Positions 1-64,000 of a stretch of 64,000 nucleotides of DNA are shown here, in pieces. The notes under the pieces were generated by a model, which was not told the origin of the DNA, did not search any database, and saw nothing but the letters and a program-made list of their open reading frames with translations. This DNA comes from an uncultured Acidobacteriaceae bacterium (GTDB taxonomy: Bacteria; Acidobacteriota; Terriglobia; Terriglobales; Acidobacteriaceae). Position numbers and translations under genes: made by a program. Position 1 is the first letter of the stretch. Every line of letters begins with the position of its first letter. The stretch is from positions 51,006-115,005 of the forward strand of contig CAXTEE010000005.1 of the NCBI GenBank assembly GCA_964243375.1, read 5' to 3'.

Positions 1-969
1 ACCAGCAGCCCACGGTGTCGCGGGTGTTAGGCTCCACCGAGTTTCCGCCTCGTCGATGGCTACGTGTCCCTCTACGCGCTGCCCGGTGACTGTGATGGCG
101 GTGGTGAGCAACGCCCAGTCGAGTGGGGCTGGAAATTGCAGCACCAGCGCGTCGAGTGTGTGTGCAGCGGGCGGAAAGAGCCGCCATTGTTCCACCGCGA
201 TGGCATCCCGCACTGGAGCTGAGACACGGAAGCGTTTCTCCTTGGAACCAGCGAGCGGTTGGCCACAAGCGTCGAGCATGCCAGCGCCGACCATCAGGGT
301 GTAGCACTGGCCGCTGACCAAGGGCGGCCCAAGCTCGCGGTGAGGTCCAACTCCGCGCTTGAGCCGGCCGGGGTCAAGAAGGATGGTGAGCGTCCGCATA
401 CTGCGATCCCAGAGCTCGACCGGGGAACGGTAGAGCACGTCCGGCGCAGGCTCGCCATCGGGACCGAGTAGCTGTATCTGCTGCTCGGCATAGCCGCGCC
501 ACATCGGTTTTGAAAATACGACGTAGAAGCGGAGAAGGTTTTCAGGCAGACAATCTCCCGTCGGGTAGATCTCCTGCACCACGGCAGGCGAAAGCAATGG
601 AGGCTTCGGTACGGAGAACTCGAGACTGATCGACTCCGGGGCTGCGGGGTCACCGAGCACCTCAGGATGGAAGGTTGCACGATAGCCTACGCCAGGCACA
701 GGCGGGAAGTGTGGCACGAAATGCAGACCGTCCTCAAGAACCAGGCAGCGACCAGCGACGGGTGGAAAAGCGTCGTCGTGAGGCGTGCCGTGCTCAATGA
801 CATCGACGGTAAGCACGTCCAGCAGGGAACCGCCCGACTGTACGAGCCGGTCGAGTGCAGCCTGCTGCTGTGCGCTGAGAGGCGAGATCGAAACCGCGAC
901 CGCTCCGGGCTGACCCGAGTTGAGGTCAGCCCGGAGTACCGGACCACGCAGCGTCTGATCAAGACTCAC
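1..969 (-). CDS. Uncharacterised conserved protein (possibly Ig-like), runs off left edge; absent from ORF track
   Basis: Manual translation from GTG at 969 (AAGGA upstream), open to base 1 in the segments checked: MSLDQTLRGPVLRADL...IYPTGDCLPENLLRFYVVFSKPMWRG...AIDEAETRWSLTPATPWAAG. Overlaps the upstream stop by 11 nt. Confidence 0.8.
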   Translation of the reverse strand, partial: MSLDQTLRGPVLRADLNSGQPGAVAVSISPLSAQQQAALDRLVQSGGSLLDVLTVDVIEHGTPHDDAFPPVAGRCLVLEDGLHFVPHFPPVPGVGYRATFHPEVLGDPAAPESISLEFSVPKPPLLSPAVVQEIYPTGDCLPENLLRFYVVFSKPMWRGYAEQQIQLLGPDGEPAPDVLYRSPVELWDRSMRTLTILLDPGRLKRGVGPHRELGPPLVSGQCYTLMVGAGMLDACGQPLAGSKEKRFRVSAPVRDAIAVEQWRLFPPAAHTLDALVLQFPAPLDWALLTTAITVTGQRVEGHVAIDEAETRWSLTPATPWAAG

Positions 970-2251
970 GGACGATGTCCTTGCGGTGTTCGGCGTAGTG
1001 GAACGGGTCCGGTCCGCCGGGCCAGTTCATCTCCGACATGCCGTCCTTGCGTTCGAAGCAGTAAGGCATTGCTAGGCTGCTGAGGTCTAGGCGATAGCCC
1101 GAAGCGGGATGGCGCCAGACCTGCACTGCGAACTGCTCATTGAGGATGTCGAAATGATCCGACCGCACGGGCAGCGCGCCCTGTGTTTTACCCAGTCCCC
1201 CAAGCGAGAAGTCTATGGGGCCGCCGGTGGGCTCGGCGGGAGCCGATTGCAGGTCGAGCACCGCAATCTGTGAAGCGCTGCGGGTGTCGATTGTGACCAT
1301 AAGGTAGTCCTTCTTGTCGAAAGGGTTGGTATAGGTCAGCATGTCAACGGGGTTGCTGCCATAACCTAGCTGGCCGATGAGATCGCCGCGCACATGGGCG
1401 CCGTCCTTGAGCGCGTTAAGCGGAAATCGGACCAGCGGTGTGCACCCGTAAACGGCAAAGAGGAACGGTTCGCCGCCGAACTCGCGGATCTGCTGGCGGA
1501 TTATTGGCGCGCGCGTCTCAAACTCGCCATGAACGGGATGCCAGATCTCCACGGTTGTGGTGGAAGACTGGCGGTTGAAGGGGTACGCAACGCGGTGCAG
1601 CGTGGAGGCGAATCGTTGGTTACTGATGCCAACGATAAAGATCTCGCCCTTGTAAAACTTGATGTCTGTAATGGCAAAGACACGTTGCGGATTGAACTCG
1701 AGCATAGCGTTGGGTGCCGGCTCATTTGGCAGCAGAGTCTGTGTGTGGGGGATTCGATCGAGCTCCAGCAGCTCCAGCTTTCCGTGATTCACCTTGACGA
1801 TGGCCGGCATAGCATCTGCCCCGCGACCACGCTCAACCGAGAGGAAGACTTGCTCGTTTGGTTGATGCACAACCATGTCGTTGACGACTACCCTGTCGTA
1901 CGTGGTGCCCAGCAGCGCCGCCAGCTTGCCGTCGAGACCGGTTATCAGATCGCGGCCTTCAAAATTATGGAAGTTGCCGAGTTCCACGCCGGCCTGCGAG
2001 GTAAAGTCTGTCTCCCGCAAGGCAAAGGCGTGAACGGCCCCGCCGGCGATATCGCCCACGAAGAGCACGTTGCCGTCGCCGAAGGTCATGACGCCAGCGG
2101 ACCGGAGCGGACCGGACACCGAAGCCGCGGGAGCCACTGCCGCGGACTCAGCCGATGCGGAGCCGGCGACTGCGAGGCCAATGGTGGAGAGCGCAGCGGC
2201 GCGCAGGAGCGAGCGCCTGGATAACCCGGCTGATTCTTGTGTGATCTTCAT
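959..2251 (-). CDS. Tat-exported hypothetical protein, beta-rich
   Basis: Twin-arginine signal (LSRRSLL, hydrophobic stretch, ASA); long open frame; start at 2251 or 2266. Confidence 0.8.
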   Translation of the reverse strand: MKITQESAGLSRRSLLRAAALSTIGLAVAGSASAESAAVAPAASVSGPLRSAGVMTFGDGNVLFVGDIAGGAVHAFALRETDFTSQAGVELGNFHNFEGRDLITGLDGKLAALLGTTYDRVVVNDMVVHQPNEQVFLSVERGRGADAMPAIVKVNHGKLELLELDRIPHTQTLLPNEPAPNAMLEFNPQRVFAITDIKFYKGEIFIVGISNQRFASTLHRVAYPFNRQSSTTTVEIWHPVHGEFETRAPIIRQQIREFGGEPFLFAVYGCTPLVRFPLNALKDGAHVRGDLIGQLGYGSNPVDMLTYTNPFDKKDYLMVTIDTRSASQIAVLDLQSAPAEPTGGPIDFSLGGLGKTQGALPVRSDHFDILNEQFAVQVWRHPASGYRLDLSSLAMPYCFERKDGMSEMNWPGGPDPFHYAEHRKDIVRES

Positions 2252-2285
2252 GGCAAATCGTGCCACTGATTTGTGCCGGGATGCG

Positions 2286-2301
2286 CCCCCTAAAAGGGGG
2301 G
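2286..2301. promoter_or_regulatory. Quasi-palindromic CCCCCTAAAAGGGGGG, candidate operator (copy 1)
   Basis: Similar motifs at 6455, 8542 and 9294, all intergenic and upstream of genes. Confidence 0.4.
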
Positions 2302-2338
2302 TACGGGCGCATCCGCGTGCCTGGGAACTGCCCTTCGG

Positions 2339-2816
2339 TCACGAGCTGCGCAAGGTCTCTCCGGCAGCGTCGACCTATGGCTGGAAGAGAACAGCGGGCC
2401 AGTTTGGGTTGATGTGGGAGATGCGCGCGAGGCATCTCCGGAGGCCGTTTCGCTTCTGAAACCTGTCCTCGTAGGTGCCGGTTGAGACCACGCCTGCGGC
2501 GCCTTCCTGCCAGTTGACCTGCCAGCGCCAGCCAGCAGTCGCAGCGTCGCCGCCGCCATGTCTTCTAGGTCGCCCCTCGTGTGAAATTACTTGCTCACGG
2601 GAGGCGCTGTGCGCATGCTCGAACATCTGCTTGAGACCGTCGTAGTCCGCTGAAGACGATGGGACGAAGGTTATTGACCGTGAAGCTGCCCTCCGCCAGC
2701 AGAGTGCGACCTAGCGCTCGGCAGACTCATGGCGTGTCGATGCAGCGCTGGTGAAGGTTGCCCTGCACGAGGATCTCAAATTGATCGGTGCTGCTCAGAG
2801 CCAGGTTGTCAGGCAT
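2339..2816 (-). pseudogene. SnoaL/NTF2-like pseudogene
   Basis: GAGGAG RBS and ATG at 2816 (MPDNLALSSTDQFEIL); in-frame stops and frameshifts; fragment WRWQVNWQEGAAGVVSTGTYEDRFQKRNG is SnoaL-like; TAG at 2375 interrupts the C-terminus. Confidence 0.6.
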
Positions 2817-2849
2817 AGGGTCTCCTCAGGTTGCTGCTGCTGTTTGCTT

Positions 2850-4310
2850 TTAGAATTTGTAGCCCAGCCATGCGGAGGCGTAGTTCAGGTTGTGCGATCC
2901 GCCTGATTGCCGAAGGAACGGACCTGCGAAGAAGACGCCGTAGTCGGCCCGGAGATAGCTGTGCCTGTCGATCTGCCAGCGCGTCTCTACCCCGGGTCGG
3001 TGGCCGACGAAGCGTGCCGTGCTGCCGGTAGCTGCAACGAGGAGGTTGCCCGGAACACCGTACACGCCGTCGCCGAGGCTAGCCCGCCACCAGACCACGT
3101 CGTCTGCTGTGATGGTCACTCGGGGTAACGGCGTCAGGATCAGCCTGGGGTGAAGATCGCGAAAATTCACCGGGCCGGGGCCGGTATCGGCGAGCACGCC
3201 GAAGTAGTCGCCGATGGGAAAGAGCGGGTTGTAGGTGCGCAGGACACCGTCGTGCTGTCGGTGATCGCCACTGGCAGTGTCCGCGCGCAGATCGACACGC
3301 GGCGCTAGGGGCAGCCGCGGGAAGAGCAGACCTATCTCGGTCGCTAGCCCCCACGCTCGCACGGGGCTCGATCCGAAGCTGCCGAACTGGTAGATCGATT
3401 CCACGTCGACGTGCGGGACGACGCGGTGGGCACCGACATCTCTAGGCGGCATGCTGGCGAACCGGCCCCCTACTGTCTGGCGAACCTCATGCGCGGTCCC
3501 TTGATTGAACACTGCCAGCTTGCGGTCGAGACCGAAGTAGTAGACGTCAGTTTCGTACTGCTCGAAGCGATGCCACAGGCGGTGCGACTCTGCACCCCAG
3601 AAGCCGACGGAGCCCGTGGGGCCGTCGTTGAAGTAGCCGAAGTTATCCTGCGCCGGCCTGGTGGCGAAACCGGTGGTATGCCACTGGCCCAGCATCTGGT
3701 CCACGCGTATGCCGAAGAAGCCCTGCCGCACGTTCGGTCCTTCCCGCACGGAGACGAGGCGACCCCCGCCGAACTGCAGCTCCTGCTTGCCTATGCGGAT
3801 CGAGGGGCTATGGGCGCTGGGTGACGGACGCACTTCGAGGAAGGCGTTGAGCAGGTCGAGCTGCTTTTCGTCGATGGGCCGCGGACCGCCTGGCCGACCC
3901 TGTTCGATCCCACTTTCCAGCTGAAGAAAGAGCCTGATCCGCGGCGTAGCGTGCACGTCCGCGTGGAGAAGATATCGCTGCATGCCGAAGGAGTTGAGCG
4001 CGTAGGGCGAGGAGCTCCAGTTATCGTTCTGCACCCGCTCGTAGGTTCCGCGGAATTCGCCGCCAAGGCTGAGATAGCTGCCCTCCTTCTCCCCGAGCGG
4101 AATGTACTTGAGCAGGTCGAGCAAGTCAGTCCGCAGCGATGGATCGCGCAGAGCACTCCAGTCTTCGTCCGGACGCACCACGTTGATGGAAGGCCGCCCT
4201 GCCTCTGTGGACAGGGCCTCCGGTGTCTGCGATCGCAGACGATGACCACGCATTATCACGAGGATGAAAACCGCGATACACCAGGACCTGCTGACCGCGT
4301 GAGTTCCCAA
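2850..4310 (-). CDS. Alginate export family (AlgE-like) outer-membrane beta-barrel
   Basis: DEDWS..LKYIPL..LSLGGEFR N-terminus, IGKQELQFGGGRLVSVREGPNVRQ, terminal aromatic residue (GYKF); TTG start at 4310 with GGAG. Confidence 0.85.
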   Translation of the reverse strand: MGTHAVSRSWCIAVFILVIMRGHRLRSQTPEALSTEAGRPSINVVRPDEDWSALRDPSLRTDLLDLLKYIPLGEKEGSYLSLGGEFRGTYERVQNDNWSSSPYALNSFGMQRYLLHADVHATPRIRLFLQLESGIEQGRPGGPRPIDEKQLDLLNAFLEVRPSPSAHSPSIRIGKQELQFGGGRLVSVREGPNVRQGFFGIRVDQMLGQWHTTGFATRPAQDNFGYFNDGPTGSVGFWGAESHRLWHRFEQYETDVYYFGLDRKLAVFNQGTAHEVRQTVGGRFASMPPRDVGAHRVVPHVDVESIYQFGSFGSSPVRAWGLATEIGLLFPRLPLAPRVDLRADTASGDHRQHDGVLRTYNPLFPIGDYFGVLADTGPGPVNFRDLHPRLILTPLPRVTITADDVVWWRASLGDGVYGVPGNLLVAATGSTARFVGHRPGVETRWQIDRHSYLRADYGVFFAGPFLRQSGGSHNLNYASAWLGYKF

Positions 4311-4341
4311 CGTGCTCTCCTGTTTCACAGGCCCGCGAGGT

Positions 4342-5253
4342 CTAGAGATCGCCGAAGCTGCTAAGGGCCGCACGCGCCACCGGCTCTCCCCACTCCTGCA
4401 CGAAGTGACCTGCTCCCTCGACGACCATTGGTGCAGGACAGCCACGTATTTTCTTCTGCAGTTCGAGCATGGACTCCAGGCCGAAGTTCATATCCCTAGG
4501 GCCGACGGCCATGAACGTGGGTCCATTCCACTGCTCGCTCCAGAAGCGCACGGCGGCCTCAGCTTCCGGAATGCCCTCCATGCCTGGCTCTACCATGACG
4601 AGGTCTGGAAAGACACGAACACCGGCCTTGTAGCGCACGTCAGGAAATGGAGCATCGTAGGCGGCAGCCTCGGCGTCGGTGAGGTGCGGGATGACGCTTT
4701 TCAGATAGCTGCCGACTTTAAAGTCGAACGTGGTGCGAACTCGCTGGCGCCACTTGTAAAAAGCCGGGCGGCCGATCTCCCCGACCGGGATAGTGGTATT
4801 CATCACGATCAGCCGGGCCAGCCGAGCGCGAAAACCGAGGTCGACCGGAAGTGTGAGGCCAAGCATGCCGCCCCAGTCCTGCACGACAAGCGTGATGTGT
4901 CCCAGGTTGAGGTGCTCGACGAAGCGCAGCAGGAAGTTGCGAAAGAAATGGAAGGTGTACTGCTCCACCTTTACGGGTTTGTCGGACATGCCGAAGCCCG
5001 GGAAGTCCGGTGCCACGACGCGGGCGCCGGACTCGAGCAGCACGGGGATCATCCTGCGATAGAGATAGCTCCAGTCGGGCTCGCCATGCAGGCATAAGAA
5101 GGTGTGTTTCGCGTCGCGCGGACCTAGGTCGAGGAAGTGGACGCGCAGCCCTTCGTAGCCCGGGAGTGTGTCGACATACTTGGGCTCGTAAGGAAAGTCC
5201 GGAAGATCTTTGAACCGATCTTCGGGGGTACGCAGCGCTTCTATAGGGGCCAT
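4342..5253 (-). CDS. Haloalkane dehalogenase (alpha/beta hydrolase)
   Basis: LRTPEDRF N-terminus, HGEPDWSY, nucleophile QDWGG (Asp followed by halide-binding Trp), AGHFVQE catalytic His. Confidence 0.9.
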   Translation of the reverse strand: MAPIEALRTPEDRFKDLPDFPYEPKYVDTLPGYEGLRVHFLDLGPRDAKHTFLCLHGEPDWSYLYRRMIPVLLESGARVVAPDFPGFGMSDKPVKVEQYTFHFFRNFLLRFVEHLNLGHITLVVQDWGGMLGLTLPVDLGFRARLARLIVMNTTIPVGEIGRPAFYKWRQRVRTTFDFKVGSYLKSVIPHLTDAEAAAYDAPFPDVRYKAGVRVFPDLVMVEPGMEGIPEAEAAVRFWSEQWNGPTFMAVGPRDMNFGLESMLELQKKIRGCPAPMVVEGAGHFVQEWGEPVARAALSSFGDL

Positions 5254-5317
5254 CGGAGTACTCCTCGTTGCGTTCAGGGCTAAGTACGTGGTCGACCTTG
5301 TAGGGAACGACGTACAC

Positions 5318-6361
5318 CTAATGCACGCCGACGTCCCATTGCGCGTAAACCAAGGCGGTGTGACAGTGGCTGGGCGCTTCCACGTCTACGTCGTCCAGCT
5401 TGCTCTTCCAGCGGCCGACGATCTCGCGCGCGCACTGGCCCTCCTCATCCTCGATAAGCACCCTGCCGATAGCGAACGAGTTCTCCGCACCGTATTTTGC
5501 AACCGCGGTTCTGTACAGGGCGCTGTGATCTTCCACGAGAATGCGCGCTACGGTGTTGTAAATGTCATTGACGTAGTCCCGCGTGAGGCGCACATCTTCG
5601 TGAGTAGCGGGCAGGCTGTGATGGCCGGGTACCATGAGGTCGAAGTCAAGGGCCATGAGCTCGTCGAAGATCTTCAGGTAGGCATGCATGTTCATGGTGA
5701 GATCGAGATTCATGAAGGGCACGGCACCTGAGGAAAGCGCGTCGACGGCGATGACGACCTTGTCTGCGGGAAAGCGGATCAGGAGGTCTCCGTCGTTCGA
5801 GTGCCAATGATGGACTTGCATCTCGGCTTGCATGGTGCCCACGGAGAGCGTCGCATGGTCTTTGAAGGTTTCGGTCGGCAGCGGGCGGCGGGTGTCCTTC
5901 ATGTCGCGCAGAAACTCCGCGGTGCCTTCTTCACACATGATCTTCAGGCCGGGGTAGGCGGCGAGCAGCAGGCCCGCGCCGCCGATATGATCGACATGCG
6001 CGTGCGTGTAGACCAGCTCTACGACCGGCTCGTTGGTGGTGGCGGAGACTGCCTCGGGGATGTGTTTCGCGAACGATGGCGGAGCGTCGAACAGCACGAC
6101 CCCTTTCCCCGTGGTCACGAAGGCGGATTCGTACCCGCCATCGGTAATCATGTAGATGTGCGGCTTGAGCGGTGTCACCAGATAGCCCTTGGCGGGATCG
6201 ATCTTCGGTGTTCTGGCGCTGACTTGCGGGAGCAGGGGGCGGTAGTTCGGGAGTGCCTCGCCTGTGTCCGCGCTGGTCTGCGCACCCTTGGCTCCTCCGG
6301 CGAGGGACCCGGCGGCTAGAACTGCCCATGCGATATACGCCTTTGCGTGTGTGAACATCAT
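5318..6361 (-). CDS. Secreted MBL-fold metallo-hydrolase
   Basis: Signal peptide; HAHVDH (HxHxDH), PGHH. Confidence 0.85.
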   Translation of the reverse strand: MMFTHAKAYIAWAVLAAGSLAGGAKGAQTSADTGEALPNYRPLLPQVSARTPKIDPAKGYLVTPLKPHIYMITDGGYESAFVTTGKGVVLFDAPPSFAKHIPEAVSATTNEPVVELVYTHAHVDHIGGAGLLLAAYPGLKIMCEEGTAEFLRDMKDTRRPLPTETFKDHATLSVGTMQAEMQVHHWHSNDGDLLIRFPADKVVIAVDALSSGAVPFMNLDLTMNMHAYLKIFDELMALDFDLMVPGHHSLPATHEDVRLTRDYVNDIYNTVARILVEDHSALYRTAVAKYGAENSFAIGRVLIEDEEGQCAREIVGRWKSKLDDVDVEAPSHCHTALVYAQWDVGVH

Positions 6362-6454
6362 TACCTTCTTCTCCGATAGTTCAGGCCAGCTGCCCCTGCT
6401 TCAGCTTAGGGAGGCTTGGCTGCAGAAGTCGCACCCTATCCGGGGATGGGCGGA

Positions 6455-6471
6455 CCCCCTCAAAAGTGGGG
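6455..6471. promoter_or_regulatory. CCCCCTCAAAAGTGGGG candidate operator (copy 2)
   Basis: In the divergent gap between MBL and marC. Confidence 0.4.
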
Positions 6472-6677
6472 CTTGGCATGCGCAAGGCGTTTATAGCGCG
6501 GCGCAAATGCGGAAGTTGCCTGCAGAACAGAAGGCGAGCACCGCTCGAAAGTATGGCTGAGACCTCCCCTAGAGGAGCGTTCCCAACATCGCGTCGCGTG
6601 TGGGAGCTTAGGAGGTGCAGGGCTGAGGCTAAGCACTTGGCCTGATCGACTGATGCACGTTTCCTGCATGCGGAGGA

Positions 6678-7361
6678 TTGATGACGGGGGTGGGTCAATA
6701 CTTTCTTCTAGCCTTTACGGCGCTGCTGCCGCTGGTCAATCCGTTCGGATCCGCGCTGGTGTTTCTCGGGATGGTCGGCGAGGAGCCCGATGAAGTTTAC
6801 CGGCAGCTGGCTCGACGGGTGGCGGCGGCAACCCTCGTATTTCTACTGAGCATTGAATACCTCGGCTCGGTTGTCCTGGGGTTCTTCGGCATTGCGTTGC
6901 CCATGGTGCAGGTCGCTGGAGGTCTGGTCATCGCGGCGACGGCCTGGAACCTGCTGTTTCAGAAGGATGCGGACGCGCATACACGGGACAAGCAGCAGGA
7001 GACAGGAGGTGATCCCGCTGGTCAGACTGCTGCCGCAGCGCAGGACCTGTCGGGCCGGATCTTCTACCCGTTCACCTTTCCCCTCACCGCCGGGCCTGGC
7101 TGTCTGGTTGTGGTTCTCACGCTCAGCGCCAAGGCATCAGAGATGTGGCTGCTCGACAAAGCCGCCGCTCATGCGGGCATCGGCATGGCGATCCTCTGCC
7201 TGTGTGCGCTGGTGTACGGCTGTTACGGATACTCGCCCCGCATCGTCAAGGTGATGTCGCCCTCGATGGCGCACGGGGTGTTGCGCGTCATATCGTTTCT
7301 GCTGCTGTGCCTGGGCATTCAGCTCTTCTGGAATGGATTGCTTACGCTGCGGCACGGGTGA
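6678..7361 (+). CDS. marC: MarC family integral membrane protein
   Basis: LLPLVNPFGS, VAGGLVI, PFTFPLTAGPG, GIQLF; GGAGG RBS. Confidence 0.9.
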   Translation: MMTGVGQYFLLAFTALLPLVNPFGSALVFLGMVGEEPDEVYRQLARRVAAATLVFLLSIEYLGSVVLGFFGIALPMVQVAGGLVIAATAWNLLFQKDADAHTRDKQQETGGDPAGQTAAAAQDLSGRIFYPFTFPLTAGPGCLVVVLTLSAKASEMWLLDKAAAHAGIGMAILCLCALVYGCYGYSPRIVKVMSPSMAHGVLRVISFLLLCLGIQLFWNGLLTLRHG

Positions 7362-7377
7362 GCACGCGGAGCTCCTC

Positions 7378-8001
7378 CTAGACCGCGATGTAGCCGCGGC
7401 GCATGGCGATGACTACCGCGTGGGTTCTGTCTGTCGCTCCGAGCTTGGCGAAAACGGACTTGAGATGGGCACGCACGGTCTCTTCGGAGACCCGCAGTGC
7501 GGCCGCAACCGCCTTGTTGCTGCAGCCCGCCGAGACTGCCTGGATCACCTCGATCTCGCGATCGCTTAGCGGATCCGCGATCAGGTGGGCGGCGATGTTC
7601 TCTGCCACCTCTGGCGAGATCCGGCGCTCACCAGCGTGCGTGGCGCGGATCGCGCTGACGAGCTCACTGCGTAAGGCGCTTTTCAGAAGGTAGCTGACTG
7701 CGCCGGCACGCAGGGCGCGCAACGCCTGGACGTCGGAGGCAAAGGTCGTCAACGCGATGATCTTCGCGGTCGGATACCGTTTGCAGATGCACCGGATCAC
7801 GTCGGAACCATGGATGTCAGGCAGGCGAAGGTCCATGATCGTCACGTCCGGTCGCAACTGGTCGAACTTGCTCAGAGCATCCACGCCGCGATACGCGGTG
7901 CCCACCAGTCTGAGGTCCGGTTCGCTCTCGAGCATGAAGCCTATTCCCTCTTGGATCAGAGGGTGGTCGTCCACACAAAGCACCTTGATGGGCGGGGTCA
8001 T
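7378..8001 (-). CDS. NarL/LuxR-family response regulator
   Basis: True start MTPPIKVLCVDDH at 8001; REC domain (MDLRLP) and LuxR HTH (LSDREIEV..SNKAVA..VSEETVRAH). Confidence 0.92.
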   Translation of the reverse strand: MTPPIKVLCVDDHPLIQEGIGFMLESEPDLRLVGTAYRGVDALSKFDQLRPDVTIMDLRLPDIHGSDVIRCICKRYPTAKIIALTTFASDVQALRALRAGAVSYLLKSALRSELVSAIRATHAGERRISPEVAENIAAHLIADPLSDREIEVIQAVSAGCSNKAVAAALRVSEETVRAHLKSVFAKLGATDRTHAVVIAMRRGYIAV

Positions 8002-8459
8002 AGACGGTCGTCTCTGCCTTCCGGCGGGCTCCGGTAGCTGTTCTTGGCCGGCGATTGAAAGTCGTGGTCCCGCGCTTCGGTCTCGGAATGAAAGGCTACC
8101 TGCTCGAAGCGCCTGCGTCCGGCTGACACCAGGTGATCCGCCTCTGAGAGCGCGTGGTCCATCAATTTTCTGGAGATATGGTCCTCTCCCATCTTCTGTG
8201 CTGCCACATGGAACGTAAGCAGCAGACCCTGGACGCCCTGGAGCAGTTGATCCGTGACATCGTCCGTCTCCTGGATCCGCTGGTTCGCCCTCTCGTTTGC
8301 GTGCTGGCTGGCATGCTTGAGGGCGACGTAACGATAGAGGATGGGGAGCATAGCAAGCATCATGGCAAGCAGGACCACCACTGTGAGTGCGATCCAGAAG
8401 GCAGTACCGGCTGTATGGGCCCACATCGAGCGCCTCACTTTTCCCTGCCGAGCAGACAA
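7998..8459 (-). CDS. Membrane-anchored HisKA_3-like fragment lacking the phospho-His and the HATPase domain
   Basis: One TM, then QETDDVTDQLLQGVQGLLLTFHVAAQ versus IARDLHDTLLQGMQGLLMSFHVAAQ in the 17.5 kb kinase; ATGA overlap with the regulator; start uncertain (8459 or 8426). Confidence 0.65.
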   Translation of the reverse strand: MSARQGKVRRSMWAHTAGTAFWIALTVVVLLAMMLAMLPILYRYVALKHASQHANERANQRIQETDDVTDQLLQGVQGLLLTFHVAAQKMGEDHISRKLMDHALSEADHLVSAGRRRFEQVAFHSETEARDHDFQSPAKNSYRSPPEGRDDRL

Positions 8460-8541
8460 CTGGCGAAGATGCCAGCGTCAGAAGCGCCAGCGCCAGCAAC
8501 ACGATGTGGGCAACACTACGCCTCCCTCCTTTGTCTGCGCT

Positions 8542-8557
8542 CCACCCGAAAGGAGGG
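8542..8557. promoter_or_regulatory. CCACCCGAAAGGAGGG candidate operator (degenerate copy 3)
   Basis: Between the divergent regulator units. Confidence 0.3.
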
Positions 8558-8644
8558 TTTTGCAAACAAGAGCGATGTGCCAAGATGCGAAGATACGGCG
8601 GGGAGCATTCTCCGGGACCGGGCAGCACACGCCTAAGGGTGTCC

Positions 8645-9280
8645 ATGCAAACAATGGCCAAGCCGCAGATACGCATTCTTGTAGTCGACGATCATCCCGT
8701 GCTGCGCGAAGGGCTGGCAACGATGATCGCGAGCCAGGACGACCTCGTCATGGTGGCTGAGGCCGGTGATGGACGGCAGGCATTAGAGCAGTTTGAGCTG
8801 CATCGGCCCGATATTACGCTGCTGGATCTGCGCCTGCCCGATATGACCGGTATCGAGGTCATCCAGACGATCAGCGCCAGGCATCCGGGGGCCAAGATTA
8901 TCGTGCTGACGACGTACCTGGGGGATGTGCAGGCGCTGCGTTCGCTAGAGGCCGGCGCGCTCGGCTACCTGCTGAAGGCGACGCTGCGCCGGGACTTGCT
9001 GGACACCATCCGCGCGGTGCAGGAGGGCAAGCGCCGCGTGCCGGTGGAGGTGGCTTCGCAGCTCGCGGCCCACGCCATGGATGACGCTCTTACGCCGCGC
9101 GAGATCGACGTGCTGCAGGAGATCGCGGCGGGCTGCTCGAACAAGGCCGCCGCCAACCGGCTGTCGATCAGCGAGGATACCGTGAAGGGACACGTACGCA
9201 ACATCCTCTCCAAGCTGGGCGCGAACGACCGTACGCACGCCGTGACGATTGCGTTGCGCCGCGGCTTTATAGACCTGTAA
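8645..9280 (+). CDS. NarL/LuxR-family response regulator
   Basis: IRILVVDDHPVLREG, LDLRLP, LTPREIDV..SNKAAA..ISEDTVKGH; start 8645 or 8654. Confidence 0.92.
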   Translation: MQTMAKPQIRILVVDDHPVLREGLATMIASQDDLVMVAEAGDGRQALEQFELHRPDITLLDLRLPDMTGIEVIQTISARHPGAKIIVLTTYLGDVQALRSLEAGALGYLLKATLRRDLLDTIRAVQEGKRRVPVEVASQLAAHAMDDALTPREIDVLQEIAAGCSNKAAANRLSISEDTVKGHVRNILSKLGANDRTHAVTIALRRGFIDL

Positions 9281-9291
9281 TCAGAGCGCAG

Positions 9292-9314
9292 CTCCCCCTC
9301 CAAAGTGGGGGGAG
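9292..9314. promoter_or_regulatory. CTCCCCCTCCAAAGTGGGGGGAG candidate operator or hairpin (copy 4)
   Basis: After the regulator stop and upstream of the redox cluster; could also be a terminator stem. Confidence 0.4.
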
Positions 9315-9458
9315 ACACTCCCCCGTCCTGCGCTTCCGACCCGTGATCTCTGCTGCGTATCGTCGATTCAGAGTCAGCGTACACGGCTGTCTGGCATGGA
9401 CGGATGCGGCCACGCTCACTTCGGCGCTTGAGTGTTCAACAGCATAGAGAGGTTCACG

Positions 9459-10784
9459 ATGAAGGCAATCCTTGTGCAGTCTTATGGAGGGCCGGAGGTA
9501 TTAACTCCCGCGCAGGTAGCCAACCCGGTGGCCGGTGCAGGTGAGGTGGTGGTGCGAGTGGCGGCCACTTCGGTTAACCCCTTCGATATGCTACGGCGGG
9601 CCGGCATCGTGCAGGCCGCTGCCCCGATCCATTTTCCCGGCATCATCGGCATTGATGTGGCGGGCACGGTGGTTGCTCTTGGCGAGGGCGTAACGACCCT
9701 GGCAGTTGGAGATCGGGTCTTTGGCATGGCCGACCAGACCTACGCCGAGCTTTGCGTTGTGAACGCGGATGCGCTGGCAAGCGTGCCGGCGGCCCTGGAC
9801 CTGATTGATTCGGCCGCACTCCCTGTGGTCGTAACTACAGGCTGCATGCTCGGCGAGGCAACCGGCATCGCCGCCGGACAGACCGTGCTGGTCACCGGAG
9901 CGGTCGGCAACGTGGGGCGAGCGGCGGTCTATACGTTGAAGCAGCGTGGCGCGCATGTAATCGCGGCCGTGTTAAAGAGCCAAATGGTGGAGGCCCGCAG
10001 CCTCGGTGCGGATCAGGTCGTCGCCACCGACGATCTGGAGGAGTTGGCGACTCTGCCCCCGCTTGACGCCGTGGCGGATACGGTGGGGCGCGCGATCGCG
10101 GAGACACTGATTGCGAAGGTGAAGCCGGGCGGCACGTTCGCCACGGTGCTGGGCGATCCGGCAGGTGCCGACAGCTATCCCGAGGTACGTGTTGCTGCCA
10201 TCTCCGCTGTGGCAAACCCGGAGATACTGCTCGCGATGGCAGAGGCCGTGCAAAGCGGTGGGCTCGTCATTCCTGTGGCCAGCCGGATGCCATTGGCCGA
10301 GGCGGCGAACGCCCACAGGCAGATCGCCGAAGGCAAGGTCCACGGAAAGGTGCTGCTCGTGGCCGACCCGGGCGACCCGGCGCGAGCTGAGGCAGAGACG
10401 GCCATTAAGGCGCTCCTGTCGGCGTACAACAAGGCCCTGAACGACTCGGACACAGAGGCCGTGCTGCCGCTGTACACCGCTGACGGCATCTTCATGGCAC
10501 CGTTCAGCCCCTCGTCGATCGGGCAGGCGGCTATCCGGAGAGCATACGATCGGGTGTTCGAAGAGCTGAAGTTCGACGTTGTGTTCACGGTGCTGGAGCT
10601 TGTGGTGCTCACGCCGGAGTACGCCTACGCCCGCACCGGATCCGCCGGCCAGACCACAAGTCCAGCGACCGGCAGGGCGAACTCCGAGGGCAACCAGGAG
10701 CTGTTTGTCTTCCGCAAGGATGCAGACGGGCGGTGGAAGATCGCGCGGTACAGTTTCTCACCGATCAGTCCGGTGAAGGCCTAG
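9459..10784 (+). CDS. NADPH-dependent MDR/quinone-oxidoreductase-like protein fused to a C-terminal SnoaL/DUF4440 domain
   Basis: MKAILVQSYGGPEVL, VLVTGAVGNVG, GKVLL, then AIKALLSAYNKALN...ELFVFRKDADGRWKIARY in the same frame. Confidence 0.85.
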   Translation: MKAILVQSYGGPEVLTPAQVANPVAGAGEVVVRVAATSVNPFDMLRRAGIVQAAAPIHFPGIIGIDVAGTVVALGEGVTTLAVGDRVFGMADQTYAELCVVNADALASVPAALDLIDSAALPVVVTTGCMLGEATGIAAGQTVLVTGAVGNVGRAAVYTLKQRGAHVIAAVLKSQMVEARSLGADQVVATDDLEELATLPPLDAVADTVGRAIAETLIAKVKPGGTFATVLGDPAGADSYPEVRVAAISAVANPEILLAMAEAVQSGGLVIPVASRMPLAEAANAHRQIAEGKVHGKVLLVADPGDPARAEAETAIKALLSAYNKALNDSDTEAVLPLYTADGIFMAPFSPSSIGQAAIRRAYDRVFEELKFDVVFTVLELVVLTPEYAYARTGSAGQTTSPATGRANSEGNQELFVFRKDADGRWKIARYSFSPISPVKA

Positions 10785-10906
10785 GGAAGTACTCGTGATG
10801 CTGTTCCGTTCGGTGAACAAGCGTACGCCAACGGCGGCAACGAGAGACAGGTGCCTGCGGTGCCCTGGGTTAGCTATGGCACTGCGAATGCCAAGGAGGA
10901 GCGAGG

Positions 10907-12415
10907 ATGGACAACGAAGCTTTGCAGACAGAAGAGAGCCCTGGAAGCACGCTGCAATGGGGATCGGCAAAGAACTGGATCGGTGGTCAGTGGAAAGACG
11001 CCGACCGCCGGAGCGAGAGCTTTAATCCGGCGACCGGAAAGTCGATCGGAAGCTATGCGGACGCCAGCCTTGAGGATGCGCAGCTGGCAACCGCAGCTGC
11101 TGTGAAGGCGTTCGCCGAAACGGAGTGGAAGACGAACCGCAAGCTCCGAGCCAGAGTGTTGAACCAGATCGCGGACCGTTTTGAAGCACGCGCAGCGGAG
11201 CTGATCGAGATCCTGTCACTTGAGAACGGCAAGGTACGCGACGAGGCCGCCTTTGAAGTCAACATGATCCCGAGCAAGTTTCGCTTCTGGGCCGCGCACG
11301 TGCTTACCGCGTATGGCCGTGCGATGGAAGTGGAGCCCGGACACGTCTCATTTGTGACTCGGTCGGCGATCGGCGTAGCTGCCGTAGTTGCTCCGTTCAA
11401 CTCGCCGCTGGTGCTCACGGTGCGATCGCTGGCGCCGGCTCTGGCCGCCGGCACCACCACTGTGATCAAGCTGCCGGGCAATACGGCCCAGGTCAACTAC
11501 GCTTTCAGCCAGGTTCTGGCGGAGGCGGCCGATCTGCCTGCTGGCGTTATCAATGTTTTCAGCGAGAGCGGAAGTGCAGGCTCAGTTTTTCTGACCGAAT
11601 CGCCGGACATCCGGGTCGTCAGCTTCACGGGCAGCACACGAACCGGCAAGATCATCTCCGCGGCCGGTGCCGCCACGTTGAAGCTGTTCCAGACAGAGCT
11701 CGGCGGCAAGACGCCGATGATTGTCTTCGACGATGCCGACCTCGCGCTGGCAGCACCGAAAATTGAAAAGGCGCTGACTACCTTTGCCGGCCAGTTCTGC
11801 ATGACCGGTTCAAGGCTGCTGGTGCAGCGCGGCATCGCAGACCAGATGCGCCAGCTCATGACGGAACGGCTAGGCAAGGTCAAGGCTGGCCCGGCGTCAA
11901 ATCCAAGCAGTGACATGGGCCCCATGATCGACAAGCCCAATGTGGCACGCGTGGACCGGATGGTGGAGGACGCTATTGCCGCCGGTGCCAAGGTGTTGCT
12001 GCGTGGCGGACCCGTTAAGGAAGGTCCGCTCGCCGCCGGTGCCTTCTATAACCCGACGCTGCTGGAGGTGACTGACTCCAAAATGCGCATCATGCAGGAC
12101 GAAGTCTTTGGCCCGGTGCTGACAATCATGATCTTCGACACGGAGGCGGAGGCAGTGGCGCTGGCCAACGACAGCGACTACGGGCTCGCTGCCAGTATCT
12201 GGACGCGCGATGTGGACCGGCCGCTGCGCATCGCAAGGGAGATCGACGCCGGCACCATCTGGATCAACGACTGGGCCGTAGTGTGGGACGAATTCGAGGA
12301 GGGCGGCTTCAAAGGCAGCGGCAACGGCCGGCTGAATGGCTTGAGTGCCATTGACGAGTTCCTCGAGTACAAGCACATCGCCTTTAAGTCCGGCACGCTG
12401 CACGACGCTGCGTAG
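10907..12415 (+). CDS. Aldehyde dehydrogenase
   Basis: FTGST, ELGGKTP, catalytic Cys (GQFCMTGSR), DEVFGPV. Confidence 0.95.
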   Translation: MDNEALQTEESPGSTLQWGSAKNWIGGQWKDADRRSESFNPATGKSIGSYADASLEDAQLATAAAVKAFAETEWKTNRKLRARVLNQIADRFEARAAELIEILSLENGKVRDEAAFEVNMIPSKFRFWAAHVLTAYGRAMEVEPGHVSFVTRSAIGVAAVVAPFNSPLVLTVRSLAPALAAGTTTVIKLPGNTAQVNYAFSQVLAEAADLPAGVINVFSESGSAGSVFLTESPDIRVVSFTGSTRTGKIISAAGAATLKLFQTELGGKTPMIVFDDADLALAAPKIEKALTTFAGQFCMTGSRLLVQRGIADQMRQLMTERLGKVKAGPASNPSSDMGPMIDKPNVARVDRMVEDAIAAGAKVLLRGGPVKEGPLAAGAFYNPTLLEVTDSKMRIMQDEVFGPVLTIMIFDTEAEAVALANDSDYGLAASIWTRDVDRPLRIAREIDAGTIWINDWAVVWDEFEEGGFKGSGNGRLNGLSAIDEFLEYKHIAFKSGTLHDAA

Positions 12416-12452
12416 CCACAACCAACAGAACCGCAGGTGCGAGGAGTTCCCT

Positions 12453-12914
12453 ATGACGAAGACGTCAGTTGAAGTTGTGAAGTCGCTGCTTGCCGGGCGG
12501 AAAGACATTGCGACCGTGCGCGCGCTGTGTACGCCAGATGTGACGTACGTCTCGCTGAACTACTCCAACCCCGATCTGCAGAAATCCATGCCGTGGTGCG
12601 GCACGTACCAGGGTGCCGAGGCATTGGTGAGTACGTTCGTGCGCGTGGAGGAGTTCTGGCATCTTGACGACTTTTCGCCGGAAGCCATCTTCGGCGATGA
12701 CGACCACGTCGCTGTCTTCGGCAGCTTTACGCTGACTTCCACCGTCCTGGGCAAAACAGCGACCTCGCCCTTTTCCATCTACTTCAAACTCACGGACGGC
12801 AAGATCTCCTACATGCAGTACATGGAAGACACCTTTGCGACATCGGCAACGTTCCGCTCTGGCGGCATGTGGACCTTTCGGAGCGATCCGGCGGGCGGTG
12901 AAGTCTCCGTTTAG
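12453..12914 (+). CDS. SnoaL/NTF2-like protein
   Basis: GAGGAG RBS, start MTKTSVEV; PWCGTYQG, VAVFGSFT, ISYMQYMEDT. Confidence 0.85.
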   Translation: MTKTSVEVVKSLLAGRKDIATVRALCTPDVTYVSLNYSNPDLQKSMPWCGTYQGAEALVSTFVRVEEFWHLDDFSPEAIFGDDDHVAVFGSFTLTSTVLGKTATSPFSIYFKLTDGKISYMQYMEDTFATSATFRSGGMWTFRSDPAGGEVSV

Positions 12915-13002
12915 GAGTGCGGACCGCCTTGCCTGGAAACTCGGCGCCGGCAGGCCTGATGGTCATTCGCTTAACTTACGTTCAGACGAAAGGCGGATTT
13001 TG

Positions 13003-13911
13003 ATGAAGGCGAGTGTCATGCACGAATACGGCGGGCCAGAGGTCATGCGGTACGAAGACTTCCCGGACCCCATCGCGGGAGACGGAGAGGTCCTGATACG
13101 CGTTGCCGCGGCCAGCGTAAATCCTGTCGACCTGATGCAACGGTCCGGCGCTACGGCGGCGTACATGCCGGTTCAGTTCCCAGGGGTTATCGGCTGGGAT
13201 GTCAGCGGCACTGTGGAAGCGCTCGGACCCGGGGCCACACAGTTCGAGGTCGGCGACCGCGTGATGGCGTGGGCGTTCCACACCTTTGCTGAATTGGTCA
13301 CGGTCAAGGCCGAACTGCTGGCCCGTGTGCCAGAAGGAGTAGATCTGGTGGACGCAGCAGCGCTGCCGCTGGTGGCGACCACTGGCAGTCAGCTCATCTC
13401 AATCGCCAGCGGAATTGAACCAGGACAGACGGTGTTGGTCTCGGGCGCCAACGGCGGCGTGGGTCGCAGCGCTGTGTTCACCGCACTTGATCGTGGGGCG
13501 CGAGTGATCGCGGGTGTCACGAAGAAGCAAGCGGCGGAAGCACAGAGTCTCCGGGCGAAGGAGATTGTGGCTCTTGACGATGCCGCAGCCTTTGCAGCAC
13601 TCGGAGAGGTGGACATCGTTGCCAACTGCGTCCGGGGCGAGACCGCGGAGAAGTTGATGGGCAAGGTGAAATCCGGCGGCACCTTCGCTTCTGTCACGGG
13701 AAGGCCGGCGAACGCGACGGAGTTTCCCTCAGTTCGGGTGGTGGAGTTCGTATCGAAGCAGAGCCCGCAGGTGATGGCGTACATGGCGGAAGCCGTCCGT
13801 GCGGGCAAGGTAGCAATCGCAATCGATCGCAGGATCCCGCTGAGCGAAGCATCTGCTGGTATGGAAGCAGTAGCCCGGGGTGGCATCGGAAAGGTGCTGC
13901 TGCTTCCCTGA
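13003..13911 (+). CDS. NADP-dependent MDR oxidoreductase, paralog of the 9459 N-terminal domain
   Basis: MKASVMHEYGGPEV, VLVSGANGGVG, GKVLL. Confidence 0.9.
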   Translation: MKASVMHEYGGPEVMRYEDFPDPIAGDGEVLIRVAAASVNPVDLMQRSGATAAYMPVQFPGVIGWDVSGTVEALGPGATQFEVGDRVMAWAFHTFAELVTVKAELLARVPEGVDLVDAAALPLVATTGSQLISIASGIEPGQTVLVSGANGGVGRSAVFTALDRGARVIAGVTKKQAAEAQSLRAKEIVALDDAAAFAALGEVDIVANCVRGETAEKLMGKVKSGGTFASVTGRPANATEFPSVRVVEFVSKQSPQVMAYMAEAVRAGKVAIAIDRRIPLSEASAGMEAVARGGIGKVLLLP

Positions 13912-13968
13912 GAGTGGCCAGGACAACCTGCTGCAGGATGGCAGCAGAATCGCAAAGGAGAAGAAGCA

Positions 13969-14319
13969 ATGAGTACACATCACGCCGGCATCAATCCTGC
14001 CGCGTTGCCCAGCGGAAATGGCTGTGTGGAGTGTCTGGCCAGCGATGGCTGGTGGCTGCACCTTCGGCGCTGCGCGGAGTGCGGGCACGTCGGCTGCTGC
14101 GATAGTTCGCCCGGCCAACATGGCTCCAGGCACGCAGCCGAAACCGGCCATGCAATCGCTGCCAGCTTTGAGCCGGGCGAGAGCTGGTTCTGGAACTACC
14201 AGACCGCGCGCATGGTGCCGGGAGTTGAGCTCGCACCGCCACGGGCACATCCCAGTGCGCAGCCCACACCCGGGCCAGCCGGGAAGGTACCCCGGGACTG
14301 GCAGTCCAGACTTCACTAA
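13969..14319 (+). CDS. UBP-type zinc finger protein
   Basis: CVEC..WLHLRRCAECGHVGCCDSSPGQHGSRH..SFEPGESW. Confidence 0.9.
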   Translation: MSTHHAGINPAALPSGNGCVECLASDGWWLHLRRCAECGHVGCCDSSPGQHGSRHAAETGHAIAASFEPGESWFWNYQTARMVPGVELAPPRAHPSAQPTPGPAGKVPRDWQSRLH

Positions 14320-14345
14320 CGTCTGCCACAGCAAAGGAGAATCCG

Positions 14346-14633
14346 ATGTCCGGTGCACTGCAAGCAGGCGATCGCATTCGCTTGCACTTTCTCGATGCAC
14401 CCGGTCACACGAAAGACGTGACCGTGTGTGCCACGCTCTCTGACCAGCAGGAGGGTCTGGCTCCAGAGATCTCCGACTATGTTGCGTGCTGGCTGGAGGT
14501 GAGCGTGGGCACTTGTGCAGATGCAGGGGAGCGCTTGTCCATCAGCCTGGGAACTGACTTTCAGTATTCGCTGGATGGTCGCTATCTCACGATTGAAAAA
14601 CTTGCAGGTCAGCAGGGAGGTATAAAGCCATGA
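14346..14633 (+). CDS. Hypothetical protein
   Basis: AAGGAG RBS; ATGA overlap with the next gene. Confidence 0.65.
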   Translation: MSGALQAGDRIRLHFLDAPGHTKDVTVCATLSDQQEGLAPEISDYVACWLEVSVGTCADAGERLSISLGTDFQYSLDGRYLTIEKLAGQQGGIKP

Positions 14634-16300
14634 ACTCACCCCCGAATGCTCAGGATCAGGCCACAGCTTCGCAGACCAACCCGATCCTGAGCCAGGAGGC
14701 GTTGGCACGTGTGAGCCACTATGGGGTGACCACCGCAGTCGAGGCGGGCGTGACCGTTGTTGCGCAGGGCGAGCCCATGGAACGCTTTCTGGTCATCCTG
14801 GACGGCGAGCTGGCGGTCGAGCAGAGTCATCGGGACCGGACGGAGCATGTGCTGACGCATGCACGGGGTCAGTTCTTCGGCGATGTCCACTCGCTCTCGG
14901 GGCGGCCGAGCCTGGTCTCCGGCCGCATGCTGACGCCGGGGCACATCGTCACACTGAACCGGGCGGCTCTGAAGCAACTGATGCAGAGTGACAGCGAGCT
15001 GGGTGAGATCTTCATGCGAGCTTTTATTCTGCGTCGTATTGAGCTGCTGGCCACCTCGGCGGGCGACGCTATCGTGCTGGGCTCTCACAACTCCAGCGGA
15101 ACGCTGCGCATACGCGACTTCCTGATGCGCAACGGGCATCCTTTCTCCTTTGTCGACCTGGACAGGGACGAAGGCGTGCAAAGCATGCTGGACGAGTTTC
15201 AGGTCTGCGTGGAAGACATCCCGGTGCTCATCTGCGGTGGCCGCTATGTGCTGAAGAACCCCTCCAACGAGGAGATCGCGGACTGCCTGGGCTTCAATAG
15301 CAGCATCGATGAGCTGGAAATTCGGGACATCACCATAGTCGGCGCAGGACCTGCGGGTCTCTCCGCGGCGGTGTACGCAGCGTCTGAGGGTTTGTCGGCG
15401 CTGGTATTGGAGACCAAGGCGCCGGGCGGGCAGGCGGGGTCAAGCTCGCGCATTGAAAACTATCTCGGGTTCCCGAACGGCATCTCCGGTCTCGAGCTGG
15501 CAAACCGGGCGTTCACGCAGGCTGAGAAATTTGGTGCGGAGCTCCTGGTCGCGCGCTCGGCGGTACAGCTGTCGTGCGCCACCAAGCCCTTTGGCCTGAT
15601 CACGACGGGCAACTCCGTTCTTCGCACGAAGACGATCGTGATTGCCACGGGCGCGCAGTACCGCAAGTTGCCGCTTGAAAACCTAAGCGCATATGAAGGG
15701 GTAGGCGTGTACTACAGCGCGTCGACCCTGGAAGCGCAGATGTGTCAGAGCACTGAGGTCATCGTCGTCGGTGGAGGAAACTCCGCTGGACAGGCCGCCG
15801 TGTTTCTGTCGACCGACGCGCTGCACGTGCATATTCTGATTCGCGGCGCTTACCTGGCAGACACCATGTCGAAGTACCTGATCCGCCGCATTGAAGAGAG
15901 CCCCAACATCACGTTACACCCACATACGGAGGTGGTTGCGCTGCACGGAGAGGGTCACCTGGAGCGTGTGACCTGGAAGAGCAATACGACTGGCGCGATC
16001 GAAGACCACGCGATTCGGCACGTCTACCTCATGACCGGTGCCAGCCCCAACACAAATTGGCTGCGGGACTGCGTGGCACTGGACGAGAGAGGCTTTGTGC
16101 TTACCGGCGCGGATCTGACGCCAGAACACCTGCAGGATGCGAGTTGGCCGCTGCCGCGTAAACCCTATCTGCTGGAGACCAGCATTCCAGGCGTCTTTGC
16201 TGCGGGGGATGTACGCGCTAACAGCGTCAAGCGCGTGGCCTCTGGCGTCGGCGAGGGGTCACTGGCCATCAGCTTCATCCACAAAGTCCTGACTGAGTAG
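14630..16300 (+). CDS. cNMP-binding-domain FAD-dependent oxidoreductase (TrxB-like, no CxxC)
   Basis: N-terminal cNMP domain (GQFFGDV..GRPS); GAGPAG, GGQAGSSSRIENYLGFP, GGGNSAGQAA, GVFAAGD. Confidence 0.9.
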   Translation: MNSPPNAQDQATASQTNPILSQEALARVSHYGVTTAVEAGVTVVAQGEPMERFLVILDGELAVEQSHRDRTEHVLTHARGQFFGDVHSLSGRPSLVSGRMLTPGHIVTLNRAALKQLMQSDSELGEIFMRAFILRRIELLATSAGDAIVLGSHNSSGTLRIRDFLMRNGHPFSFVDLDRDEGVQSMLDEFQVCVEDIPVLICGGRYVLKNPSNEEIADCLGFNSSIDELEIRDITIVGAGPAGLSAAVYAASEGLSALVLETKAPGGQAGSSSRIENYLGFPNGISGLELANRAFTQAEKFGAELLVARSAVQLSCATKPFGLITTGNSVLRTKTIVIATGAQYRKLPLENLSAYEGVGVYYSASTLEAQMCQSTEVIVVGGGNSAGQAAVFLSTDALHVHILIRGAYLADTMSKYLIRRIEESPNITLHPHTEVVALHGEGHLERVTWKSNTTGAIEDHAIRHVYLMTGASPNTNWLRDCVALDERGFVLTGADLTPEHLQDASWPLPRKPYLLETSIPGVFAAGDVRANSVKRVASGVGEGSLAISFIHKVLTE

Positions 16301-16329
16301 CAGTCGCCGCACACCGAGGCGAGAGAATG

Positions 16330-17245
16330 AGGAGCTGCAACAGGTCAGCACAGTCCCGGAGTTGGTCGACGCAGGTCTGGACCCGTCAGTGGGTGTACTC
16401 GAGGTCACTTGCGATCTCGAAGGGGTTCCCTCTCTCCAGCTCTTGCCCGGCCGAACTATTCGGAGTCGGCATGGGGAGCAGTTCACCCTACGATTCATCC
16501 CGGGTCTGGATGGCCTGCGGCTTTCGACTGACAACCGTGTTCTTCGCTTGCGCTCTACACCTCCCGGATAGACGCGCGGCGTGGAACGACGACGCCGTCC
16601 CGAACCTCGGCACGACTCACTTGGAGGATCTGATCACGGTAGCCCAGGTTCTTGTGCTGCAGGGCGCTTTCACGTTGTGGAACATGCAAGTGGATGAGTG
16701 CGTCGTGCTTACAGCCAACCTCTTGGGGACCTCGACAGGGCGGGCGGGCAGGCCGGTGCATCAGCGGCGGTGTCTCTTGCCATTTACGGCGCGTCGGTCA
16801 CCTGGTCCGTACTGCGGGACCGGTGATTACCTCTGGGCCGAACGACATGGCCTTTGATAACTGGGGCTCGGTCGAGCGCTGGATCGCCACCGGACAGGTA
16901 TGTACGTATGGCCCGAGCGGCATCGGCTTTGTGTATTTCGGCACCCTGGGCCTGCTGCCTTGCAAAGGCCCGATCGTAACCTTTGACGCGGGAGCACGCG
17001 GGTTCAACGTCTACACCGGCACGGTACGCCCGGCGGACTTCGGCCGCGTCGTCACGCAGTGGGATGGGGTCGTGGGTGTACGGATTGCGCAGCCTATTGG
17101 GGAAGTGGAAGTGCGCTGCGGTGTCGAGACCTTCGGTGCAAGGGGCCCCTCGCTAGTGAAGGACACGCTTCAGACCCTGTCGGCGGTTGCACTCAGCATC
17201 AAGCGGGGCGGTTCGGCGAAGCGTATTCGCCTGCATGCGGGCTAA
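16330..17245 (+). pseudogene. Frameshifted remnant of a Gly-rich beta-strand-repeat protein
   Basis: Protein-like segments in three frames (VSTVPELVDAGLDP..., AAWNDDAVPNLGTT..., GPSGIGFVYFG..GARGFNVYTG..GPSLVKD); family assignment from memory only. Confidence 0.45.
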
Positions 17246-17546
17246 GAACTCACGGCGGAAGAACGCAGCCGCTGGAGCAATTGGGATCGGATCAATCGTT
17301 CCAGGTAACTGGCGGCTTCGTCACGCCGCAGGATCCCGGGTTGCCACTGGTTCACGAATCACTCCGCACCTGATTGTTCGCGCAGCGAGCGAAGGAATCG
17401 CAGGGGAGCGAACGTCTGCGATAGTTGCCTATACTTCCTATGTGAACTCTGGAGACGAACTCGCATCAAGGAGCCAGGGAAGCGCTTGCAACTCGAATCG
17501 ACTACGATCTCCAGGAAGCAGCGAGTTGAGTGGCTTCCCAAGCCAG

Positions 17547-20500
17547 ATGCAAAGAGCATGGGCAAGTAGCTGCCTGGTCGGATGGGCGATCTGTGCCCTG
17601 CTGCTCACCCTGAGCGCCGCAGCGCAACGAACCCAGACGATTCGGCAGATGGTTCACGCGACCTGGACGGGGCGCAACGGCGCACCTCAGGGCATTACGG
17701 CCCTTGCCCAAACACCAGACGGCCGGCTCTGGATCGGTACGGTCGCAGGTCTGTACTCCTTTGATGGGTACGCCTTCAGACGATTTCCTCTCCCCACATC
17801 ATCGGGGGTCTCTGTGATCTCCCGCAAGGTACAGTCTCTGTTCGTTTCACGGGAGGGTGGGCTGTGGGTGATCGGACTGGCGAAAGGTGCGGTGTACATC
17901 AAGGACGGAGTGGGCCAAGATGCGGGCCTGTTCGAAGGCAAGCACGCTCGCTTCGACAGTCTTCAGGAGACTGCCGCCGGGCGGACGTGGGCGATCCTGA
18001 ATGACCACTCGATCGCCTGGTGCGATCGGGATCACGTCTGGCACACCACGATAGGTCCGGTAGCGCAACCGATCCTAGTTTCGGGCATCTTTCTCGATTC
18101 TGATGAGACCTTTTGGGCGGTAATTGACGATCATCTCTATCGACGCGCAGTCACCGCCGCGGCATTCACCGAAACGAGCGTTATCGCGGAGGGTGGCATT
18201 CACTTTGCAGAGTCCGCGGATCGAACGCTATGGCTCGTCGGGCAAATGTCGAAACGCTACAAAGGGGAGATACGCGGCGTTGATCTCCGTCATCTGGATC
18301 TCGATGGTCGCGCGCTCACCTTTCCGTTCACTCACAGCGACGTCAACGCGATCCTGGTCTCTCGTGGTGGCGCTTTGTGGATTCTGGAGAACGATATTGG
18401 AGCCTACGGAGACCGAACTCCGGGGTTGACGAGGCATGAATGGAGCGCGAAGGCCTGGCAAACTGATCACATCACAAGCGCCCAGGGGCTTGGAGACAGT
18501 GACTCGCACGCAATGATCGAAGATGCCGATGGCAGCATCTGGATTGGCGGCGAGCGGCAACTGGAGAGATTTCGTCCTTCGACCTTGGTGCCGCTCGACC
18601 CGGGTCGTGTAGGCAGTTCGTGGATACTTTGCGCGAATCCCCGCGGGGGATTATGGGTTGGCAGCCGTTCCGGGCTTCTGATGCACGTGTCAGATGGAAA
18701 GCAGGTCCAGGTGCATGGGCAGGACGGGCCGTACAAGCTCGTGTGCCGCAATGACGAGAGCGCATGGATGCTGGACGCCCGCGGCCTGTCGCTTATCCAG
18801 GGAACAAGCATTCATCGCCTGCCACTTCTCTCCGGTCACGGGCCCTACCTCGATAACTGGGGGTTTTCGGATGTTCTCGAGACCAACGATCACCGCCTGA
18901 TCGTTGCGGAGCATGGCGCCAGCGAGTCGAAGCTCTGGGAGTTTCAACGCGGCAAGTGGCGGCCCTTTTCTCCCGAACTCAATGGAGTTCCCATTCACGC
19001 TTCTGTTGAGAGAGCGACAGGGGAACTCTTGTTCGGAGGCCTGGATGATTCCCTTTTCTCCGTTGAAGGCGAACACTCCAGACGAGTACCCGTGCTTGGC
19101 GGAACGTTGGGAAATATCTTGGCATTTCAGCAGACTTCGACAGATGTCTTTGCCCTAGGTGCAGATGGAATTGCCGTCTACAGATCAGGTGCCTTCCATC
19201 GCCTGCTATTTGCCCTGCCAGAGAATGCCGAGATGGTGTCCGGTATGGTGCAAGCGCAGGAGGGTGATACGTGGCTTAACGGCCGGAATGGCATCGTTCA
19301 TGTTGCTGCAGCTGAGTTGGACGCCGCGCTTGCGGATCCGAAGCACCGAATCGTTAGTTCAGAGCTTCACGAAGGTGACTTCGTAGGACCGTCGATCTCA
19401 GGCATCACCTCCTCTTCAGCTGTGAAGGATGGCGAGGGAACAGTATGGTTTGGCACTTTGAACGGCGTAGTGTCTCTTGAACAGACCGCTGCGAAACTAC
19501 CTGTAAAGGCACCGGATCTTCACCTCGAAACGGCCGACGCAGATGGCCGGACCTTTTCAGATCGGGCATCGTTGCCGCCTCATGTTGCCACTGTACGCAT
19601 CCGGTACCTGGGCCTCAATCTGACCCGGCCAGAAGACGTGGTCTACAGCTATCAGATGCAGGGCGTGGATCGGGATTGGCAGAGCGTCGGGCGACGCACA
19701 GAGGCTGTGTACACGGGCCTGAAGCCAGCCGTATACCGCTTTCTCGTAAAAGCCTCTTATGGCGACGGCAACTGGACGCAGCCAGTCGAGCTGAGCTTTC
19801 AGGTACTCCCAGCTTTCTATCAGACCTGGTGGTTCGCCCTGCTCTGCGCGCTGACATGCCTCTTGTTTGTTACCGTGCTTGTCTGGCTCAGGCTACGATT
19901 TCTGGCCAGGTCCATTCAGGAGCGTGCTGAGCAAAGGGCCGATGAACGCATCCGCATTGCGCGCGATCTTCACGATACTCTGCTCCAGGGCATGCAGGGC
20001 CTGCTGATGAGCTTCCATGTCGCCGCTCAATCCGTTCCTACGGAGAGTAAACCGCGTGCATTGCTTGAGAGAGCTCTGCAATCGGCAGACCGCTTGCTCG
20101 TGGAAGGTAGAAACCGGGTTACTTCTCTGCGCGGCGAGGACTTGACGGTGGGTGCGGACCTGCTGACGTCTCTGAGACGTGCCGGGCAGGAACTGAACGG
20201 TGGTGATTACAAAATCTTCCATGCCACCAGCGACGGAGAGCCACGCCCGATGCAATCCGTCGCTCTTGGAGAGCTCTTCTTTGTTGGCCGAGAAGCCCTG
20301 ACCAACGCGTATCGGCACTCTGGCGCGACCCGGATTGAGCTTGCACTGCATTACGGCCCAAAGAAGTTCACGATGATCTGCATGGACAATGGCCAAGGCA
20401 TCAGAGCAGACGTGTCCGCTTCGCCTAGAGAGCATTGGGGAATTACAGGCATGATCGAACGTGTTCAGCGGCTTGGCGGGACCTGCAACATCGAAAGTCA

Positions 20501-20630
20501 GCCTGATGCGGGGACCAAGGTCGTCACTTCCCTCCCGGCTCGCGAGGTGTACGTCGACGTGGCCCCGTCTAGCTTCTGGCGATGGATGAAGTCGGGCAAG
20601 CCCAGAGCTCGCACTAAAGCTAGGCGGTAG
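17547..20630 (+). CDS. Sensor histidine kinase: signal peptide, beta-propeller, Y_Y_Y, TM, HisKA_3, HATPase
   Basis: ITALAQTPDGRLWIGT repeats; YSYQMQGVDRDW..YTGLKPAVYRFLVKA; IARDLHDT; EALTNAYRH, DNGQG, WGITGM; likely start MQRAW at 17547. Confidence 0.92.
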   Translation: MQRAWASSCLVGWAICALLLTLSAAAQRTQTIRQMVHATWTGRNGAPQGITALAQTPDGRLWIGTVAGLYSFDGYAFRRFPLPTSSGVSVISRKVQSLFVSREGGLWVIGLAKGAVYIKDGVGQDAGLFEGKHARFDSLQETAAGRTWAILNDHSIAWCDRDHVWHTTIGPVAQPILVSGIFLDSDETFWAVIDDHLYRRAVTAAAFTETSVIAEGGIHFAESADRTLWLVGQMSKRYKGEIRGVDLRHLDLDGRALTFPFTHSDVNAILVSRGGALWILENDIGAYGDRTPGLTRHEWSAKAWQTDHITSAQGLGDSDSHAMIEDADGSIWIGGERQLERFRPSTLVPLDPGRVGSSWILCANPRGGLWVGSRSGLLMHVSDGKQVQVHGQDGPYKLVCRNDESAWMLDARGLSLIQGTSIHRLPLLSGHGPYLDNWGFSDVLETNDHRLIVAEHGASESKLWEFQRGKWRPFSPELNGVPIHASVERATGELLFGGLDDSLFSVEGEHSRRVPVLGGTLGNILAFQQTSTDVFALGADGIAVYRSGAFHRLLFALPENAEMVSGMVQAQEGDTWLNGRNGIVHVAAAELDAALADPKHRIVSSELHEGDFVGPSISGITSSSAVKDGEGTVWFGTLNGVVSLEQTAAKLPVKAPDLHLETADADGRTFSDRASLPPHVATVRIRYLGLNLTRPEDVVYSYQMQGVDRDWQSVGRRTEAVYTGLKPAVYRFLVKASYGDGNWTQPVELSFQVLPAFYQTWWFALLCALTCLLFVTVLVWLRLRFLARSIQERAEQRADERIRIARDLHDTLLQGMQGLLMSFHVAAQSVPTESKPRALLERALQSADRLLVEGRNRVTSLRGEDLTVGADLLTSLRRAGQELNGGDYKIFHATSDGEPRPMQSVALGELFFVGREALTNAYRHSGATRIELALHYGPKKFTMICMDNGQGIRADVSASPREHWGITGMIERVQRLGGTCNIESQPDAGTKVVTSLPAREVYVDVAPSSFWRWMKSGKPRARTKARR

Positions 20631-21289
20631 GTTGGGGACGACCGTATCCGGGGGTAGTCCACATCTGCCGCGGATGCTCGGACGAGCTCTGCCTATCTCC
20701 ACAGTGGAGTTGTTCGCGAACGGGAAACCGGCAGGTTCTGCGCCAGCGAGTTCCCGCGAAAGTGATCTCGCGAATCATCCGCGAGCAACTCCTTACGGCG
20801 CTTCGGGCGTGAAGCCTCTCCCGCCCCCGTAGCACCTGCGCCCGGCTCTGCCAGTATGCAGCGGGCGAGCCGAAACATACATAACTTCGGACTGGCTGTC
20901 GTTCTGCTGATTAGGTGGCGAACTTCTGTGCGGATCACTTGGCATTCCACTCCTGAAGCCTCGACCTCATCAGCCCTAATGAGCGCTTGTCGGCCTGAGA
21001 ATACCGAGTTGTGTCCCGGCGAGCAGTCTCGAAACTCTCTTCATCTCCTGATCGCGTTTGACAATTATGCCAAACACCAGAACAGAAATGTGTCAGTCGC
21101 TTCGCCAAGCGACACCTATAACGAATCCGGCCCGTGATGTCACCGGCGTGAAGGAACACGTCGCAGGAGGGACCTCCCAGTTCTGATGGCCGGGCGTGTC
21201 ACTGAGGTGTGATTTGACGAAGTATTTGTGATGCTATCTGTCGTATGGCATAGCGCACCCTCTAACTCGCTGACACTCGCTTGATGCTG

Positions 21290-23916
21290 CTAACGGATGA
21301 GTCAAAGAAGTCTACGTCGAGCTGCAGCGGTACGGCATCTGCGAACAGGAGGCGCGCAACCAGGCCGCCATCGCGCTTGCCCGCGAGTTCCACCTGCCGC
21401 TGCTCGCCACCAACGGCATCAGCATGGCGGTCAAGTTCGAGCGCGAGATCCTCGATGTGCTCACCAGCATCCGGCATGGCTGCTCACTCGACGAGGCTGG
21501 CCTGCTGCTCCAGCAGAACGGTAAGCGGTCCTGCGTTCTGCGACTGACATGCATGCTCTTTCCGCGGTGTGCCTGAGGCGATTGCCGCCACCGGCGAGCT
21601 CTCCAATCGGCTCACCCTTCAAATGAAAGAGATGGGCTATGAGTTCCCGAGCTACCCCGTCCCCGATGGCGAGAGCATGGACAGCTTCCTGCGCAAACGC
21701 ATCTTTTAGGGCGTAGCTCGACGCTATGGTGCCAAGGCAAACGCAAGACTACGGGCAAAGGCCGATACAGAGCTGAAGCTCGTTGCGAAGCTGGGGCTTG
21801 CTGGATACTTCCTGATCGTGTGGGACATCGTCGCGTTCTGCCGTTTGCTACTCACTCGGAATCAGTGCAGTCGATCCTGTCGGTATGGAGCTCCTCTTCG
21901 AGCGCTTTCTCTCGGAGGCGCGGGGAATGGCCCGACATCGATCTCGACCTGCCGTCAGGCGACGAACGCGAGCGCGCCATTCAGTACGTCTACGAGCGCT
22001 ACGGCGAGCTTGGAGCCGCCATGTGCGCCTACGTCATCACGTAGCGTGGCCGCTCCGCTGCCCGCGAGGTGGGCAAGTCGCTTGGCTTCGATGCCGACAT
22101 GCAGACCCGGCTTCCAAGGCTGGTCGGCTTCTTCGAGTGGAAGGGGCCGACCGACACGATGGAGCACCACTTCCGCCAAGCCGGTTTCGAGCTTCACCAT
22201 CCGCGTATCGCCAAATATCTGGAACTGTCGATCCGCATGCTCGACCTGCCCCGGCATCTTGGCCAGCACTCCGGAGGCATGATCATCGCTCAGGGACAGC
22301 TTGCCTCCGTCGTCCCCATCAAATCCGCATCCATGCGAGGCCGGAATGTCGTGCAGTGGGACAAGGAAGACTGCACGGATATGGGTCTGATCAAGGTCGA
22401 CCTGCTGGGTCTTGGCATGATGGCAGTCCTTAAAGACTGCGTCGAGCTCATCCCGAAGCACTATGGCAAGAAGGTCGACATCGCGCAGATCCCGCACGAC
22501 GATTCCAAAGTATTCGAGTCGATTCGCCGGGCCGATACCATTGGCCTCTTTCAGGTGGAGAGTCGAGCTCAAATGGCACCCCTCCCTCGCAACAACCCTG
22601 ACAAGTTCTACGACCTCCTCGTGCAGGTTGCGATCATCCGTCCGGGTCCGATCGTCGGCCAGATGAAGAACCCCTACATGGAGCGGAGGCAGGGACCGCA
22701 AGACATCGAGTACCCGCACCCGCTGCTTGAGCCGGTGCTGCGCCGCACGCTCGGTGTGCCCCTCTTTCAGGAGCAGCTGCTGCGCATCGCCATGGTCATC
22801 GCGAACTTCACCGGCGCGAGGCCGAGGAGCTGCGCCATGCGCTCGGCACTTGTCGCTCTGCAGAGAAAATGAAGGCTCTCGAAATTCAGCTCCGCGCGGG
22901 TATGGACGCCAACGGTGTCGGTCCCAAGGCACAGGAGGAGATCATCCTCGCTATCAGCTCCTTCGCTCTATGGCTTCCCGAAGTCGCATGCCGCCAGCTT
23001 CGCCCTGATTGCCTACGCGAGCGCCTGGCTGAAGTGCCACTACCTGTCCATCTTTACCGCAGCCATCCTCAACAGTCTACCAATGGGCTTCTACTCGGCT
23101 GCCGTGCTGGTGAAGGACACAGCGATACGGCTTGCGCATCAAGCCCGTCGATGTGCTGCGATCCGATTGGAACTGCATCCTGGAGCGTGAGCCGGATCAG
23201 TCGCTGTCGCTCCGGCTCGGGCTGCGCTATGTGCGCGGTCTGCGCTCCACCGTCGCGACGGAGATGGAGCGGGTCAGAGCCTTGCGGGCGTTCGGCTCGA
23301 TCGAGGAGCTTGCGCGGCGAGTGCCGTCGCTCTCGCAAGCCAGCCTTTCCACGCTTGCCGAAACCGGGGCCTTGAACTCTCTAGGAGAGGAGGTTCACCG
23401 GCGGGACGCGCTTTGGCAGGTCGAACACGCCGTGCGTCAAGCCGGACCTCTGCTCTCTGAACTGGACGACGACGACGAACAAACCTCACCACTTCACCCG
23501 ATGAACCCGGAAGAACGCATGGTCGCTGACTACGCCGGCACCGGCGTCACCGTCGGCCGTCGCCCGATGGCTCACTGCCGTGCCCGTCTCCATGGAATGA
23601 ACGTCTTCCGCGCCGGAGACCTGAAGCTGGTATGTCACGGCGTGAAGCTCGCATCGCGGGCCAGGTGATTGCGCGGCAGCGGACCGGCACGGCCAATGGC
23701 TTCATCTTTCTCCCGATCGAGTACGGAACTGACATCGCCAACGCCATCGTCGATCTCGACCTCTACGAGACGAACCGATCGCTTGTCACCTACACCACGT
23801 TCCTGCTGATCGAGGGCGCTCTCCAGAACGTCGACAAGGTCATCCACATCCGTGCCAAGTACATCGAAGAACTCGAGGTGAGCGTTGCGCCTACGGTGTC
23901 TCCTGACTTCCATTAG
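21290..23916 (+). pseudogene. dnaE2: Error-prone DNA polymerase DnaE2 pseudogene, 5'-truncated
   Basis: Fragments [58 protein letters not shown], terminal SPDFH; in-frame TAG at 21707 and 22042 plus several frameshifts; no imuA/imuB seen. Confidence 0.9.
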
Positions 23917-24981
23917 GCCGCAGCCGTGAGCGAGCCCATGACCTCGCCCGGCGACAAGCAGCCGCCAAAGACTGGTGGCTCGAGAACGCCTGCCGTATCG
24001 CCGCCTTCCGGCTGCGGCAGCAGCGCTACATGAGCGCAAATACCGTGCCTATCCGCGAGCAGGTGCGCGATTGCGTTGAATTCGTCCGCATCATGTGGGA
24101 CAAAATCGAACGGCACCTCAGAGAAGAGGAGCCATGATGAAGTCCAGCCGAGAAAATCGGCTCAGCAGCGCGTGGCGCTGCCCGTTCTGTAGCGGAGTAG
24201 TGGACGCTCGCACCTTCCGGCTTGATCCGCTCGATGCAACACAGCTAATTTGTTCGATCGTGCCTTGCGCTAACCTCGCGACTATCGGCGCCTGCAGATG
24301 TTGCCACCTGCACCAGAGGCAAAACGCAGCTTAGCGCGATCCCTGCTTCCACCAGGCAGCGGGGGCTTCAGTTCACGAAAGCGACGCGACTTCCACGTCG
24401 TAGATTTCCCTGTATTCCCTGTTCCTGCATGGGAACACTCTACCCTGGGTGTTTTGCCGCTCATAATGGGATTTCCAGGCTTAGTAAGTCACCGCGCCGC
24501 GAAACTTCCTGGTAACCAAGGTGTCACGTAGAGGGCGTTTCGCTCTGGACTGTGTGCACCGCCACACGTTGTGCCCCTTTGAATCATTTAGCACCCTAAG
24601 TAGCGGTTCGCTTGCGCCTATGACGAACCCGCGAGGGTATCTGTACTTAGCCCACGACGCTCACCTCGAAACGACCTCGGGAAAACGCTTGCCACCGCGT
24701 CAACTCTGTGCAGAGTCTCCGAAGTATCAGGGTCTCATCATCCCTTACTCATCTCCTCGCTAGCTCGGCATTGCAGCGGACCAGCACAGGCCTGAACAAC
24801 GATGAGTTTTTCGTGACCGCATGCGGCCGGAGTGTATCCGTGTCGCCCAGCGTCGATTGCTGCACCACATTTTGAATCGACCATCCTGCGTACTGCGTCC
24901 GATAGGCACCACATACATGCACGTATCCTCCTCCGGTAAGCGTTCCGGGGCGAGTTGTTGAGCTTTATGGAGAATCAGAGA

Positions 24982-26232
24982 ATGAGCCAGCAGCGTACGA
25001 ACGCCGCAGCAGCAGTTAGTGACAATCCAAGGGTTGCAGGCGCGACCATCGTGCTCCTCCTCAGCGCAGGGCTCCTTGCAGGTTGTACCTCCAAGCCCCC
25101 AGCAGCACCACCACCACAGCCGCTGCCAGTCACCGTGGTCGAGCTTAAGCCTGCGGATGTGCCAATCTCTGGCGAATGGGTCGGCACGTTGGACGGGTAT
25201 GTCAACGCGCAGATTCAGCCTCAGGCGAATGGCTACTTGATCAAGCAGGACTACCGCGAAGGCGCCCAGGTCTCGAAAGGACAGGTTCTATTCGAGATCG
25301 ATCCTCGGCCGTTTCAAGCGGCACTCGCGCAGGCGCAAGGACAGTTGGCGCAGGCAAAGGGCCAGGTCGCGCAGGCACAGGCTCAGCTTGAGTTAGCGCA
25401 AATCAACGTAAATCGCGATACGCCTTTGGCGAAGGCACGTGCCATTGCGCAGAGCCAGCTTGATAATGACACGCAGCAAAAGGCACAACAGGAAGCGTCC
25501 GTTCAATCCGCTCAGGCATCGGTCGCCGCCGCGGAGGCTGCAGTTGCGAATGCCAAGCTGAACCTTGGATTCACTCAGGTTCGCTCGCTCATCACCGGCG
25601 TCGCTGGGCAAGCTACCTTGCAGGTCGGCAACCTCGTCAACACACAGTCCATCCTGACTTCGGTCTCACAATTAAACCCGATCAAGGCATACTTCTCCAT
25701 CAGCGACAGTGAGTATCTGGCACTTGTGCAGCGGACTCGCGATGGTGGCGGTGACCTATTGAAGAACGCGTCTGCTGTGCCGCTGACGCTTATGCTCTCA
25801 AACGGTGACGCTTACCCTCTCAAAGGTCGTATAGCCTTCGTTGACCGTCAGATCAACGCACAGACTGGCGCCATTCGTATCGCCGCCTCCTTTCCCAATC
25901 CCGGCAATGTTCTGCGTCCAGGGCAGTTCGGCCGGATTAAGGCGGACACGCAACTGCGTCACAACGCGTTGCTGATCCCGCAGGTTGCCATCCAGGAATT
26001 ACAAGGATTGCAGCAGGCGTATGTTGCCGGCCCTGATGGCAAAGCTCACCTGGTTACATTGAGACTTGGACCGCAGGTCGGAACGAACTGGCTTGTCGAA
26101 GATGGTGTTGCCTCCGGCGCTAGAGTTATAACAGACAATCTGCAGAAACTTGGCGAGGGTGTTCCCGTCTCCCCACATGCGGGTTCGCCCGCTGCGCCCA
26201 CCAGTCAAGCGACTACATCAGCCGGGAGGTAA
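24982..26232 (+). CDS. RND efflux periplasmic adaptor (MFP), lipoprotein
   Basis: Lipobox LLAGC; GQVLFEIDPRPF; LRPGQF; start 24982 chosen by RBS. Confidence 0.93.
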   Translation: MSQQRTNAAAAVSDNPRVAGATIVLLLSAGLLAGCTSKPPAAPPPQPLPVTVVELKPADVPISGEWVGTLDGYVNAQIQPQANGYLIKQDYREGAQVSKGQVLFEIDPRPFQAALAQAQGQLAQAKGQVAQAQAQLELAQINVNRDTPLAKARAIAQSQLDNDTQQKAQQEASVQSAQASVAAAEAAVANAKLNLGFTQVRSLITGVAGQATLQVGNLVNTQSILTSVSQLNPIKAYFSISDSEYLALVQRTRDGGGDLLKNASAVPLTLMLSNGDAYPLKGRIAFVDRQINAQTGAIRIAASFPNPGNVLRPGQFGRIKADTQLRHNALLIPQVAIQELQGLQQAYVAGPDGKAHLVTLRLGPQVGTNWLVEDGVASGARVITDNLQKLGEGVPVSPHAGSPAAPTSQATTSAGR

Positions 26233-26235
26233 CGC

Positions 26236-29200
26236 GTGTCAAAGTTCTTTATCAATCGGCCTATCGTCGCGATCGTTATTGCCATCCTGACCGTGATTCT
26301 CGGCACGGTGTCGATGTTTACGCTCGCCACCTCGCAATTCCCCGATATCGTTCCTACAGAAATTCTGGTAACCGCCACCTATCCAGGCGCCGATGCCAAG
26401 ACGCTGGCCCAAGCTGTCTCAACGCCAATCGAGCAGCAGATGAATGGCGTCGACAACATGATCTACATGAACTCAGTCAGCGCCAATAACGGCGTAGTCC
26501 AGCTGTTCGTCGATTTCGACGTCAAGACCGATCCCAACATCGATCAGGTGCTTTCTCAGCTTCGCGTTGATCAGGCGCAGTCACAACTTCCAGCACAAGT
26601 AACAACCGCAGGGCTGACAGTGCAAAAGGCATTGACCTCTCCTCTAATGCTCGTAGCCGTCAATTCGCCTGGAAATAAGCTGAGTCAGGATTTTCTGACT
26701 AACTATGCGATCATTAATCTCCAGGATCAAATCACACGAGTTAAGGGAGTATCTCGCGTACAGATTTTTGGTGGCCAATATGCGCTACGTATCTGGGTCG
26801 ATCCAAACAAGCTAGCAAAGCTTGGGGTCACTGCACCTGAAGTTATTGCGGCGATCCAAACGCAGAATAACGTCAATCCCGCAGGGCAGATTGGTGCTGA
26901 ACCCATACCGAAGGGCCAGCAGTTTACCTATACCGTTCGCACGCAGGGTCGTCTGGTAAAGCCTGAGGAGTTCGGCAACATCATCCTCCGCGCAAATCCT
27001 GACGGCTCCATCCTGCACCTGGCGGATGTCGCCCGCATCGAGCTCGGAGACCAAGCCTACGCCATCTCTGGCCGCTACAATCAGAATCCCTCCGGTATCA
27101 TGGCCGTGTATCAGCTTCCGGGTTCGAACGCCGTCGCGACCGCAGCCGCTGTCAATGCACGAATGAAGGAGCTCTCAGCAACGTTCCCAGCTGGTATCTC
27201 GTATAACGTGCCACTGGATACGACAAAGGCTGTTAGCTCGGGCATTCACGAGATCGTTATTACGCTGCTCGAAGCTCTCGCCCTTGTCGTCGTGGTCGTG
27301 TTTATCTTTCTCCAGGGTTGGCGAGCTACGCTGATCCCGCTGCTGGCTGTGCCGGTCTCCCTCATTGGAACTTTCATCATCTTCCCGGCTCTCGGCTTTT
27401 CCATAAACACGTTGTCGCTCTTTGGTCTCGTGCTCGCGATTGGCTTGGTGGTTGATGATGCCATCATTGTCGTTGAAGCTGTCGAACACCACATAGATGA
27501 AGGCATGGACCCCAAAGCGGCGACTATTAAGGCGATGGAAGAAGTTGGTGGACCAGTCGTCGCCATCGCACTCATTTTAGCGGCCGTCTTTATTCCAACG
27601 GCATTTATTCCAGGCATTACCGGTCGGCTCTACCAACAGTTCGCGGTGACGATTGCCATCTCGGTGCTTATATCTGCCTTCAACGCGCTTACTCTTTCCC
27701 CAGCACTGGCTTCCCTACTGCTCAAGCCGAAGGATAAGAAACAGAAGCCCGGCTTATTTGGCAGAGCGTCTGCACTATTCAATAACTTCTTCGGTCGCAC
27801 GACAGAGAGCTTCGTCCACACCTCGGACGTGCTTATTCACAAGTCGTATCTGGCGATGCTGGGCATTGTGATCATCGCGATTCTTGGCATCTTTCTTGGC
27901 AGTACGCTTCCTGGAGGCTTTCTCCCAACCGAGGACCAAGGCTACATGTTTCTCGCACTGCAGCTCCCCGATGGAGCCTCGGCGCAGCGCACAGATGCAG
28001 CTCAACAGAAGATCACTGCCGCACTACTAAAGACGCCTGGTGTCGAAGGCGTCATCGCCGTTACTAACTTCTCTCTTCTCACGCAAGTACAAAGCACAAA
28101 TCAGGGCTTCTTCTTTGTTGCGCTTAAGCCTTGGGAGGTGCGGAAGAGCAAGGAAGAACAACTGAACTACATCACGGCCAATTTAGGGAAGCAGCTTGCG
28201 GGAAACTCAGATGGAATTGCCTTTGCCTTTCCACCACCTTCCATTCCAGGTATTGGAACCTCAGGCGGTGTCACCATGGTGATTGAAGATCGCTCCGGCA
28301 AAGACGATCCGGAGATTCTAACCAAGAACCTGATGACCTATCTCGGCGCCATCAGCAAGCTGCCGGAGGTTGCTTTTGCGCTTCCGTCGTACTCTCCCGC
28401 AGTCCCACAGCTTTACGCCAATGTGGATCAGGAGAAGGTTCTGCAGCAGCAGGTTCAACTGTCGGACGTGTACACTACCATGTCCACGTTCATGGGCGGT
28501 TATCTGGTCAATTACTTCAATCGCTTTGGCCGACAATGGCAGACTTATGTGGAGGCGGAAGGTACGTCACGTACGGACATCAAGAACATCGACCAGTTCT
28601 ACGTGCGAAGCGCGAATGGTGGACAGGTTCCGCTCGGTTCACTGGTTCATGTCAAACAGATCACTGGACCTGAATACATCTTCCGCTTCAACGAATACAA
28701 CGCGGCGCAGGTCAACATCACCGCCAAGCCCGGCTATAGCTCAGGACAGGTCCGTGCCGCGCTGGAGAAGACCTTCGCTGAGACAATGCCACCCGGTGCC
28801 GGATTCGACTATTCCGGCATCTCCTACCAGGAAGACATGGCACAGAAGGGCGTACCCACCTACGCCGTTTTCGGGCTTTCGCTCCTGTTTGTCTTTCTCA
28901 TTCTGGCTGCGCTATATGAGTCGTGGACGCTGCCCTTCAGCGTTCTTCTCAGCACACCCGTGGCTATTCTCGGCGGATATGTTGCACTCCACATCCGCTC
29001 ACTTGAGAATGACATCTTCGCCACGATTGGTGTCGTCATGCTGATCGGCCTCTCCGCGAAGAACGCTATCCTTATTGTTGAATTTGCCAAGACAAACTAT
29101 GAAAGCGGTATGAGCATTGCAGAGGCTGCGTTGAGCGCCGCTCGCCTTCGCTTCCGTCCGATCGTCATGACGGCACTCGCCTTCGTCTTCGGCTGCCTTC

Positions 29201-29466
29201 CACTGTGGACTGCCACTGGGGCTGGCGGCGCTTCACGCCGCATTCTCGGAACGACGGTGGTTGGTGGAATGTTCCTCTCGACCGCGATCGGCTTGATCTT
29301 CATTCCAGTCACATTCTCCGTCGTCGAGTACATTTCGCATCGCTTCCGCAGAGGCGGAAAAGGTACAACCATGGATTCCAAGATGGACTTTGATCCAGTT
29401 GCCGCCGGCAAAGCAGCCGGCGGCGGACCGAAGCCTTCGACTCTGACGCCGGGAGGTCATGCATGA
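26236..29466 (+). CDS. RND multidrug permease (AcrB/HAE1-like)
   Basis: MSKFFINRPI, GLVVDDAIIVVE, GLSAKNAILIVE, LRFRPIVMT. Confidence 0.96.
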   Translation: MSKFFINRPIVAIVIAILTVILGTVSMFTLATSQFPDIVPTEILVTATYPGADAKTLAQAVSTPIEQQMNGVDNMIYMNSVSANNGVVQLFVDFDVKTDPNIDQVLSQLRVDQAQSQLPAQVTTAGLTVQKALTSPLMLVAVNSPGNKLSQDFLTNYAIINLQDQITRVKGVSRVQIFGGQYALRIWVDPNKLAKLGVTAPEVIAAIQTQNNVNPAGQIGAEPIPKGQQFTYTVRTQGRLVKPEEFGNIILRANPDGSILHLADVARIELGDQAYAISGRYNQNPSGIMAVYQLPGSNAVATAAAVNARMKELSATFPAGISYNVPLDTTKAVSSGIHEIVITLLEALALVVVVVFIFLQGWRATLIPLLAVPVSLIGTFIIFPALGFSINTLSLFGLVLAIGLVVDDAIIVVEAVEHHIDEGMDPKAATIKAMEEVGGPVVAIALILAAVFIPTAFIPGITGRLYQQFAVTIAISVLISAFNALTLSPALASLLLKPKDKKQKPGLFGRASALFNNFFGRTTESFVHTSDVLIHKSYLAMLGIVIIAILGIFLGSTLPGGFLPTEDQGYMFLALQLPDGASAQRTDAAQQKITAALLKTPGVEGVIAVTNFSLLTQVQSTNQGFFFVALKPWEVRKSKEEQLNYITANLGKQLAGNSDGIAFAFPPPSIPGIGTSGGVTMVIEDRSGKDDPEILTKNLMTYLGAISKLPEVAFALPSYSPAVPQLYANVDQEKVLQQQVQLSDVYTTMSTFMGGYLVNYFNRFGRQWQTYVEAEGTSRTDIKNIDQFYVRSANGGQVPLGSLVHVKQITGPEYIFRFNEYNAAQVNITAKPGYSSGQVRAALEKTFAETMPPGAGFDYSGISYQEDMAQKGVPTYAVFGLSLLFVFLILAALYESWTLPFSVLLSTPVAILGGYVALHIRSLENDIFATIGVVMLIGLSAKNAILIVEFAKTNYESGMSIAEAALSAARLRFRPIVMTALAFVFGCLPLWTATGAGGASRRILGTTVVGGMFLSTAIGLIFIPVTFSVVEYISHRFRRGGKGTTMDSKMDFDPVAAGKAAGGGPKPSTLTPGGHA

Positions 29467-30905
29467 GGCGTCCTTCTCTCTGGTCAAGATATAAAGGCAT
29501 GACGGGGGCAGCTGTTATCCTTGCCAGCGCTCTTGCGGGCTGCAACATAGGTCCTAAGTACAAACGCCCGGTCTATCAGGCAGCCCCGACGTTCCGCGGC
29601 GCGGATGAAGCAGCCGTGACCAGCGACGCGCAGAACTCTCTCGGCGATGAACAATGGGCCCAGATCTTTCGTGAGCCTGAATTGCAAGCGCTTATCCGGA
29701 CGGCGCTCGCAAACAACTACGACATCCATATTGCCGCGCAGCGTGTCCTGGAGCAAGAAGCACAGATTCAGATCACACGCTCACAAGAGTTCCCCACTGT
29801 TTCCGTTGGAGGGACAGGCATTGGCGCCTCTTTCAATCCCTCAACGCTGGGCTCGGGCAACGGAAGCAACGGAATCTCAAGCCCACTCTCCTTCGGTTCG
29901 TTCAACCTCTCTGCCGCGTGGAATCCGGACTTCTGGGGACTTTATCGAAAGCAGACCCAGGTGGCCCGTGCACAGCTGCTCGCACAAACCTGGGCTCAAC
30001 GAGCTGTTCGTCTCTCGCTTGTGCAGAACGTTGTGACGACTTATCTCCAACTGCGCGCCCTCGATCGGCAACTTGAGATCACGAAGCAAACTCTGAAGGC
30101 TCGCCGGAACTCCGTTCAGCTCACGCAGACGCTTGCTGATGGAGGCGCAGCACCGCTCTCGGATCTGCGGGAGGCAGAGCAGTTACTCTATACGGCAACT
30201 TCCCGGATCCCTCAGATAGAGCAACAGATTCAGCAGCAGGAGAATGCAATGAATTTGCTGCTTGGCGGAAATCCAGGTCCTGTCGTTCGACCGAACGCTA
30301 GCGCTCTGACACCTCCGCCGCAGGATCTTCCTACTGGTCTTCCAACACAACTCTTAGAACGGCGGCCGGACATCCAGCAGGCCGAGGCGGCTTTGATCGC
30401 AGCGAACGCTCAGATTGGCGTGGCGCGAGCGCAATTTTTTCCACAACTCTCCATCAGTGCCTCGGGTGGCGTAGGCGGAGACAGTCTTTCCAGTATCTTC
30501 AGTCCCGATGGCAAGACAATCTATGGTCTTGGCTCGCTCGCTCAGCCGCTGTTCGAGGGAGGCAGGCTACGCGGGCAGCTTAACGTTGCGAAAGAGACGC
30601 AAAAGGAAGATGCCTTTGCTTACCAGAAGACGATCGCCACAGCACTTCACGACGTCTCGAATGCTCTCATCGCTCTCAACAAGCAGCGGGCATACCGAGA
30701 GCAGCAAGAGAAGCTTGTAGCGGCCGCGCAGGACTCCACGCGCCTCGCCCGCTTGCGCTATCAGGGTGGCGCGACCGCTTACCTGGAGGTTCTTACCACC
30801 GACACCAGCTTGTTCACAGCGCAGTTGAATCTTGTCTCCGCACAACAGGGCGAAGCTCTGACCTTAGTTCAGCTTTACAGTGCCCTAGGTGGTGGATGGC
30901 AATGA
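29463..30905 (+). CDS. Outer-membrane efflux lipoprotein (NodT/OprM family)
   Basis: LAGC lipobox; LLERRPDIQQAE; LYSALGGGW. Confidence 0.95.
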   Translation: MRRPSLWSRYKGMTGAAVILASALAGCNIGPKYKRPVYQAAPTFRGADEAAVTSDAQNSLGDEQWAQIFREPELQALIRTALANNYDIHIAAQRVLEQEAQIQITRSQEFPTVSVGGTGIGASFNPSTLGSGNGSNGISSPLSFGSFNLSAAWNPDFWGLYRKQTQVARAQLLAQTWAQRAVRLSLVQNVVTTYLQLRALDRQLEITKQTLKARRNSVQLTQTLADGGAAPLSDLREAEQLLYTATSRIPQIEQQIQQQENAMNLLLGGNPGPVVRPNASALTPPPQDLPTGLPTQLLERRPDIQQAEAALIAANAQIGVARAQFFPQLSISASGGVGGDSLSSIFSPDGKTIYGLGSLAQPLFEGGRLRGQLNVAKETQKEDAFAYQKTIATALHDVSNALIALNKQRAYREQQEKLVAAAQDSTRLARLRYQGGATAYLEVLTTDTSLFTAQLNLVSAQQGEALTLVQLYSALGGGWQ

Positions 30906-31077
30906 ACTCTCCAACTCTTTGACTGACAGCGTTCCGTGTAGAGCTCTTCGGATCGCTCCATGCGGCTGAGTTCGCCTAGCTAATCAGCTGGAGGCTTCCT
31001 CTTCAGTAGCGGCCAACCGGATTGCAGTCGCCGCTTCGACCCCTATAACTAAACGACTTCCTTATTACATTCTGCCT

Positions 31078-31120
31078 GCCGCGAACACCGCTTCTCCCCA
31101 GGAGCAGCGGTGTTCGCGGC
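31078..31120. repeat. Perfect 15-bp inverted repeat with 13-nt loop
   Basis: GCCGCGAACACCGCT (31078-31092) and AGCGGTGTTCGCGGC (31106-31120); no U-tract on either strand. Confidence 0.85.
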
Positions 31121-31132
31121 GGTGTCCATGAG

Positions 31133-31170
31133 GGAATCAGACGGGAATAAAGAAGTTCCTCCTGTGTTCT
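31133..31170 (+). promoter_or_regulatory. Two tandem ECF-type promoter motifs upstream of the Ser/Thr kinase
   Basis: GGAAT(31133)-N17-GTTCC and GGAAT(31144)-N17-GTTCT. Confidence 0.6.
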
Positions 31171-31233
31171 CCCTAGAGGAATCCGCGCCTGAAGCGCACG
31201 TAGCAGAACGAAGTCTCGAGATGGCGGACAGCT

Positions 31234-34047
31234 ATGACAACCCCAGAACAAATTGGACGATATCGCGTTACAGGCGAACTTGGCCGCGGCGGTATGGGAG
31301 TTGTGTATCGGGGCGAGGACCGTCTGATCGGCCGCGAAGTTGCCATCAAGACTCTGACTGAGGCAACTCCGGAGCTACGTGAGCGGTTCTTCATCGAGGC
31401 ACGATCGGGCATTCTAAGCCATCCCAATATAGTCACGGTCTACGAACTCGGCGAGCATGAGGGAAGCCCCTTCATCGCCATGGAGTTTGTAGGTGGAGAG
31501 TCGCTTGAGAAGCTTCTGCGCGCGCGCAGAAAGCTACCGTTGCTGGAGGCCCTTTCGATCATGGAGCAGCTGTGTTCCGGGCTCGGTCACGCCCATGGAC
31601 ATGGAGTCGTGCACCGAGATGTAAAGCCCGCGAACATCTTGATTCGCCCTGACGGTCGGGTGACCATTGTCGACTTCGGTATTGCGCGACTTGCGGATCA
31701 GACTCGGCAGCTCACAAAAACGGACGCACTGCTGGGGACCTTTCACTACATCGCTCCGGAACGCCTGAAGGGTGAGGCGAGTGATGGCCGGGGCGATGTC
31801 TGGTCGGCAGGCGTGATCCTCTATGAAATGCTGACGGGCGAGCTTCCGTTCAAGGGCGACGATGTTTCGTCGCTCTACCGGATGATCCACGAACCCTATG
31901 TCGCGTTGACCGAATACGTGCAAGACCTTCCGGAAGGTTTGAGCGCCGTGCTCGACAAGGCACTTGCGAAGCAAGTTGAGGATCGCTACCGAACAGCGGA
32001 AGAGGTTAGCTTCGATCTGCAGGTGATCGCTGAAGGACTGAAGCACGACCGAGTTAGCATTTTGATCGAGACAGCTCGCCGCCTCACGGAAGAGATGCAA
32101 TTTGCAAGTGCTCGGACGGTCCTGCTTCAGGCCCAGCGCATTGATCCGGGAAACGTTGATGCGAAATCACTTATCTATGACGTGCAGGAGCGCTTGAGCC
32201 GTCTGCAGCGCAGTGAACAGCTGCGTCAAATCGTGGAGCAGGCACACAATGCCCTTGGCGATCGCCGGTGGGATGATGCCATCCTGTTCTTTCAGCAAGC
32301 CGTCAAACTTGATGCCGACGATGATCATTCAGTGGACGAACGTCTCCTATACGCGCAGGAGCAAAAACGGCAACAGCAAAGGGTCGCATCCCTTTGCGAG
32401 CAGGCAAGCGAAGCGCGGAGTCGAGGTGACCTGACGCAGGCGCAGGAGTATCTGACGCAAGCTCTCAGGATCGATGGGCAGAACACCGATCTGCGAAATG
32501 CTCACTCCGTTATTCTGCGAGAAATTGAGCGCAGACAGAGGGGATTGCGGGTCGAAGAGCTTCTGCGAAGTGCTCGCGAGAGTTTCAGCGAGCAGCGGTA
32601 TACGGAGGCGATCGACCATCTGCGAAAGGCTGCCGACTTTGACCCCACTCAAACAGAGGTACAGCAGCTACTCTTCACGGTGGTCACACGGCAAAAAGAA
32701 GAACGCAGGCAGCAGCTGCTCGACAAGGTCGCAGCTGAGATCCAGGAGTGCCTTGCACGTGAGGATTTCGTTGTGGCGCAGGATCGCATTCTGAGAGCGC
32801 TCGAGACTCTGCCAGGCGAAGGCCTCTTACTGCGGCTCAAGGCCGAGGCGGAGTCGAAGAAGCGAGATTTCGATACCGAGCGAATCGTACGACAGGTCAT
32901 GTTCGAGGTGCAGGAGCTCTTTTCGGACGATCCGGCAGTTGCATTGAAAGCTGTCGAGCGAGGACTTCAGGACGCCCCCGAGAGCGAGGTATTGAAGCAG
33001 TCCAGGTCACGGCTTCAGGAGCATCTGAATCATCTCGAGATTGCCGCGGCGCGAGCAGACGCACTGGTTAAGGCGCATGCCGCAATCGAACAGCGAGAGT
33101 TTATTGAGGGAAGGCGCGTGCTTGAGCTTGTGCTCGGCGCACACGGGGCGAATGACGAACTAAGCCAACTTCTGGCTGTTGCGAGGGCCGGACAGGAGAA
33201 GCAAGAGCGCGAGGCGGCGCTCCTACGAAAGATGCAGGAGACGCACACCGCAATCGAGCACGCTGTTGCTTCCTTCAGCAAATCGCTCGCTGCCGGCGAC
33301 CTGAAACGCTGCATGCAGCCGCTTGAAGAGATCACAAGACGGCTTGGTGCAGAAGAGGGTGTAAAAGAGGCTGTTATTGGTTGCAAGGCTAAGAGAGGTG
33401 CCGCGGCGGAACAGCGCCTCGTAAGAGCAGTGGAAAGTGCTCGCAGACTGCTCACGCAGGGCGAGATCAAAGAAGCTTCAGTACAGCTGCGCCGCTCGGA
33501 GTTCGCCCTTCCCTTCGCGACTCCAGCTCTGAGTAGCGAGTACGACCGCACGAAGGCTGAGCTGGCGACGGCCATACATGCGAGGAAGAAAGATCGTCCG
33601 TCGCTATCTCTACTTAAGAAAGGACAACTAATACGTTACGCGGCTCTTGTCCTGACGCTCTGCATTGTGTTCGCAGCCGCCGCGCTTTTTCGATCACACC
33701 ATCATAGAACCCCAGCGCAAGTAACTCTTGTGCGCACACCCTCGCGTCAACCTGCGTCATTGCCAGTCGCTGTGCAGCGGACGGATATGGAGATCAACGC
33801 GACTCCCTGGGCAAGGGTGGTGCGTGTAGAAGGCGAAGGTGGCCAAGACGTTCCATTACCGAAAGAGCGTCCCGCTACGCCGCTACGATTGGACAACGTA
33901 GCGCTGGGCAAATACACTATCACTCTTTCCGATCCCAGTGGCGGTTCGCATACGACCGAGTGCCGCATATCGATGACCGATCATCTCTGCATAGCAGTTG
34001 TATACGCAATTGATCTGCGCCAATTGCTGACGGGAGATCGCCTGTGA
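31234..34047 (+). CDS. T6SS-associated Ser/Thr kinase (PpkA-like) with long helical region, TM and PEGA-like C-terminus
   Basis: GRGGMG, VAIK, HRDVKPAN, DFG, APE; TM near residue 810. Confidence 0.92.
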   Translation: MTTPEQIGRYRVTGELGRGGMGVVYRGEDRLIGREVAIKTLTEATPELRERFFIEARSGILSHPNIVTVYELGEHEGSPFIAMEFVGGESLEKLLRARRKLPLLEALSIMEQLCSGLGHAHGHGVVHRDVKPANILIRPDGRVTIVDFGIARLADQTRQLTKTDALLGTFHYIAPERLKGEASDGRGDVWSAGVILYEMLTGELPFKGDDVSSLYRMIHEPYVALTEYVQDLPEGLSAVLDKALAKQVEDRYRTAEEVSFDLQVIAEGLKHDRVSILIETARRLTEEMQFASARTVLLQAQRIDPGNVDAKSLIYDVQERLSRLQRSEQLRQIVEQAHNALGDRRWDDAILFFQQAVKLDADDDHSVDERLLYAQEQKRQQQRVASLCEQASEARSRGDLTQAQEYLTQALRIDGQNTDLRNAHSVILREIERRQRGLRVEELLRSARESFSEQRYTEAIDHLRKAADFDPTQTEVQQLLFTVVTRQKEERRQQLLDKVAAEIQECLAREDFVVAQDRILRALETLPGEGLLLRLKAEAESKKRDFDTERIVRQVMFEVQELFSDDPAVALKAVERGLQDAPESEVLKQSRSRLQEHLNHLEIAAARADALVKAHAAIEQREFIEGRRVLELVLGAHGANDELSQLLAVARAGQEKQEREAALLRKMQETHTAIEHAVASFSKSLAAGDLKRCMQPLEEITRRLGAEEGVKEAVIGCKAKRGAAAEQRLVRAVESARRLLTQGEIKEASVQLRRSEFALPFATPALSSEYDRTKAELATAIHARKKDRPSLSLLKKGQLIRYAALVLTLCIVFAAAALFRSHHHRTPAQVTLVRTPSRQPASLPVAVQRTDMEINATPWARVVRVEGEGGQDVPLPKERPATPLRLDNVALGKYTITLSDPSGGSHTTECRISMTDHLCIAVVYAIDLRQLLTGDRL

Positions 34048-35339
34048 GAGCCGTCGCTTGGCCCGTGCTCTTATTATTGATCGTGTCTGCCCCTGGTCCG
34101 ACGTACACCCCGGCTCCACGCGCCAGCCAAAGCGCTGACGATCTGCGCGATCTGGCAAACAAAGCAAAGGATACGGGAGACCTGCTAAGTTCAACGAGCT
34201 TCATCTGTCAAGCAGCTATCCGGGACGATAGGTACGCGAAGCGTTGCGAGAAGTCGAGGGTGGATCTGGAGAGGGCACTCGCTCAATATCAAGCCGATCT
34301 CAACATGGGTCGCACTGAAATCGAACGCAAGGATTATGGAGGAGCGATCCGCGACCTGAGCCGGATTACCTTCGGCCCCAACAAAGACGAGGCACTTGAA
34401 CTGCTGCAACAGGCCCGCGTAGGAAGCGGACAGATCTCGCCAGAAGCAGCTAGTCAGATGACCCTCGCTGCCGCGCAAGCGGCGTATGAAGCTGGCAACT
34501 TCGATCGTGCTGAAGCCCTGCTGAAGCGGGTACAGACACCTGGGGTCCGCTATGCAGCCAACCAGATTCTGACAAATATGTCGGTTTACCGAGACACCAT
34601 GAAGCAGGCAGACACTCTAGCGCACAATGGAGACTACAAGGATGCGGCAGCCAAGTACGGATTTGCTTCCGCGATCCAGCCGAAAGGTCCCGGTCAACCG
34701 CAACAGCGTCTGCGTGACGCACAGGATGCAGAGTTGAGGCTCGAATCCGCGAAAGAACAGCAGATGGCGAGTCAGCGACTCCAAGAGCAGCAAGCGGCTG
34801 CAACGAAAGTGAAGCTCGGAACATTGCAATCGCCGTTCCAGGCTCAAATGAATGACGCGTCTAAGATCAAGACATCCCTGGCGGTAGCGCAAAAGTTTGA
34901 ATCGGCAGGCCAGTTGAAGGCTGCGCTTGAGGCCTATGAAGCCGTCCTAAAGCTGGATGCACGCCAAAAGGTCGCCCTTACCGGAAAACAGCGCTTATCT
35001 GCCGTCGTAAAGACAGATCCACGAACGGTTGAACATCTCTTGATCCAAGGTGTCACCGACTTTTACGCCTCTCGCTTTCAACAGGCAAATAATGGCTTTC
35101 ACTCCTACCTTTCGGGAGGAGGAAAGCAGCACTGCGCCGCCGCTCACTTCTTCTTTGGGGCATCCCTCCTGTCGCAAGCCATGCTGGATGATCCAGCCGA
35201 CACCGATAACCTGAATAAGCTACGTCAGCAGGCGCAACAGGAATTTGTTGCGGCCAGGCAGCAACACTACCTTGCCCCTGAGACGTTCATCTCGCCGAAG
35301 ATTATGGCCGAATGGTCGAGAACAGGTGCTCAGCCATGA
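34044..35339 (+). CDS. Secreted TPR-like helical protein
   Basis: Signal peptide MRAVAWPVLLLLIVSA with no lipobox Cys; overlaps both neighbours by 4 nt. Confidence 0.8.
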   Translation: MRAVAWPVLLLLIVSAPGPTYTPAPRASQSADDLRDLANKAKDTGDLLSSTSFICQAAIRDDRYAKRCEKSRVDLERALAQYQADLNMGRTEIERKDYGGAIRDLSRITFGPNKDEALELLQQARVGSGQISPEAASQMTLAAAQAAYEAGNFDRAEALLKRVQTPGVRYAANQILTNMSVYRDTMKQADTLAHNGDYKDAAAKYGFASAIQPKGPGQPQQRLRDAQDAELRLESAKEQQMASQRLQEQQAAATKVKLGTLQSPFQAQMNDASKIKTSLAVAQKFESAGQLKAALEAYEAVLKLDARQKVALTGKQRLSAVVKTDPRTVEHLLIQGVTDFYASRFQQANNGFHSYLSGGGKQHCAAAHFFFGASLLSQAMLDDPADTDNLNKLRQQAQQEFVAARQQHYLAPETFISPKIMAEWSRTGAQP

Positions 35340-36091
35340 AGAGCAGCCCGAGTCTGCCGGAAAGCCATCCAGCCTTAAGGATTGGACTTAGACTAGAAGC
35401 CGCGGGGCTCTCCGATGTGGGCTGCAAACGCACAAACAATGAAGACAGCTTCGGGTATGACTTAGACTCGAACATCTTTATTGTTTGCGATGGGATGGGA
35501 GGGATGGCGGCTGGCGAGGTTGCGAGCGCCGTGGCGGTGGAGCAGGCTCTAAAAACGTATTGTGACTCCTGCCACACGTCCTCGGAGCCAGAGGCACGCC
35601 TCCACGCAGCAATCACCAGCGCAAACCGTTTTGTGTGGCATCTGGCGCAGAGCCGTCCGGAACTTTACGGCATGGGAACAACTCTGGTCGCGGCGTGTGT
35701 CCATGGCGACCAAGTCGTGATCGGCAACGTTGGTGACAGCCGAGCCTACTTTCTGCGTGATGGTGCTTGCGTGCAGATCACGAAAGATCATACCTACGTA
35801 GCAGAACAGGTCAGCGCGGTGGAACAATCCGTTTCGATCCAGCAATTCATTACACGTGCGATTGGAGCAGATTCGATGGTGGAGCCCGACTTCTTTGTGG
35901 CCGAAATCCGAACAGGCGACATTATTTTGCTCGCGACTGATGGACTTACACGGTATGTAAACGCAGACGTGATCACACATCATGAGCAGATGGCCCAAAC
36001 TCTCGAAGACCTATGCTGCGGTCTCCTCAATGTGGTCCAAGCTCAGGGAGCAGACGATAATCTGACCTGCGTTGCTGTGCGCATTCTGTAA
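35336..36091 (+). CDS. PP2C-family Ser/Thr phosphatase (PppA-like)
   Basis: VCDGMGG, NVGDSRAY, LATDGL, GADDNLT. Confidence 0.93.
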   Translation: MKSSPSLPESHPALRIGLRLEAAGLSDVGCKRTNNEDSFGYDLDSNIFIVCDGMGGMAAGEVASAVAVEQALKTYCDSCHTSSEPEARLHAAITSANRFVWHLAQSRPELYGMGTTLVAACVHGDQVVIGNVGDSRAYFLRDGACVQITKDHTYVAEQVSAVEQSVSIQQFITRAIGADSMVEPDFFVAEIRTGDIILLATDGLTRYVNADVITHHEQMAQTLEDLCCGLLNVVQAQGADDNLTCVAVRIL

Positions 36092-36181
36092 CTTTCCCGC
36101 AAACACTTGCCACGCGTCGTCCAGCCGGAGACTTCCCGTGCTTCGTCGCTCCACGGGGACCCATGCACCGAAGGCGTCGCG

Positions 36182-39100
36182 TCACTGCGCCACCTGTGCG
36201 ACGCAGTGAAGTCCGGCGAGCGAGCCAGGCACGAGGATACTCGCCGCGGGCCCGGAGATCTCGATTCGTTCGGTTAATGGCGTGCCGTTCACAATGATAG
36301 GTGTGCCTGAGATCTCTAGCGGATAAGCAAGGCGAACAGGCGTTGCAGTCTGTTCCACTCGGCCTCTATCCACAAGATGAAACAAAGACCAGTTTCCCGA
36401 GAATTGCAGTGGGAGGTTGTTACTTCCGTAGCTTGCAATTAATTGGGCCTGTTGTGCAGTCTGCGCCGACCAGGTGAACTGCGTGCTGACATCGCTGCCC
36501 GATAAGCGCTGTGCGTCAAGAGCAAGTGTTACGCCTTGAATGCCAGGCGATGGCGGGATATGCGCGGTAAAGTTCAGCGTCGGTGTAGCTGCTCCATTTG
36601 CAAAAAGAGCGTTGGACAGTGCTGCGGCGCGATTGAAGAACTCAATGAATTGCGAGGTCGGCTTCAGAACGGCGAGGGGAGAGGCCACCCAACGATCACC
36701 TTGCTGCACAAGCTGTGGTTTGAGGCTCGCTTCATAGAACTGCCACAGCAGTCCTGTGGCCGGCTTGAGCGCATTCGTGACTTCGGCCGGAGTTGCCTCA
36801 AGAGTCGCTTTCCGATCAAAGGGGAATTTGGCGAGGATCGGAGCTAAATTCGAGCAGAAAGCTCGACCCGCCAGATTGATCTGTTCCGGTGCTGCGCCGC
36901 GTATTGCATCCTCGACCGAAGTGATCGGCTCCTGCATGAGCTTTGTAAGGGTCTGTTCCACGTGTGCCTGAGTATTGATATCAAAGGCCTGAGCGGTTTG
37001 GCTCACAGCCGCATGAGCACTTATTGCCGCGGCAATCACGGGTTGAGCTGCTGATGGATTGTTCGGAGCGGAGACGTCTTGAGTAAATTGCGACACGGCT
37101 CCACTCAAACCGATCAAGCCGTTCACATAAACTGTGTTTCCAGAACCGATCAATCTATCCTTCACTGTTGGCGGCACAAGGGCCTGTGCGGGCTGGAACT
37201 CGTGTGCGACTAAGTCACCAGCTACTGCTGTATTGCTTGACGCGGTCGCAACAAGGGCCAGCAGAGCTGAGTTAGGTGAGGATAGGCTTTGCAGCTTCTG
37301 ATGAGCGTCAGCTAAGCTTCGGTATCGAACCACCGTGGCGGAACGCAGATATTGGAGCCATTGCTCCTTGAAGTCAGATAGGTAGCGGGCTCCGAGCTTC
37401 TGCCCAAGCGCCTGCCCCTGAGTTGATGCGGCAACCTGTTCTCCAAGCACCCAGGTTTCGCCAGTAAAATACTGGTCGGGATGCTCCACGGCTCGCTGTA
37501 CAAAGACAAATCCCGCCCGGCTAAATGCCCCCGGCACAACGTGCGACTCAATTACAGTCGCCACCGAGCCTGGAAACATGTGATTAAAATCTATCGCTGG
37601 CGAACCCTGTGAAGCTGCCGCAAGGATGTTCTGGTAAATGCGATCTAGACTCCCGAAGCTATTCAGGTAGCTGCGCGCACGAGTGATCGCAGTTAGGTCT
37701 GGACTCTGATCATAGAGCTGCGCGGCGCGGAGCTCTTCACCATAAAAGCGAAATTGCTGATCGGCTAGTTGGAGTTGCCTGTCACTTTCTGTGTGTTGGC
37801 CATTGAGCCAGAACTTCTCCAGCACAGGTGCAAGGAAAGCCGAAGTGCTGAATTGGTGATAAGACGTAGTGATCAGATAAGCGCGAAGCGGAGAGTAGAC
37901 CGCACGATAGTCGGCATCCGCAGGCGCAATAGCTGGCAGGCTGGTCAGAGCCCTTTGCATGTTCTCTTGTGTGCTTGCGAGCAGGAGCCAGTGAAATCGT
38001 TCTAAGTACAGTTGGCGTGCAGGACCGATCAGCGAGTCTCCATAATAGAGACCCCACCGAGACATTAGCGGAGCTCCGTCTCGATTAAACTGCTCAAGCT
38101 CGAGTAAGGCAAGCCGGAGTTGATCGAGCTCGCCCAGTTGAACACTTGAGGCAAGTGACACAGGAGCCGCAGTTGCTGGGAGAGAGGCGGCGGCGGCGCG
38201 GATCACGCCTTCCATGCGCGCATTGTTTCTGTACGAGATTGTGAGACAGATGCCCCAAGCGAGTAGAAGGGACGACGTTGCTATCAGCAGGCCCCGGCGC
38301 AGCAATGAAACACGTACGCTTGATGAATTCGTAAGCTTACGTTCCTGCTGCGCCAAAAAGACGTCTGGAAAGATCCTTGGCAGGAAGCACCATTGTGCGA
38401 TGCGGCGGCTGACACTCTGTGGGAGAGCGGTGGATGCCTCCGCGATCTCGATCTGCTGCAATGAAAGAATGCCTGTTGCCGCACCTTTGCTTAAAACGCG
38501 GCCCGGCACAGCGGCAGGAGCGCTGATAGCCTGCTCAATAATTTGCGCGCGAACTCCTACGCAGAACAAGCCGCGTAGAGAAGGATTAACGTTGAGGTGG
38601 CTTGGACGTGCGAGCTCAACGAGATAGCTAGCTAGATTACTCCGAAGCTTCTGCAGTTCACGCGGGAATTGATAGATGAGAGGTATGTGGTCGGATGCTG
38701 CTTCGCGGCCAAGAACCTCCAGCCTAAACTCTGTCAGCGAAAAAAAGAGCTTGTCCAGCGCTGAGGACAGAACGGCCGAGGCGTGCTCCGCGTAGACGCC
38801 CTGTGTGAGAATGCCGGAGGGAAGCAGCACACCGAGACGCTCGGAAGCCTCAGCGTTGTTGAGGTTGCGCGTGTATTCAGCAAAGCCGGGGACTCGATCC
38901 AGTTTTGTGAGCAGCACATGCACCGGAAGCTCCGCCCCGAGGTGATCTGCAATCTGGCGAAGCACAGCGTTAGTCTCTCGGCCAAGCGCCGCAGAAGCTT
39001 CAGCCGCATTCACTCCGAAGAACGATTCGCTGCTGACGCACACAACCGCGGCGCGCAACGGACGCGTTACGCCGAAGACAGATCGCAGAAGCTTTGGTCT

Positions 39101-39631
39101 GGTACGACGGACGAGGACGTTTGCGAGGCTTCTCCAATGCGGAGTCCCTGGCGCAAGCGCCTCCCCGGCATCAACGAGTAGCGCGCCTTGCGCATACCAG
39201 AGATTGACGACTCGGGTGGAGGCGATCACTTCGTCCTGATAGGCCTGCCCGGCAAGGAGCTCAGGATCAAGTCCTGATTTCAGGATCATCGTTGTTTTCG
39301 CGCTGTTTGACGATCCCAGAATATATAGCAGGGGGATTGTGTGAAGCGAAGGAGAAACACCCACACCGTGGGAGCCTGCGAGACGCTGCTCAGCCTCTCG
39401 CAACAGTGCGGTGAACTCTAAGCTCCTCGTTGCTGACCTTGAGGGGGAGCCGGATTCAGCGCGACGTGACCATAACCAATAGACAAAGAAAGCGGTCGCA
39501 GCACCGAGCAGAACAACGCCGATACGAAAGAGAAGAAGTGGCGTGCCCTGCAGATGGAGCGCGGGTGCGGCCAGCCAGATCAGCAGCGTGGAGAGCAGCA
39601 GAAAAAGTGCGGGGTATAAGTACAAAGCCAC
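36182..39631 (-). CDS. tssM: T6SS membrane complex TssM (ImcF)
   Basis: Two N-terminal TMs; ImcF-N (LYILGSSNSAKTT, LTKLDRVPGFAEY); third TM; C-terminal GNWSLFHL. Confidence 0.9.
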   Translation of the reverse strand: MALYLYPALFLLLSTLLIWLAAPALHLQGTPLLLFRIGVVLLGAATAFFVYWLWSRRAESGSPSRSATRSLEFTALLREAEQRLAGSHGVGVSPSLHTIPLLYILGSSNSAKTTMILKSGLDPELLAGQAYQDEVIASTRVVNLWYAQGALLVDAGEALAPGTPHWRSLANVLVRRTRPKLLRSVFGVTRPLRAAVVCVSSESFFGVNAAEASAALGRETNAVLRQIADHLGAELPVHVLLTKLDRVPGFAEYTRNLNNAEASERLGVLLPSGILTQGVYAEHASAVLSSALDKLFFSLTEFRLEVLGREAASDHIPLIYQFPRELQKLRSNLASYLVELARPSHLNVNPSLRGLFCVGVRAQIIEQAISAPAAVPGRVLSKGAATGILSLQQIEIAEASTALPQSVSRRIAQWCFLPRIFPDVFLAQQERKLTNSSSVRVSLLRRGLLIATSSLLLAWGICLTISYRNNARMEGVIRAAAASLPATAAPVSLASSVQLGELDQLRLALLELEQFNRDGAPLMSRWGLYYGDSLIGPARQLYLERFHWLLLASTQENMQRALTSLPAIAPADADYRAVYSPLRAYLITTSYHQFSTSAFLAPVLEKFWLNGQHTESDRQLQLADQQFRFYGEELRAAQLYDQSPDLTAITRARSYLNSFGSLDRIYQNILAAASQGSPAIDFNHMFPGSVATVIESHVVPGAFSRAGFVFVQRAVEHPDQYFTGETWVLGEQVAASTQGQALGQKLGARYLSDFKEQWLQYLRSATVVRYRSLADAHQKLQSLSSPNSALLALVATASSNTAVAGDLVAHEFQPAQALVPPTVKDRLIGSGNTVYVNGLIGLSGAVSQFTQDVSAPNNPSAAQPVIAAAISAHAAVSQTAQAFDINTQAHVEQTLTKLMQEPITSVEDAIRGAAPEQINLAGRAFCSNLAPILAKFPFDRKATLEATPAEVTNALKPATGLLWQFYEASLKPQLVQQGDRWVASPLAVLKPTSQFIEFFNRAAALSNALFANGAATPTLNFTAHIPPSPGIQGVTLALDAQRLSGSDVSTQFTWSAQTAQQAQLIASYGSNNLPLQFSGNWSLFHLVDRGRVEQTATPVRLAYPLEISGTPIIVNGTPLTERIEISGPAASILVPGSLAGLHCVAQVAQ

Positions 39632-39639
39632 GTGAACTC

Positions 39640-40323
39640 CTAGAGCCCGTTAAGGGCACTCCCCCGCAGAGCGTCGATGCCGGATGAGAGCAAGGCGTGA
39701 TATCCCGTAAAGGCAATCAGCAATAGAGCGACGAACGCGCAGGCGGTCCAGAGAAGATATCGGTTGAATGTTTCGGGAGATCGGTGGGAGTCTGCGGACG
39801 GCAGCTCTTCCGCAACCAACCGGGCATCACCCCGAATACGCCGGATGCGCTTGCGCGCTTCCCGCAGCTGGGCGTACAGCTCTCCACTTCCTCCAAGAGC
39901 ATGCCTGCCCCTGTAACCGAGCAGAAGGCAGAGACAGTAGAGCTCCAGAACATCGGCCAAATGAGGAGAATCAGGCTGTCGAAGATAATCGCGGAGATTG
40001 CGGAAGAAGGTCTCCCCTGCAAGATGACCTCCGAAAAGCTCTTCCTGAAGCGGACGTCGTGCCCACTGCGCGAACACAGGATCCTGCAGGTTTAACACGC
40101 TCTCATCGAGCAGGGCCACGACCGCGAAGACAGCTGCCTGAACAGTGTCTCCTGTATATCCGAGTGCGCGCGCTTGGTGCATGGGCGCCTGAAGAGCTTG
40201 CCGGATTTGTACGCGGAACACCTCAGCATCAGTAACAGGCTGCAACCGAAAGCGAACGCGAACGACTGCCGTAAGCACTTCACCAAAGGAGGACGCGAGG
40301 CTTGCCGAGCGTGTGCTGCTCAT
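39640..40323 (-). CDS. tssL: T6SS TssL (DotU family), no OmpA domain
   Basis: AVVALLDESVL, WARRPLQEELFG..AGETFF, CLLLGYRGRH, C-terminal TM. Confidence 0.93.
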   Translation of the reverse strand: MSSTRSASLASSFGEVLTAVVRVRFRLQPVTDAEVFRVQIRQALQAPMHQARALGYTGDTVQAAVFAVVALLDESVLNLQDPVFAQWARRPLQEELFGGHLAGETFFRNLRDYLRQPDSPHLADVLELYCLCLLLGYRGRHALGGSGELYAQLREARKRIRRIRGDARLVAEELPSADSHRSPETFNRYLLWTACAFVALLLIAFTGYHALLSSGIDALRGSALNGL

Positions 40324-41684
40324 GCCATGCTTTCCGTTGAGTCTTCAAGAATGACGGTCAGCGTGAACTCTGGGTCGGCGAGTTCGCCGGGAATGTAGAT
40401 GCCAACGGATCTAGTCTGAAGAATGTGCTGCCAGCAAGGGCCTGTGGTGTCGATAGCGTAGTACTGCATGTCGGCAGCTGCACGAATGGACGAAGGTGGC
40501 ACGGGAAGATGGGCCAGCGCCATGCCGGGCAACGCACGCTTCACTAGCTCTGGTACGAATCGCTCACTGCATATCTTTACGAGCTTCGGGGCCCGACGAA
40601 GCTGATCTGACTCCGCAAGAGAAGAGCGAAGGCCAAGCACCCACCGAGCCCTTCGTAGGCATCGCTCGTCTGCCACCGGGGCGCTGTACATATAGGGCGC
40701 GACCGAGCTGAAAACAAGACCGACCGTGTTGGTCGGTACGATGATCTCAAGGTGTCGGAGAATGTGGCTGGAAATTGTACGAAACGCTGGTCCAGGATTG
40801 AGATGATCGTAGTCTGGAAGGCTCCTCGGATCTGAATCGAGAGCGAAGGTGCAGAGCGCTCCCGCCAGCCTTGCAAGTTCCGCGAAACACTCGGAAGGAT
40901 GCGCGTAGCACGCATTGACCAGATGTTGCAGCGGTGGCAGAGCACTGTGAAGAGCATGAAGGAACCAGTAATTGGCTATATCCATCGCAAGGCCGGGGGG
41001 CTGAAGCTGGCCTTCCATCTGTACAGGACGTGGGATGGCGATACTTTTCTCGGATACGCCCTCCATGATTCGCTTCATCAAGAGTGTAAGCGCATCGCTC
41101 GCACTCAGACGAAGCGAACACGGAATGAAGTCAGGGTCATACGCAAAGTTGCCGTTTGAATCGCGAATGATACGGGCGATCGGCAGTGTGAGGATCCCTG
41201 GTGTTACCTCAGGCGTTGCCAGTATGCGAATGTTCTTCCGTCCTAGCTCGACGTCATACTCATCGACGCCATTCGTTTCATCCCGTAGCGACCGAAGCAC
41301 GCCCGAGTAACGTGGCTCTGACGTCTCCGTCCGTGAAGTGTCGTAATCATCTCTATCCCGTACAGGCACCGCAAGCTGTAAGACAATTTCTCCGTCAGAA
41401 GGATGCGTAAGTGAACTGACGGACCGTGGCGGCGGCAACGAGTCGGAAGTGGGCATGTCAAACGTCAAGCCGTCTGAAAAGATCCCCGATCCATGCAAGA
41501 GCGCCACCGTGCCGTTTGCGATGGCTTTTATGTCCATCTGGAGATGCAGAATGCCCCAAGGTTCTCGCCAAAGGCAGGACGCCAGAAATGTGATCGAATC
41601 CTCAAAGTAGCGGCTCTGAGTTTGAAAGTGATGAGGCGCGAGATACATACCCTCCGACCACACCACTCGTGAAAGAAACTTCAT
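40320..41684 (-). CDS. tssK: T6SS baseplate TssK, copy 1
   Basis: VVWSEGMYLAPHHFQ, YDHLNPG, LVKRALPGM. Confidence 0.93.
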   Translation of the reverse strand: MKFLSRVVWSEGMYLAPHHFQTQSRYFEDSITFLASCLWREPWGILHLQMDIKAIANGTVALLHGSGIFSDGLTFDMPTSDSLPPPRSVSSLTHPSDGEIVLQLAVPVRDRDDYDTSRTETSEPRYSGVLRSLRDETNGVDEYDVELGRKNIRILATPEVTPGILTLPIARIIRDSNGNFAYDPDFIPCSLRLSASDALTLLMKRIMEGVSEKSIAIPRPVQMEGQLQPPGLAMDIANYWFLHALHSALPPLQHLVNACYAHPSECFAELARLAGALCTFALDSDPRSLPDYDHLNPGPAFRTISSHILRHLEIIVPTNTVGLVFSSVAPYMYSAPVADERCLRRARWVLGLRSSLAESDQLRRAPKLVKICSERFVPELVKRALPGMALAHLPVPPSSIRAAADMQYYAIDTTGPCWQHILQTRSVGIYIPGELADPEFTLTVILEDSTESMA

Positions 41685-41763
41685 ATCTACTCATCCGTCC
41701 CGCCTCTCCGGTGATGCTTTCGAAGCATCGTGCCCTGATACGCCGGAAAGTTCTGCACTGCCT

Positions 41764-41794
41764 GAAATAACCCCCCACCTTAACGGTTTATTCC
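41764..41794. promoter_or_regulatory. Overlapping divergent ECF-type promoter motifs (9-13-9 quasi-palindrome)
   Basis: Plus strand GAAAT(41764)-N17-GTTTA; minus strand GGAAT(41794)-N18-GTTAT. Confidence 0.6.
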
Positions 41795-41842
41795 ACCGCG
41801 GACAACGAGTTCGACGCGCATCGAGAGAAAAGAGGATGAAGT

Positions 41843-42814
41843 ATGAGCAACGAAGAAGAGCCATCCAAAGTCTCGCTACCGCAGAAGGTACAGGAGGCAC
41901 TTAGGGCCAATGGAACAGCACCGAAGGTAAGCACGACTCACGGAGCGGATCTAATTGGCATCTTCAAGCAGGTAAATGTTCGCGAAGCATCGGCCTCACC
42001 ATTGGAAGACCGGTTCAGAACCAGTAATAAACAGGCGGGGACGGCCACGGATATTTTCTCAACAACAACACCGGAGTCTGTGGGTGTCGAGCCGGGATTT
42101 ACACAGATCTTCGACTCTCTTTCTGAAAGCAAAGTACTAGACCAGGATCGTCTCGCACCTTCTCCTCGGGCGCAGGATCCGTTACCGTCGTGGAGTGAGC
42201 TGACGTCTAGTAAATCGCGCCAGTCACCGCACTCAGATGGCGCAGGAGATTTTACAAAGCTTTTCGACCGGCTCGACACTCACGGGAAAGAAGATGCCGT
42301 CAGTTTACAGGCGAACTACCATGAAGTGCCGCCTCTACCGCCGGAACCTAAACCGGGCAGTGGGTTTACCCAGCTTCTGCGAACACTCTCCAGTGAGAAC
42401 GATTCACCTGCCGATACAGGACGCGAAAACGGTTCGATCACCGTGCAGCCTGCACCCGAAGCACCGGGGGAGTTCACTCGCATCCTTTCACGCTCCGCAC
42501 TGCGGGCATTAAGCCAACGTGGTACCCAGAATGACACACCTAAGCCTGACCGATCGGAACCAGAGGAACACATCCATTTGCCGCGGTCTCTGACGCACAA
42601 TTTGCCCATAAACACTAGCCCCTCCAACTTCGCAGGCTTGAGAGATCCACAGGTCTCAAGCGCTCCCGAGCCGCCATTCGCTAACGCAGGGGTGAACCTT
42701 CAGCGTGGCGGAAAGCTGCAGGAGTTTGTGCCTCTACTTTTGATCGCAAACCTCTTTGCCATGCTCGTTGTAATTCTTCTGGTCGCAATCGCACTCTTCA
42801 GCCATCACGGATGA
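41843..42814 (+). CDS. Low-complexity tail-anchored protein with repeated G-x-F-T-x-[IL]-[FL] motifs
   Basis: AGAGGA upstream; S/P/T-rich; PGFTQIF, GDFTKLF, SGFTQLL, GEFTRIL; C-terminal TM. Confidence 0.8.
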   Translation: MSNEEEPSKVSLPQKVQEALRANGTAPKVSTTHGADLIGIFKQVNVREASASPLEDRFRTSNKQAGTATDIFSTTTPESVGVEPGFTQIFDSLSESKVLDQDRLAPSPRAQDPLPSWSELTSSKSRQSPHSDGAGDFTKLFDRLDTHGKEDAVSLQANYHEVPPLPPEPKPGSGFTQLLRTLSSENDSPADTGRENGSITVQPAPEAPGEFTRILSRSALRALSQRGTQNDTPKPDRSEPEEHIHLPRSLTHNLPINTSPSNFAGLRDPQVSSAPEPPFANAGVNLQRGGKLQEFVPLLLIANLFAMLVVILLVAIALFSHHG

Positions 42815-42823
42815 AGCACCTTG

Positions 42824-44197
42824 CTAGCTCGAACCTCGCTGATCTGTCATAACAACAGGAAGAAGAATGAGTTCCATGCGCGGGTTTCGCAGTTCGTCGG
42901 GCACGTATACACCAAAATTGCGAGCCCTCTGAACGGTTTCCCAGGCGGCCCCGACGCGATCCAAACTGAAATATTGAAAATGTAGCTTAACCGGGATTTC
43001 TCTAGGAGGTGAGGCCACATGCGTCATGGGAATTCCAGGAAGTGCCTGGCGGATGAGAGTCTCAAGATGCGTAGCGGAGCAGGCTTTAACAAGTGCCGGC
43101 GTCCGCGTTACAAGTTCTGCAATGGGAACGTCGGCAGCAATTGCGAGATAAGCCCGCGCACCTAGAAGGTACTCATCGCGCTCTATCTCGGTCGTGTAGA
43201 CCGAATCGCGACTCTGGCGGAGTGGCAGAGCAAGAAACCTACTTGGAATCACCGTGTCAAGCAGGTGCAGGATTTGCGACTCGAGCTTGCAAAAGCTGCT
43301 GCCCTGTGTCTCGTGCTCGTAGCGCGGAAAATCCAATGGCCCGACAGTGTGCGAGAAGGTCGTGAGTGCACCAGCAAGCGCAAGCAGTTGCTTGTATAGG
43401 GATTCTGGATGGACGTGCGAAGCCTCAAGCAACCCGTGCAGGATGGGCAGATGTGAGTTGATTGTGTACAGCAGCCAGAAGCTGGCCACATCCGCCGCGC
43501 TAAAATCTGCCAGAGACTGGCTCCTCTGACGGCGACCTCCGGCAATCTGCGCACTTCGGGACACTAGCGTCTCCACCAGACCGCGCAGCGTCCTCAGGAG
43601 GCGGCTGCTTGCTCGAACGTTGAGCATAGGTCCGACAAAATCCTGATCGAGTGTGTAGCGGCCCGCATCCGTGCGCAAGACACGCGTGAGCGGGATGGTA
43701 ATGAGACCTTCAAGATTCTCATGCTCCGCGACAATTCTCAGGTTCTTGCGCGCGAGTGATACAGGCTTTTCCACACCTCCGCCGTTTTCATCGCGAAGCA
43801 TTCGAAGCTCTGCGTAGAATCGCGTGCTGAGACCACTACGCTGCTGAGCTACATGAATGCCACCGCGTCTGGCCTCTGGAATTGCCAAAAAGAACGTACA
43901 AGCGTTCATCCCACCGCTCATACATTCATCCAAGGACCGCGAAGGCGGCGCCTCGTCAGCTGTCGCAGTATCAAACGGAAGTCCGTCTGGGAACAGACCG
44001 GACACTTCAGCCAGTTGAAGCTGCCCTTCGATGATGGAGGCATTCTCTATCTGGAGCGAAGCATATCCCCAAAAGCGAAATGACAGGGCCTCCATATTAA
44101 AGCGCAAAGACTCTTCGAAGTACCTATCTTGCGCCTGGAGGTGTTGGGGAGAGAGAAAAACACCTTTGGACCAGATAACCGGTTGTAGCTGCCTCAT
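42824..44197 (-). CDS. tssK: T6SS baseplate TssK, copy 2
   Basis: GAGGA RBS, MRQLQPVIWSKGVFLSPQHLQ; LIRQALPGI. Confidence 0.93.
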   Translation of the reverse strand: MRQLQPVIWSKGVFLSPQHLQAQDRYFEESLRFNMEALSFRFWGYASLQIENASIIEGQLQLAEVSGLFPDGLPFDTATADEAPPSRSLDECMSGGMNACTFFLAIPEARRGGIHVAQQRSGLSTRFYAELRMLRDENGGGVEKPVSLARKNLRIVAEHENLEGLITIPLTRVLRTDAGRYTLDQDFVGPMLNVRASSRLLRTLRGLVETLVSRSAQIAGGRRQRSQSLADFSAADVASFWLLYTINSHLPILHGLLEASHVHPESLYKQLLALAGALTTFSHTVGPLDFPRYEHETQGSSFCKLESQILHLLDTVIPSRFLALPLRQSRDSVYTTEIERDEYLLGARAYLAIAADVPIAELVTRTPALVKACSATHLETLIRQALPGIPMTHVASPPREIPVKLHFQYFSLDRVGAAWETVQRARNFGVYVPDELRNPRMELILLPVVMTDQRGSS

Positions 44198-44297
44198 AGT
44201 TTCCTCGATGTTCAACCGACCAACCATCTAGACCGTCGGTCCTCTGCGACTGCAAGCAGCTCACTTACTTAGATACGCAAGCAAATTGATCCACACG

Positions 44298-44328
44298 GGA
44301 ATAGACACTCGCCACCCGTGTTTATTCC
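44298..44328. promoter_or_regulatory. Overlapping divergent ECF-type promoter motifs (GGAATAGAC-N13-GTTTATTCC)
   Basis: Plus strand GGAAT(44298)-N17-GTTTA toward tssB; minus strand GGAAT(44328)-N17-GTCTA toward tssK2. Confidence 0.65.
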
Positions 44329-44417
44329 AGCAGAGCAAAGTAGGACTGCCCGAGCCGATCGAGGCAGGGTCGTTCAACTCGTTACATTTTATAGTTCCCG
44401 GAGTGATAGGAGCAGAC

Positions 44418-44930
44418 ATGACTAGAGAAAGTACACAACGCAAGTTGAGCCGGGTCCGTCCACCGCGCGTGCAAATCACCTACGACGTGGAAGTCGGCGA
44501 TGCTATTGAGTTGAAGGAACTGCCATTCGTAATGGGAATTCTCGCAGATCTCACCGGACAACCAGAGCAGCCACTTGCGCCGCTTAAGGAGCGAAAGTTC
44601 ACCGAAATAACCCCGGACAATTTTGACGCCGTCCTCAGCAGTCTAGACCCTCGTCTCGCCTTTTCCGCCGAGAATGTCCTCAGCAACGATCCGACCAAGG
44701 GGCAGCTGCACGTGGACTTGCATTTTGAATCCATGGACGACTTTTCCCCCGAGCGCGTAGCTGCACGGATTGAGCCTTTGCGGCAGTTGCTCGAACTTCG
44801 CACCAAGCTCTCCGATTTGCAGGGTAGCTTGCAAGGCAATGACAAGCTCGATGAAGCACTGTTCGCTGCTGTGACCAACACAGAGCTCCGCGAGAAGCTT
44901 CGCTCCGAACTGAACACCCCGGGAGAATAG
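44418..44930 (+). CDS. tssB: T6SS sheath small subunit TssB
   Basis: STQRKLSRVRPPRVQITYDVE, ELPFVMGILAD, DFSPERVA. Confidence 0.96.
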   Translation: MTRESTQRKLSRVRPPRVQITYDVEVGDAIELKELPFVMGILADLTGQPEQPLAPLKERKFTEITPDNFDAVLSSLDPRLAFSAENVLSNDPTKGQLHVDLHFESMDDFSPERVAARIEPLRQLLELRTKLSDLQGSLQGNDKLDEALFAAVTNTELREKLRSELNTPGE

Positions 44931-44932
44931 TG

Positions 44933-46429
44933 ATGGCAAACCAGAACGCAGCTGTAGACACAATGATTGTGGAATCACACCTCTCCAACGCCAAGACGCC
45001 GTTGCTCGATCAGATAGTGACCGAGGGCCGCTTCAACCGGGATGACTCCGCAGCCGAGCGCGGACGCGATCTTGTCAAAGAGTTCGTGGCTCAAGTCCTG
45101 GAAGGCCGCATGACGTTGACCCGGGACGCTGAGTCTTCCATTCAGACGCGCCTCGCCCAAATTGATCAGCTCATCTCCAAGCAGTTGAACAAGGTTTTGC
45201 ACCATCCAGCCTTTCAGAAATTGGAGGGTACGTGGCGCGGGATACGTTATCTCCTAGACCAGAGCGAGACCGGCGTGATGCTGAAACTGAAGATTCTTAA
45301 TACCTCGAAGCGTGAATTACTGCGCGACCTACAGCGTGCTTCGGAGTTTGACCAGAGCGCGTTATTCAAGAAGGTCTATGAGGAAGAGTTCGGAGTGTTC
45401 GGCGGCGCGCCCTTCGCAGCAATAATTGGAGACTACGAGATCGGCCGCGGTCCAGAAGACATCGATTTTTTGACCCGTGTGGCGCAGGTTGCAGCTTCGG
45501 CGCATGCGCCATTCCTGACTGCCGCTGCGCCTGAACTCTTGAACCTTTCAGACTTCACGCAGCTGGGCTCACCGCGCGACATTGCAAAGATCTTCGATTC
45601 AACCGAGTACGCCAAGTGGAAGTCCTTTCGGCAATCCGAGGATTCCCGTTACGTCGGTCTCACCCTGCCGCGTACTCTGGCACGCCTGCCCTACGGCAAA
45701 GAAACCACTCAGATAGACGGCTTTGACTACGAAGAAGATGTTGATGGCTCGGACCACTCAAAATATTTGTGGAGCAACGCGGCGTACGCTCTCGGTGCTC
45801 GACTTACGAGTGCGTTTGCTGAATATGGCTGGCTGGCCGCGATCCGTGGCGTAGAAGGTGGCGGTCTGGTCGAAGACCTTCCGGCGCATAACTTCTCGAC
45901 CGATGAAGGAGATGTCGCACTCAAATGTCCGACGGAAGTGCAGATCACCGATCGTCGCGAAAAGGAGCTGGCCGATCAGGGATTTGTGCCGCTCGTTCAT
46001 TGCAAAGGAACGGATTATGCCGCATTCTTCAGCGTGCAATCCGCAAACAGGCCCAAGCTCTACGATAAGGATGCTGCAAACGCCAATGCACGTCTTTCAG
46101 CACAGTTGCCATACATTCTCGCCATGTCACGCTTCGCGCACTACTTGAAGGCAATGATGCGGGACAAGATCGGTAGCTTTACTAGCAGGGAAGAGTGTCA
46201 GGTCTTCCTCAATCGCTGGATCAGTCAGTACGTGCTTGCGGATGACTCTGCGTCGCAAGCCGCAAAGGCGAAGTTACCTCTTCGCGAAGCCTCGATTGAG
46301 GTCTCTGATGTATCTGGAAAGCCCGGAGCTTACCGCGCAGTCGCTTTCCTGAAGCCACACTTTCAACTCGATGAACTCACCATCTCTCTACGCCTCGTTG
46401 CTGACCTGCCGGAATCGGCCCGCAACTAA
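44933..46429 (+). CDS. tssC: T6SS sheath large subunit TssC
   Basis: LHHPAFQKLEGTWRG, KKVYEEEFG, ITDRREKEL, PHFQLDEL. Confidence 0.97.
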   Translation: MANQNAAVDTMIVESHLSNAKTPLLDQIVTEGRFNRDDSAAERGRDLVKEFVAQVLEGRMTLTRDAESSIQTRLAQIDQLISKQLNKVLHHPAFQKLEGTWRGIRYLLDQSETGVMLKLKILNTSKRELLRDLQRASEFDQSALFKKVYEEEFGVFGGAPFAAIIGDYEIGRGPEDIDFLTRVAQVAASAHAPFLTAAAPELLNLSDFTQLGSPRDIAKIFDSTEYAKWKSFRQSEDSRYVGLTLPRTLARLPYGKETTQIDGFDYEEDVDGSDHSKYLWSNAAYALGARLTSAFAEYGWLAAIRGVEGGGLVEDLPAHNFSTDEGDVALKCPTEVQITDRREKELADQGFVPLVHCKGTDYAAFFSVQSANRPKLYDKDAANANARLSAQLPYILAMSRFAHYLKAMMRDKIGSFTSREECQVFLNRWISQYVLADDSASQAAKAKLPLREASIEVSDVSGKPGAYRAVAFLKPHFQLDELTISLRLVADLPESARN

Positions 46430-46470
46430 GGCAAACAGTGACTAACCACGACGAATAGGAGCGGAACTGC

Positions 46471-46956
46471 ATGAGTGATCAAGGCGTAGATTATTTTCTC
46501 AAGCTGGACGGCGCGCAGGGCGAATCGCAACACACAAACCACACCAATGAAATACGAGTGCTCAGCTGGAGTTATGGAGGCAACTCGGAGAGTACAGTTG
46601 GCCGAACCCAGGGTTCTGGGGCCGGAAAGGTTACGATGCTGCCTATCAGCATCGTAGCCGAGCTCGATTCGTCGTACACGAAGCTGTCGGGCTTTCTAAC
46701 ACAGGGCAAGCACATTCAGAGTGGTACGTTAACCGCAGTCAAGCAGGGTTCTGGCAATCAGGACTTCGTAACCATCAAGCTAAGTGAGATCTTCATCGCC
46801 TCTATGCATATAGCCGCGTCTGGACAAGTGCCGGTCGTCAATATGGAGCTCACGTACAAGTCCATTAATACGCAATATAAGATGCAGAATTCCCAGGGCA
46901 ATCTGACTACCGCGGGCGCACACACCTACGATGCGTCAACCAATCTGACTTCGTAA
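46471..46956 (+). CDS. hcp: T6SS tube protein Hcp (TssD)
   Basis: DYFLKLDGAQGESQ..EIRVLSWSYG; 161 aa. Confidence 0.95.
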   Translation: MSDQGVDYFLKLDGAQGESQHTNHTNEIRVLSWSYGGNSESTVGRTQGSGAGKVTMLPISIVAELDSSYTKLSGFLTQGKHIQSGTLTAVKQGSGNQDFVTIKLSEIFIASMHIAASGQVPVVNMELTYKSINTQYKMQNSQGNLTTAGAHTYDASTNLTS

Positions 46957-47645
46957 TGAAGAGCATCCTGGAACTCTATCGCGAAGGCGATCTGCGAGCT
47001 GCTCTTCAGGAGACCGGAGAGCAGCTGCGCACGCGGCCAAGTGATTTGAAGCTGCGAGCTTTCCTTTTTGAACTGCTCAGTTTCGCTGGAGAATGGGAGC
47101 GAGCCGAGAAACAGCTAAAAGTGTTAGCTGCACAGAGTTCCTCCGCCGCGTCGGGAGCTGTTCTGCTCCAAGGACTGCTTCAGGCACACCGAACGCGCGA
47201 ACAGGTCTTTGAGGAGAGGCGCGCAGCGGCACCCGCGAACAACTGCTTTCAGCCAATGGTCGTCAATCGGATTCACTTCGAGCGCTGCGCAGATGAAGAT
47301 GATCGGATTTGTGGCCTAGAGATCTATGCGTCGCGGGGTTATGAGATTGTTCCCTGGCTGGAGGTGCAACAATTACAGACCGGAAAGCCGGCGACGCTGC
47401 GTGACCTGCTGTGGCTTCCTGCACGTCTTCTTCGCCGGAACGAGACTGAAGTCCAATCAGTCTATCTGCCCTCTCTTGCACCCGGAAGCTGGAAGCATAC
47501 AAACGACTCTGTGCGTCTCGGACGGACTAGCGTGATGGAGGGGTTGGAGGAGCATGATCTGGTGCCGTTTGGAGTGAAGTACCTGTTGTGCGATGGAGAG
47601 GCCATTTCGTGGCTCGACCTGCGCAATCTTGAAGTAAACCTCTGA
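46956..47645 (+). CDS. tagJ: T6SS accessory TagJ/ImpE
   Basis: LRAFLFELLSFAGEWERA, LRDLLWLPA, VRLGRTS. Confidence 0.88.
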   Translation: MKSILELYREGDLRAALQETGEQLRTRPSDLKLRAFLFELLSFAGEWERAEKQLKVLAAQSSSAASGAVLLQGLLQAHRTREQVFEERRAAAPANNCFQPMVVNRIHFERCADEDDRICGLEIYASRGYEIVPWLEVQQLQTGKPATLRDLLWLPARLLRRNETEVQSVYLPSLAPGSWKHTNDSVRLGRTSVMEGLEEHDLVPFGVKYLLCDGEAISWLDLRNLEVNL

Positions 47646-47656
47646 GGGAGTCTGTC

Positions 47657-49375
47657 GTGCTAGCCATAGAAGATCTGCTGCAACCGATCGATCTGACGGA
47701 TACATCCGGCAGGAACCTTCGCTACGATCCGTTGATTGATCGCATTCGCAACGCCCGCTCGGAAGAAGATTCCTCTCTCCCCATGGGGGAGTGGGAGCAC
47801 CAGGCCAAGCGCGCCGACTATCCTCTTGTTGCATCCTTGGCCGAAAGCGCTCTTCAAACACGCAGTAAAGATCTTTGGCTTGCGGTCTGGCTCGCAGAAG
47901 CCTATCTACAGATGGAGCGGTACGATGCTCTCGTGCGGGTTATCGAGTTGCTCCTGGCTTTGCAACAAGATTTCTGGCCCTCTCTGTATCCGGAGATCGA
48001 AGATGGCGATCTGTCATTGCGCGTGGCACCCCTACAGTGGGCTCTGAGCCGTTACTCCACGCTGCTTCAGCAGTTCCCATTTACTGCAGATGGCGTCCCT
48101 TACGTCTCCTACAAAGACACTCGCTCCGGTGCAACAGTCGCTTTTGGTGAAGAAGTTCTCACGGCTGAACAGATTGACAGCTCCATCGCCGCGACTCCCG
48201 ATTCGTTCTACACCGGGATCGAAGATCGGCTTACCTCAACCCTCACCGTACTTCGGGAGCTGCATCTGTTTTGCGAAGAGCACTACCTGGATGAGGGACC
48301 TTCTTTCGTACAGATACGGTCGACATTGGAGGAGTTGCACCATGCATCCAGCCAAATCTCTCGTAATAGGCGAAGTGTAAGTTCAAAGCCGGAAATAACT
48401 GGCTCTCAGTGGTTGCTGTCTCCCGAACATAATGCTGAACCCGCCCTGGATCAACTGCGGGTCGCAGCGTTTCACCCCGAGGAGCAAGTAGCCTTAACTT
48501 CTTGGGCATCAGCATTGCAGCAGCTCCAGCAATGTGCCGACTACATGATCGAAGAGAGGCCGGACAATCCGACCTGCTACCTCCTTGCGATCGCTTTGCA
48601 ATATGGGCGAGACAAGACGAAGGAGATATCTCCTTCGTCGGAGCTGCGCCTGGAACTCAGGAGGGCGCGGGATGCGGGTGAGCCTACGATCTTTCTGCAG
48701 AAAGCGCTTCATGCAATGACCCAAGGAGGCAGTCATGCTTGGATCGACCTGCTGCATTACGTGTGGCAGGCGGCCGTTGCGCTGAACGCATCGTCGCTGC
48801 AAACCTCTGTGCTCTTTCAGACTCGAGCGCTGCTGCAGCAGAAAGCCGGCATGGGGGAGGCAGCATTCGAAGACGACACACCTGTAGCAAGTAGTGAGAC
48901 CCAGCGCTGGTTAGCGGAACAGATCTTTCCCCATGCAAATGCTCCGGTCACAATGGGGCAGCCAATTGCTCCAGTTGAGCCTTGGCTGTTGGAGAACTCA
49001 GACTTGGGATCGCAGGCACGGCTGCTAGCCGAAGAAGGAAACATCGCGAAAGCTGCACATCTTCTTACAGAAGATGCGTCGGTCTTGCGAAGCGGTCGCG
49101 CTTCCTTCTTAGGACGCCTCGATGTGACGCGGCTCTGCGTGCAGAACGGCCATGTCGCAATCGCAACCCACATGCTGCGCCAGTTGCTAGCAGAAGTTGA
49201 TGAACGAAAGCTCGAACAATGGGAGGATCCGGCAGTTCTGGGCGAGCTCCTCTCTCTCTTTGTGGAGGTTCTCGCACATGGCTCTCAAGCCGATCAGGGC
49301 GAACGAAACGCCATTTACGCTCGGCTCTGCCAAGTCAACCCTGCCATGGCGCTGAGCCAGGCCATGACGGGCTAG
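47657..49375 (+). CDS. tssA: T6SS TssA (ImpA_N with long C-terminal region)
   Basis: GRNLRYDP..ADY..RSKDLWLA..FWPSLYP. Confidence 0.9.
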   Translation: MLAIEDLLQPIDLTDTSGRNLRYDPLIDRIRNARSEEDSSLPMGEWEHQAKRADYPLVASLAESALQTRSKDLWLAVWLAEAYLQMERYDALVRVIELLLALQQDFWPSLYPEIEDGDLSLRVAPLQWALSRYSTLLQQFPFTADGVPYVSYKDTRSGATVAFGEEVLTAEQIDSSIAATPDSFYTGIEDRLTSTLTVLRELHLFCEEHYLDEGPSFVQIRSTLEELHHASSQISRNRRSVSSKPEITGSQWLLSPEHNAEPALDQLRVAAFHPEEQVALTSWASALQQLQQCADYMIEERPDNPTCYLLAIALQYGRDKTKEISPSSELRLELRRARDAGEPTIFLQKALHAMTQGGSHAWIDLLHYVWQAAVALNASSLQTSVLFQTRALLQQKAGMGEAAFEDDTPVASSETQRWLAEQIFPHANAPVTMGQPIAPVEPWLLENSDLGSQARLLAEEGNIAKAAHLLTEDASVLRSGRASFLGRLDVTRLCVQNGHVAIATHMLRQLLAEVDERKLEQWEDPAVLGELLSLFVEVLAHGSQADQGERNAIYARLCQVNPAMALSQAMTG

Positions 49376-49383
49376 GGGAACAC

Positions 49384-49845
49384 ATGCCTCGTTCCCGGGA
49401 AACGATCTTCGCACAGTCCTTGATGGAGCGTCTGCGTGAGCAAGAAACTTGGCCAGTCACGCAAGCTGCGTCTGTGCGCATGCTAAAAGAATCCATCCGA
49501 CGCGATCTCGAAACGCTCCTTAACACGCGCCGCGTGTCACCTCGTGAGCTCGAGGGCTATATCGAAGCAGGTAGTTCGGTTCTGAACTATGGCCTCGAAG
49601 ATCTAAGCACGCTTCGGGCGACGCCGAACGGATATCTGCGGGAGATGCAGCGTTCCGTGCAGCATTGTCTTTCCAGCTTCGAGCCGCGACTTACGAACGT
49701 AACAGTAAGTCTCCAAAATGGGGACCTGCTACACCGCGAGATCCGCTTGCATATCGAGGCGACCCTTCCTCTCTACCCGAGCGTCGAAAGCGTGTCGTTC
49801 GACACCGTCTTTGATCTCACCAGCGAAACGTACTCCGTAGGCTAG
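49384..49845 (+). CDS. tssE: T6SS baseplate TssE
   Basis: IRRDLETLLNTRR, SVLNYGL, FEPRL; start MPRSRE at 49384. Confidence 0.93.
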   Translation: MPRSRETIFAQSLMERLREQETWPVTQAASVRMLKESIRRDLETLLNTRRVSPRELEGYIEAGSSVLNYGLEDLSTLRATPNGYLREMQRSVQHCLSSFEPRLTNVTVSLQNGDLLHREIRLHIEATLPLYPSVESVSFDTVFDLTSETYSVG

Positions 49846-49847
49846 CG

Positions 49848-51692
49848 ATGCGACAGCAACTTCTGGAATATTACGAACGCGAACTCGGCTATATGCGGCA
49901 GATGGGAGCCGAGTTCGGAAAGAAGTACCCGGCGGTGGCCGGTCGCCTTCTCCTCGAATCTGATCGTTGTTCGGATCCCCATGTCGAGCGATTGCTGGAG
50001 TCCTTCGCATTCCTGGCCGCGCGCATTCACCTCCGGCTCGACGACGATCTCCCCGAACTCACGCAAAGCATTCTGGATCTTGTCTATCCCGACTACCTAC
50101 GCCCTATCCCTTCAATGTCGATCGCTGAGTTCGCGCCGGGTGAGATGCGCGCTGAGGGAGGCAGCGCATTGAGCATACCTGCCGGAAGCGAGCTCACCGC
50201 GAAGCGGACAAAGGATGGCGTTGCATGTAAATTTCGTACCGGCTACCCGGTCGCCCTATGGCCGGTTGACCTGAAGGAGTGCGAGTGGAAACGTCCGGAA
50301 CAAATCACCAATCCTTTACGCGTCAGCGAAGCCTGTGCCGTTCTACGACTGGTTCTCAAGTGTGGACGCGACCTCTCGTTCGGAAAAATCGGTATAGACC
50401 GGCTCACCTTCTATCTTGCAGGGGAGGCCAGTGTCACGCTACCGCTTTATGAATTTCTCTCCCGCGATCTACTGCAGGTTCTTGTCCGCGATCCGCTTCG
50501 AAAGCAAGCGTCAGCGGTACCGCTTGCTTCAACCAAGCTGCGGCCCATGGGCTTTGCTCCCGAGGAGAGCCTCCTTCCCTACTCGCAGCGCTCGTTCCAG
50601 GGGTACCATCTGCTCCAGGAATACTTCTGCTTTCAGGAGAAGTTCCTCTTCTTTCAACTCGAAGGGCTGCAGGCTGCGGCTGAAGCTGCAAACATCTCCG
50701 GAGAGATGGAGCTTCTCTTCTACGTGTCGCAGTTCGAACAAACGGAACGCATGCAGACGCTTGAGCTAGGTGTTTCGACTGACACCCTTCGCCTGAACTG
50801 CACGCCCATTATCAACCTGTTTCAGACCACTGCAGAACCGGTTCTGGTCTCGCAGACGCGTCATGAGTACCCCGTAACTGTGAACGCGCGTAGTCGTGCG
50901 AGCGCTGAAATTTTCTCCATTGACTCGGTACTCGCGACCAATCCCTCCAGGCGCACCTCTGTCACGCTGCCACCACTCTTCGAGCGTCGTTTTTTGGTAG
51001 CTCCTGCACAATCCTCAGCGTTCTGGCGAGCAACCCGTAAGTATTCGCAGCTGGACAAAGGCCGCCCCAGCGACGTCTATCTTTCCGTCGTTGATGTGCA
51101 GGGGGCAATGGTTGAGCCAAACGCCGAGATTCTCACGGTGGGCTGCACCTGCACTAACCATGAACTCGCTTCAAAGCTCCCGTTCGGCGATGCCGACGGC
51201 GACTTCTATCTAGACGGCGGCTCTGGCGTGGGAAAGATTCAGGTTCTGCATCGCCCCACACCAACCTATCCCGCACCCGCTGGAGGTGAACAGGTGTGGA
51301 GTCTGATCTCACAACTATCTCTGAACCACCTGTCCGTTGGGGAAACTGGCCTTCCTGCACTGCGCGAGATCCTGCGCCTCCACAACTTCACCGCAGCTGC
51401 CCATCTGAATAAGCAGATCGACGGGCTTCTTTCCATGCAGGCTAGGAAGCATGTCGCGATTATGCAGAGTGAATTCGGAAGTGTCGCTGCGAGAGGCATG
51501 CTCGTCGATATGGAACTTGACGAGTCACATTTTCCAGGTGGCGGCGCATACCTATTTGGCGCCGTGCTCGATCAATTTCTTGGCCTATACGTCTCAATGA
51601 ACAGCTTTTCGCAGCTGAGAGTTCGCACCCCTGCGAGAAAGGAGGCATTAGGCTCATGGCAACCGAGAGCAGGCAGCCAAGCGCTGCTATAG
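49848..51692 (+). CDS. tssF: T6SS baseplate TssF
   Basis: LLEYYERELGY, DPHVERLLESFAFL, LNCTPIINLF. Confidence 0.96.
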   Translation: MRQQLLEYYERELGYMRQMGAEFGKKYPAVAGRLLLESDRCSDPHVERLLESFAFLAARIHLRLDDDLPELTQSILDLVYPDYLRPIPSMSIAEFAPGEMRAEGGSALSIPAGSELTAKRTKDGVACKFRTGYPVALWPVDLKECEWKRPEQITNPLRVSEACAVLRLVLKCGRDLSFGKIGIDRLTFYLAGEASVTLPLYEFLSRDLLQVLVRDPLRKQASAVPLASTKLRPMGFAPEESLLPYSQRSFQGYHLLQEYFCFQEKFLFFQLEGLQAAAEAANISGEMELLFYVSQFEQTERMQTLELGVSTDTLRLNCTPIINLFQTTAEPVLVSQTRHEYPVTVNARSRASAEIFSIDSVLATNPSRRTSVTLPPLFERRFLVAPAQSSAFWRATRKYSQLDKGRPSDVYLSVVDVQGAMVEPNAEILTVGCTCTNHELASKLPFGDADGDFYLDGGSGVGKIQVLHRPTPTYPAPAGGEQVWSLISQLSLNHLSVGETGLPALREILRLHNFTAAAHLNKQIDGLLSMQARKHVAIMQSEFGSVAARGMLVDMELDESHFPGGGAYLFGAVLDQFLGLYVSMNSFSQLRVRTPARKEALGSWQPRAGSQALL

Positions 51693-52723
51693 ACGAAGTA
51701 AGTGTTAACGCTATGCAGCAATCGCTACACGCACTGATGGAAGCCGAACCGCATAGCTTCCGCTTCTTTCAGATGGTCCGGCTACTGGAGAAGCTTCATC
51801 CTGACCGCCGCGCCGTGGGCATCTTCGTCTCGCCATCGGATGAAGTAGTGCGATTCACCGCGGCGCCGGCACTCACCTTTCCTCCAAGCGAAATCGGACC
51901 GTATCGGCCCGGTATCGATCGCCCGGCTTCTCTTGAAGTGAACTTCCTGGGGCTCAACGTGGTGAACGGTCCCATGCCACGTAGCTACACGGAAAGTCTT
52001 CTGGAACTGAAACGAGCCAAGGATCGCGCAACTCTGGAGTTCTTCGATCTCTTCAACCATCGCATAGTATCGCTGTTCTACCGTGCTTGGGCTCGCTATC
52101 GTTTCTATCTTGCCTACGAAAAATCAGGCGGAGGGGGCGACCATGAGATTACGGAGCGACTCTACGATCTCGTCGGCTTAGGCACGCCAGACCTGCGCAA
52201 CCGTATGGCTATTCCGGACGAAAGCGCGATCTACTACTCCGGTCTTCTCAGTAGAGACGTTCGGTCCGTTGAAGCTCTCCGGCAAATTCTGGAGAGCTAC
52301 TTCAGCGTACGCGTTGAGGTTCGGCAGTTCACGGGCTCGTGGGTTTCTCTGCCGCGGGAGCAGCGGACGGTGTTGAACGACAGCGCAATGCCGTCCGAGT
52401 GTCTCGGCATCGGAACGGTCATAGGCCACGAGGTGTGGGATCAGCAAGGCACCATGACGGTGCGGCTTGGTCCCATGCCTCTCGACCGGTATCGCGAATT
52501 TCTGCCTGGCTCCCGTGGTCAGGTAGAGCTCAGCGCGTGGCTCAACTTCTACTCGCGGCGAGTGTTCGATTTTGTTGTACAGCTCGTGCTCGAACGGACC
52601 CAAGTTCCGCATACGGCGCTCGAGACCGGTGAGGCCATGCACGGCCGTCTCGGCTATGAGAGCTGGTTAAAGACCAAACCCATGCGCCGCGATCCCGACG
52701 AAACAACCTACTTAGTCAGATAA
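51656..52723 (+). CDS. tssG: T6SS baseplate TssG
   Basis: FRFFQMVRLLE, FFDLFNHRIVSLFYRAW, VRLGPM. Confidence 0.95.
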   Translation: MATESRQPSAAIDEVSVNAMQQSLHALMEAEPHSFRFFQMVRLLEKLHPDRRAVGIFVSPSDEVVRFTAAPALTFPPSEIGPYRPGIDRPASLEVNFLGLNVVNGPMPRSYTESLLELKRAKDRATLEFFDLFNHRIVSLFYRAWARYRFYLAYEKSGGGGDHEITERLYDLVGLGTPDLRNRMAIPDESAIYYSGLLSRDVRSVEALRQILESYFSVRVEVRQFTGSWVSLPREQRTVLNDSAMPSECLGIGTVIGHEVWDQQGTMTVRLGPMPLDRYREFLPGSRGQVELSAWLNFYSRRVFDFVVQLVLERTQVPHTALETGEAMHGRLGYESWLKTKPMRRDPDETTYLVR

Positions 52724-52732
52724 GGACATCTT

Positions 52733-55393
52733 ATGGTCACAAACATCAAGTCACTCGTTTCCCGGTTCGATGATGGAACCAGACAGGCTATGGAGGGCGC
52801 GGCAGGCCTTTGTCTTTCAAGAACCCACTATGAAATTGAGATCGAGCATTTCCTCGTGAAGGCCTTCGAGCCAGAGAACACCGACCTGCCTTTAATTGCT
52901 CTGCACTTCGGAGTGAGCAGGGGGCATCTCGATTCGCAACTCAGGGCCGGTCTCGATCGCTTAAGATCTGGGAATACGCGTGGCCCCGTATTCAGCCCGG
53001 CGCTGGTGAAGATGTTTACCGAAGCCTGGTCACTTGGAAGCCTGAACTTTGGCGCGACCAACGTTCGTACGGGGCACGCGCTTTTGGCGTTGTTGAGTGA
53101 AGATGGTCTCGCGCGTATCCTTCGCGACTTGAGTCAGGAGCTTCGTAAGATCTCGCTCGAGGCACTTCTGCGGGAGTTCGATTCGATCACTGCCTCATCG
53201 ATCGAAGTGGAGACGTTTACTGGTTCTCACAGTTCGGGAAGGACATCGCCGGGAGTCACACCCTTCCTCGACCAGTACACCGTCGATCTGACGCACGCCG
53301 CGCGCGATGGCCGTATCGATGCGGTCGTCGGCCGCGACGCGGAGATTCGGCAGATGATCGACATCCTTATGCGTCGCCGACAGAACAATCCCATCCTCAC
53401 TGGCGAAGCAGGCGTGGGGAAGACAGCTGTTGTTGAAGGCCTGGCACAGCGCATCGCGGCAGGAGATGTACCGCAGGCGCTTGCATCTGTGCGCCTCCAC
53501 AGTCTCGATCTGGCCCTCCTGCAGGCGGGCGCCAGCGTAAAGGGCGAGTTTGAAAACAGATTGAAGGGCTTAGTTCAGGAGGTAAAAGCTTCCCCCGCTC
53601 CAATTATTCTCTTCATCGACGAAGCGCACGCGATGATCGGAGCAGGCGGGCAGCAGGGACAGGGCGACGCAGCGAACATCCTCAAGCCGGCACTCGCGCG
53701 CGGAGAACTTCGTACGATTGCGGCAACCACCTGGGCAGAGTACAAACGCTACTTCGAGAAGGATGCTGCACTGGTACGCCGATTCCAGGTCGTCAAGGTG
53801 GAGGAACCCTCCGAGCAGGTGTGCGAAGCCATGTTGCACGGCATCTTGCCCTCGCTGGAAAAACACCATCGCATCCGCATTCTGGATGAAGCAATTGGAG
53901 CTGCTGTCCGGCTTTCCCACCGCTATCTTCCTGGTCGCCAGCTTCCCGACAAAGCAGTAAGTGTTCTCGATACCGCATGCGCGCGGGTAGCGCTCAGTCA
54001 GCACACCCATCCCACGACCATGGTGTCCCTCACGCGCCGCATTGAGATGCTCGAGACCCATAAGCGCGTCTTGCTGCGTGAACTAGCGACGGGAGCGCAG
54101 CATGCCGAGCGTATTGCGGAAGGTGACGAACAAATTCGACTCGCCACGGAGGATTTGGAACGGCTTCGCGAACGATGGGCTAAAGAAGGAGAGCTCGTTC
54201 GCAGGATAGAAGCGCTCTATGTCGTTCTCGAGGACGGGCAGGCATCCGGGGGAGAGGAGCGCGCCGAGGCTCTTACCGAGCTAAGTGACTTACGTGCACG
54301 TTTGCGCGACTCTCAATCGCAGATCCCGCTCACCCACCTTGCTGTCGACGCACAGGTCGTCGCCTCCGTTGTCTCGGAGTGGACCGGAATCCCTCTCGGC
54401 AAGATGATGGACGACGAGATCGTCAAGGTCTTGAACTTGGAAGCGGAGCTCAAAAATCGAATCATAGGTCAGGACCACGCGCTCGCAGCCATCGCTCAAC
54501 GCGTTTGGACATCGCGAGCCAACATGGATGATCCCGGAAAGCCCATCGGCGTGTTCATGTTGGTTGGGCCCAGTGGCGTCGGTAAAACGGAGACCGCGCT
54601 TGCGCTCGCGGATCTCCTCTATGGAGGCGAGCACAACATGGTGACGATAAACATGTCTGAGTTTCAGGAGCCGCACTCCGTCTCCACACTGAAAGGCGCG
54701 CCACCGGGATATGTGGGCTACGGCGAAGGAGGCGTACTCACCGAAGCCGTGCGCCGCCAGCCATATTCTGTCATCCTTCTGGACGAAGTCGAAAAGGCTC
54801 ATCCAGACGTGCTCGAGTTGTTCTTCCAGGTCTTCGACAAAGGCCAGATAGAAGATGGCGAGGGTCGCTCGATCGACTTCCGCAACACGCTCATCCTGCT
54901 AACGACGAACGCGGCAAGCGACCTCATCTCCAAGTTGTCGGCCGATGCAGAAACAACGCCTCTTCCCGCCAACATGGCCGCCGCGATTCGGCCCGAGCTC
55001 AACCGCGTTTTCAGGCCTGCATTTCTGGGCCGCACGCTGGTCGTGCCCTACTACCCGGTTCACGATGAGGTTTTGAAGCGGATCATCCGTCTCAAGCTCA
55101 GTAAGATCGAGCGACGACTCCTTGAGAACCACCGCGTGCGACTTGCATATGGGGACGACCTCGTCGAATTGGTTCGGCAGCGCTGCACCGAAGTCGAGAG
55201 TGGCGCGCGCAACGTCGACCATTTGCTCTCGAATACGCTCTTGCCTGAAATGGCGCGCGGTCTGCTGGCGCGTATGGCCGACGAAGAATCTATCGAGAGT
55301 GTCGCCGTCAGCGTATCGGCCGCGGGTGACCTCACCTACGCTTGGTCCGCCTCCAAGCATGATGAGGTCCCCGCCGCCTACATCTTGGCGTAG
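52733..55393 (+). CDS. tssH: T6SS AAA+ ATPase ClpV (TssH)
   Basis: GEAGVGKT and GPSGVGKT Walker A motifs; ClpV N-terminus; CTEVESGARNVD. Confidence 0.96.
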   Translation: MVTNIKSLVSRFDDGTRQAMEGAAGLCLSRTHYEIEIEHFLVKAFEPENTDLPLIALHFGVSRGHLDSQLRAGLDRLRSGNTRGPVFSPALVKMFTEAWSLGSLNFGATNVRTGHALLALLSEDGLARILRDLSQELRKISLEALLREFDSITASSIEVETFTGSHSSGRTSPGVTPFLDQYTVDLTHAARDGRIDAVVGRDAEIRQMIDILMRRRQNNPILTGEAGVGKTAVVEGLAQRIAAGDVPQALASVRLHSLDLALLQAGASVKGEFENRLKGLVQEVKASPAPIILFIDEAHAMIGAGGQQGQGDAANILKPALARGELRTIAATTWAEYKRYFEKDAALVRRFQVVKVEEPSEQVCEAMLHGILPSLEKHHRIRILDEAIGAAVRLSHRYLPGRQLPDKAVSVLDTACARVALSQHTHPTTMVSLTRRIEMLETHKRVLLRELATGAQHAERIAEGDEQIRLATEDLERLRERWAKEGELVRRIEALYVVLEDGQASGGEERAEALTELSDLRARLRDSQSQIPLTHLAVDAQVVASVVSEWTGIPLGKMMDDEIVKVLNLEAELKNRIIGQDHALAAIAQRVWTSRANMDDPGKPIGVFMLVGPSGVGKTETALALADLLYGGEHNMVTINMSEFQEPHSVSTLKGAPPGYVGYGEGGVLTEAVRRQPYSVILLDEVEKAHPDVLELFFQVFDKGQIEDGEGRSIDFRNTLILLTTNAASDLISKLSADAETTPLPANMAAAIRPELNRVFRPAFLGRTLVVPYYPVHDEVLKRIIRLKLSKIERRLLENHRVRLAYGDDLVELVRQRCTEVESGARNVDHLLSNTLLPEMARGLLARMADEESIESVAVSVSAAGDLTYAWSASKHDEVPAAYILA

Positions 55394-55413
55394 CAAGGAA
55401 AGGTTCGTGCGGT

Positions 55414-57348
55414 GTGCCCGGCTATACACAAACAAATCGCATTTTGCGGCTCAACAGCTCCCTAGGAGCGAACACACTGCTTCCCATGGGTTTCAGCGGC
55501 AGCGAGGCCCTCTCGGAACTCTTCGAGTATAGTGTCGACCTCCTGACAGAATCCTACGTTGTCATCGCACCCTCCGCGATCGTTGGCAAACGGGTGACCG
55601 TCGAACTTCAGGTAACAGACACCGGAACGAAGCGGTACTTCAATGGCATGGTTGCGAGTATCGAAGGCAATGGGGGAAGCACGCTCTTCAACAGCTATCG
55701 CCTGCGTATGGTCCCAATGTTGTGGCTGCTCTCACTCAACCAGCAGACGCGCGTCTTTCAGGACATGTCCGTGCTTGATATCACACGCAAGGTATTGGCG
55801 CCGTATAGCATCACCCCCAAAGTCGAAACGCACACAACCTACCAGATCTTGCAGTACTGCACGCAGTATCGCGAAACCGATCTTGAGTTCGTCCTGCGTA
55901 TCTTGGAGCAGCACGGCATCTTCTTCTACTTCACACATAGTGCCTCCGACCACGTGCTCGTCCTCTCGGATGCAAGCACCCTTTGTGGAGAGTGCTCTGT
56001 GGTCAGCGAATTCGACTTCTTCGTGGAAAGGGAGCGGCAGCTTAGCTTCTATAAGCCCATCATCCTCGGCTTCCGGTCGCGTTCCACGCTCATTCCGGGT
56101 GAGCACACGGCTTGGGACTACCGCTTCATGCGTTACGACGTGTCGCACGCAAATCCGCAGACCTTGCATTCTACCGCCGAGATGGGTGAGAACAGCCACG
56201 AAATGTATGACTTTAGCGACTCAGCAGCAGCGTTCTTCAAGACCGAAGCAGCTGAATACAGGACGCCCCTGCAGCAAACGCTAATGCAAAGAGTGAACCG
56301 CGACGCTATCGATGCGCAGGCCGTCGTCTGCTCTGGTGAATCCACCGCCAGCACCATGCAGGCCGGGTTCAGCTTCAAGCTTCGGAAGTACCCACAGACC
56401 GAAAAGAATATTAAGTACCTCCTCACGCGAGTCACGCACTCTGTGCAACAACAGCCGGGCTACCAGGCCGAGATTACTTTGCCGGATGATGACCCTTACA
56501 CAAACACGTTTGAGGCCCAACCCTTTTCTCACATCTACCGCAAGGCGAGAACCATGGTTAAGCCACGTGTCTACGGCGTTGTCACCGGCAAGGTAGTCAC
56601 CTCTCCGGGAGATGACTCGCATCTCGATCGCTTCGGCAGGGTCTGCGTGCAGTTCTGGTGGGATCGCCATCGTCCCCCGCAAACACCTGACAAGACCCTC
56701 CTCCGCGTCGCTCAGCAATGGGCCGGGAAGGGGTGGGGAACGTACTTCTGGCCTCGCGTCGGGGACGAAGTGCTCATCGATTTTATCGAGGGCGATCCCG
56801 ACGCTCCTGTCGTCGTCGGCTCACTCTACAACGGCGTCAACATGCCGAAGTATGATCCAAAGTCCGAGTACACCCGCTCAGGCATTCTGACGCGATCCTC
56901 TCGAAGAGGAACGGAGGAGAATGCCAATGAACTTCGCTTTGAAGATCTGCGAGGGGCGGAACAAATCTTCGTAAAAGCGGAGCACGACATCGACGAGCGC
57001 ATCAAGCACGACTCGAGACGCTGGGTGGGCAACCAGGACTCACTTGTCGTCATAGGAGACCAGCTGGAAAGGGTGGAAGGAAGCCAGTACGCAACGGTCC
57101 TGGGAAACATCCTGCAGAAGGTGGACGGCTCTTCTTCCTCGATCGTTGCTGACCAAATCATTGTGCAGTCCGGAACGCAGATAACGCTGCAAGTAGATTC
57201 TTCCTTTATTCAGCTAAGTCCTGCTGGGGTGGTGATCTCAGGGCCGCTGGTTCGGATTAATAGTGGAGGAACCCCCGGGATGAGCCCAGGAATACCAAGG
57301 AATCCGGATGTAGCCGACGACGGCACCAAGGGAGGCAAGTTGTCGTAA
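55414..57348 (+). CDS. vgrG: T6SS spike VgrG (TssI), no C-terminal effector extension
   Basis: YCTQYRETDLEF, WPRVGDEVLIDFIEGDPD, NELRFED. Confidence 0.95.
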   Translation: MPGYTQTNRILRLNSSLGANTLLPMGFSGSEALSELFEYSVDLLTESYVVIAPSAIVGKRVTVELQVTDTGTKRYFNGMVASIEGNGGSTLFNSYRLRMVPMLWLLSLNQQTRVFQDMSVLDITRKVLAPYSITPKVETHTTYQILQYCTQYRETDLEFVLRILEQHGIFFYFTHSASDHVLVLSDASTLCGECSVVSEFDFFVERERQLSFYKPIILGFRSRSTLIPGEHTAWDYRFMRYDVSHANPQTLHSTAEMGENSHEMYDFSDSAAAFFKTEAAEYRTPLQQTLMQRVNRDAIDAQAVVCSGESTASTMQAGFSFKLRKYPQTEKNIKYLLTRVTHSVQQQPGYQAEITLPDDDPYTNTFEAQPFSHIYRKARTMVKPRVYGVVTGKVVTSPGDDSHLDRFGRVCVQFWWDRHRPPQTPDKTLLRVAQQWAGKGWGTYFWPRVGDEVLIDFIEGDPDAPVVVGSLYNGVNMPKYDPKSEYTRSGILTRSSRRGTEENANELRFEDLRGAEQIFVKAEHDIDERIKHDSRRWVGNQDSLVVIGDQLERVEGSQYATVLGNILQKVDGSSSSIVADQIIVQSGTQITLQVDSSFIQLSPAGVVISGPLVRINSGGTPGMSPGIPRNPDVADDGTKGGKLS

Positions 57349-57413
57349 TGTCTGACCTGCGATCTCGAGAAACTGACCACCCTCAGAAAAAGATAGTTGA
57401 AGGAGAGACACCA

Positions 57414-57803
57414 ATGCCGCTTCAAACATGCTTAGGTGCAACGCTGCGCTGCAGCTTCGGAGTCGCACCCAGCGAACTGATGGTGCTGCCTGTAAACCGG
57501 GTCATCACCAACGACCGGCCGGATGCCAACATCGGCGATCATGTGCCTCTTATCAACATTCTCCCATTTGGAATGTGTATCTCTGAGGCAAACCCAGCCG
57601 TGATAGCTGCCACCATCGCGGCGCTGGGCGTTCCAACCCCGGCACCCTGCATTCCGGCAACACCTTCCCCTTGGATTCCTGGATCCGTCAACGTCCTTCT
57701 CGGCAACCAACCGAGCTTGAGCAGTGATTCGAAGCTGATGTGCTTGTGGGCTGGCGTAATCACCATAGTCCAGCCTGGTGAGGAGACAGTGCTAATTAGC
57801 TAG
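57414..57803 (+). CDS. DUF4280 PAAR-like spike tip protein
   Basis: ATLRCSFG, NILPFGMC, PAPCIP, LMCLWAGVITI; AAGGAG RBS. Confidence 0.9.
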   Translation: MPLQTCLGATLRCSFGVAPSELMVLPVNRVITNDRPDANIGDHVPLINILPFGMCISEANPAVIAATIAALGVPTPAPCIPATPSPWIPGSVNVLLGNQPSLSSDSKLMCLWAGVITIVQPGEETVLIS

Positions 57804-57985
57804 AACAGGTCAGTTCGGAACATCTTGGCCGACACAGTCAGAACCAACGCGAAGACCGTCGAGGACCAGGGTTCGATGCGGACAAGAGGGTGCATTGTAA
57901 CGTCGCGATTTCGGCAGCATTGGTGGGCTTTTAGAGCACGTCGCAAGTCGTTGCAAGAACTTCGAAACATTGAAAATAAAGGAGT

Positions 57986-58561
57986 ATGTCTACTCCCCAG
58001 GTATCAATCGCATCTTCGGCATTTGGAAGTGAGCATATCGACAGCTTGTATCGCTACGCGCTCGTGTTGACCCGCAATCAGTCCGATGCGGAGGATCTGG
58101 TACAGGAAACGTATGTACGAGCAATCGAGGCATTCAATCGACTGCGTGAGGACAGCAACGTGAAGGCATGGCTTTTCACAATTCTGCGGAATCTTTGGCT
58201 CAACGCACTTCGAAAGCGTCGAAGTGGGCCAAAGCTGGTGGAAGAGGATGGGGAGAACCGTACTCTTGATGATCTCGTAGGAACAATGCCGGATGCCTAC
58301 AAACTTCTTGAAGACGAGGAAGACGCCAGTCGTGTTCGATCAGCTATCAGCAAGCTTCCTTCAGACTTCCAGACGATCCTCATCCTGAGGGAGTTTGAGG
58401 AGCTTAGTTATCAGGAGATAGCCACGGTTCTCAGTTGCCCGGCAGGCACCGTCATGTCGCGTTTGGGAAGGGCACGGGCGAAGCTCCGAATCCTGTTGAC
58501 AGAGGGGGGGAGCAAGCCTCTACAGTCGGGAAGAATGGACCAGCATGAGCAGCTGCGATGA
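57986..58561 (+). CDS. ECF sigma-70 factor (SigR/SigH-like)
   Basis: DAEDLVQETY, VKAWLFTILRN, LSYQEIA..CPAGTVMSRLGRAR; AAGGAG RBS. Confidence 0.95.
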   Translation: MSTPQVSIASSAFGSEHIDSLYRYALVLTRNQSDAEDLVQETYVRAIEAFNRLREDSNVKAWLFTILRNLWLNALRKRRSGPKLVEEDGENRTLDDLVGTMPDAYKLLEDEEDASRVRSAISKLPSDFQTILILREFEELSYQEIATVLSCPAGTVMSRLGRARAKLRILLTEGGSKPLQSGRMDQHEQLR

Positions 58562-59519
58562 GCATCGGGCGAACATTTCGCTCTTGATCGATGGGGAACT
58601 CGCACAGGAAGATCACAGAAATCTCGTCGCACACTTTGAGCAGTGTGCGTCCTGCCGGAGTGCGCTTCAGGATGAGCAAGCACTCTCTGCCCGGATCAGA
58701 GCCGCTCGACCGCGGATCGCAGCGCCCGACTCACTACGGGCCTCTATAGAACGTATGCTCCGAGCTGCAGCAGTCTCCACACCCGCTACTCGCCGCATGA
58801 CCTTCACATCTCCTCATCTTTGGCTGCGGCCACTGCTTGCTGTCGCTGCCATACTCATCCTGATCGCCGGAAGTACGTTCGCCTTCCATAAGCATCGCCA
58901 GGACCGCAACGAAGTTGTCATTCAGGCCGCCACGACAGCTCATCAACAACTCCGGGATCGGGTCGTACCACTCGACATCATCTCTGATTCCCCCGAGGCC
59001 GTGACCTCGTGGTTCGCAAGCAGAGTGTCCTTCCCATTTCGCATGGCAAACGCGGGCATCGCATCCGATTTGCGAGCAAACTACAAACTCGATGGCGGAC
59101 GACTCCTCACTATCGGCGATGATCGAGTAGCTGTAGTCTCCTTTCACATGCTGCATGAGCAGGTCAGCATGCTCGTTGCTCCTCAGCGGCTTCTCACAGC
59201 GTCGGGCGGCAAGGTCGTCGTCTCAGGTGGAATTGCCTTGCACAGCCGCGATCGAGATTCAATCCATACCGTGATGTGGAACAATCGCGGACTCGGATAC
59301 GTGCTGAGCGCGAACACTTCCATGAGCAATCCGCATACATGTGCCACCTGCCATGAAGGATCACAAACTGGTGCGAACACGGGCAGTAGGACATTTGCCT
59401 CAAGCCTTGCGCCTTGGAGCACCAATGGTTCTCTTCTGTCGCCGACGTTGAAAGTAGCAGACGTGCCAGCGCACATCGAAGAGGTGGGAGCAGACTTAAA
59501 CAGGAACACGGCTCAGTGA
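58545..59519 (+). CDS. Transmembrane anti-sigma factor with ZAS (zf-HC2) motif and periplasmic CxxCH motif
   Basis: HFEQCASC; one TM; CATCH at 59340-59354; overlaps the sigma gene by 17 nt. Confidence 0.88.
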   Translation: MSSCDEHRANISLLIDGELAQEDHRNLVAHFEQCASCRSALQDEQALSARIRAARPRIAAPDSLRASIERMLRAAAVSTPATRRMTFTSPHLWLRPLLAVAAILILIAGSTFAFHKHRQDRNEVVIQAATTAHQQLRDRVVPLDIISDSPEAVTSWFASRVSFPFRMANAGIASDLRANYKLDGGRLLTIGDDRVAVVSFHMLHEQVSMLVAPQRLLTASGGKVVVSGGIALHSRDRDSIHTVMWNNRGLGYVLSANTSMSNPHTCATCHEGSQTGANTGSRTFASSLAPWSTNGSLLSPTLKVADVPAHIEEVGADLNRNTAQ

Positions 59520-59676
59520 GTCGATCTCCAGGCTAGCATTCCGAGGTGACGTGATCCGCTGAAAGCTGGCGGAAAGTACAGCTGGTCAGAGATAATCTTG
59601 CGGGGCGGTACTACCTAACGAAATGCTTGGCCTGCGAGAACAGAAAGTGACGAGACACCACAAGAGGCAGAGAAGC

Positions 59677-60807
59677 ATGTCACTGTGCGTCATCCTGTTT
59701 GTCTGCGTTCTGGCTCGAACAGTATCAGCGCAGAACGACCTCGCGTTCCAGGCGGCCTCACTGATGCATGCAGGAAACTTTGCCGAGGCTGAGAAGGTCT
59801 GGCGTACCCTGGTTCGGCTCCATCCCGAAGATGCTTCAGCACACAATGGCCTCGGATCGACCCTCGCGCAAGAGGGAGAGCTGACCGCCGCTGCAACCGA
59901 GTATAAATCCTCACTCCGGCTGAATCATCATCAGGTCGATGTCGCCTACAATCTCGGTCTGGCAGAGTTCAAACAGGGGCGATTCAACCAAGCCGCCGAA
60001 GCCTTTCTGCAGGTGCATTTGGCAAGACCAGATGACGAGCACAGCAACATGCTTCTCGGCATGAGCTACTTCGGACTAAGACAATATCCCTCGGCGGCGA
60101 AATATCTGCAGCTGGCAAGTACACACGATGCCACCAACGCAGAGCTGCACAGTGTCCTGGCGCAGAGCTGCCTCTGGAGCAAGCAATATGACTGTGCGTT
60201 GAAGGAATATCGCAGTCTCTTGCAGGCGAATCCCGACTCTCTCCATGCACACATGCTCATGGCAGAGGCTTTGGATGGCTCAGGCAGAACGCAAGATGCC
60301 ATTGCAGAGCTTGAAACAGCCGCTCGTATGTCGCCCGCCGAACCACTCCTTCATTTCGAGTTGGGCTACTTGTACTTCAAGAAGGGAGATCTGGAGTCCG
60401 CCGCGCCGGAGTTACTCTTGGAAATTCAGAACAATCCAGGCTATGCGCAGGCCTACACCTACCTCGGGGATCTTCGTCTTAAGACCAACGACACACCCGG
60501 TGCGGAGCAACTGCTTCAAAAGTCGCTTACGTTAGACCCCAAAGCTAGGATGGCCATCTTTGACTTAGGGTGTATTTACGCGGATCAGGATAAGCGTCCC
60601 GAAGCACTGGCAGCCCTGGAGCAGGCGGTGACTCTCGACCCCACGCAGCCCGACGCTCACTACCGGCTGGCGCGCCTGTATACCCGCATGGGAGAGAGGG
60701 ACAAGGCGGCAAAGGAGTTTGCCAGGACGAAGAGCCTGCACACAAAAACCGACGACACCCTGATTCAACGGATATCGGGGCAGGATGTAACTCGGGAAGC
60801 TCGATGA
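59677..60807 (+). CDS. Secreted TPR protein
   Basis: Signal MSLCVILFVCVLARTVSAQ; multiple TPRs. Confidence 0.9.
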   Translation: MSLCVILFVCVLARTVSAQNDLAFQAASLMHAGNFAEAEKVWRTLVRLHPEDASAHNGLGSTLAQEGELTAAATEYKSSLRLNHHQVDVAYNLGLAEFKQGRFNQAAEAFLQVHLARPDDEHSNMLLGMSYFGLRQYPSAAKYLQLASTHDATNAELHSVLAQSCLWSKQYDCALKEYRSLLQANPDSLHAHMLMAEALDGSGRTQDAIAELETAARMSPAEPLLHFELGYLYFKKGDLESAAPELLLEIQNNPGYAQAYTYLGDLRLKTNDTPGAEQLLQKSLTLDPKARMAIFDLGCIYADQDKRPEALAALEQAVTLDPTQPDAHYRLARLYTRMGERDKAAKEFARTKSLHTKTDDTLIQRISGQDVTREAR

Positions 60808-62570
60808 ACCGGAACAGTGAGGTCTCGAGACGTTCCTTCCTTTGGATGTCGGCGGCGTCGACAGCTGCCTTGGCCCAGGGGGTCTCCTCCCGCCACGTAC
60901 GAGCCTTGGCCCGAGGCAAACCAAGCGGGCGTCCCTTCTTGGCTCAATTCACTGACGTCGCAGCCGAAGCCGGCCTGCGAGAGATCTTAATCTACGGCGG
61001 TCTGAAGAAGAAGAACTACATCATCGAGACCGTCGGCTGTGGTGTGGCCTTCTTCGATTACGACAACGACGGATGGTTGGACATCTTTCTTCTCTCCGGG
61101 ACTCGTATGGATGGTTCCACACCCAACGCGACAAACCGGCTCTACAAGAATAACCGGGACGGAACCTTCACTGACGTCACGGAACACGCCGGCCTAAGGA
61201 GAGGTGGCTGGGCAAGTGCCGTCACCGTGGGGGATTTCAACAACGATGGTTGGGAAGATCTGTTTATCACCTACTACGGACAGAATATTCTCTATCGCAA
61301 CAACGGCGATGGCACCTTTACCGATGTAACTGAAAAAGCCGGTCTGCTGTACTCCGGTCCTCCCCGTTGGGGTTCAGGCTGCACCTTTCTTGACTTCGAT
61401 CGCGACGGACACCTGGACCTCTTTGTTGCTCACTACGTTGATCTTCATATGGACAAACTCCCGAGCCCGGGCGCCAATCCTTTCTGCAACTACAAAGGCG
61501 TGCCGGTCAACTGTGGCCCACGTGGTCTACCGATGCCGAGAAATACCCTCTATCGGAATCAAGGCGACGGAACGTTCGTCGACGTGTCAGCCAGGAGTGG
61601 CATCGACAAAGCGCCACGCACCTACTCCATGACCGCTGTTGCCGCGGACCTGAGTGGAACAGGGTGGACTGACCTCTATGTCGCCTCCGACTCGACCCCA
61701 AGCCTCTTCTTGCGCAACCAGGGTGACGGCACCTTCTCAGAGGAGGGTGCCGAGCGCGGGGTCGCCTTCAGCGCAGATGGAGCAGAGCAGGCAGGGATGG
61801 GGGTCGCCGTCGGCGACTACAATCTTGACGGCAAATTGGATCTCTTCAAGACGCACTTTTCCGATGACACGAGCGCTCTCTTCCGCAACGACGGCAAAGG
61901 AAACTTTACAGACTGCACCCTCAATGCAGGCTTTGGTGTCGAAACGAGGTTCATCTCATGGGGTGCTGGCTTTGCCGACTTCGACAATAATGGATGGCCT
62001 GATCTGGCCGTCGTCACAGGTTCGGTCTACCCGGAAGTCGAGGCACAATTTCCGGAGTATCCACTCAAAACTCCGCGAATGATCCACCGAAATCTCGGTG
62101 ACGGACGCTTCGAAGAACTCATCTCCGAAGCTGGTCCAGGGATCGCTACTCCCCACTGTAGTCGTGGATGCGCGTTCGGAGACTTTGATAATGATGGCGA
62201 TGTCGATATGATCGTCGTCAATTTGAACGAGCCCCCATCCCTTCTTCGCAATGACCTGAATAGTCGTGGAAACTGGCTGAAGATCTTATTGGTTGGTACG
62301 AAGTCGAACCGGAGCGCCATCGGCTCCACAGTTCTCGTCACCTACGCTGGAAAAACTCAGGCACAGGCGGTGTTGGCACAATCCAGCTTCTACTCCGTGA
62401 ACGACCGTCGACTTCATTTCGGAATCGGAGACAATGCAACGGCCGATCTCGAGATCCATTGGACCAATGGGCTCGTGGAGCGATACCCCGGCGTCAATGC
62501 GAACCAGCTGGTCACCGCCACCGAGGCTCATGGAATAACAAAGCGCCCACTGCCGAGTCGCGCAAGATAA
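60804..62570 (+). CDS. CRTAC1-family protein (FG-GAP repeats plus ASPIC/UnbV), Tat signal
   Basis: SRRSFL; DYDNDGWLD, DFNNDG repeats; RRLHFGIG. Confidence 0.93.
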   Translation: MNRNSEVSRRSFLWMSAASTAALAQGVSSRHVRALARGKPSGRPFLAQFTDVAAEAGLREILIYGGLKKKNYIIETVGCGVAFFDYDNDGWLDIFLLSGTRMDGSTPNATNRLYKNNRDGTFTDVTEHAGLRRGGWASAVTVGDFNNDGWEDLFITYYGQNILYRNNGDGTFTDVTEKAGLLYSGPPRWGSGCTFLDFDRDGHLDLFVAHYVDLHMDKLPSPGANPFCNYKGVPVNCGPRGLPMPRNTLYRNQGDGTFVDVSARSGIDKAPRTYSMTAVAADLSGTGWTDLYVASDSTPSLFLRNQGDGTFSEEGAERGVAFSADGAEQAGMGVAVGDYNLDGKLDLFKTHFSDDTSALFRNDGKGNFTDCTLNAGFGVETRFISWGAGFADFDNNGWPDLAVVTGSVYPEVEAQFPEYPLKTPRMIHRNLGDGRFEELISEAGPGIATPHCSRGCAFGDFDNDGDVDMIVVNLNEPPSLLRNDLNSRGNWLKILLVGTKSNRSAIGSTVLVTYAGKTQAQAVLAQSSFYSVNDRRLHFGIGDNATADLEIHWTNGLVERYPGVNANQLVTATEAHGITKRPLPSRAR

Positions 62571-62683
62571 ACGTCCTATTTAGGCAAGAGCTGGCAAGCG
62601 AGCGATAACTCCTGCAGACGACACTCTGCGAATCTCAGGTGAACCAAAGATCCGCAGAGACCTGTTCAAACAGTCGTATGCAG

Positions 62684-64000
62684 TTAGAACAACAACTTAC
62701 CGCCAAATTGAAACTTGCGCGCATCCCATGTCGACGTAACCTGTCCAAAGTTTCCCGCAGTAAAGCTGTTCTGCAGATTTTGAAACTGCGTGTGGTTGAA
62801 GGTATTGAAGGATTCAGCGCGGAACTGAAAGCGGACCGCTTCCCCATGGATTGGAAAAGACTTGAATAACGAAAGATTCGTGTTGAACCGACCCGGCCCG
62901 ATCACCTTGTCCTTACCTGAATTACCAAAACCCTGGTTGATCCCCGAACTGTCACCCCCGGCCCAGGGCGCGGCTGGCGCCGAGAAGGCGGCGGTATTGA
63001 AATATTCCGCGTACTTCTTTGTGCCCCGGGTAGAGGTGCCCTGAACAAGGTTCGCCCGATTCGTCGTGCCCCCACCGATGCCGATCGTATCCGTGCCGTA
63101 TGTGATCGGAACTGGCGATCCGGAATTAGCGATTGTAATGCCTGATATCTGCCAACCGCTCAAAAACTCCCTCGCTGCGAAATGATTCGCATTCTTCAGG
63201 AAAGGCAGATCATAGATGTAGTTCGCATTGAAAATATGCCGCTTGTCGAAGGATCCAGAGCCTCGGTCATACTCGGTATTGAACGGATTCGAGAGAGTTT
63301 GGAGGTCGTTCCCGTTTGAGGAGTAGTCAATCTGGTGCGACCATGTATAAGAGCCCTGCACCGTGACGCCATGCTTGTTCTCCAGCCGTATACCCCCCTG
63401 CAGGGAGTGATAACTCGAATTTGTCGTCTGCTCCTCCTGCGTGATGCTCGAGTAGCCCAGAAACTGTCTGTACTGGTTCGGATCTGTTCCGTAAGAATTG
63501 ACCCCATCAGTCTGAGGAGTACTGGTTGCGATCGCCTTACGCAGAAGCGCAGGGCTACTGAGCGGAAGCGTATTGATGGCACGCTCATCGTTTTGGTGCC
63601 AGCCGGAGGTTCCGACGTACTGCACCACGGCAACGATCGATGGAGCTATCTCCCGCTGCACGCCCAGACTGTACATAGCTAACCCTGGAAGTGGATAGTG
63701 ATAGGCGAGATTGGTGAGGCTGGCCGGCTTTGGATTCGTAGAAGCCGTCAGCCCCGTGATCGCGCTCTGATTAGCATCGGAAAAGTAAACATTGTTGGCA
63801 GAAGGTTGAAAGGAAAACGGCGGATTGGTGGCCGCATTGTAGGAGTCGTTCCCTTGAATGCGTTCGAAGAACAATCCAAAGCCACTGCGTATAACTGTCC
63901 TGCCATCACCAAACACATCGTAGGCAAATCCGATACGCGGCTGGGCAGAGTTGTAATCATTCCCAACACCACCTCGCGGGAACCCAGCCGATCCGGCAAT
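62684..64000 (-). CDS. TonB-dependent receptor (Oar-like), C-terminal part; runs off right edge
   Basis: Frame open to 64000 (...NDYNSAQPRIGFAYDVFGDGRTVIRSGFG...); ends FQFRAESFNTFNHTQF..ARKFQFGGKLLF. Confidence 0.92.
   Translation of the reverse strand: MAGSAGFPRGGVGNDYNSAQPRIGFAYDVFGDGRTVIRSGFGLFFERIQGNDSYNAATNPPFSFQPSANNVYFSDANQSAITGLTASTNPKPASLTNLAYHYPLPGLAMYSLGVQREIAPSIVAVVQYVGTSGWHQNDERAINTLPLSSPALLRKAIATSTPQTDGVNSYGTDPNQYRQFLGYSSITQEEQTTNSSYHSLQGGIRLENKHGVTVQGSYTWSHQIDYSSNGNDLQTLSNPFNTEYDRGSGSFDKRHIFNANYIYDLPFLKNANHFAAREFLSGWQISGITIANSGSPVPITYGTDTIGIGGGTTNRANLVQGTSTRGTKKYAEYFNTAAFSAPAAPWAGGDSSGINQGFGNSGKDKVIGPGRFNTNLSLFKSFPIHGEAVRFQFRAESFNTFNHTQFQNLQNSFTAGNFGQVTSTWDARKFQFGGKLLF

Follow-up and report, generated by a model that had tools for sequence, protein, structure and literature searches.

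The 64,000-nucleotide stretch of Acidobacteriaceae DNA analyzed here (the window) encodes an ECF sigma factor and a single-pass anti-sigma factor that almost certainly bears a conserved, functional CxxCH motif outside the membrane. On balance, we lean toward the view that this anti-sigma factor senses the oxidant or redox state of the periplasm through heme c and thereby gates a T6SS cluster that is autoregulated, a reading that draws on protein families, gene neighborhoods, and a predicted promoter motif (Table 1).

The sigma factor matches Pfam Sigma70_r2 (E=2.2e-18) and Sigma70_r4_2 (E=7.9e-16), and scores 107 bits against NCBIfam TIGR02937, which is over the cut-off for that model. SigH-type models are closest to it, with the score against TIGR02947 (118 bits) falling below the cut-off of 251, and no close sigma paralogue was found in the genome, where the next best protein is 36% identical. 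The start of the anti-sigma gene overlaps the end of the sigma gene by 17 nt. An ECF sigma gene lies directly upstream of the anti-sigma gene in all loci examined, either overlapping it or separated by a few tens of nucleotides, and in two loci (L013 and L065) the sigma gene is split across two frames.

The sequence HFEQCASC, which the first-pass annotation had taken as the N-terminal signature of a ZAS anti-sigma factor, occupies residues 30-37. The fourth ZAS ligand is Cys4, and both lie within a match to zf-HC2 (PF13490) that spans residues 4-38 (E=2.8e-7, 30.9 bits versus a cut-off of 22.2). Among 130 homologues, His30, Cys34, and Cys37 are invariant and Cys4 is 88% conserved. A profile search of solved structures matched the N-terminal 79 residues to RsiW (5wuq, E=1.1e-9) and RsrA (5frf, E=1.2e-9), and the AF2 model places helices at residues 4-15, 21-33, 35-54, and 62-77 of this domain. 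Given the homology to RsiW and RsrA, the N-terminal domain is predicted to bind zinc and the sigma factor, which it would hold in the cytoplasm. The transmembrane (TM) helix falls in the protein's single hydrophobic stretch, at about residues 89-116, which is the sole segment with a Kyte-Doolittle mean above 1.6, and residues 94-137 form one long helix in the AF2 model. Since there is one TM helix and the N-terminal ZAS domain is necessarily cytoplasmic, the protein is expected to adopt an N-in/C-out topology with the CxxCH motif outside the membrane, in agreement with the first-pass annotation, which had also proposed one TM helix and had placed the outer CATCH exactly.

The outer domain is modeled with high confidence (AF2 pLDDT mostly >90). 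A sequence search of solved structures (PDB) returned nothing for this domain, and Foldseek searches with full-length and domain-only models returned weak, non-heme matches only (TM1622 and the RseB/MucB N-domain, TM-score ≤0.43). Beyond it, CATCH sits on a short helix of low confidence (pLDDT about 50), and its two cysteines, Cys266 and Cys269, are the only ones in the protein outside the ZAS domain. The first-pass annotation had hinged its proposal on conservation of CxxCH among homologues, and an alignment found the motif in 197 of 210 homologues, counting only those whose sequence extends to the end of the beta domain, 11-13 residues past the last strand and down to 22% identity; CxxC[D/R] is present in two more. 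This conservation rules out a chance occurrence of the motif, for which the expectation is about 0.001 per 206-residue stretch of the same composition.

CxxCH bearers cluster as a single coherent group in which the motif has seldom been lost; as judged from the alignment, it is conserved and defines the clade. In relatives without CxxCH, an amphipathic helix (SDLxxxEL..L) takes its place. Several residues co-vary with the motif, including Phe232, Tyr180, and position 233, where CxxCH bearers have His (80%) or Tyr (17%) and CxxCH-less relatives vary. There is no conserved Met, which, like the Tyr at position 233, counts against bound heme. The first-pass annotation was mistaken in having the domain end at CATCH, as a 54-residue tail follows. 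Residues 273-311 of the tail have pLDDT <50, conservation within the Terriglobia clade ends at His270, and some homologues terminate 1-3 residues past CxxCH. Members of the family occur in the cultured strains Acidisarcina polymorpha, Granulicella mallensis, and Terriglobus saanensis.

Table 1. Coordinates of the sigma/anti-sigma pair, the T6SS operon, and candidate promoter sites in the window
Feature	Position	Strand	Basis
ECF-type promoter GGAATAAAGAAGTTCCTCCTGTGTT, 65 nt before Ser/Thr kinase gene (31234)	31144..31168	+	motif match
Relaxed promoter copy GGAATAAACCGTTAAGGTGGGGGGTT, 85 nt before tssK1 start (41684)	41769..41794	-	motif match
ECF-type promoter GGAATAGACACTCGCCACCCGTGTT, about 93 nt before likely tssB start (44415)	44298..44322	+	motif match
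Overlapping divergent copy GGAATAAACACGGGTGGCGAGTGTC, 77 nt before tssK2 start (44227)	44304..44328	-	motif match
T6SS structural operon preceding sigma gene	44415..57803	+	Pfam hits
ECF sigma factor, SigH/SigR-like, 191 aa	57986..58561	+	Pfam Sigma70_r2, Sigma70_r4_2; NCBIfam TIGR02937
Single-pass ZAS anti-sigma factor, 324 aa, open ORF	58545..59519	+	zf-HC2, RsiW/RsrA matches
ZAS zinc-binding domain core, residues 4-38 (Cys4, His30, Cys34, Cys37)	58554..58658	+	PF13490
TM helix, about residues 92-114	58818..58886	+	Kyte-Doolittle, AF2
Predicted extracytoplasmic alpha/beta sensor domain, residues about 125-258, seven-stranded sheet	58917..59318	+	AF2
His233, candidate distal heme ligand or pocket residue	59241..59243	+	clade-specific conservation
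CATCH, CxxCH heme-c attachment motif, residues 266-270	59340..59354	+	kept in 197/210 homologues
C-terminal tail, non-conserved, predicted disordered, 54 residues	59355..59516	+	pLDDT, alignment

An important question is whether the outer CxxCH carries covalent heme, which we consider probable from the sequence evidence. Ccm systems attach heme to exported CxxCH motifs, including those in short tags and in proteins other than cytochromes. The first-pass annotation had pointed to Ccm or Res maturation genes, and the genome does encode homologues of CcmA, CcmB, CcmC, CcmE, and CcmF together with a CcmH-like ORF, all scoring under equivalog cut-offs; System I is present, and ResB of System II was not found in the genome. 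CcmF/CcsA-family genes were found in 8 of 8 other tested carriers of a CxxCH anti-sigma factor, a co-occurrence test of low power, since the majority of Acidobacteriota produce cytochromes c. None of the Pfam cytochrome models reached its cut-off against the anti-sigma factor (best E=0.047-0.065), and no heme protein was among the Foldseek matches to the outer domain. As heme attachment needs no known fold, the missing cytochrome fold makes it less likely that the protein is a cytochrome but not that it binds heme c. Experiments on another family of extracytoplasmic sensors demonstrated heme c at a CxxCH whose conservation is exceptional (bioRxiv 10.64898/2026.02.01.703092). A literature search found no described heme-c anti-sigma factor, and the first-pass annotation had likewise named none.

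The loci of relatives suggest which promoters the sigma factor may recognize. In deep-branch loci, the gene divergent from the sigma gene encodes a periplasmic heme peroxidase in 7 of 9 cases, either a di-heme CCP/MauG-type enzyme or an exported KatG, and each peroxidase-linked intergenic region holds one copy of a motif facing each gene. This motif, GGAAT(A)-N14-GTGTT, is the predicted promoter form upstream of relatives' sigma genes and was derived from the peroxidase-linked loci only. Regions 2.4 and 4.2 of the window's sigma factor are nearly identical to those of sigma factors from motif-bearing loci. No promoter was found directly upstream of the window's sigma gene by eye, by a sigma-70 scan, or with GGAAC-type patterns or the GGAAT(A)-N14-GTGTT motif, and the motif is also missing within 400 nt of the sigma gene in the close relatives L007, L009, L012, and L064. 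Elsewhere in the 64-kb window there are four strict matches versus 0.23 expected, and of the six strict matches genome-wide, two fall in T6SS promoter regions, as do four of the 14 relaxed ones, 65-93 nt before the starts of the first genes. Matches at 13411 and 20439 were treated as chance because they lie inside ORFs and have other spacings.

The site GGAATAGACACTCGCCACCCGTGTT heads a unit that runs from tssB through vgrG, the DUF4280 gene, and the sigma and anti-sigma genes. It overlaps the tssK2 site GGAATAAACACGGGTGGCGAGTGTC, and the shared tssK2/tssB site is near-palindromic (GGAATAGACAC-N9-GTGTTTATTCC). The site GGAATAAAGAAGTTCCTCCTGTGTT heads a kinase-orf-PP2C unit and is not palindromic, and GGAATAAACCGTTAAGGTGGGGGGTT, the weakest of the four with GGGTT at -10, heads tssK1-tssL-tssM. 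T6SS-linked motif sites are conserved at orthologous places in Acidisarcina polymorpha, where counterparts exist for the tssB site, the tssK2 site, and the site before the kinase gene. Candidate promoters of this form precede three T6SS transcription units and probably a fourth, tssK1-tssL-tssM.

The T6SS operon preceding the sigma gene comprises genes for TssB, TssC, Hcp, ImpE/TagJ, TssA, TssE, TssF, TssG, ClpV, VgrG, and a PAAR-like DUF4280 protein, and the cluster includes its own kinase/phosphatase genes. The sigma/anti-sigma pair follows TssF-TssG-ClpV-VgrG in four genomes, with anti-sigma identities of 48-100%. The downstream genes for TPR and FG-GAP/ASPIC proteins were ruled out as part of the system, since the downstream genes differ in every T6SS-linked locus. 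From the motif sites and the gene order, the sigma factor is likely to drive the T6SS cluster. The suggestion in the first-pass annotation that the anti-sigma factor gates T6SS expression thus gained a promoter motif before T6SS operons here and in Acidisarcina, but had to be narrowed: T6SS is absent from the genomes of most family members, and the link is lineage-specific and not a property of the whole CxxCH anti-sigma family.

Other explanations of the motif deserve consideration. One, which we regard as unlikely, is that no heme is attached and the CxxCH cysteines form a thiol/disulfide switch, or a zinc or copper site with His270 and His233, so that oxidation or metal occupancy is the signal. 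The motif cysteines are the only ones on the outer side of the membrane, a Cys2His2 site is conceivable given that Cys266, Cys269, His270, and His233 are all conserved, and Foldseek detected no cytochrome fold. An unrelated membrane anti-sigma factor, OsrA (paired with EcfF in Bradyrhizobium japonicum), requires a periplasm-exposed cysteine for its H2O2 response (PMC3420878). The peroxidase regulon of the deep-branch loci would likewise suit thiol-based peroxide sensing, including by a CxxC switch. A disulfide switch, however, has no need of the His that directly follows the second Cys in 197 of 199 CxxC bearers, and periplasmic CxxC pairs are usually oxidized constitutively. Against a zinc site, position 233 is Tyr in 17% of CxxCH bearers, a residue that can ligate heme iron but is a poor zinc ligand. 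It is also conceivable, though improbable, that heme is attached and is only structural or serves as a check on maturation or heme supply, with no redox or ligand sensing; without heme, the domain would be poorly folded and degraded, thereby reporting failed cytochrome c maturation, heme or iron shortage, or another envelope signal. In keeping with this, CxxCH stands where CxxCH-less relatives have a C-terminal helix packed against the sheet, the motif region is of low confidence in models built without a cofactor, and the deep-branch regulon consists of heme enzymes. Those enzymes, KatG and CCP, indicate peroxide rather than heme supply, however, and a T6SS output is difficult to tie to cytochrome maturation. 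The clade-specific conservation of His/Tyr233 suggests a tuned pocket, which also counts against a structural role.

It is possible as well, if rather doubtful, that the sigma factor does not control the T6SS, with the pair being merely adjacent and the motif sites serving another regulator or a palindromic operator. The near-palindromic tssK2/tssB site could bind a dimeric regulator, but the kinase-gene site is non-palindromic and conserved in Acidisarcina. While the motif is absent directly upstream of the window's own sigma gene, relatives whose sigma factors have nearly identical DNA-binding regions carry it in the same orientation ahead of their sigma genes, and the genome is without a close sigma paralogue. 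That the cluster has its own kinase/phosphatase control and that most family members' genomes are without a T6SS would fit mere adjacency, yet in four genomes the pair has stayed at the end of the operon even though the downstream genes differ.

Under the heme-c sensor reading that we favor, the Ccm system would attach heme covalently to the outer-domain CxxCH, with His270 as the proximal ligand and His233 as a distal ligand or pocket residue. The heme may then report periplasmic oxidant or redox state, H2O2 being the most plausible signal from context. Oxidation of the heme, a ligand change, or damage would destabilize the outer domain, and the anti-sigma factor would be removed by regulated proteolysis, as is assumed from the precedent of RsiW and RseA; an RseP-type site-2 protease is encoded in the genome. 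The freed sigma factor would transcribe from GGAATA-N14-GTGTT promoters, which in deep-branching relatives would drive the sigma operon and the divergent periplasmic heme peroxidase. In the lineage of the window, the pair appears to have been placed at the 3' end of the T6SS cluster, where the predicted targets are the tssB operon, tssK2, the kinase-phosphatase unit, and probably tssK1-tssL-tssM. Since the tssB operon contains the sigma/anti-sigma pair, this arrangement would create positive feedback. The first-pass annotation had proposed a redox or gas sensor, and genomic context suggests peroxide or redox rather than gas; assignment of the signal to peroxide or periplasmic redox is tentative.

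ECF sigma/anti-sigma pairs are among the commonest bacterial signaling systems, yet only a minority of membrane anti-sigma factors have a known input. A covalent heme input, if true, would be a new sensing principle for anti-sigma factors and a new coupling of extracellular-side redox or peroxide sensing to gene expression, and the short list of heme-c sensor domains would gain a new fold and a new output. To our knowledge, the known H2O2 sensors (OxyR, PerR, and OhrR) are all cytoplasmic, and a sensor located in the periplasm and connected to peroxidases there would close a gap in H2O2 sensing. Acidobacteria are abundant in soil and their regulation is almost uncharacterized; the predicted promoter and regulon provide a testable model of when they deploy T6SS. 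The boldest version of the model, which we rate as rather unlikely in its entirety, is that this is the first anti-sigma family to sense by means of covalent heme, in which periplasmic heme c on a non-cytochrome beta domain allows H2O2 or redox to release a SigH-like sigma factor, an ancestral peroxidase switch has been rewired in one Terriglobia lineage so that external oxidative attack fires an entire, self-amplifying T6SS cluster, and the RsrA-like zinc domain possibly adds a second, cytoplasmic redox input.

Several known systems share parts of this design. RsiW, the partner of SigW in Bacillus subtilis, has in common with the CxxCH anti-sigma factors the N-terminal anti-sigma domain and the architecture of ZAS domain, one TM helix, and outer domain. 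The two differ in that RsiW is without CxxCH or cofactor and is triggered by PrsW proteolysis, whereas the CxxCH-bearing outer domain has no sequence relative among solved structures. The label "anti-sigma factor RsiW" is attached to family members in several sources. RsrA/SigR of Streptomyces and RshA/SigH of Mycobacterium have the identical ZAS ligand spacing as the CxxCH anti-sigma factors (C-x25-H-x3-C-x2-C) and an oxidative-stress regulon, as is predicted for the CxxCH family, and the SigR/SigH consensus, GGAAT-N18-GTT, resembles the GGAAT-N15-GTGTT form upstream of relatives' sigma genes. RsrA is soluble and its ZAS cysteines themselves sense cytoplasmic thiol oxidation, whereas the CxxCH anti-sigma factors have a TM helix and an outer CxxCH domain. 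The window's pair scores under the cut-offs of the RsrA and SigH equivalog models. As for the "two-sided" sensor proposed in the first-pass annotation, the ZAS ligand set and spacing equal those of RsrA, but the anti-sigma factor reaches only 43.1 bits against the RsrA model TIGR03988 (cut-off 62.5). Most ZAS domains are not redox switches.

For T6SS output there is a precedent in EcfK/PknS of Xanthomonas citri, in which expression of the T6SS cluster requires an ECF sigma factor (PMC13147305). EcfK, however, is activated by Ser/Thr kinase phosphorylation and is not freed from an anti-sigma factor, and no heme motif takes part. OsrA was ruled out as a homologue, as it is a six-TM protein of the DUF1109/NrsF type with no ZAS and no CxxCH. 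The sister group of the family, the COG5662-type ZAS anti-sigma factors without CxxCH, shares the ZAS domain, the TM helix, and the same beta domain, together with the juxtamembrane His133, Trp156, Gly184, Trp245, and Tyr252. Its members end in the amphipathic helix and lack the conserved His/Tyr233.

Heme-c extracytoplasmic sensor domains are also found in GSU0582/GSU0935 and in the DcrA chemoreceptor. The heme-c sensors have Cache or PAS folds, whereas the anti-sigma outer domain is a seven-stranded sheet that is weakly RseB/MucB-like. Their outputs are kinases, chemoreceptors, and cyclases, and the word sigma is absent from the study of sCache_haem (DUF3365/Tll0287), which demonstrated heme c and binding of NO by experiment (10.64898/2026.02.01.703092). 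Like the CxxCH anti-sigma factors, sCache_haem is a family of sensor domains in the periplasm whose defining feature is an invariant CxxCH, and in both families the motif has apparently been added to a pre-existing, cofactor-free fold.

By membership, the protein encoded next to the ECF sigma gene belongs with the ZAS class I anti-sigma factors and has the RsiW architecture. Its zf-HC2 (Pfam) match over residues 4-38 exceeds the curated cut-off, the zinc ligands Cys4, His30, Cys34 and Cys37 are all there, and a family profile hits two anti-sigma domains of solved structure, those of RsiW (5wuq) and RsrA (5frf), with E about 1e-9. Ligand spacing is the same as in RsrA, with a score below the RsrA equivalog model cut-off; the zinc site may or may not add a cytoplasmic redox input. 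The first-pass annotation had called a ZAS anti-sigma factor with one transmembrane helix, and the sole hydrophobic stretch (residues about 89-116) bears this out; CATCH lies in the outer part of the protein, exactly where that annotation placed it. Since the ZAS meets the sigma factor in the cytoplasm and there is a single transmembrane helix, the CxxCH is predicted to lie outside the membrane. Its two cysteines are the only ones besides those of the ZAS, and the chance expectation of a CxxCH in the outer part is about 0.001.

Coordinates of the features discussed (positions in the window unless a locus or contig is named)
Feature	Position	Strand	Remarks
ECF sigma gene	57986..58561	+	sigma-70 regions 2 and 4; top NCBIfam matches SigH-like; 3' end shares 17-nt overlap with anti-sigma gene
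Anti-sigma ORF	58545..59519	+	324 residues; ORF confirmed real
CATCH motif	59340-59354	+	Cys266, Cys269
T6SS set upstream of sigma gene		+	TssB, TssC, Hcp, ImpE, TssA, TssE, TssF, TssG, ClpV, VgrG, DUF4280
TssK (two copies), TssL, TssM	tssK copies 40320-41684, 42824-44227	-	opposite strand
323-aa ORF between tssK copies	41843-42814	+	
Ser/Thr kinase-ORF-PP2C unit	31234-36091		farther upstream
Promoter motif	31144-31168	+	65 nt before kinase gene
Promoter motif	44298-44322	+	about 93 nt before likely tssB start (44415)
Promoter motif	44304-44328	-	before tssK2
Promoter motif	41769-41794	-	weaker -10; before tssK1-tssL-tssM
Inverted repeat	44298-44328		tssK2/tssB pair
Conserved stretch before sigma start codon	57960-57985		counterpart in relatives' loci L008, L011, L012, L014
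TPR and FG-GAP/ASPIC genes	59623-62570		downstream of sigma/anti-sigma pair
Remaining four strict motif hits in the window's genome (G000)	C2:300150, C2:256285, C7:142231, C39:1374		
451-466 aa two-CxxCH protein	L036 6200-7600; L041 3794-5149; L058 6511-7899; L059 5631-7013		deep-clade loci
Tandem sigma/anti-sigma pairs	L043 4815-8315		metagenome contig
Split sigma gene	L013 / L065 6445-6684, 6729-6989		same place, G259:C1; tblastn pieces

The outer CxxCH characterises the family. Word-indexed searching returned 43 relatives; when cluster representatives were searched exhaustively, 2434 came up at E<=1e-3, and the top 150 of these were examined. A profile search gave additional relatives, Candidatus Kryptonia members among them. 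Conservation among homologues was a check named beforehand, and among those that span the outer domain's final strands with at least 17 residues beyond, 197 of 210 carry CxxCH and 2 others CxxCD or CxxCR; the motif sits at a near-fixed distance, starting 11-13 residues past Leu254 in 194 of the 197, in proteins with identity to the query down to 22-25%. With the motif region left out of the tree, the bearers form one coherent group, with one main split from CxxCH-less relatives and four scattered losses, and the family is sister to CxxCH-less COG5662-type proteins. The latter relatives have the same outer domain, including juxtamembrane His133, Trp156, Gly184, Trp245 and Tyr252, but their C-terminal end is an amphipathic helix (SDLxxxEL..L), in place of which bearers have SDLEERGQQSCxVCH or similar. 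Position 233 is His (80%) or Tyr (17%) among bearers and variable in CxxCH-less relatives; Phe232, Tyr180, Ser149, Leu141, Leu143 and Thr244 also track with CxxCH, and alignment comparison found no conserved methionine in the CxxCH family. Because some members terminate 1-3 residues past the motif, the query's 54-residue C-terminal tail, predicted to be disordered, is dispensable. We count the conserved outer CxxCH as an observation, alongside anti-sigma identity, the Ccm genes, the promoter positions and synteny.

What the motif holds is the central question, and we consider covalently attached haem fairly likely. A disulfide or a zinc site would also employ the cysteines; the histidine after the second Cys, invariant save for the CxxCD and CxxCR homologues, and the His/Tyr alternation at position 233 are a better match to haem than to either. 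Ccm systems put haem on exported CxxCH motifs, short tags included. The maturation genes that the first-pass annotation proposed looking for are present in the genome in two clusters, one with CcmC, CcmB, CcmA and CcmE, the other with CcmF plus a CcmH-like ORF, and ResB was not found there; CcmF/CcsA-family genes occur in 8/8 other carriers tested, a test of little power. AlphaFold models of the outer domain are confident (a seven-stranded sheet and two helices) but put the CxxCH on a short helix where pLDDT is about 50. Foldseek matched TM1622, the RseB/MucB N-domain, Tsi3 and PsbP weakly (E>=2e-3, TM-score<=0.43), with no haem protein among the matches, and no Pfam cytochrome model matched the query at threshold. 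A similar CxxCH argument was made for the DUF3365/Tll0287 sensor family, in which haem c was then confirmed experimentally (preprint 10.64898/2026.02.01.703092).

A deep clade of the family, defined by the ending SDLEERGQQSCxVCHxGxKDRDF, encodes, at 7/9 loci, a peroxidase-type haem enzyme of the periplasm in divergent orientation to the sigma gene. These enzymes are canonical di-haem CCP/MauG/MbnH-type proteins at two loci (PF03150, E=2.6e-58), an exported KatG with a signal peptide at one (1285 bits), and, at four, an exported protein of 451-466 aa that has two CxxCH. The occurrence of three peroxidase types across at least five taxonomic families argues for a functional link with peroxide. 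The C-terminal half of the 451-466 aa protein matches the di-haem peroxidases 1iqc and 3o5c; the likeness is limited to that half, there is no Pfam match at E<=1e-3, and the protein looks like an undescribed CCP/MauG superfamily branch under ECF control. All 7/7 peroxidase-linked intergenic regions hold two copies of GGAAT(A)-N14/15-G(T/G)GT(T), one toward the sigma gene and one toward the peroxidase gene. This motif, which is similar to the SigR/SigH consensus, lies upstream of the sigma gene at six more loci, whose sigmas are 46-65% identical to the window's. Among relatives' loci, L043 carries two tandem pairs, both with CxxCH (the second CLVCH), and the sigma gene at L013 / L065 lies in two frames, owing either to a frameshift or to misassembly.

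In the window, the promoter motif stands before units of the T6SS cluster. Strict matches number 4 against 0.23 expected (0/100 shuffles gave 4); two of the four fall within ORFs, have other spacings and were discounted. Across the 4.46-Mb genome GGAATA-N14-GTGTT occurs 6 times, 2 of them at these T6SS promoters, and a relaxed form 14 times, 4 of them at the window's T6SS-cluster sites. Acidisarcina polymorpha has, at orthologous places within diverged intergenic sequence, a site before the kinase gene and, between tssK2 and tssB, two overlapping sites in divergent orientation. Within the genome, the paralogue nearest to the window's sigma factor shares only 36% identity with it; in regions 2.4 and 4.2 the window's sigma factor barely differs from the sigmas at motif-bearing loci. 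Together with the sites and their conservation in Acidisarcina, these features make it probable that the T6SS cluster is under this sigma factor's control, in line with the earlier proposal that the anti-sigma factor may gate T6SS expression. An alternative TTG-started tssB ORF from 44286 would overlap the motif; the VipA match starts only at its residue 55. The tssK2/tssB site is also a near-perfect inverted repeat, GGAATAGACAC-N9-GTGTTTATTCC, kept in Acidisarcina; it could serve as two ECF promoters facing each other or, being near-palindromic, as an operator for a dimeric regulator. Under the ECF promoter reading, transcription of the sigma gene from the tssB promoter would entail positive feedback. 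The motif was not found in the 182-nt spacer before the window's sigma gene. The sigma start codon is directly preceded by (T/G)(T/A)GAAAATAAGGRG, which is conserved although the remaining intergenic sequence varies between loci and which may act as a leader element or extended ribosome-binding site. At C2:300150 a 599-aa ORF begins 63 nt after the motif start and is a possible further regulon member.

The window's T6SS set is complete, and the order TssF-TssG-ClpV-VgrG-(DUF4280)-sigma-antisigma recurs in Acidisarcina polymorpha (53% anti-sigma identity) and two metagenome contigs (66% and 48%), with different genes downstream of the pair at each locus. No T6SS was found near family genes in other relatives (e.g., Terriglobus saanensis, Granulicella mallensis and Kryptonia), TssF is wholly absent from 6/9 carriers tested, and the only constant neighbour is the ECF sigma gene. 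Full-domain members are rare and patchy, occurring in 13/401 Acidobacteriota genomes sampled and 4/14 of the window's own genus. In the kinase unit, a 937-aa PpkA-like Ser/Thr kinase bearing TPR repeats is joined by a 431-aa ORF with no Pfam match and by a PP2C phosphatase; the unit shares the ECF-type promoter motif and is syntenic in Acidisarcina polymorpha, where both TssK copies (about 31-33% identical, compared via Acidisarcina) and the intervening 323-aa ORF, also with no Pfam match, are likewise kept. Downstream of the pair lie genes for a 394-aa TPR protein and a 588-aa FG-GAP/ASPIC (CRTAC1-like) protein, and their 4-nt overlap points to an operon; other genomes do not keep them beside the pair, and one relative's locus, L062, has a 38% identical FG-GAP homologue 3 kb downstream of its pair.

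One possible mechanism is that haem attached to the outer CxxCH reports periplasmic oxidant or redox state, H2O2 being the best guess for the signal from the peroxidase regulon. A change at the haem would destabilise the outer domain, and site-1 and site-2 proteolysis would clear the anti-sigma factor, leaving the sigma factor to activate its promoters. An RseP-like protease is encoded in the genome. The haem-c anti-sigma reading is directly testable.

In databases the family goes by no name other than zf-HC2 or RsiW-like, and our literature searches aimed at this point found no paper that links CXXCH or haem c to anti-sigma factors, in line with the first-pass annotation, which knew of no characterised example. 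The kinase/PP2C unit beside T6SS genes recalls threonine-phosphorylation control of T6SS firing. The chemoreceptor sensors of Geobacter and Desulfovibrio are haem-c sensor domains; these and sCache_haem would share a working principle with the query, and differ from it in fold and output. Xanthomonas citri EcfK/PknS offers one precedent for ECF control of T6SS and, unlike the window pair, involves no anti-sigma factor (PMC13147305).
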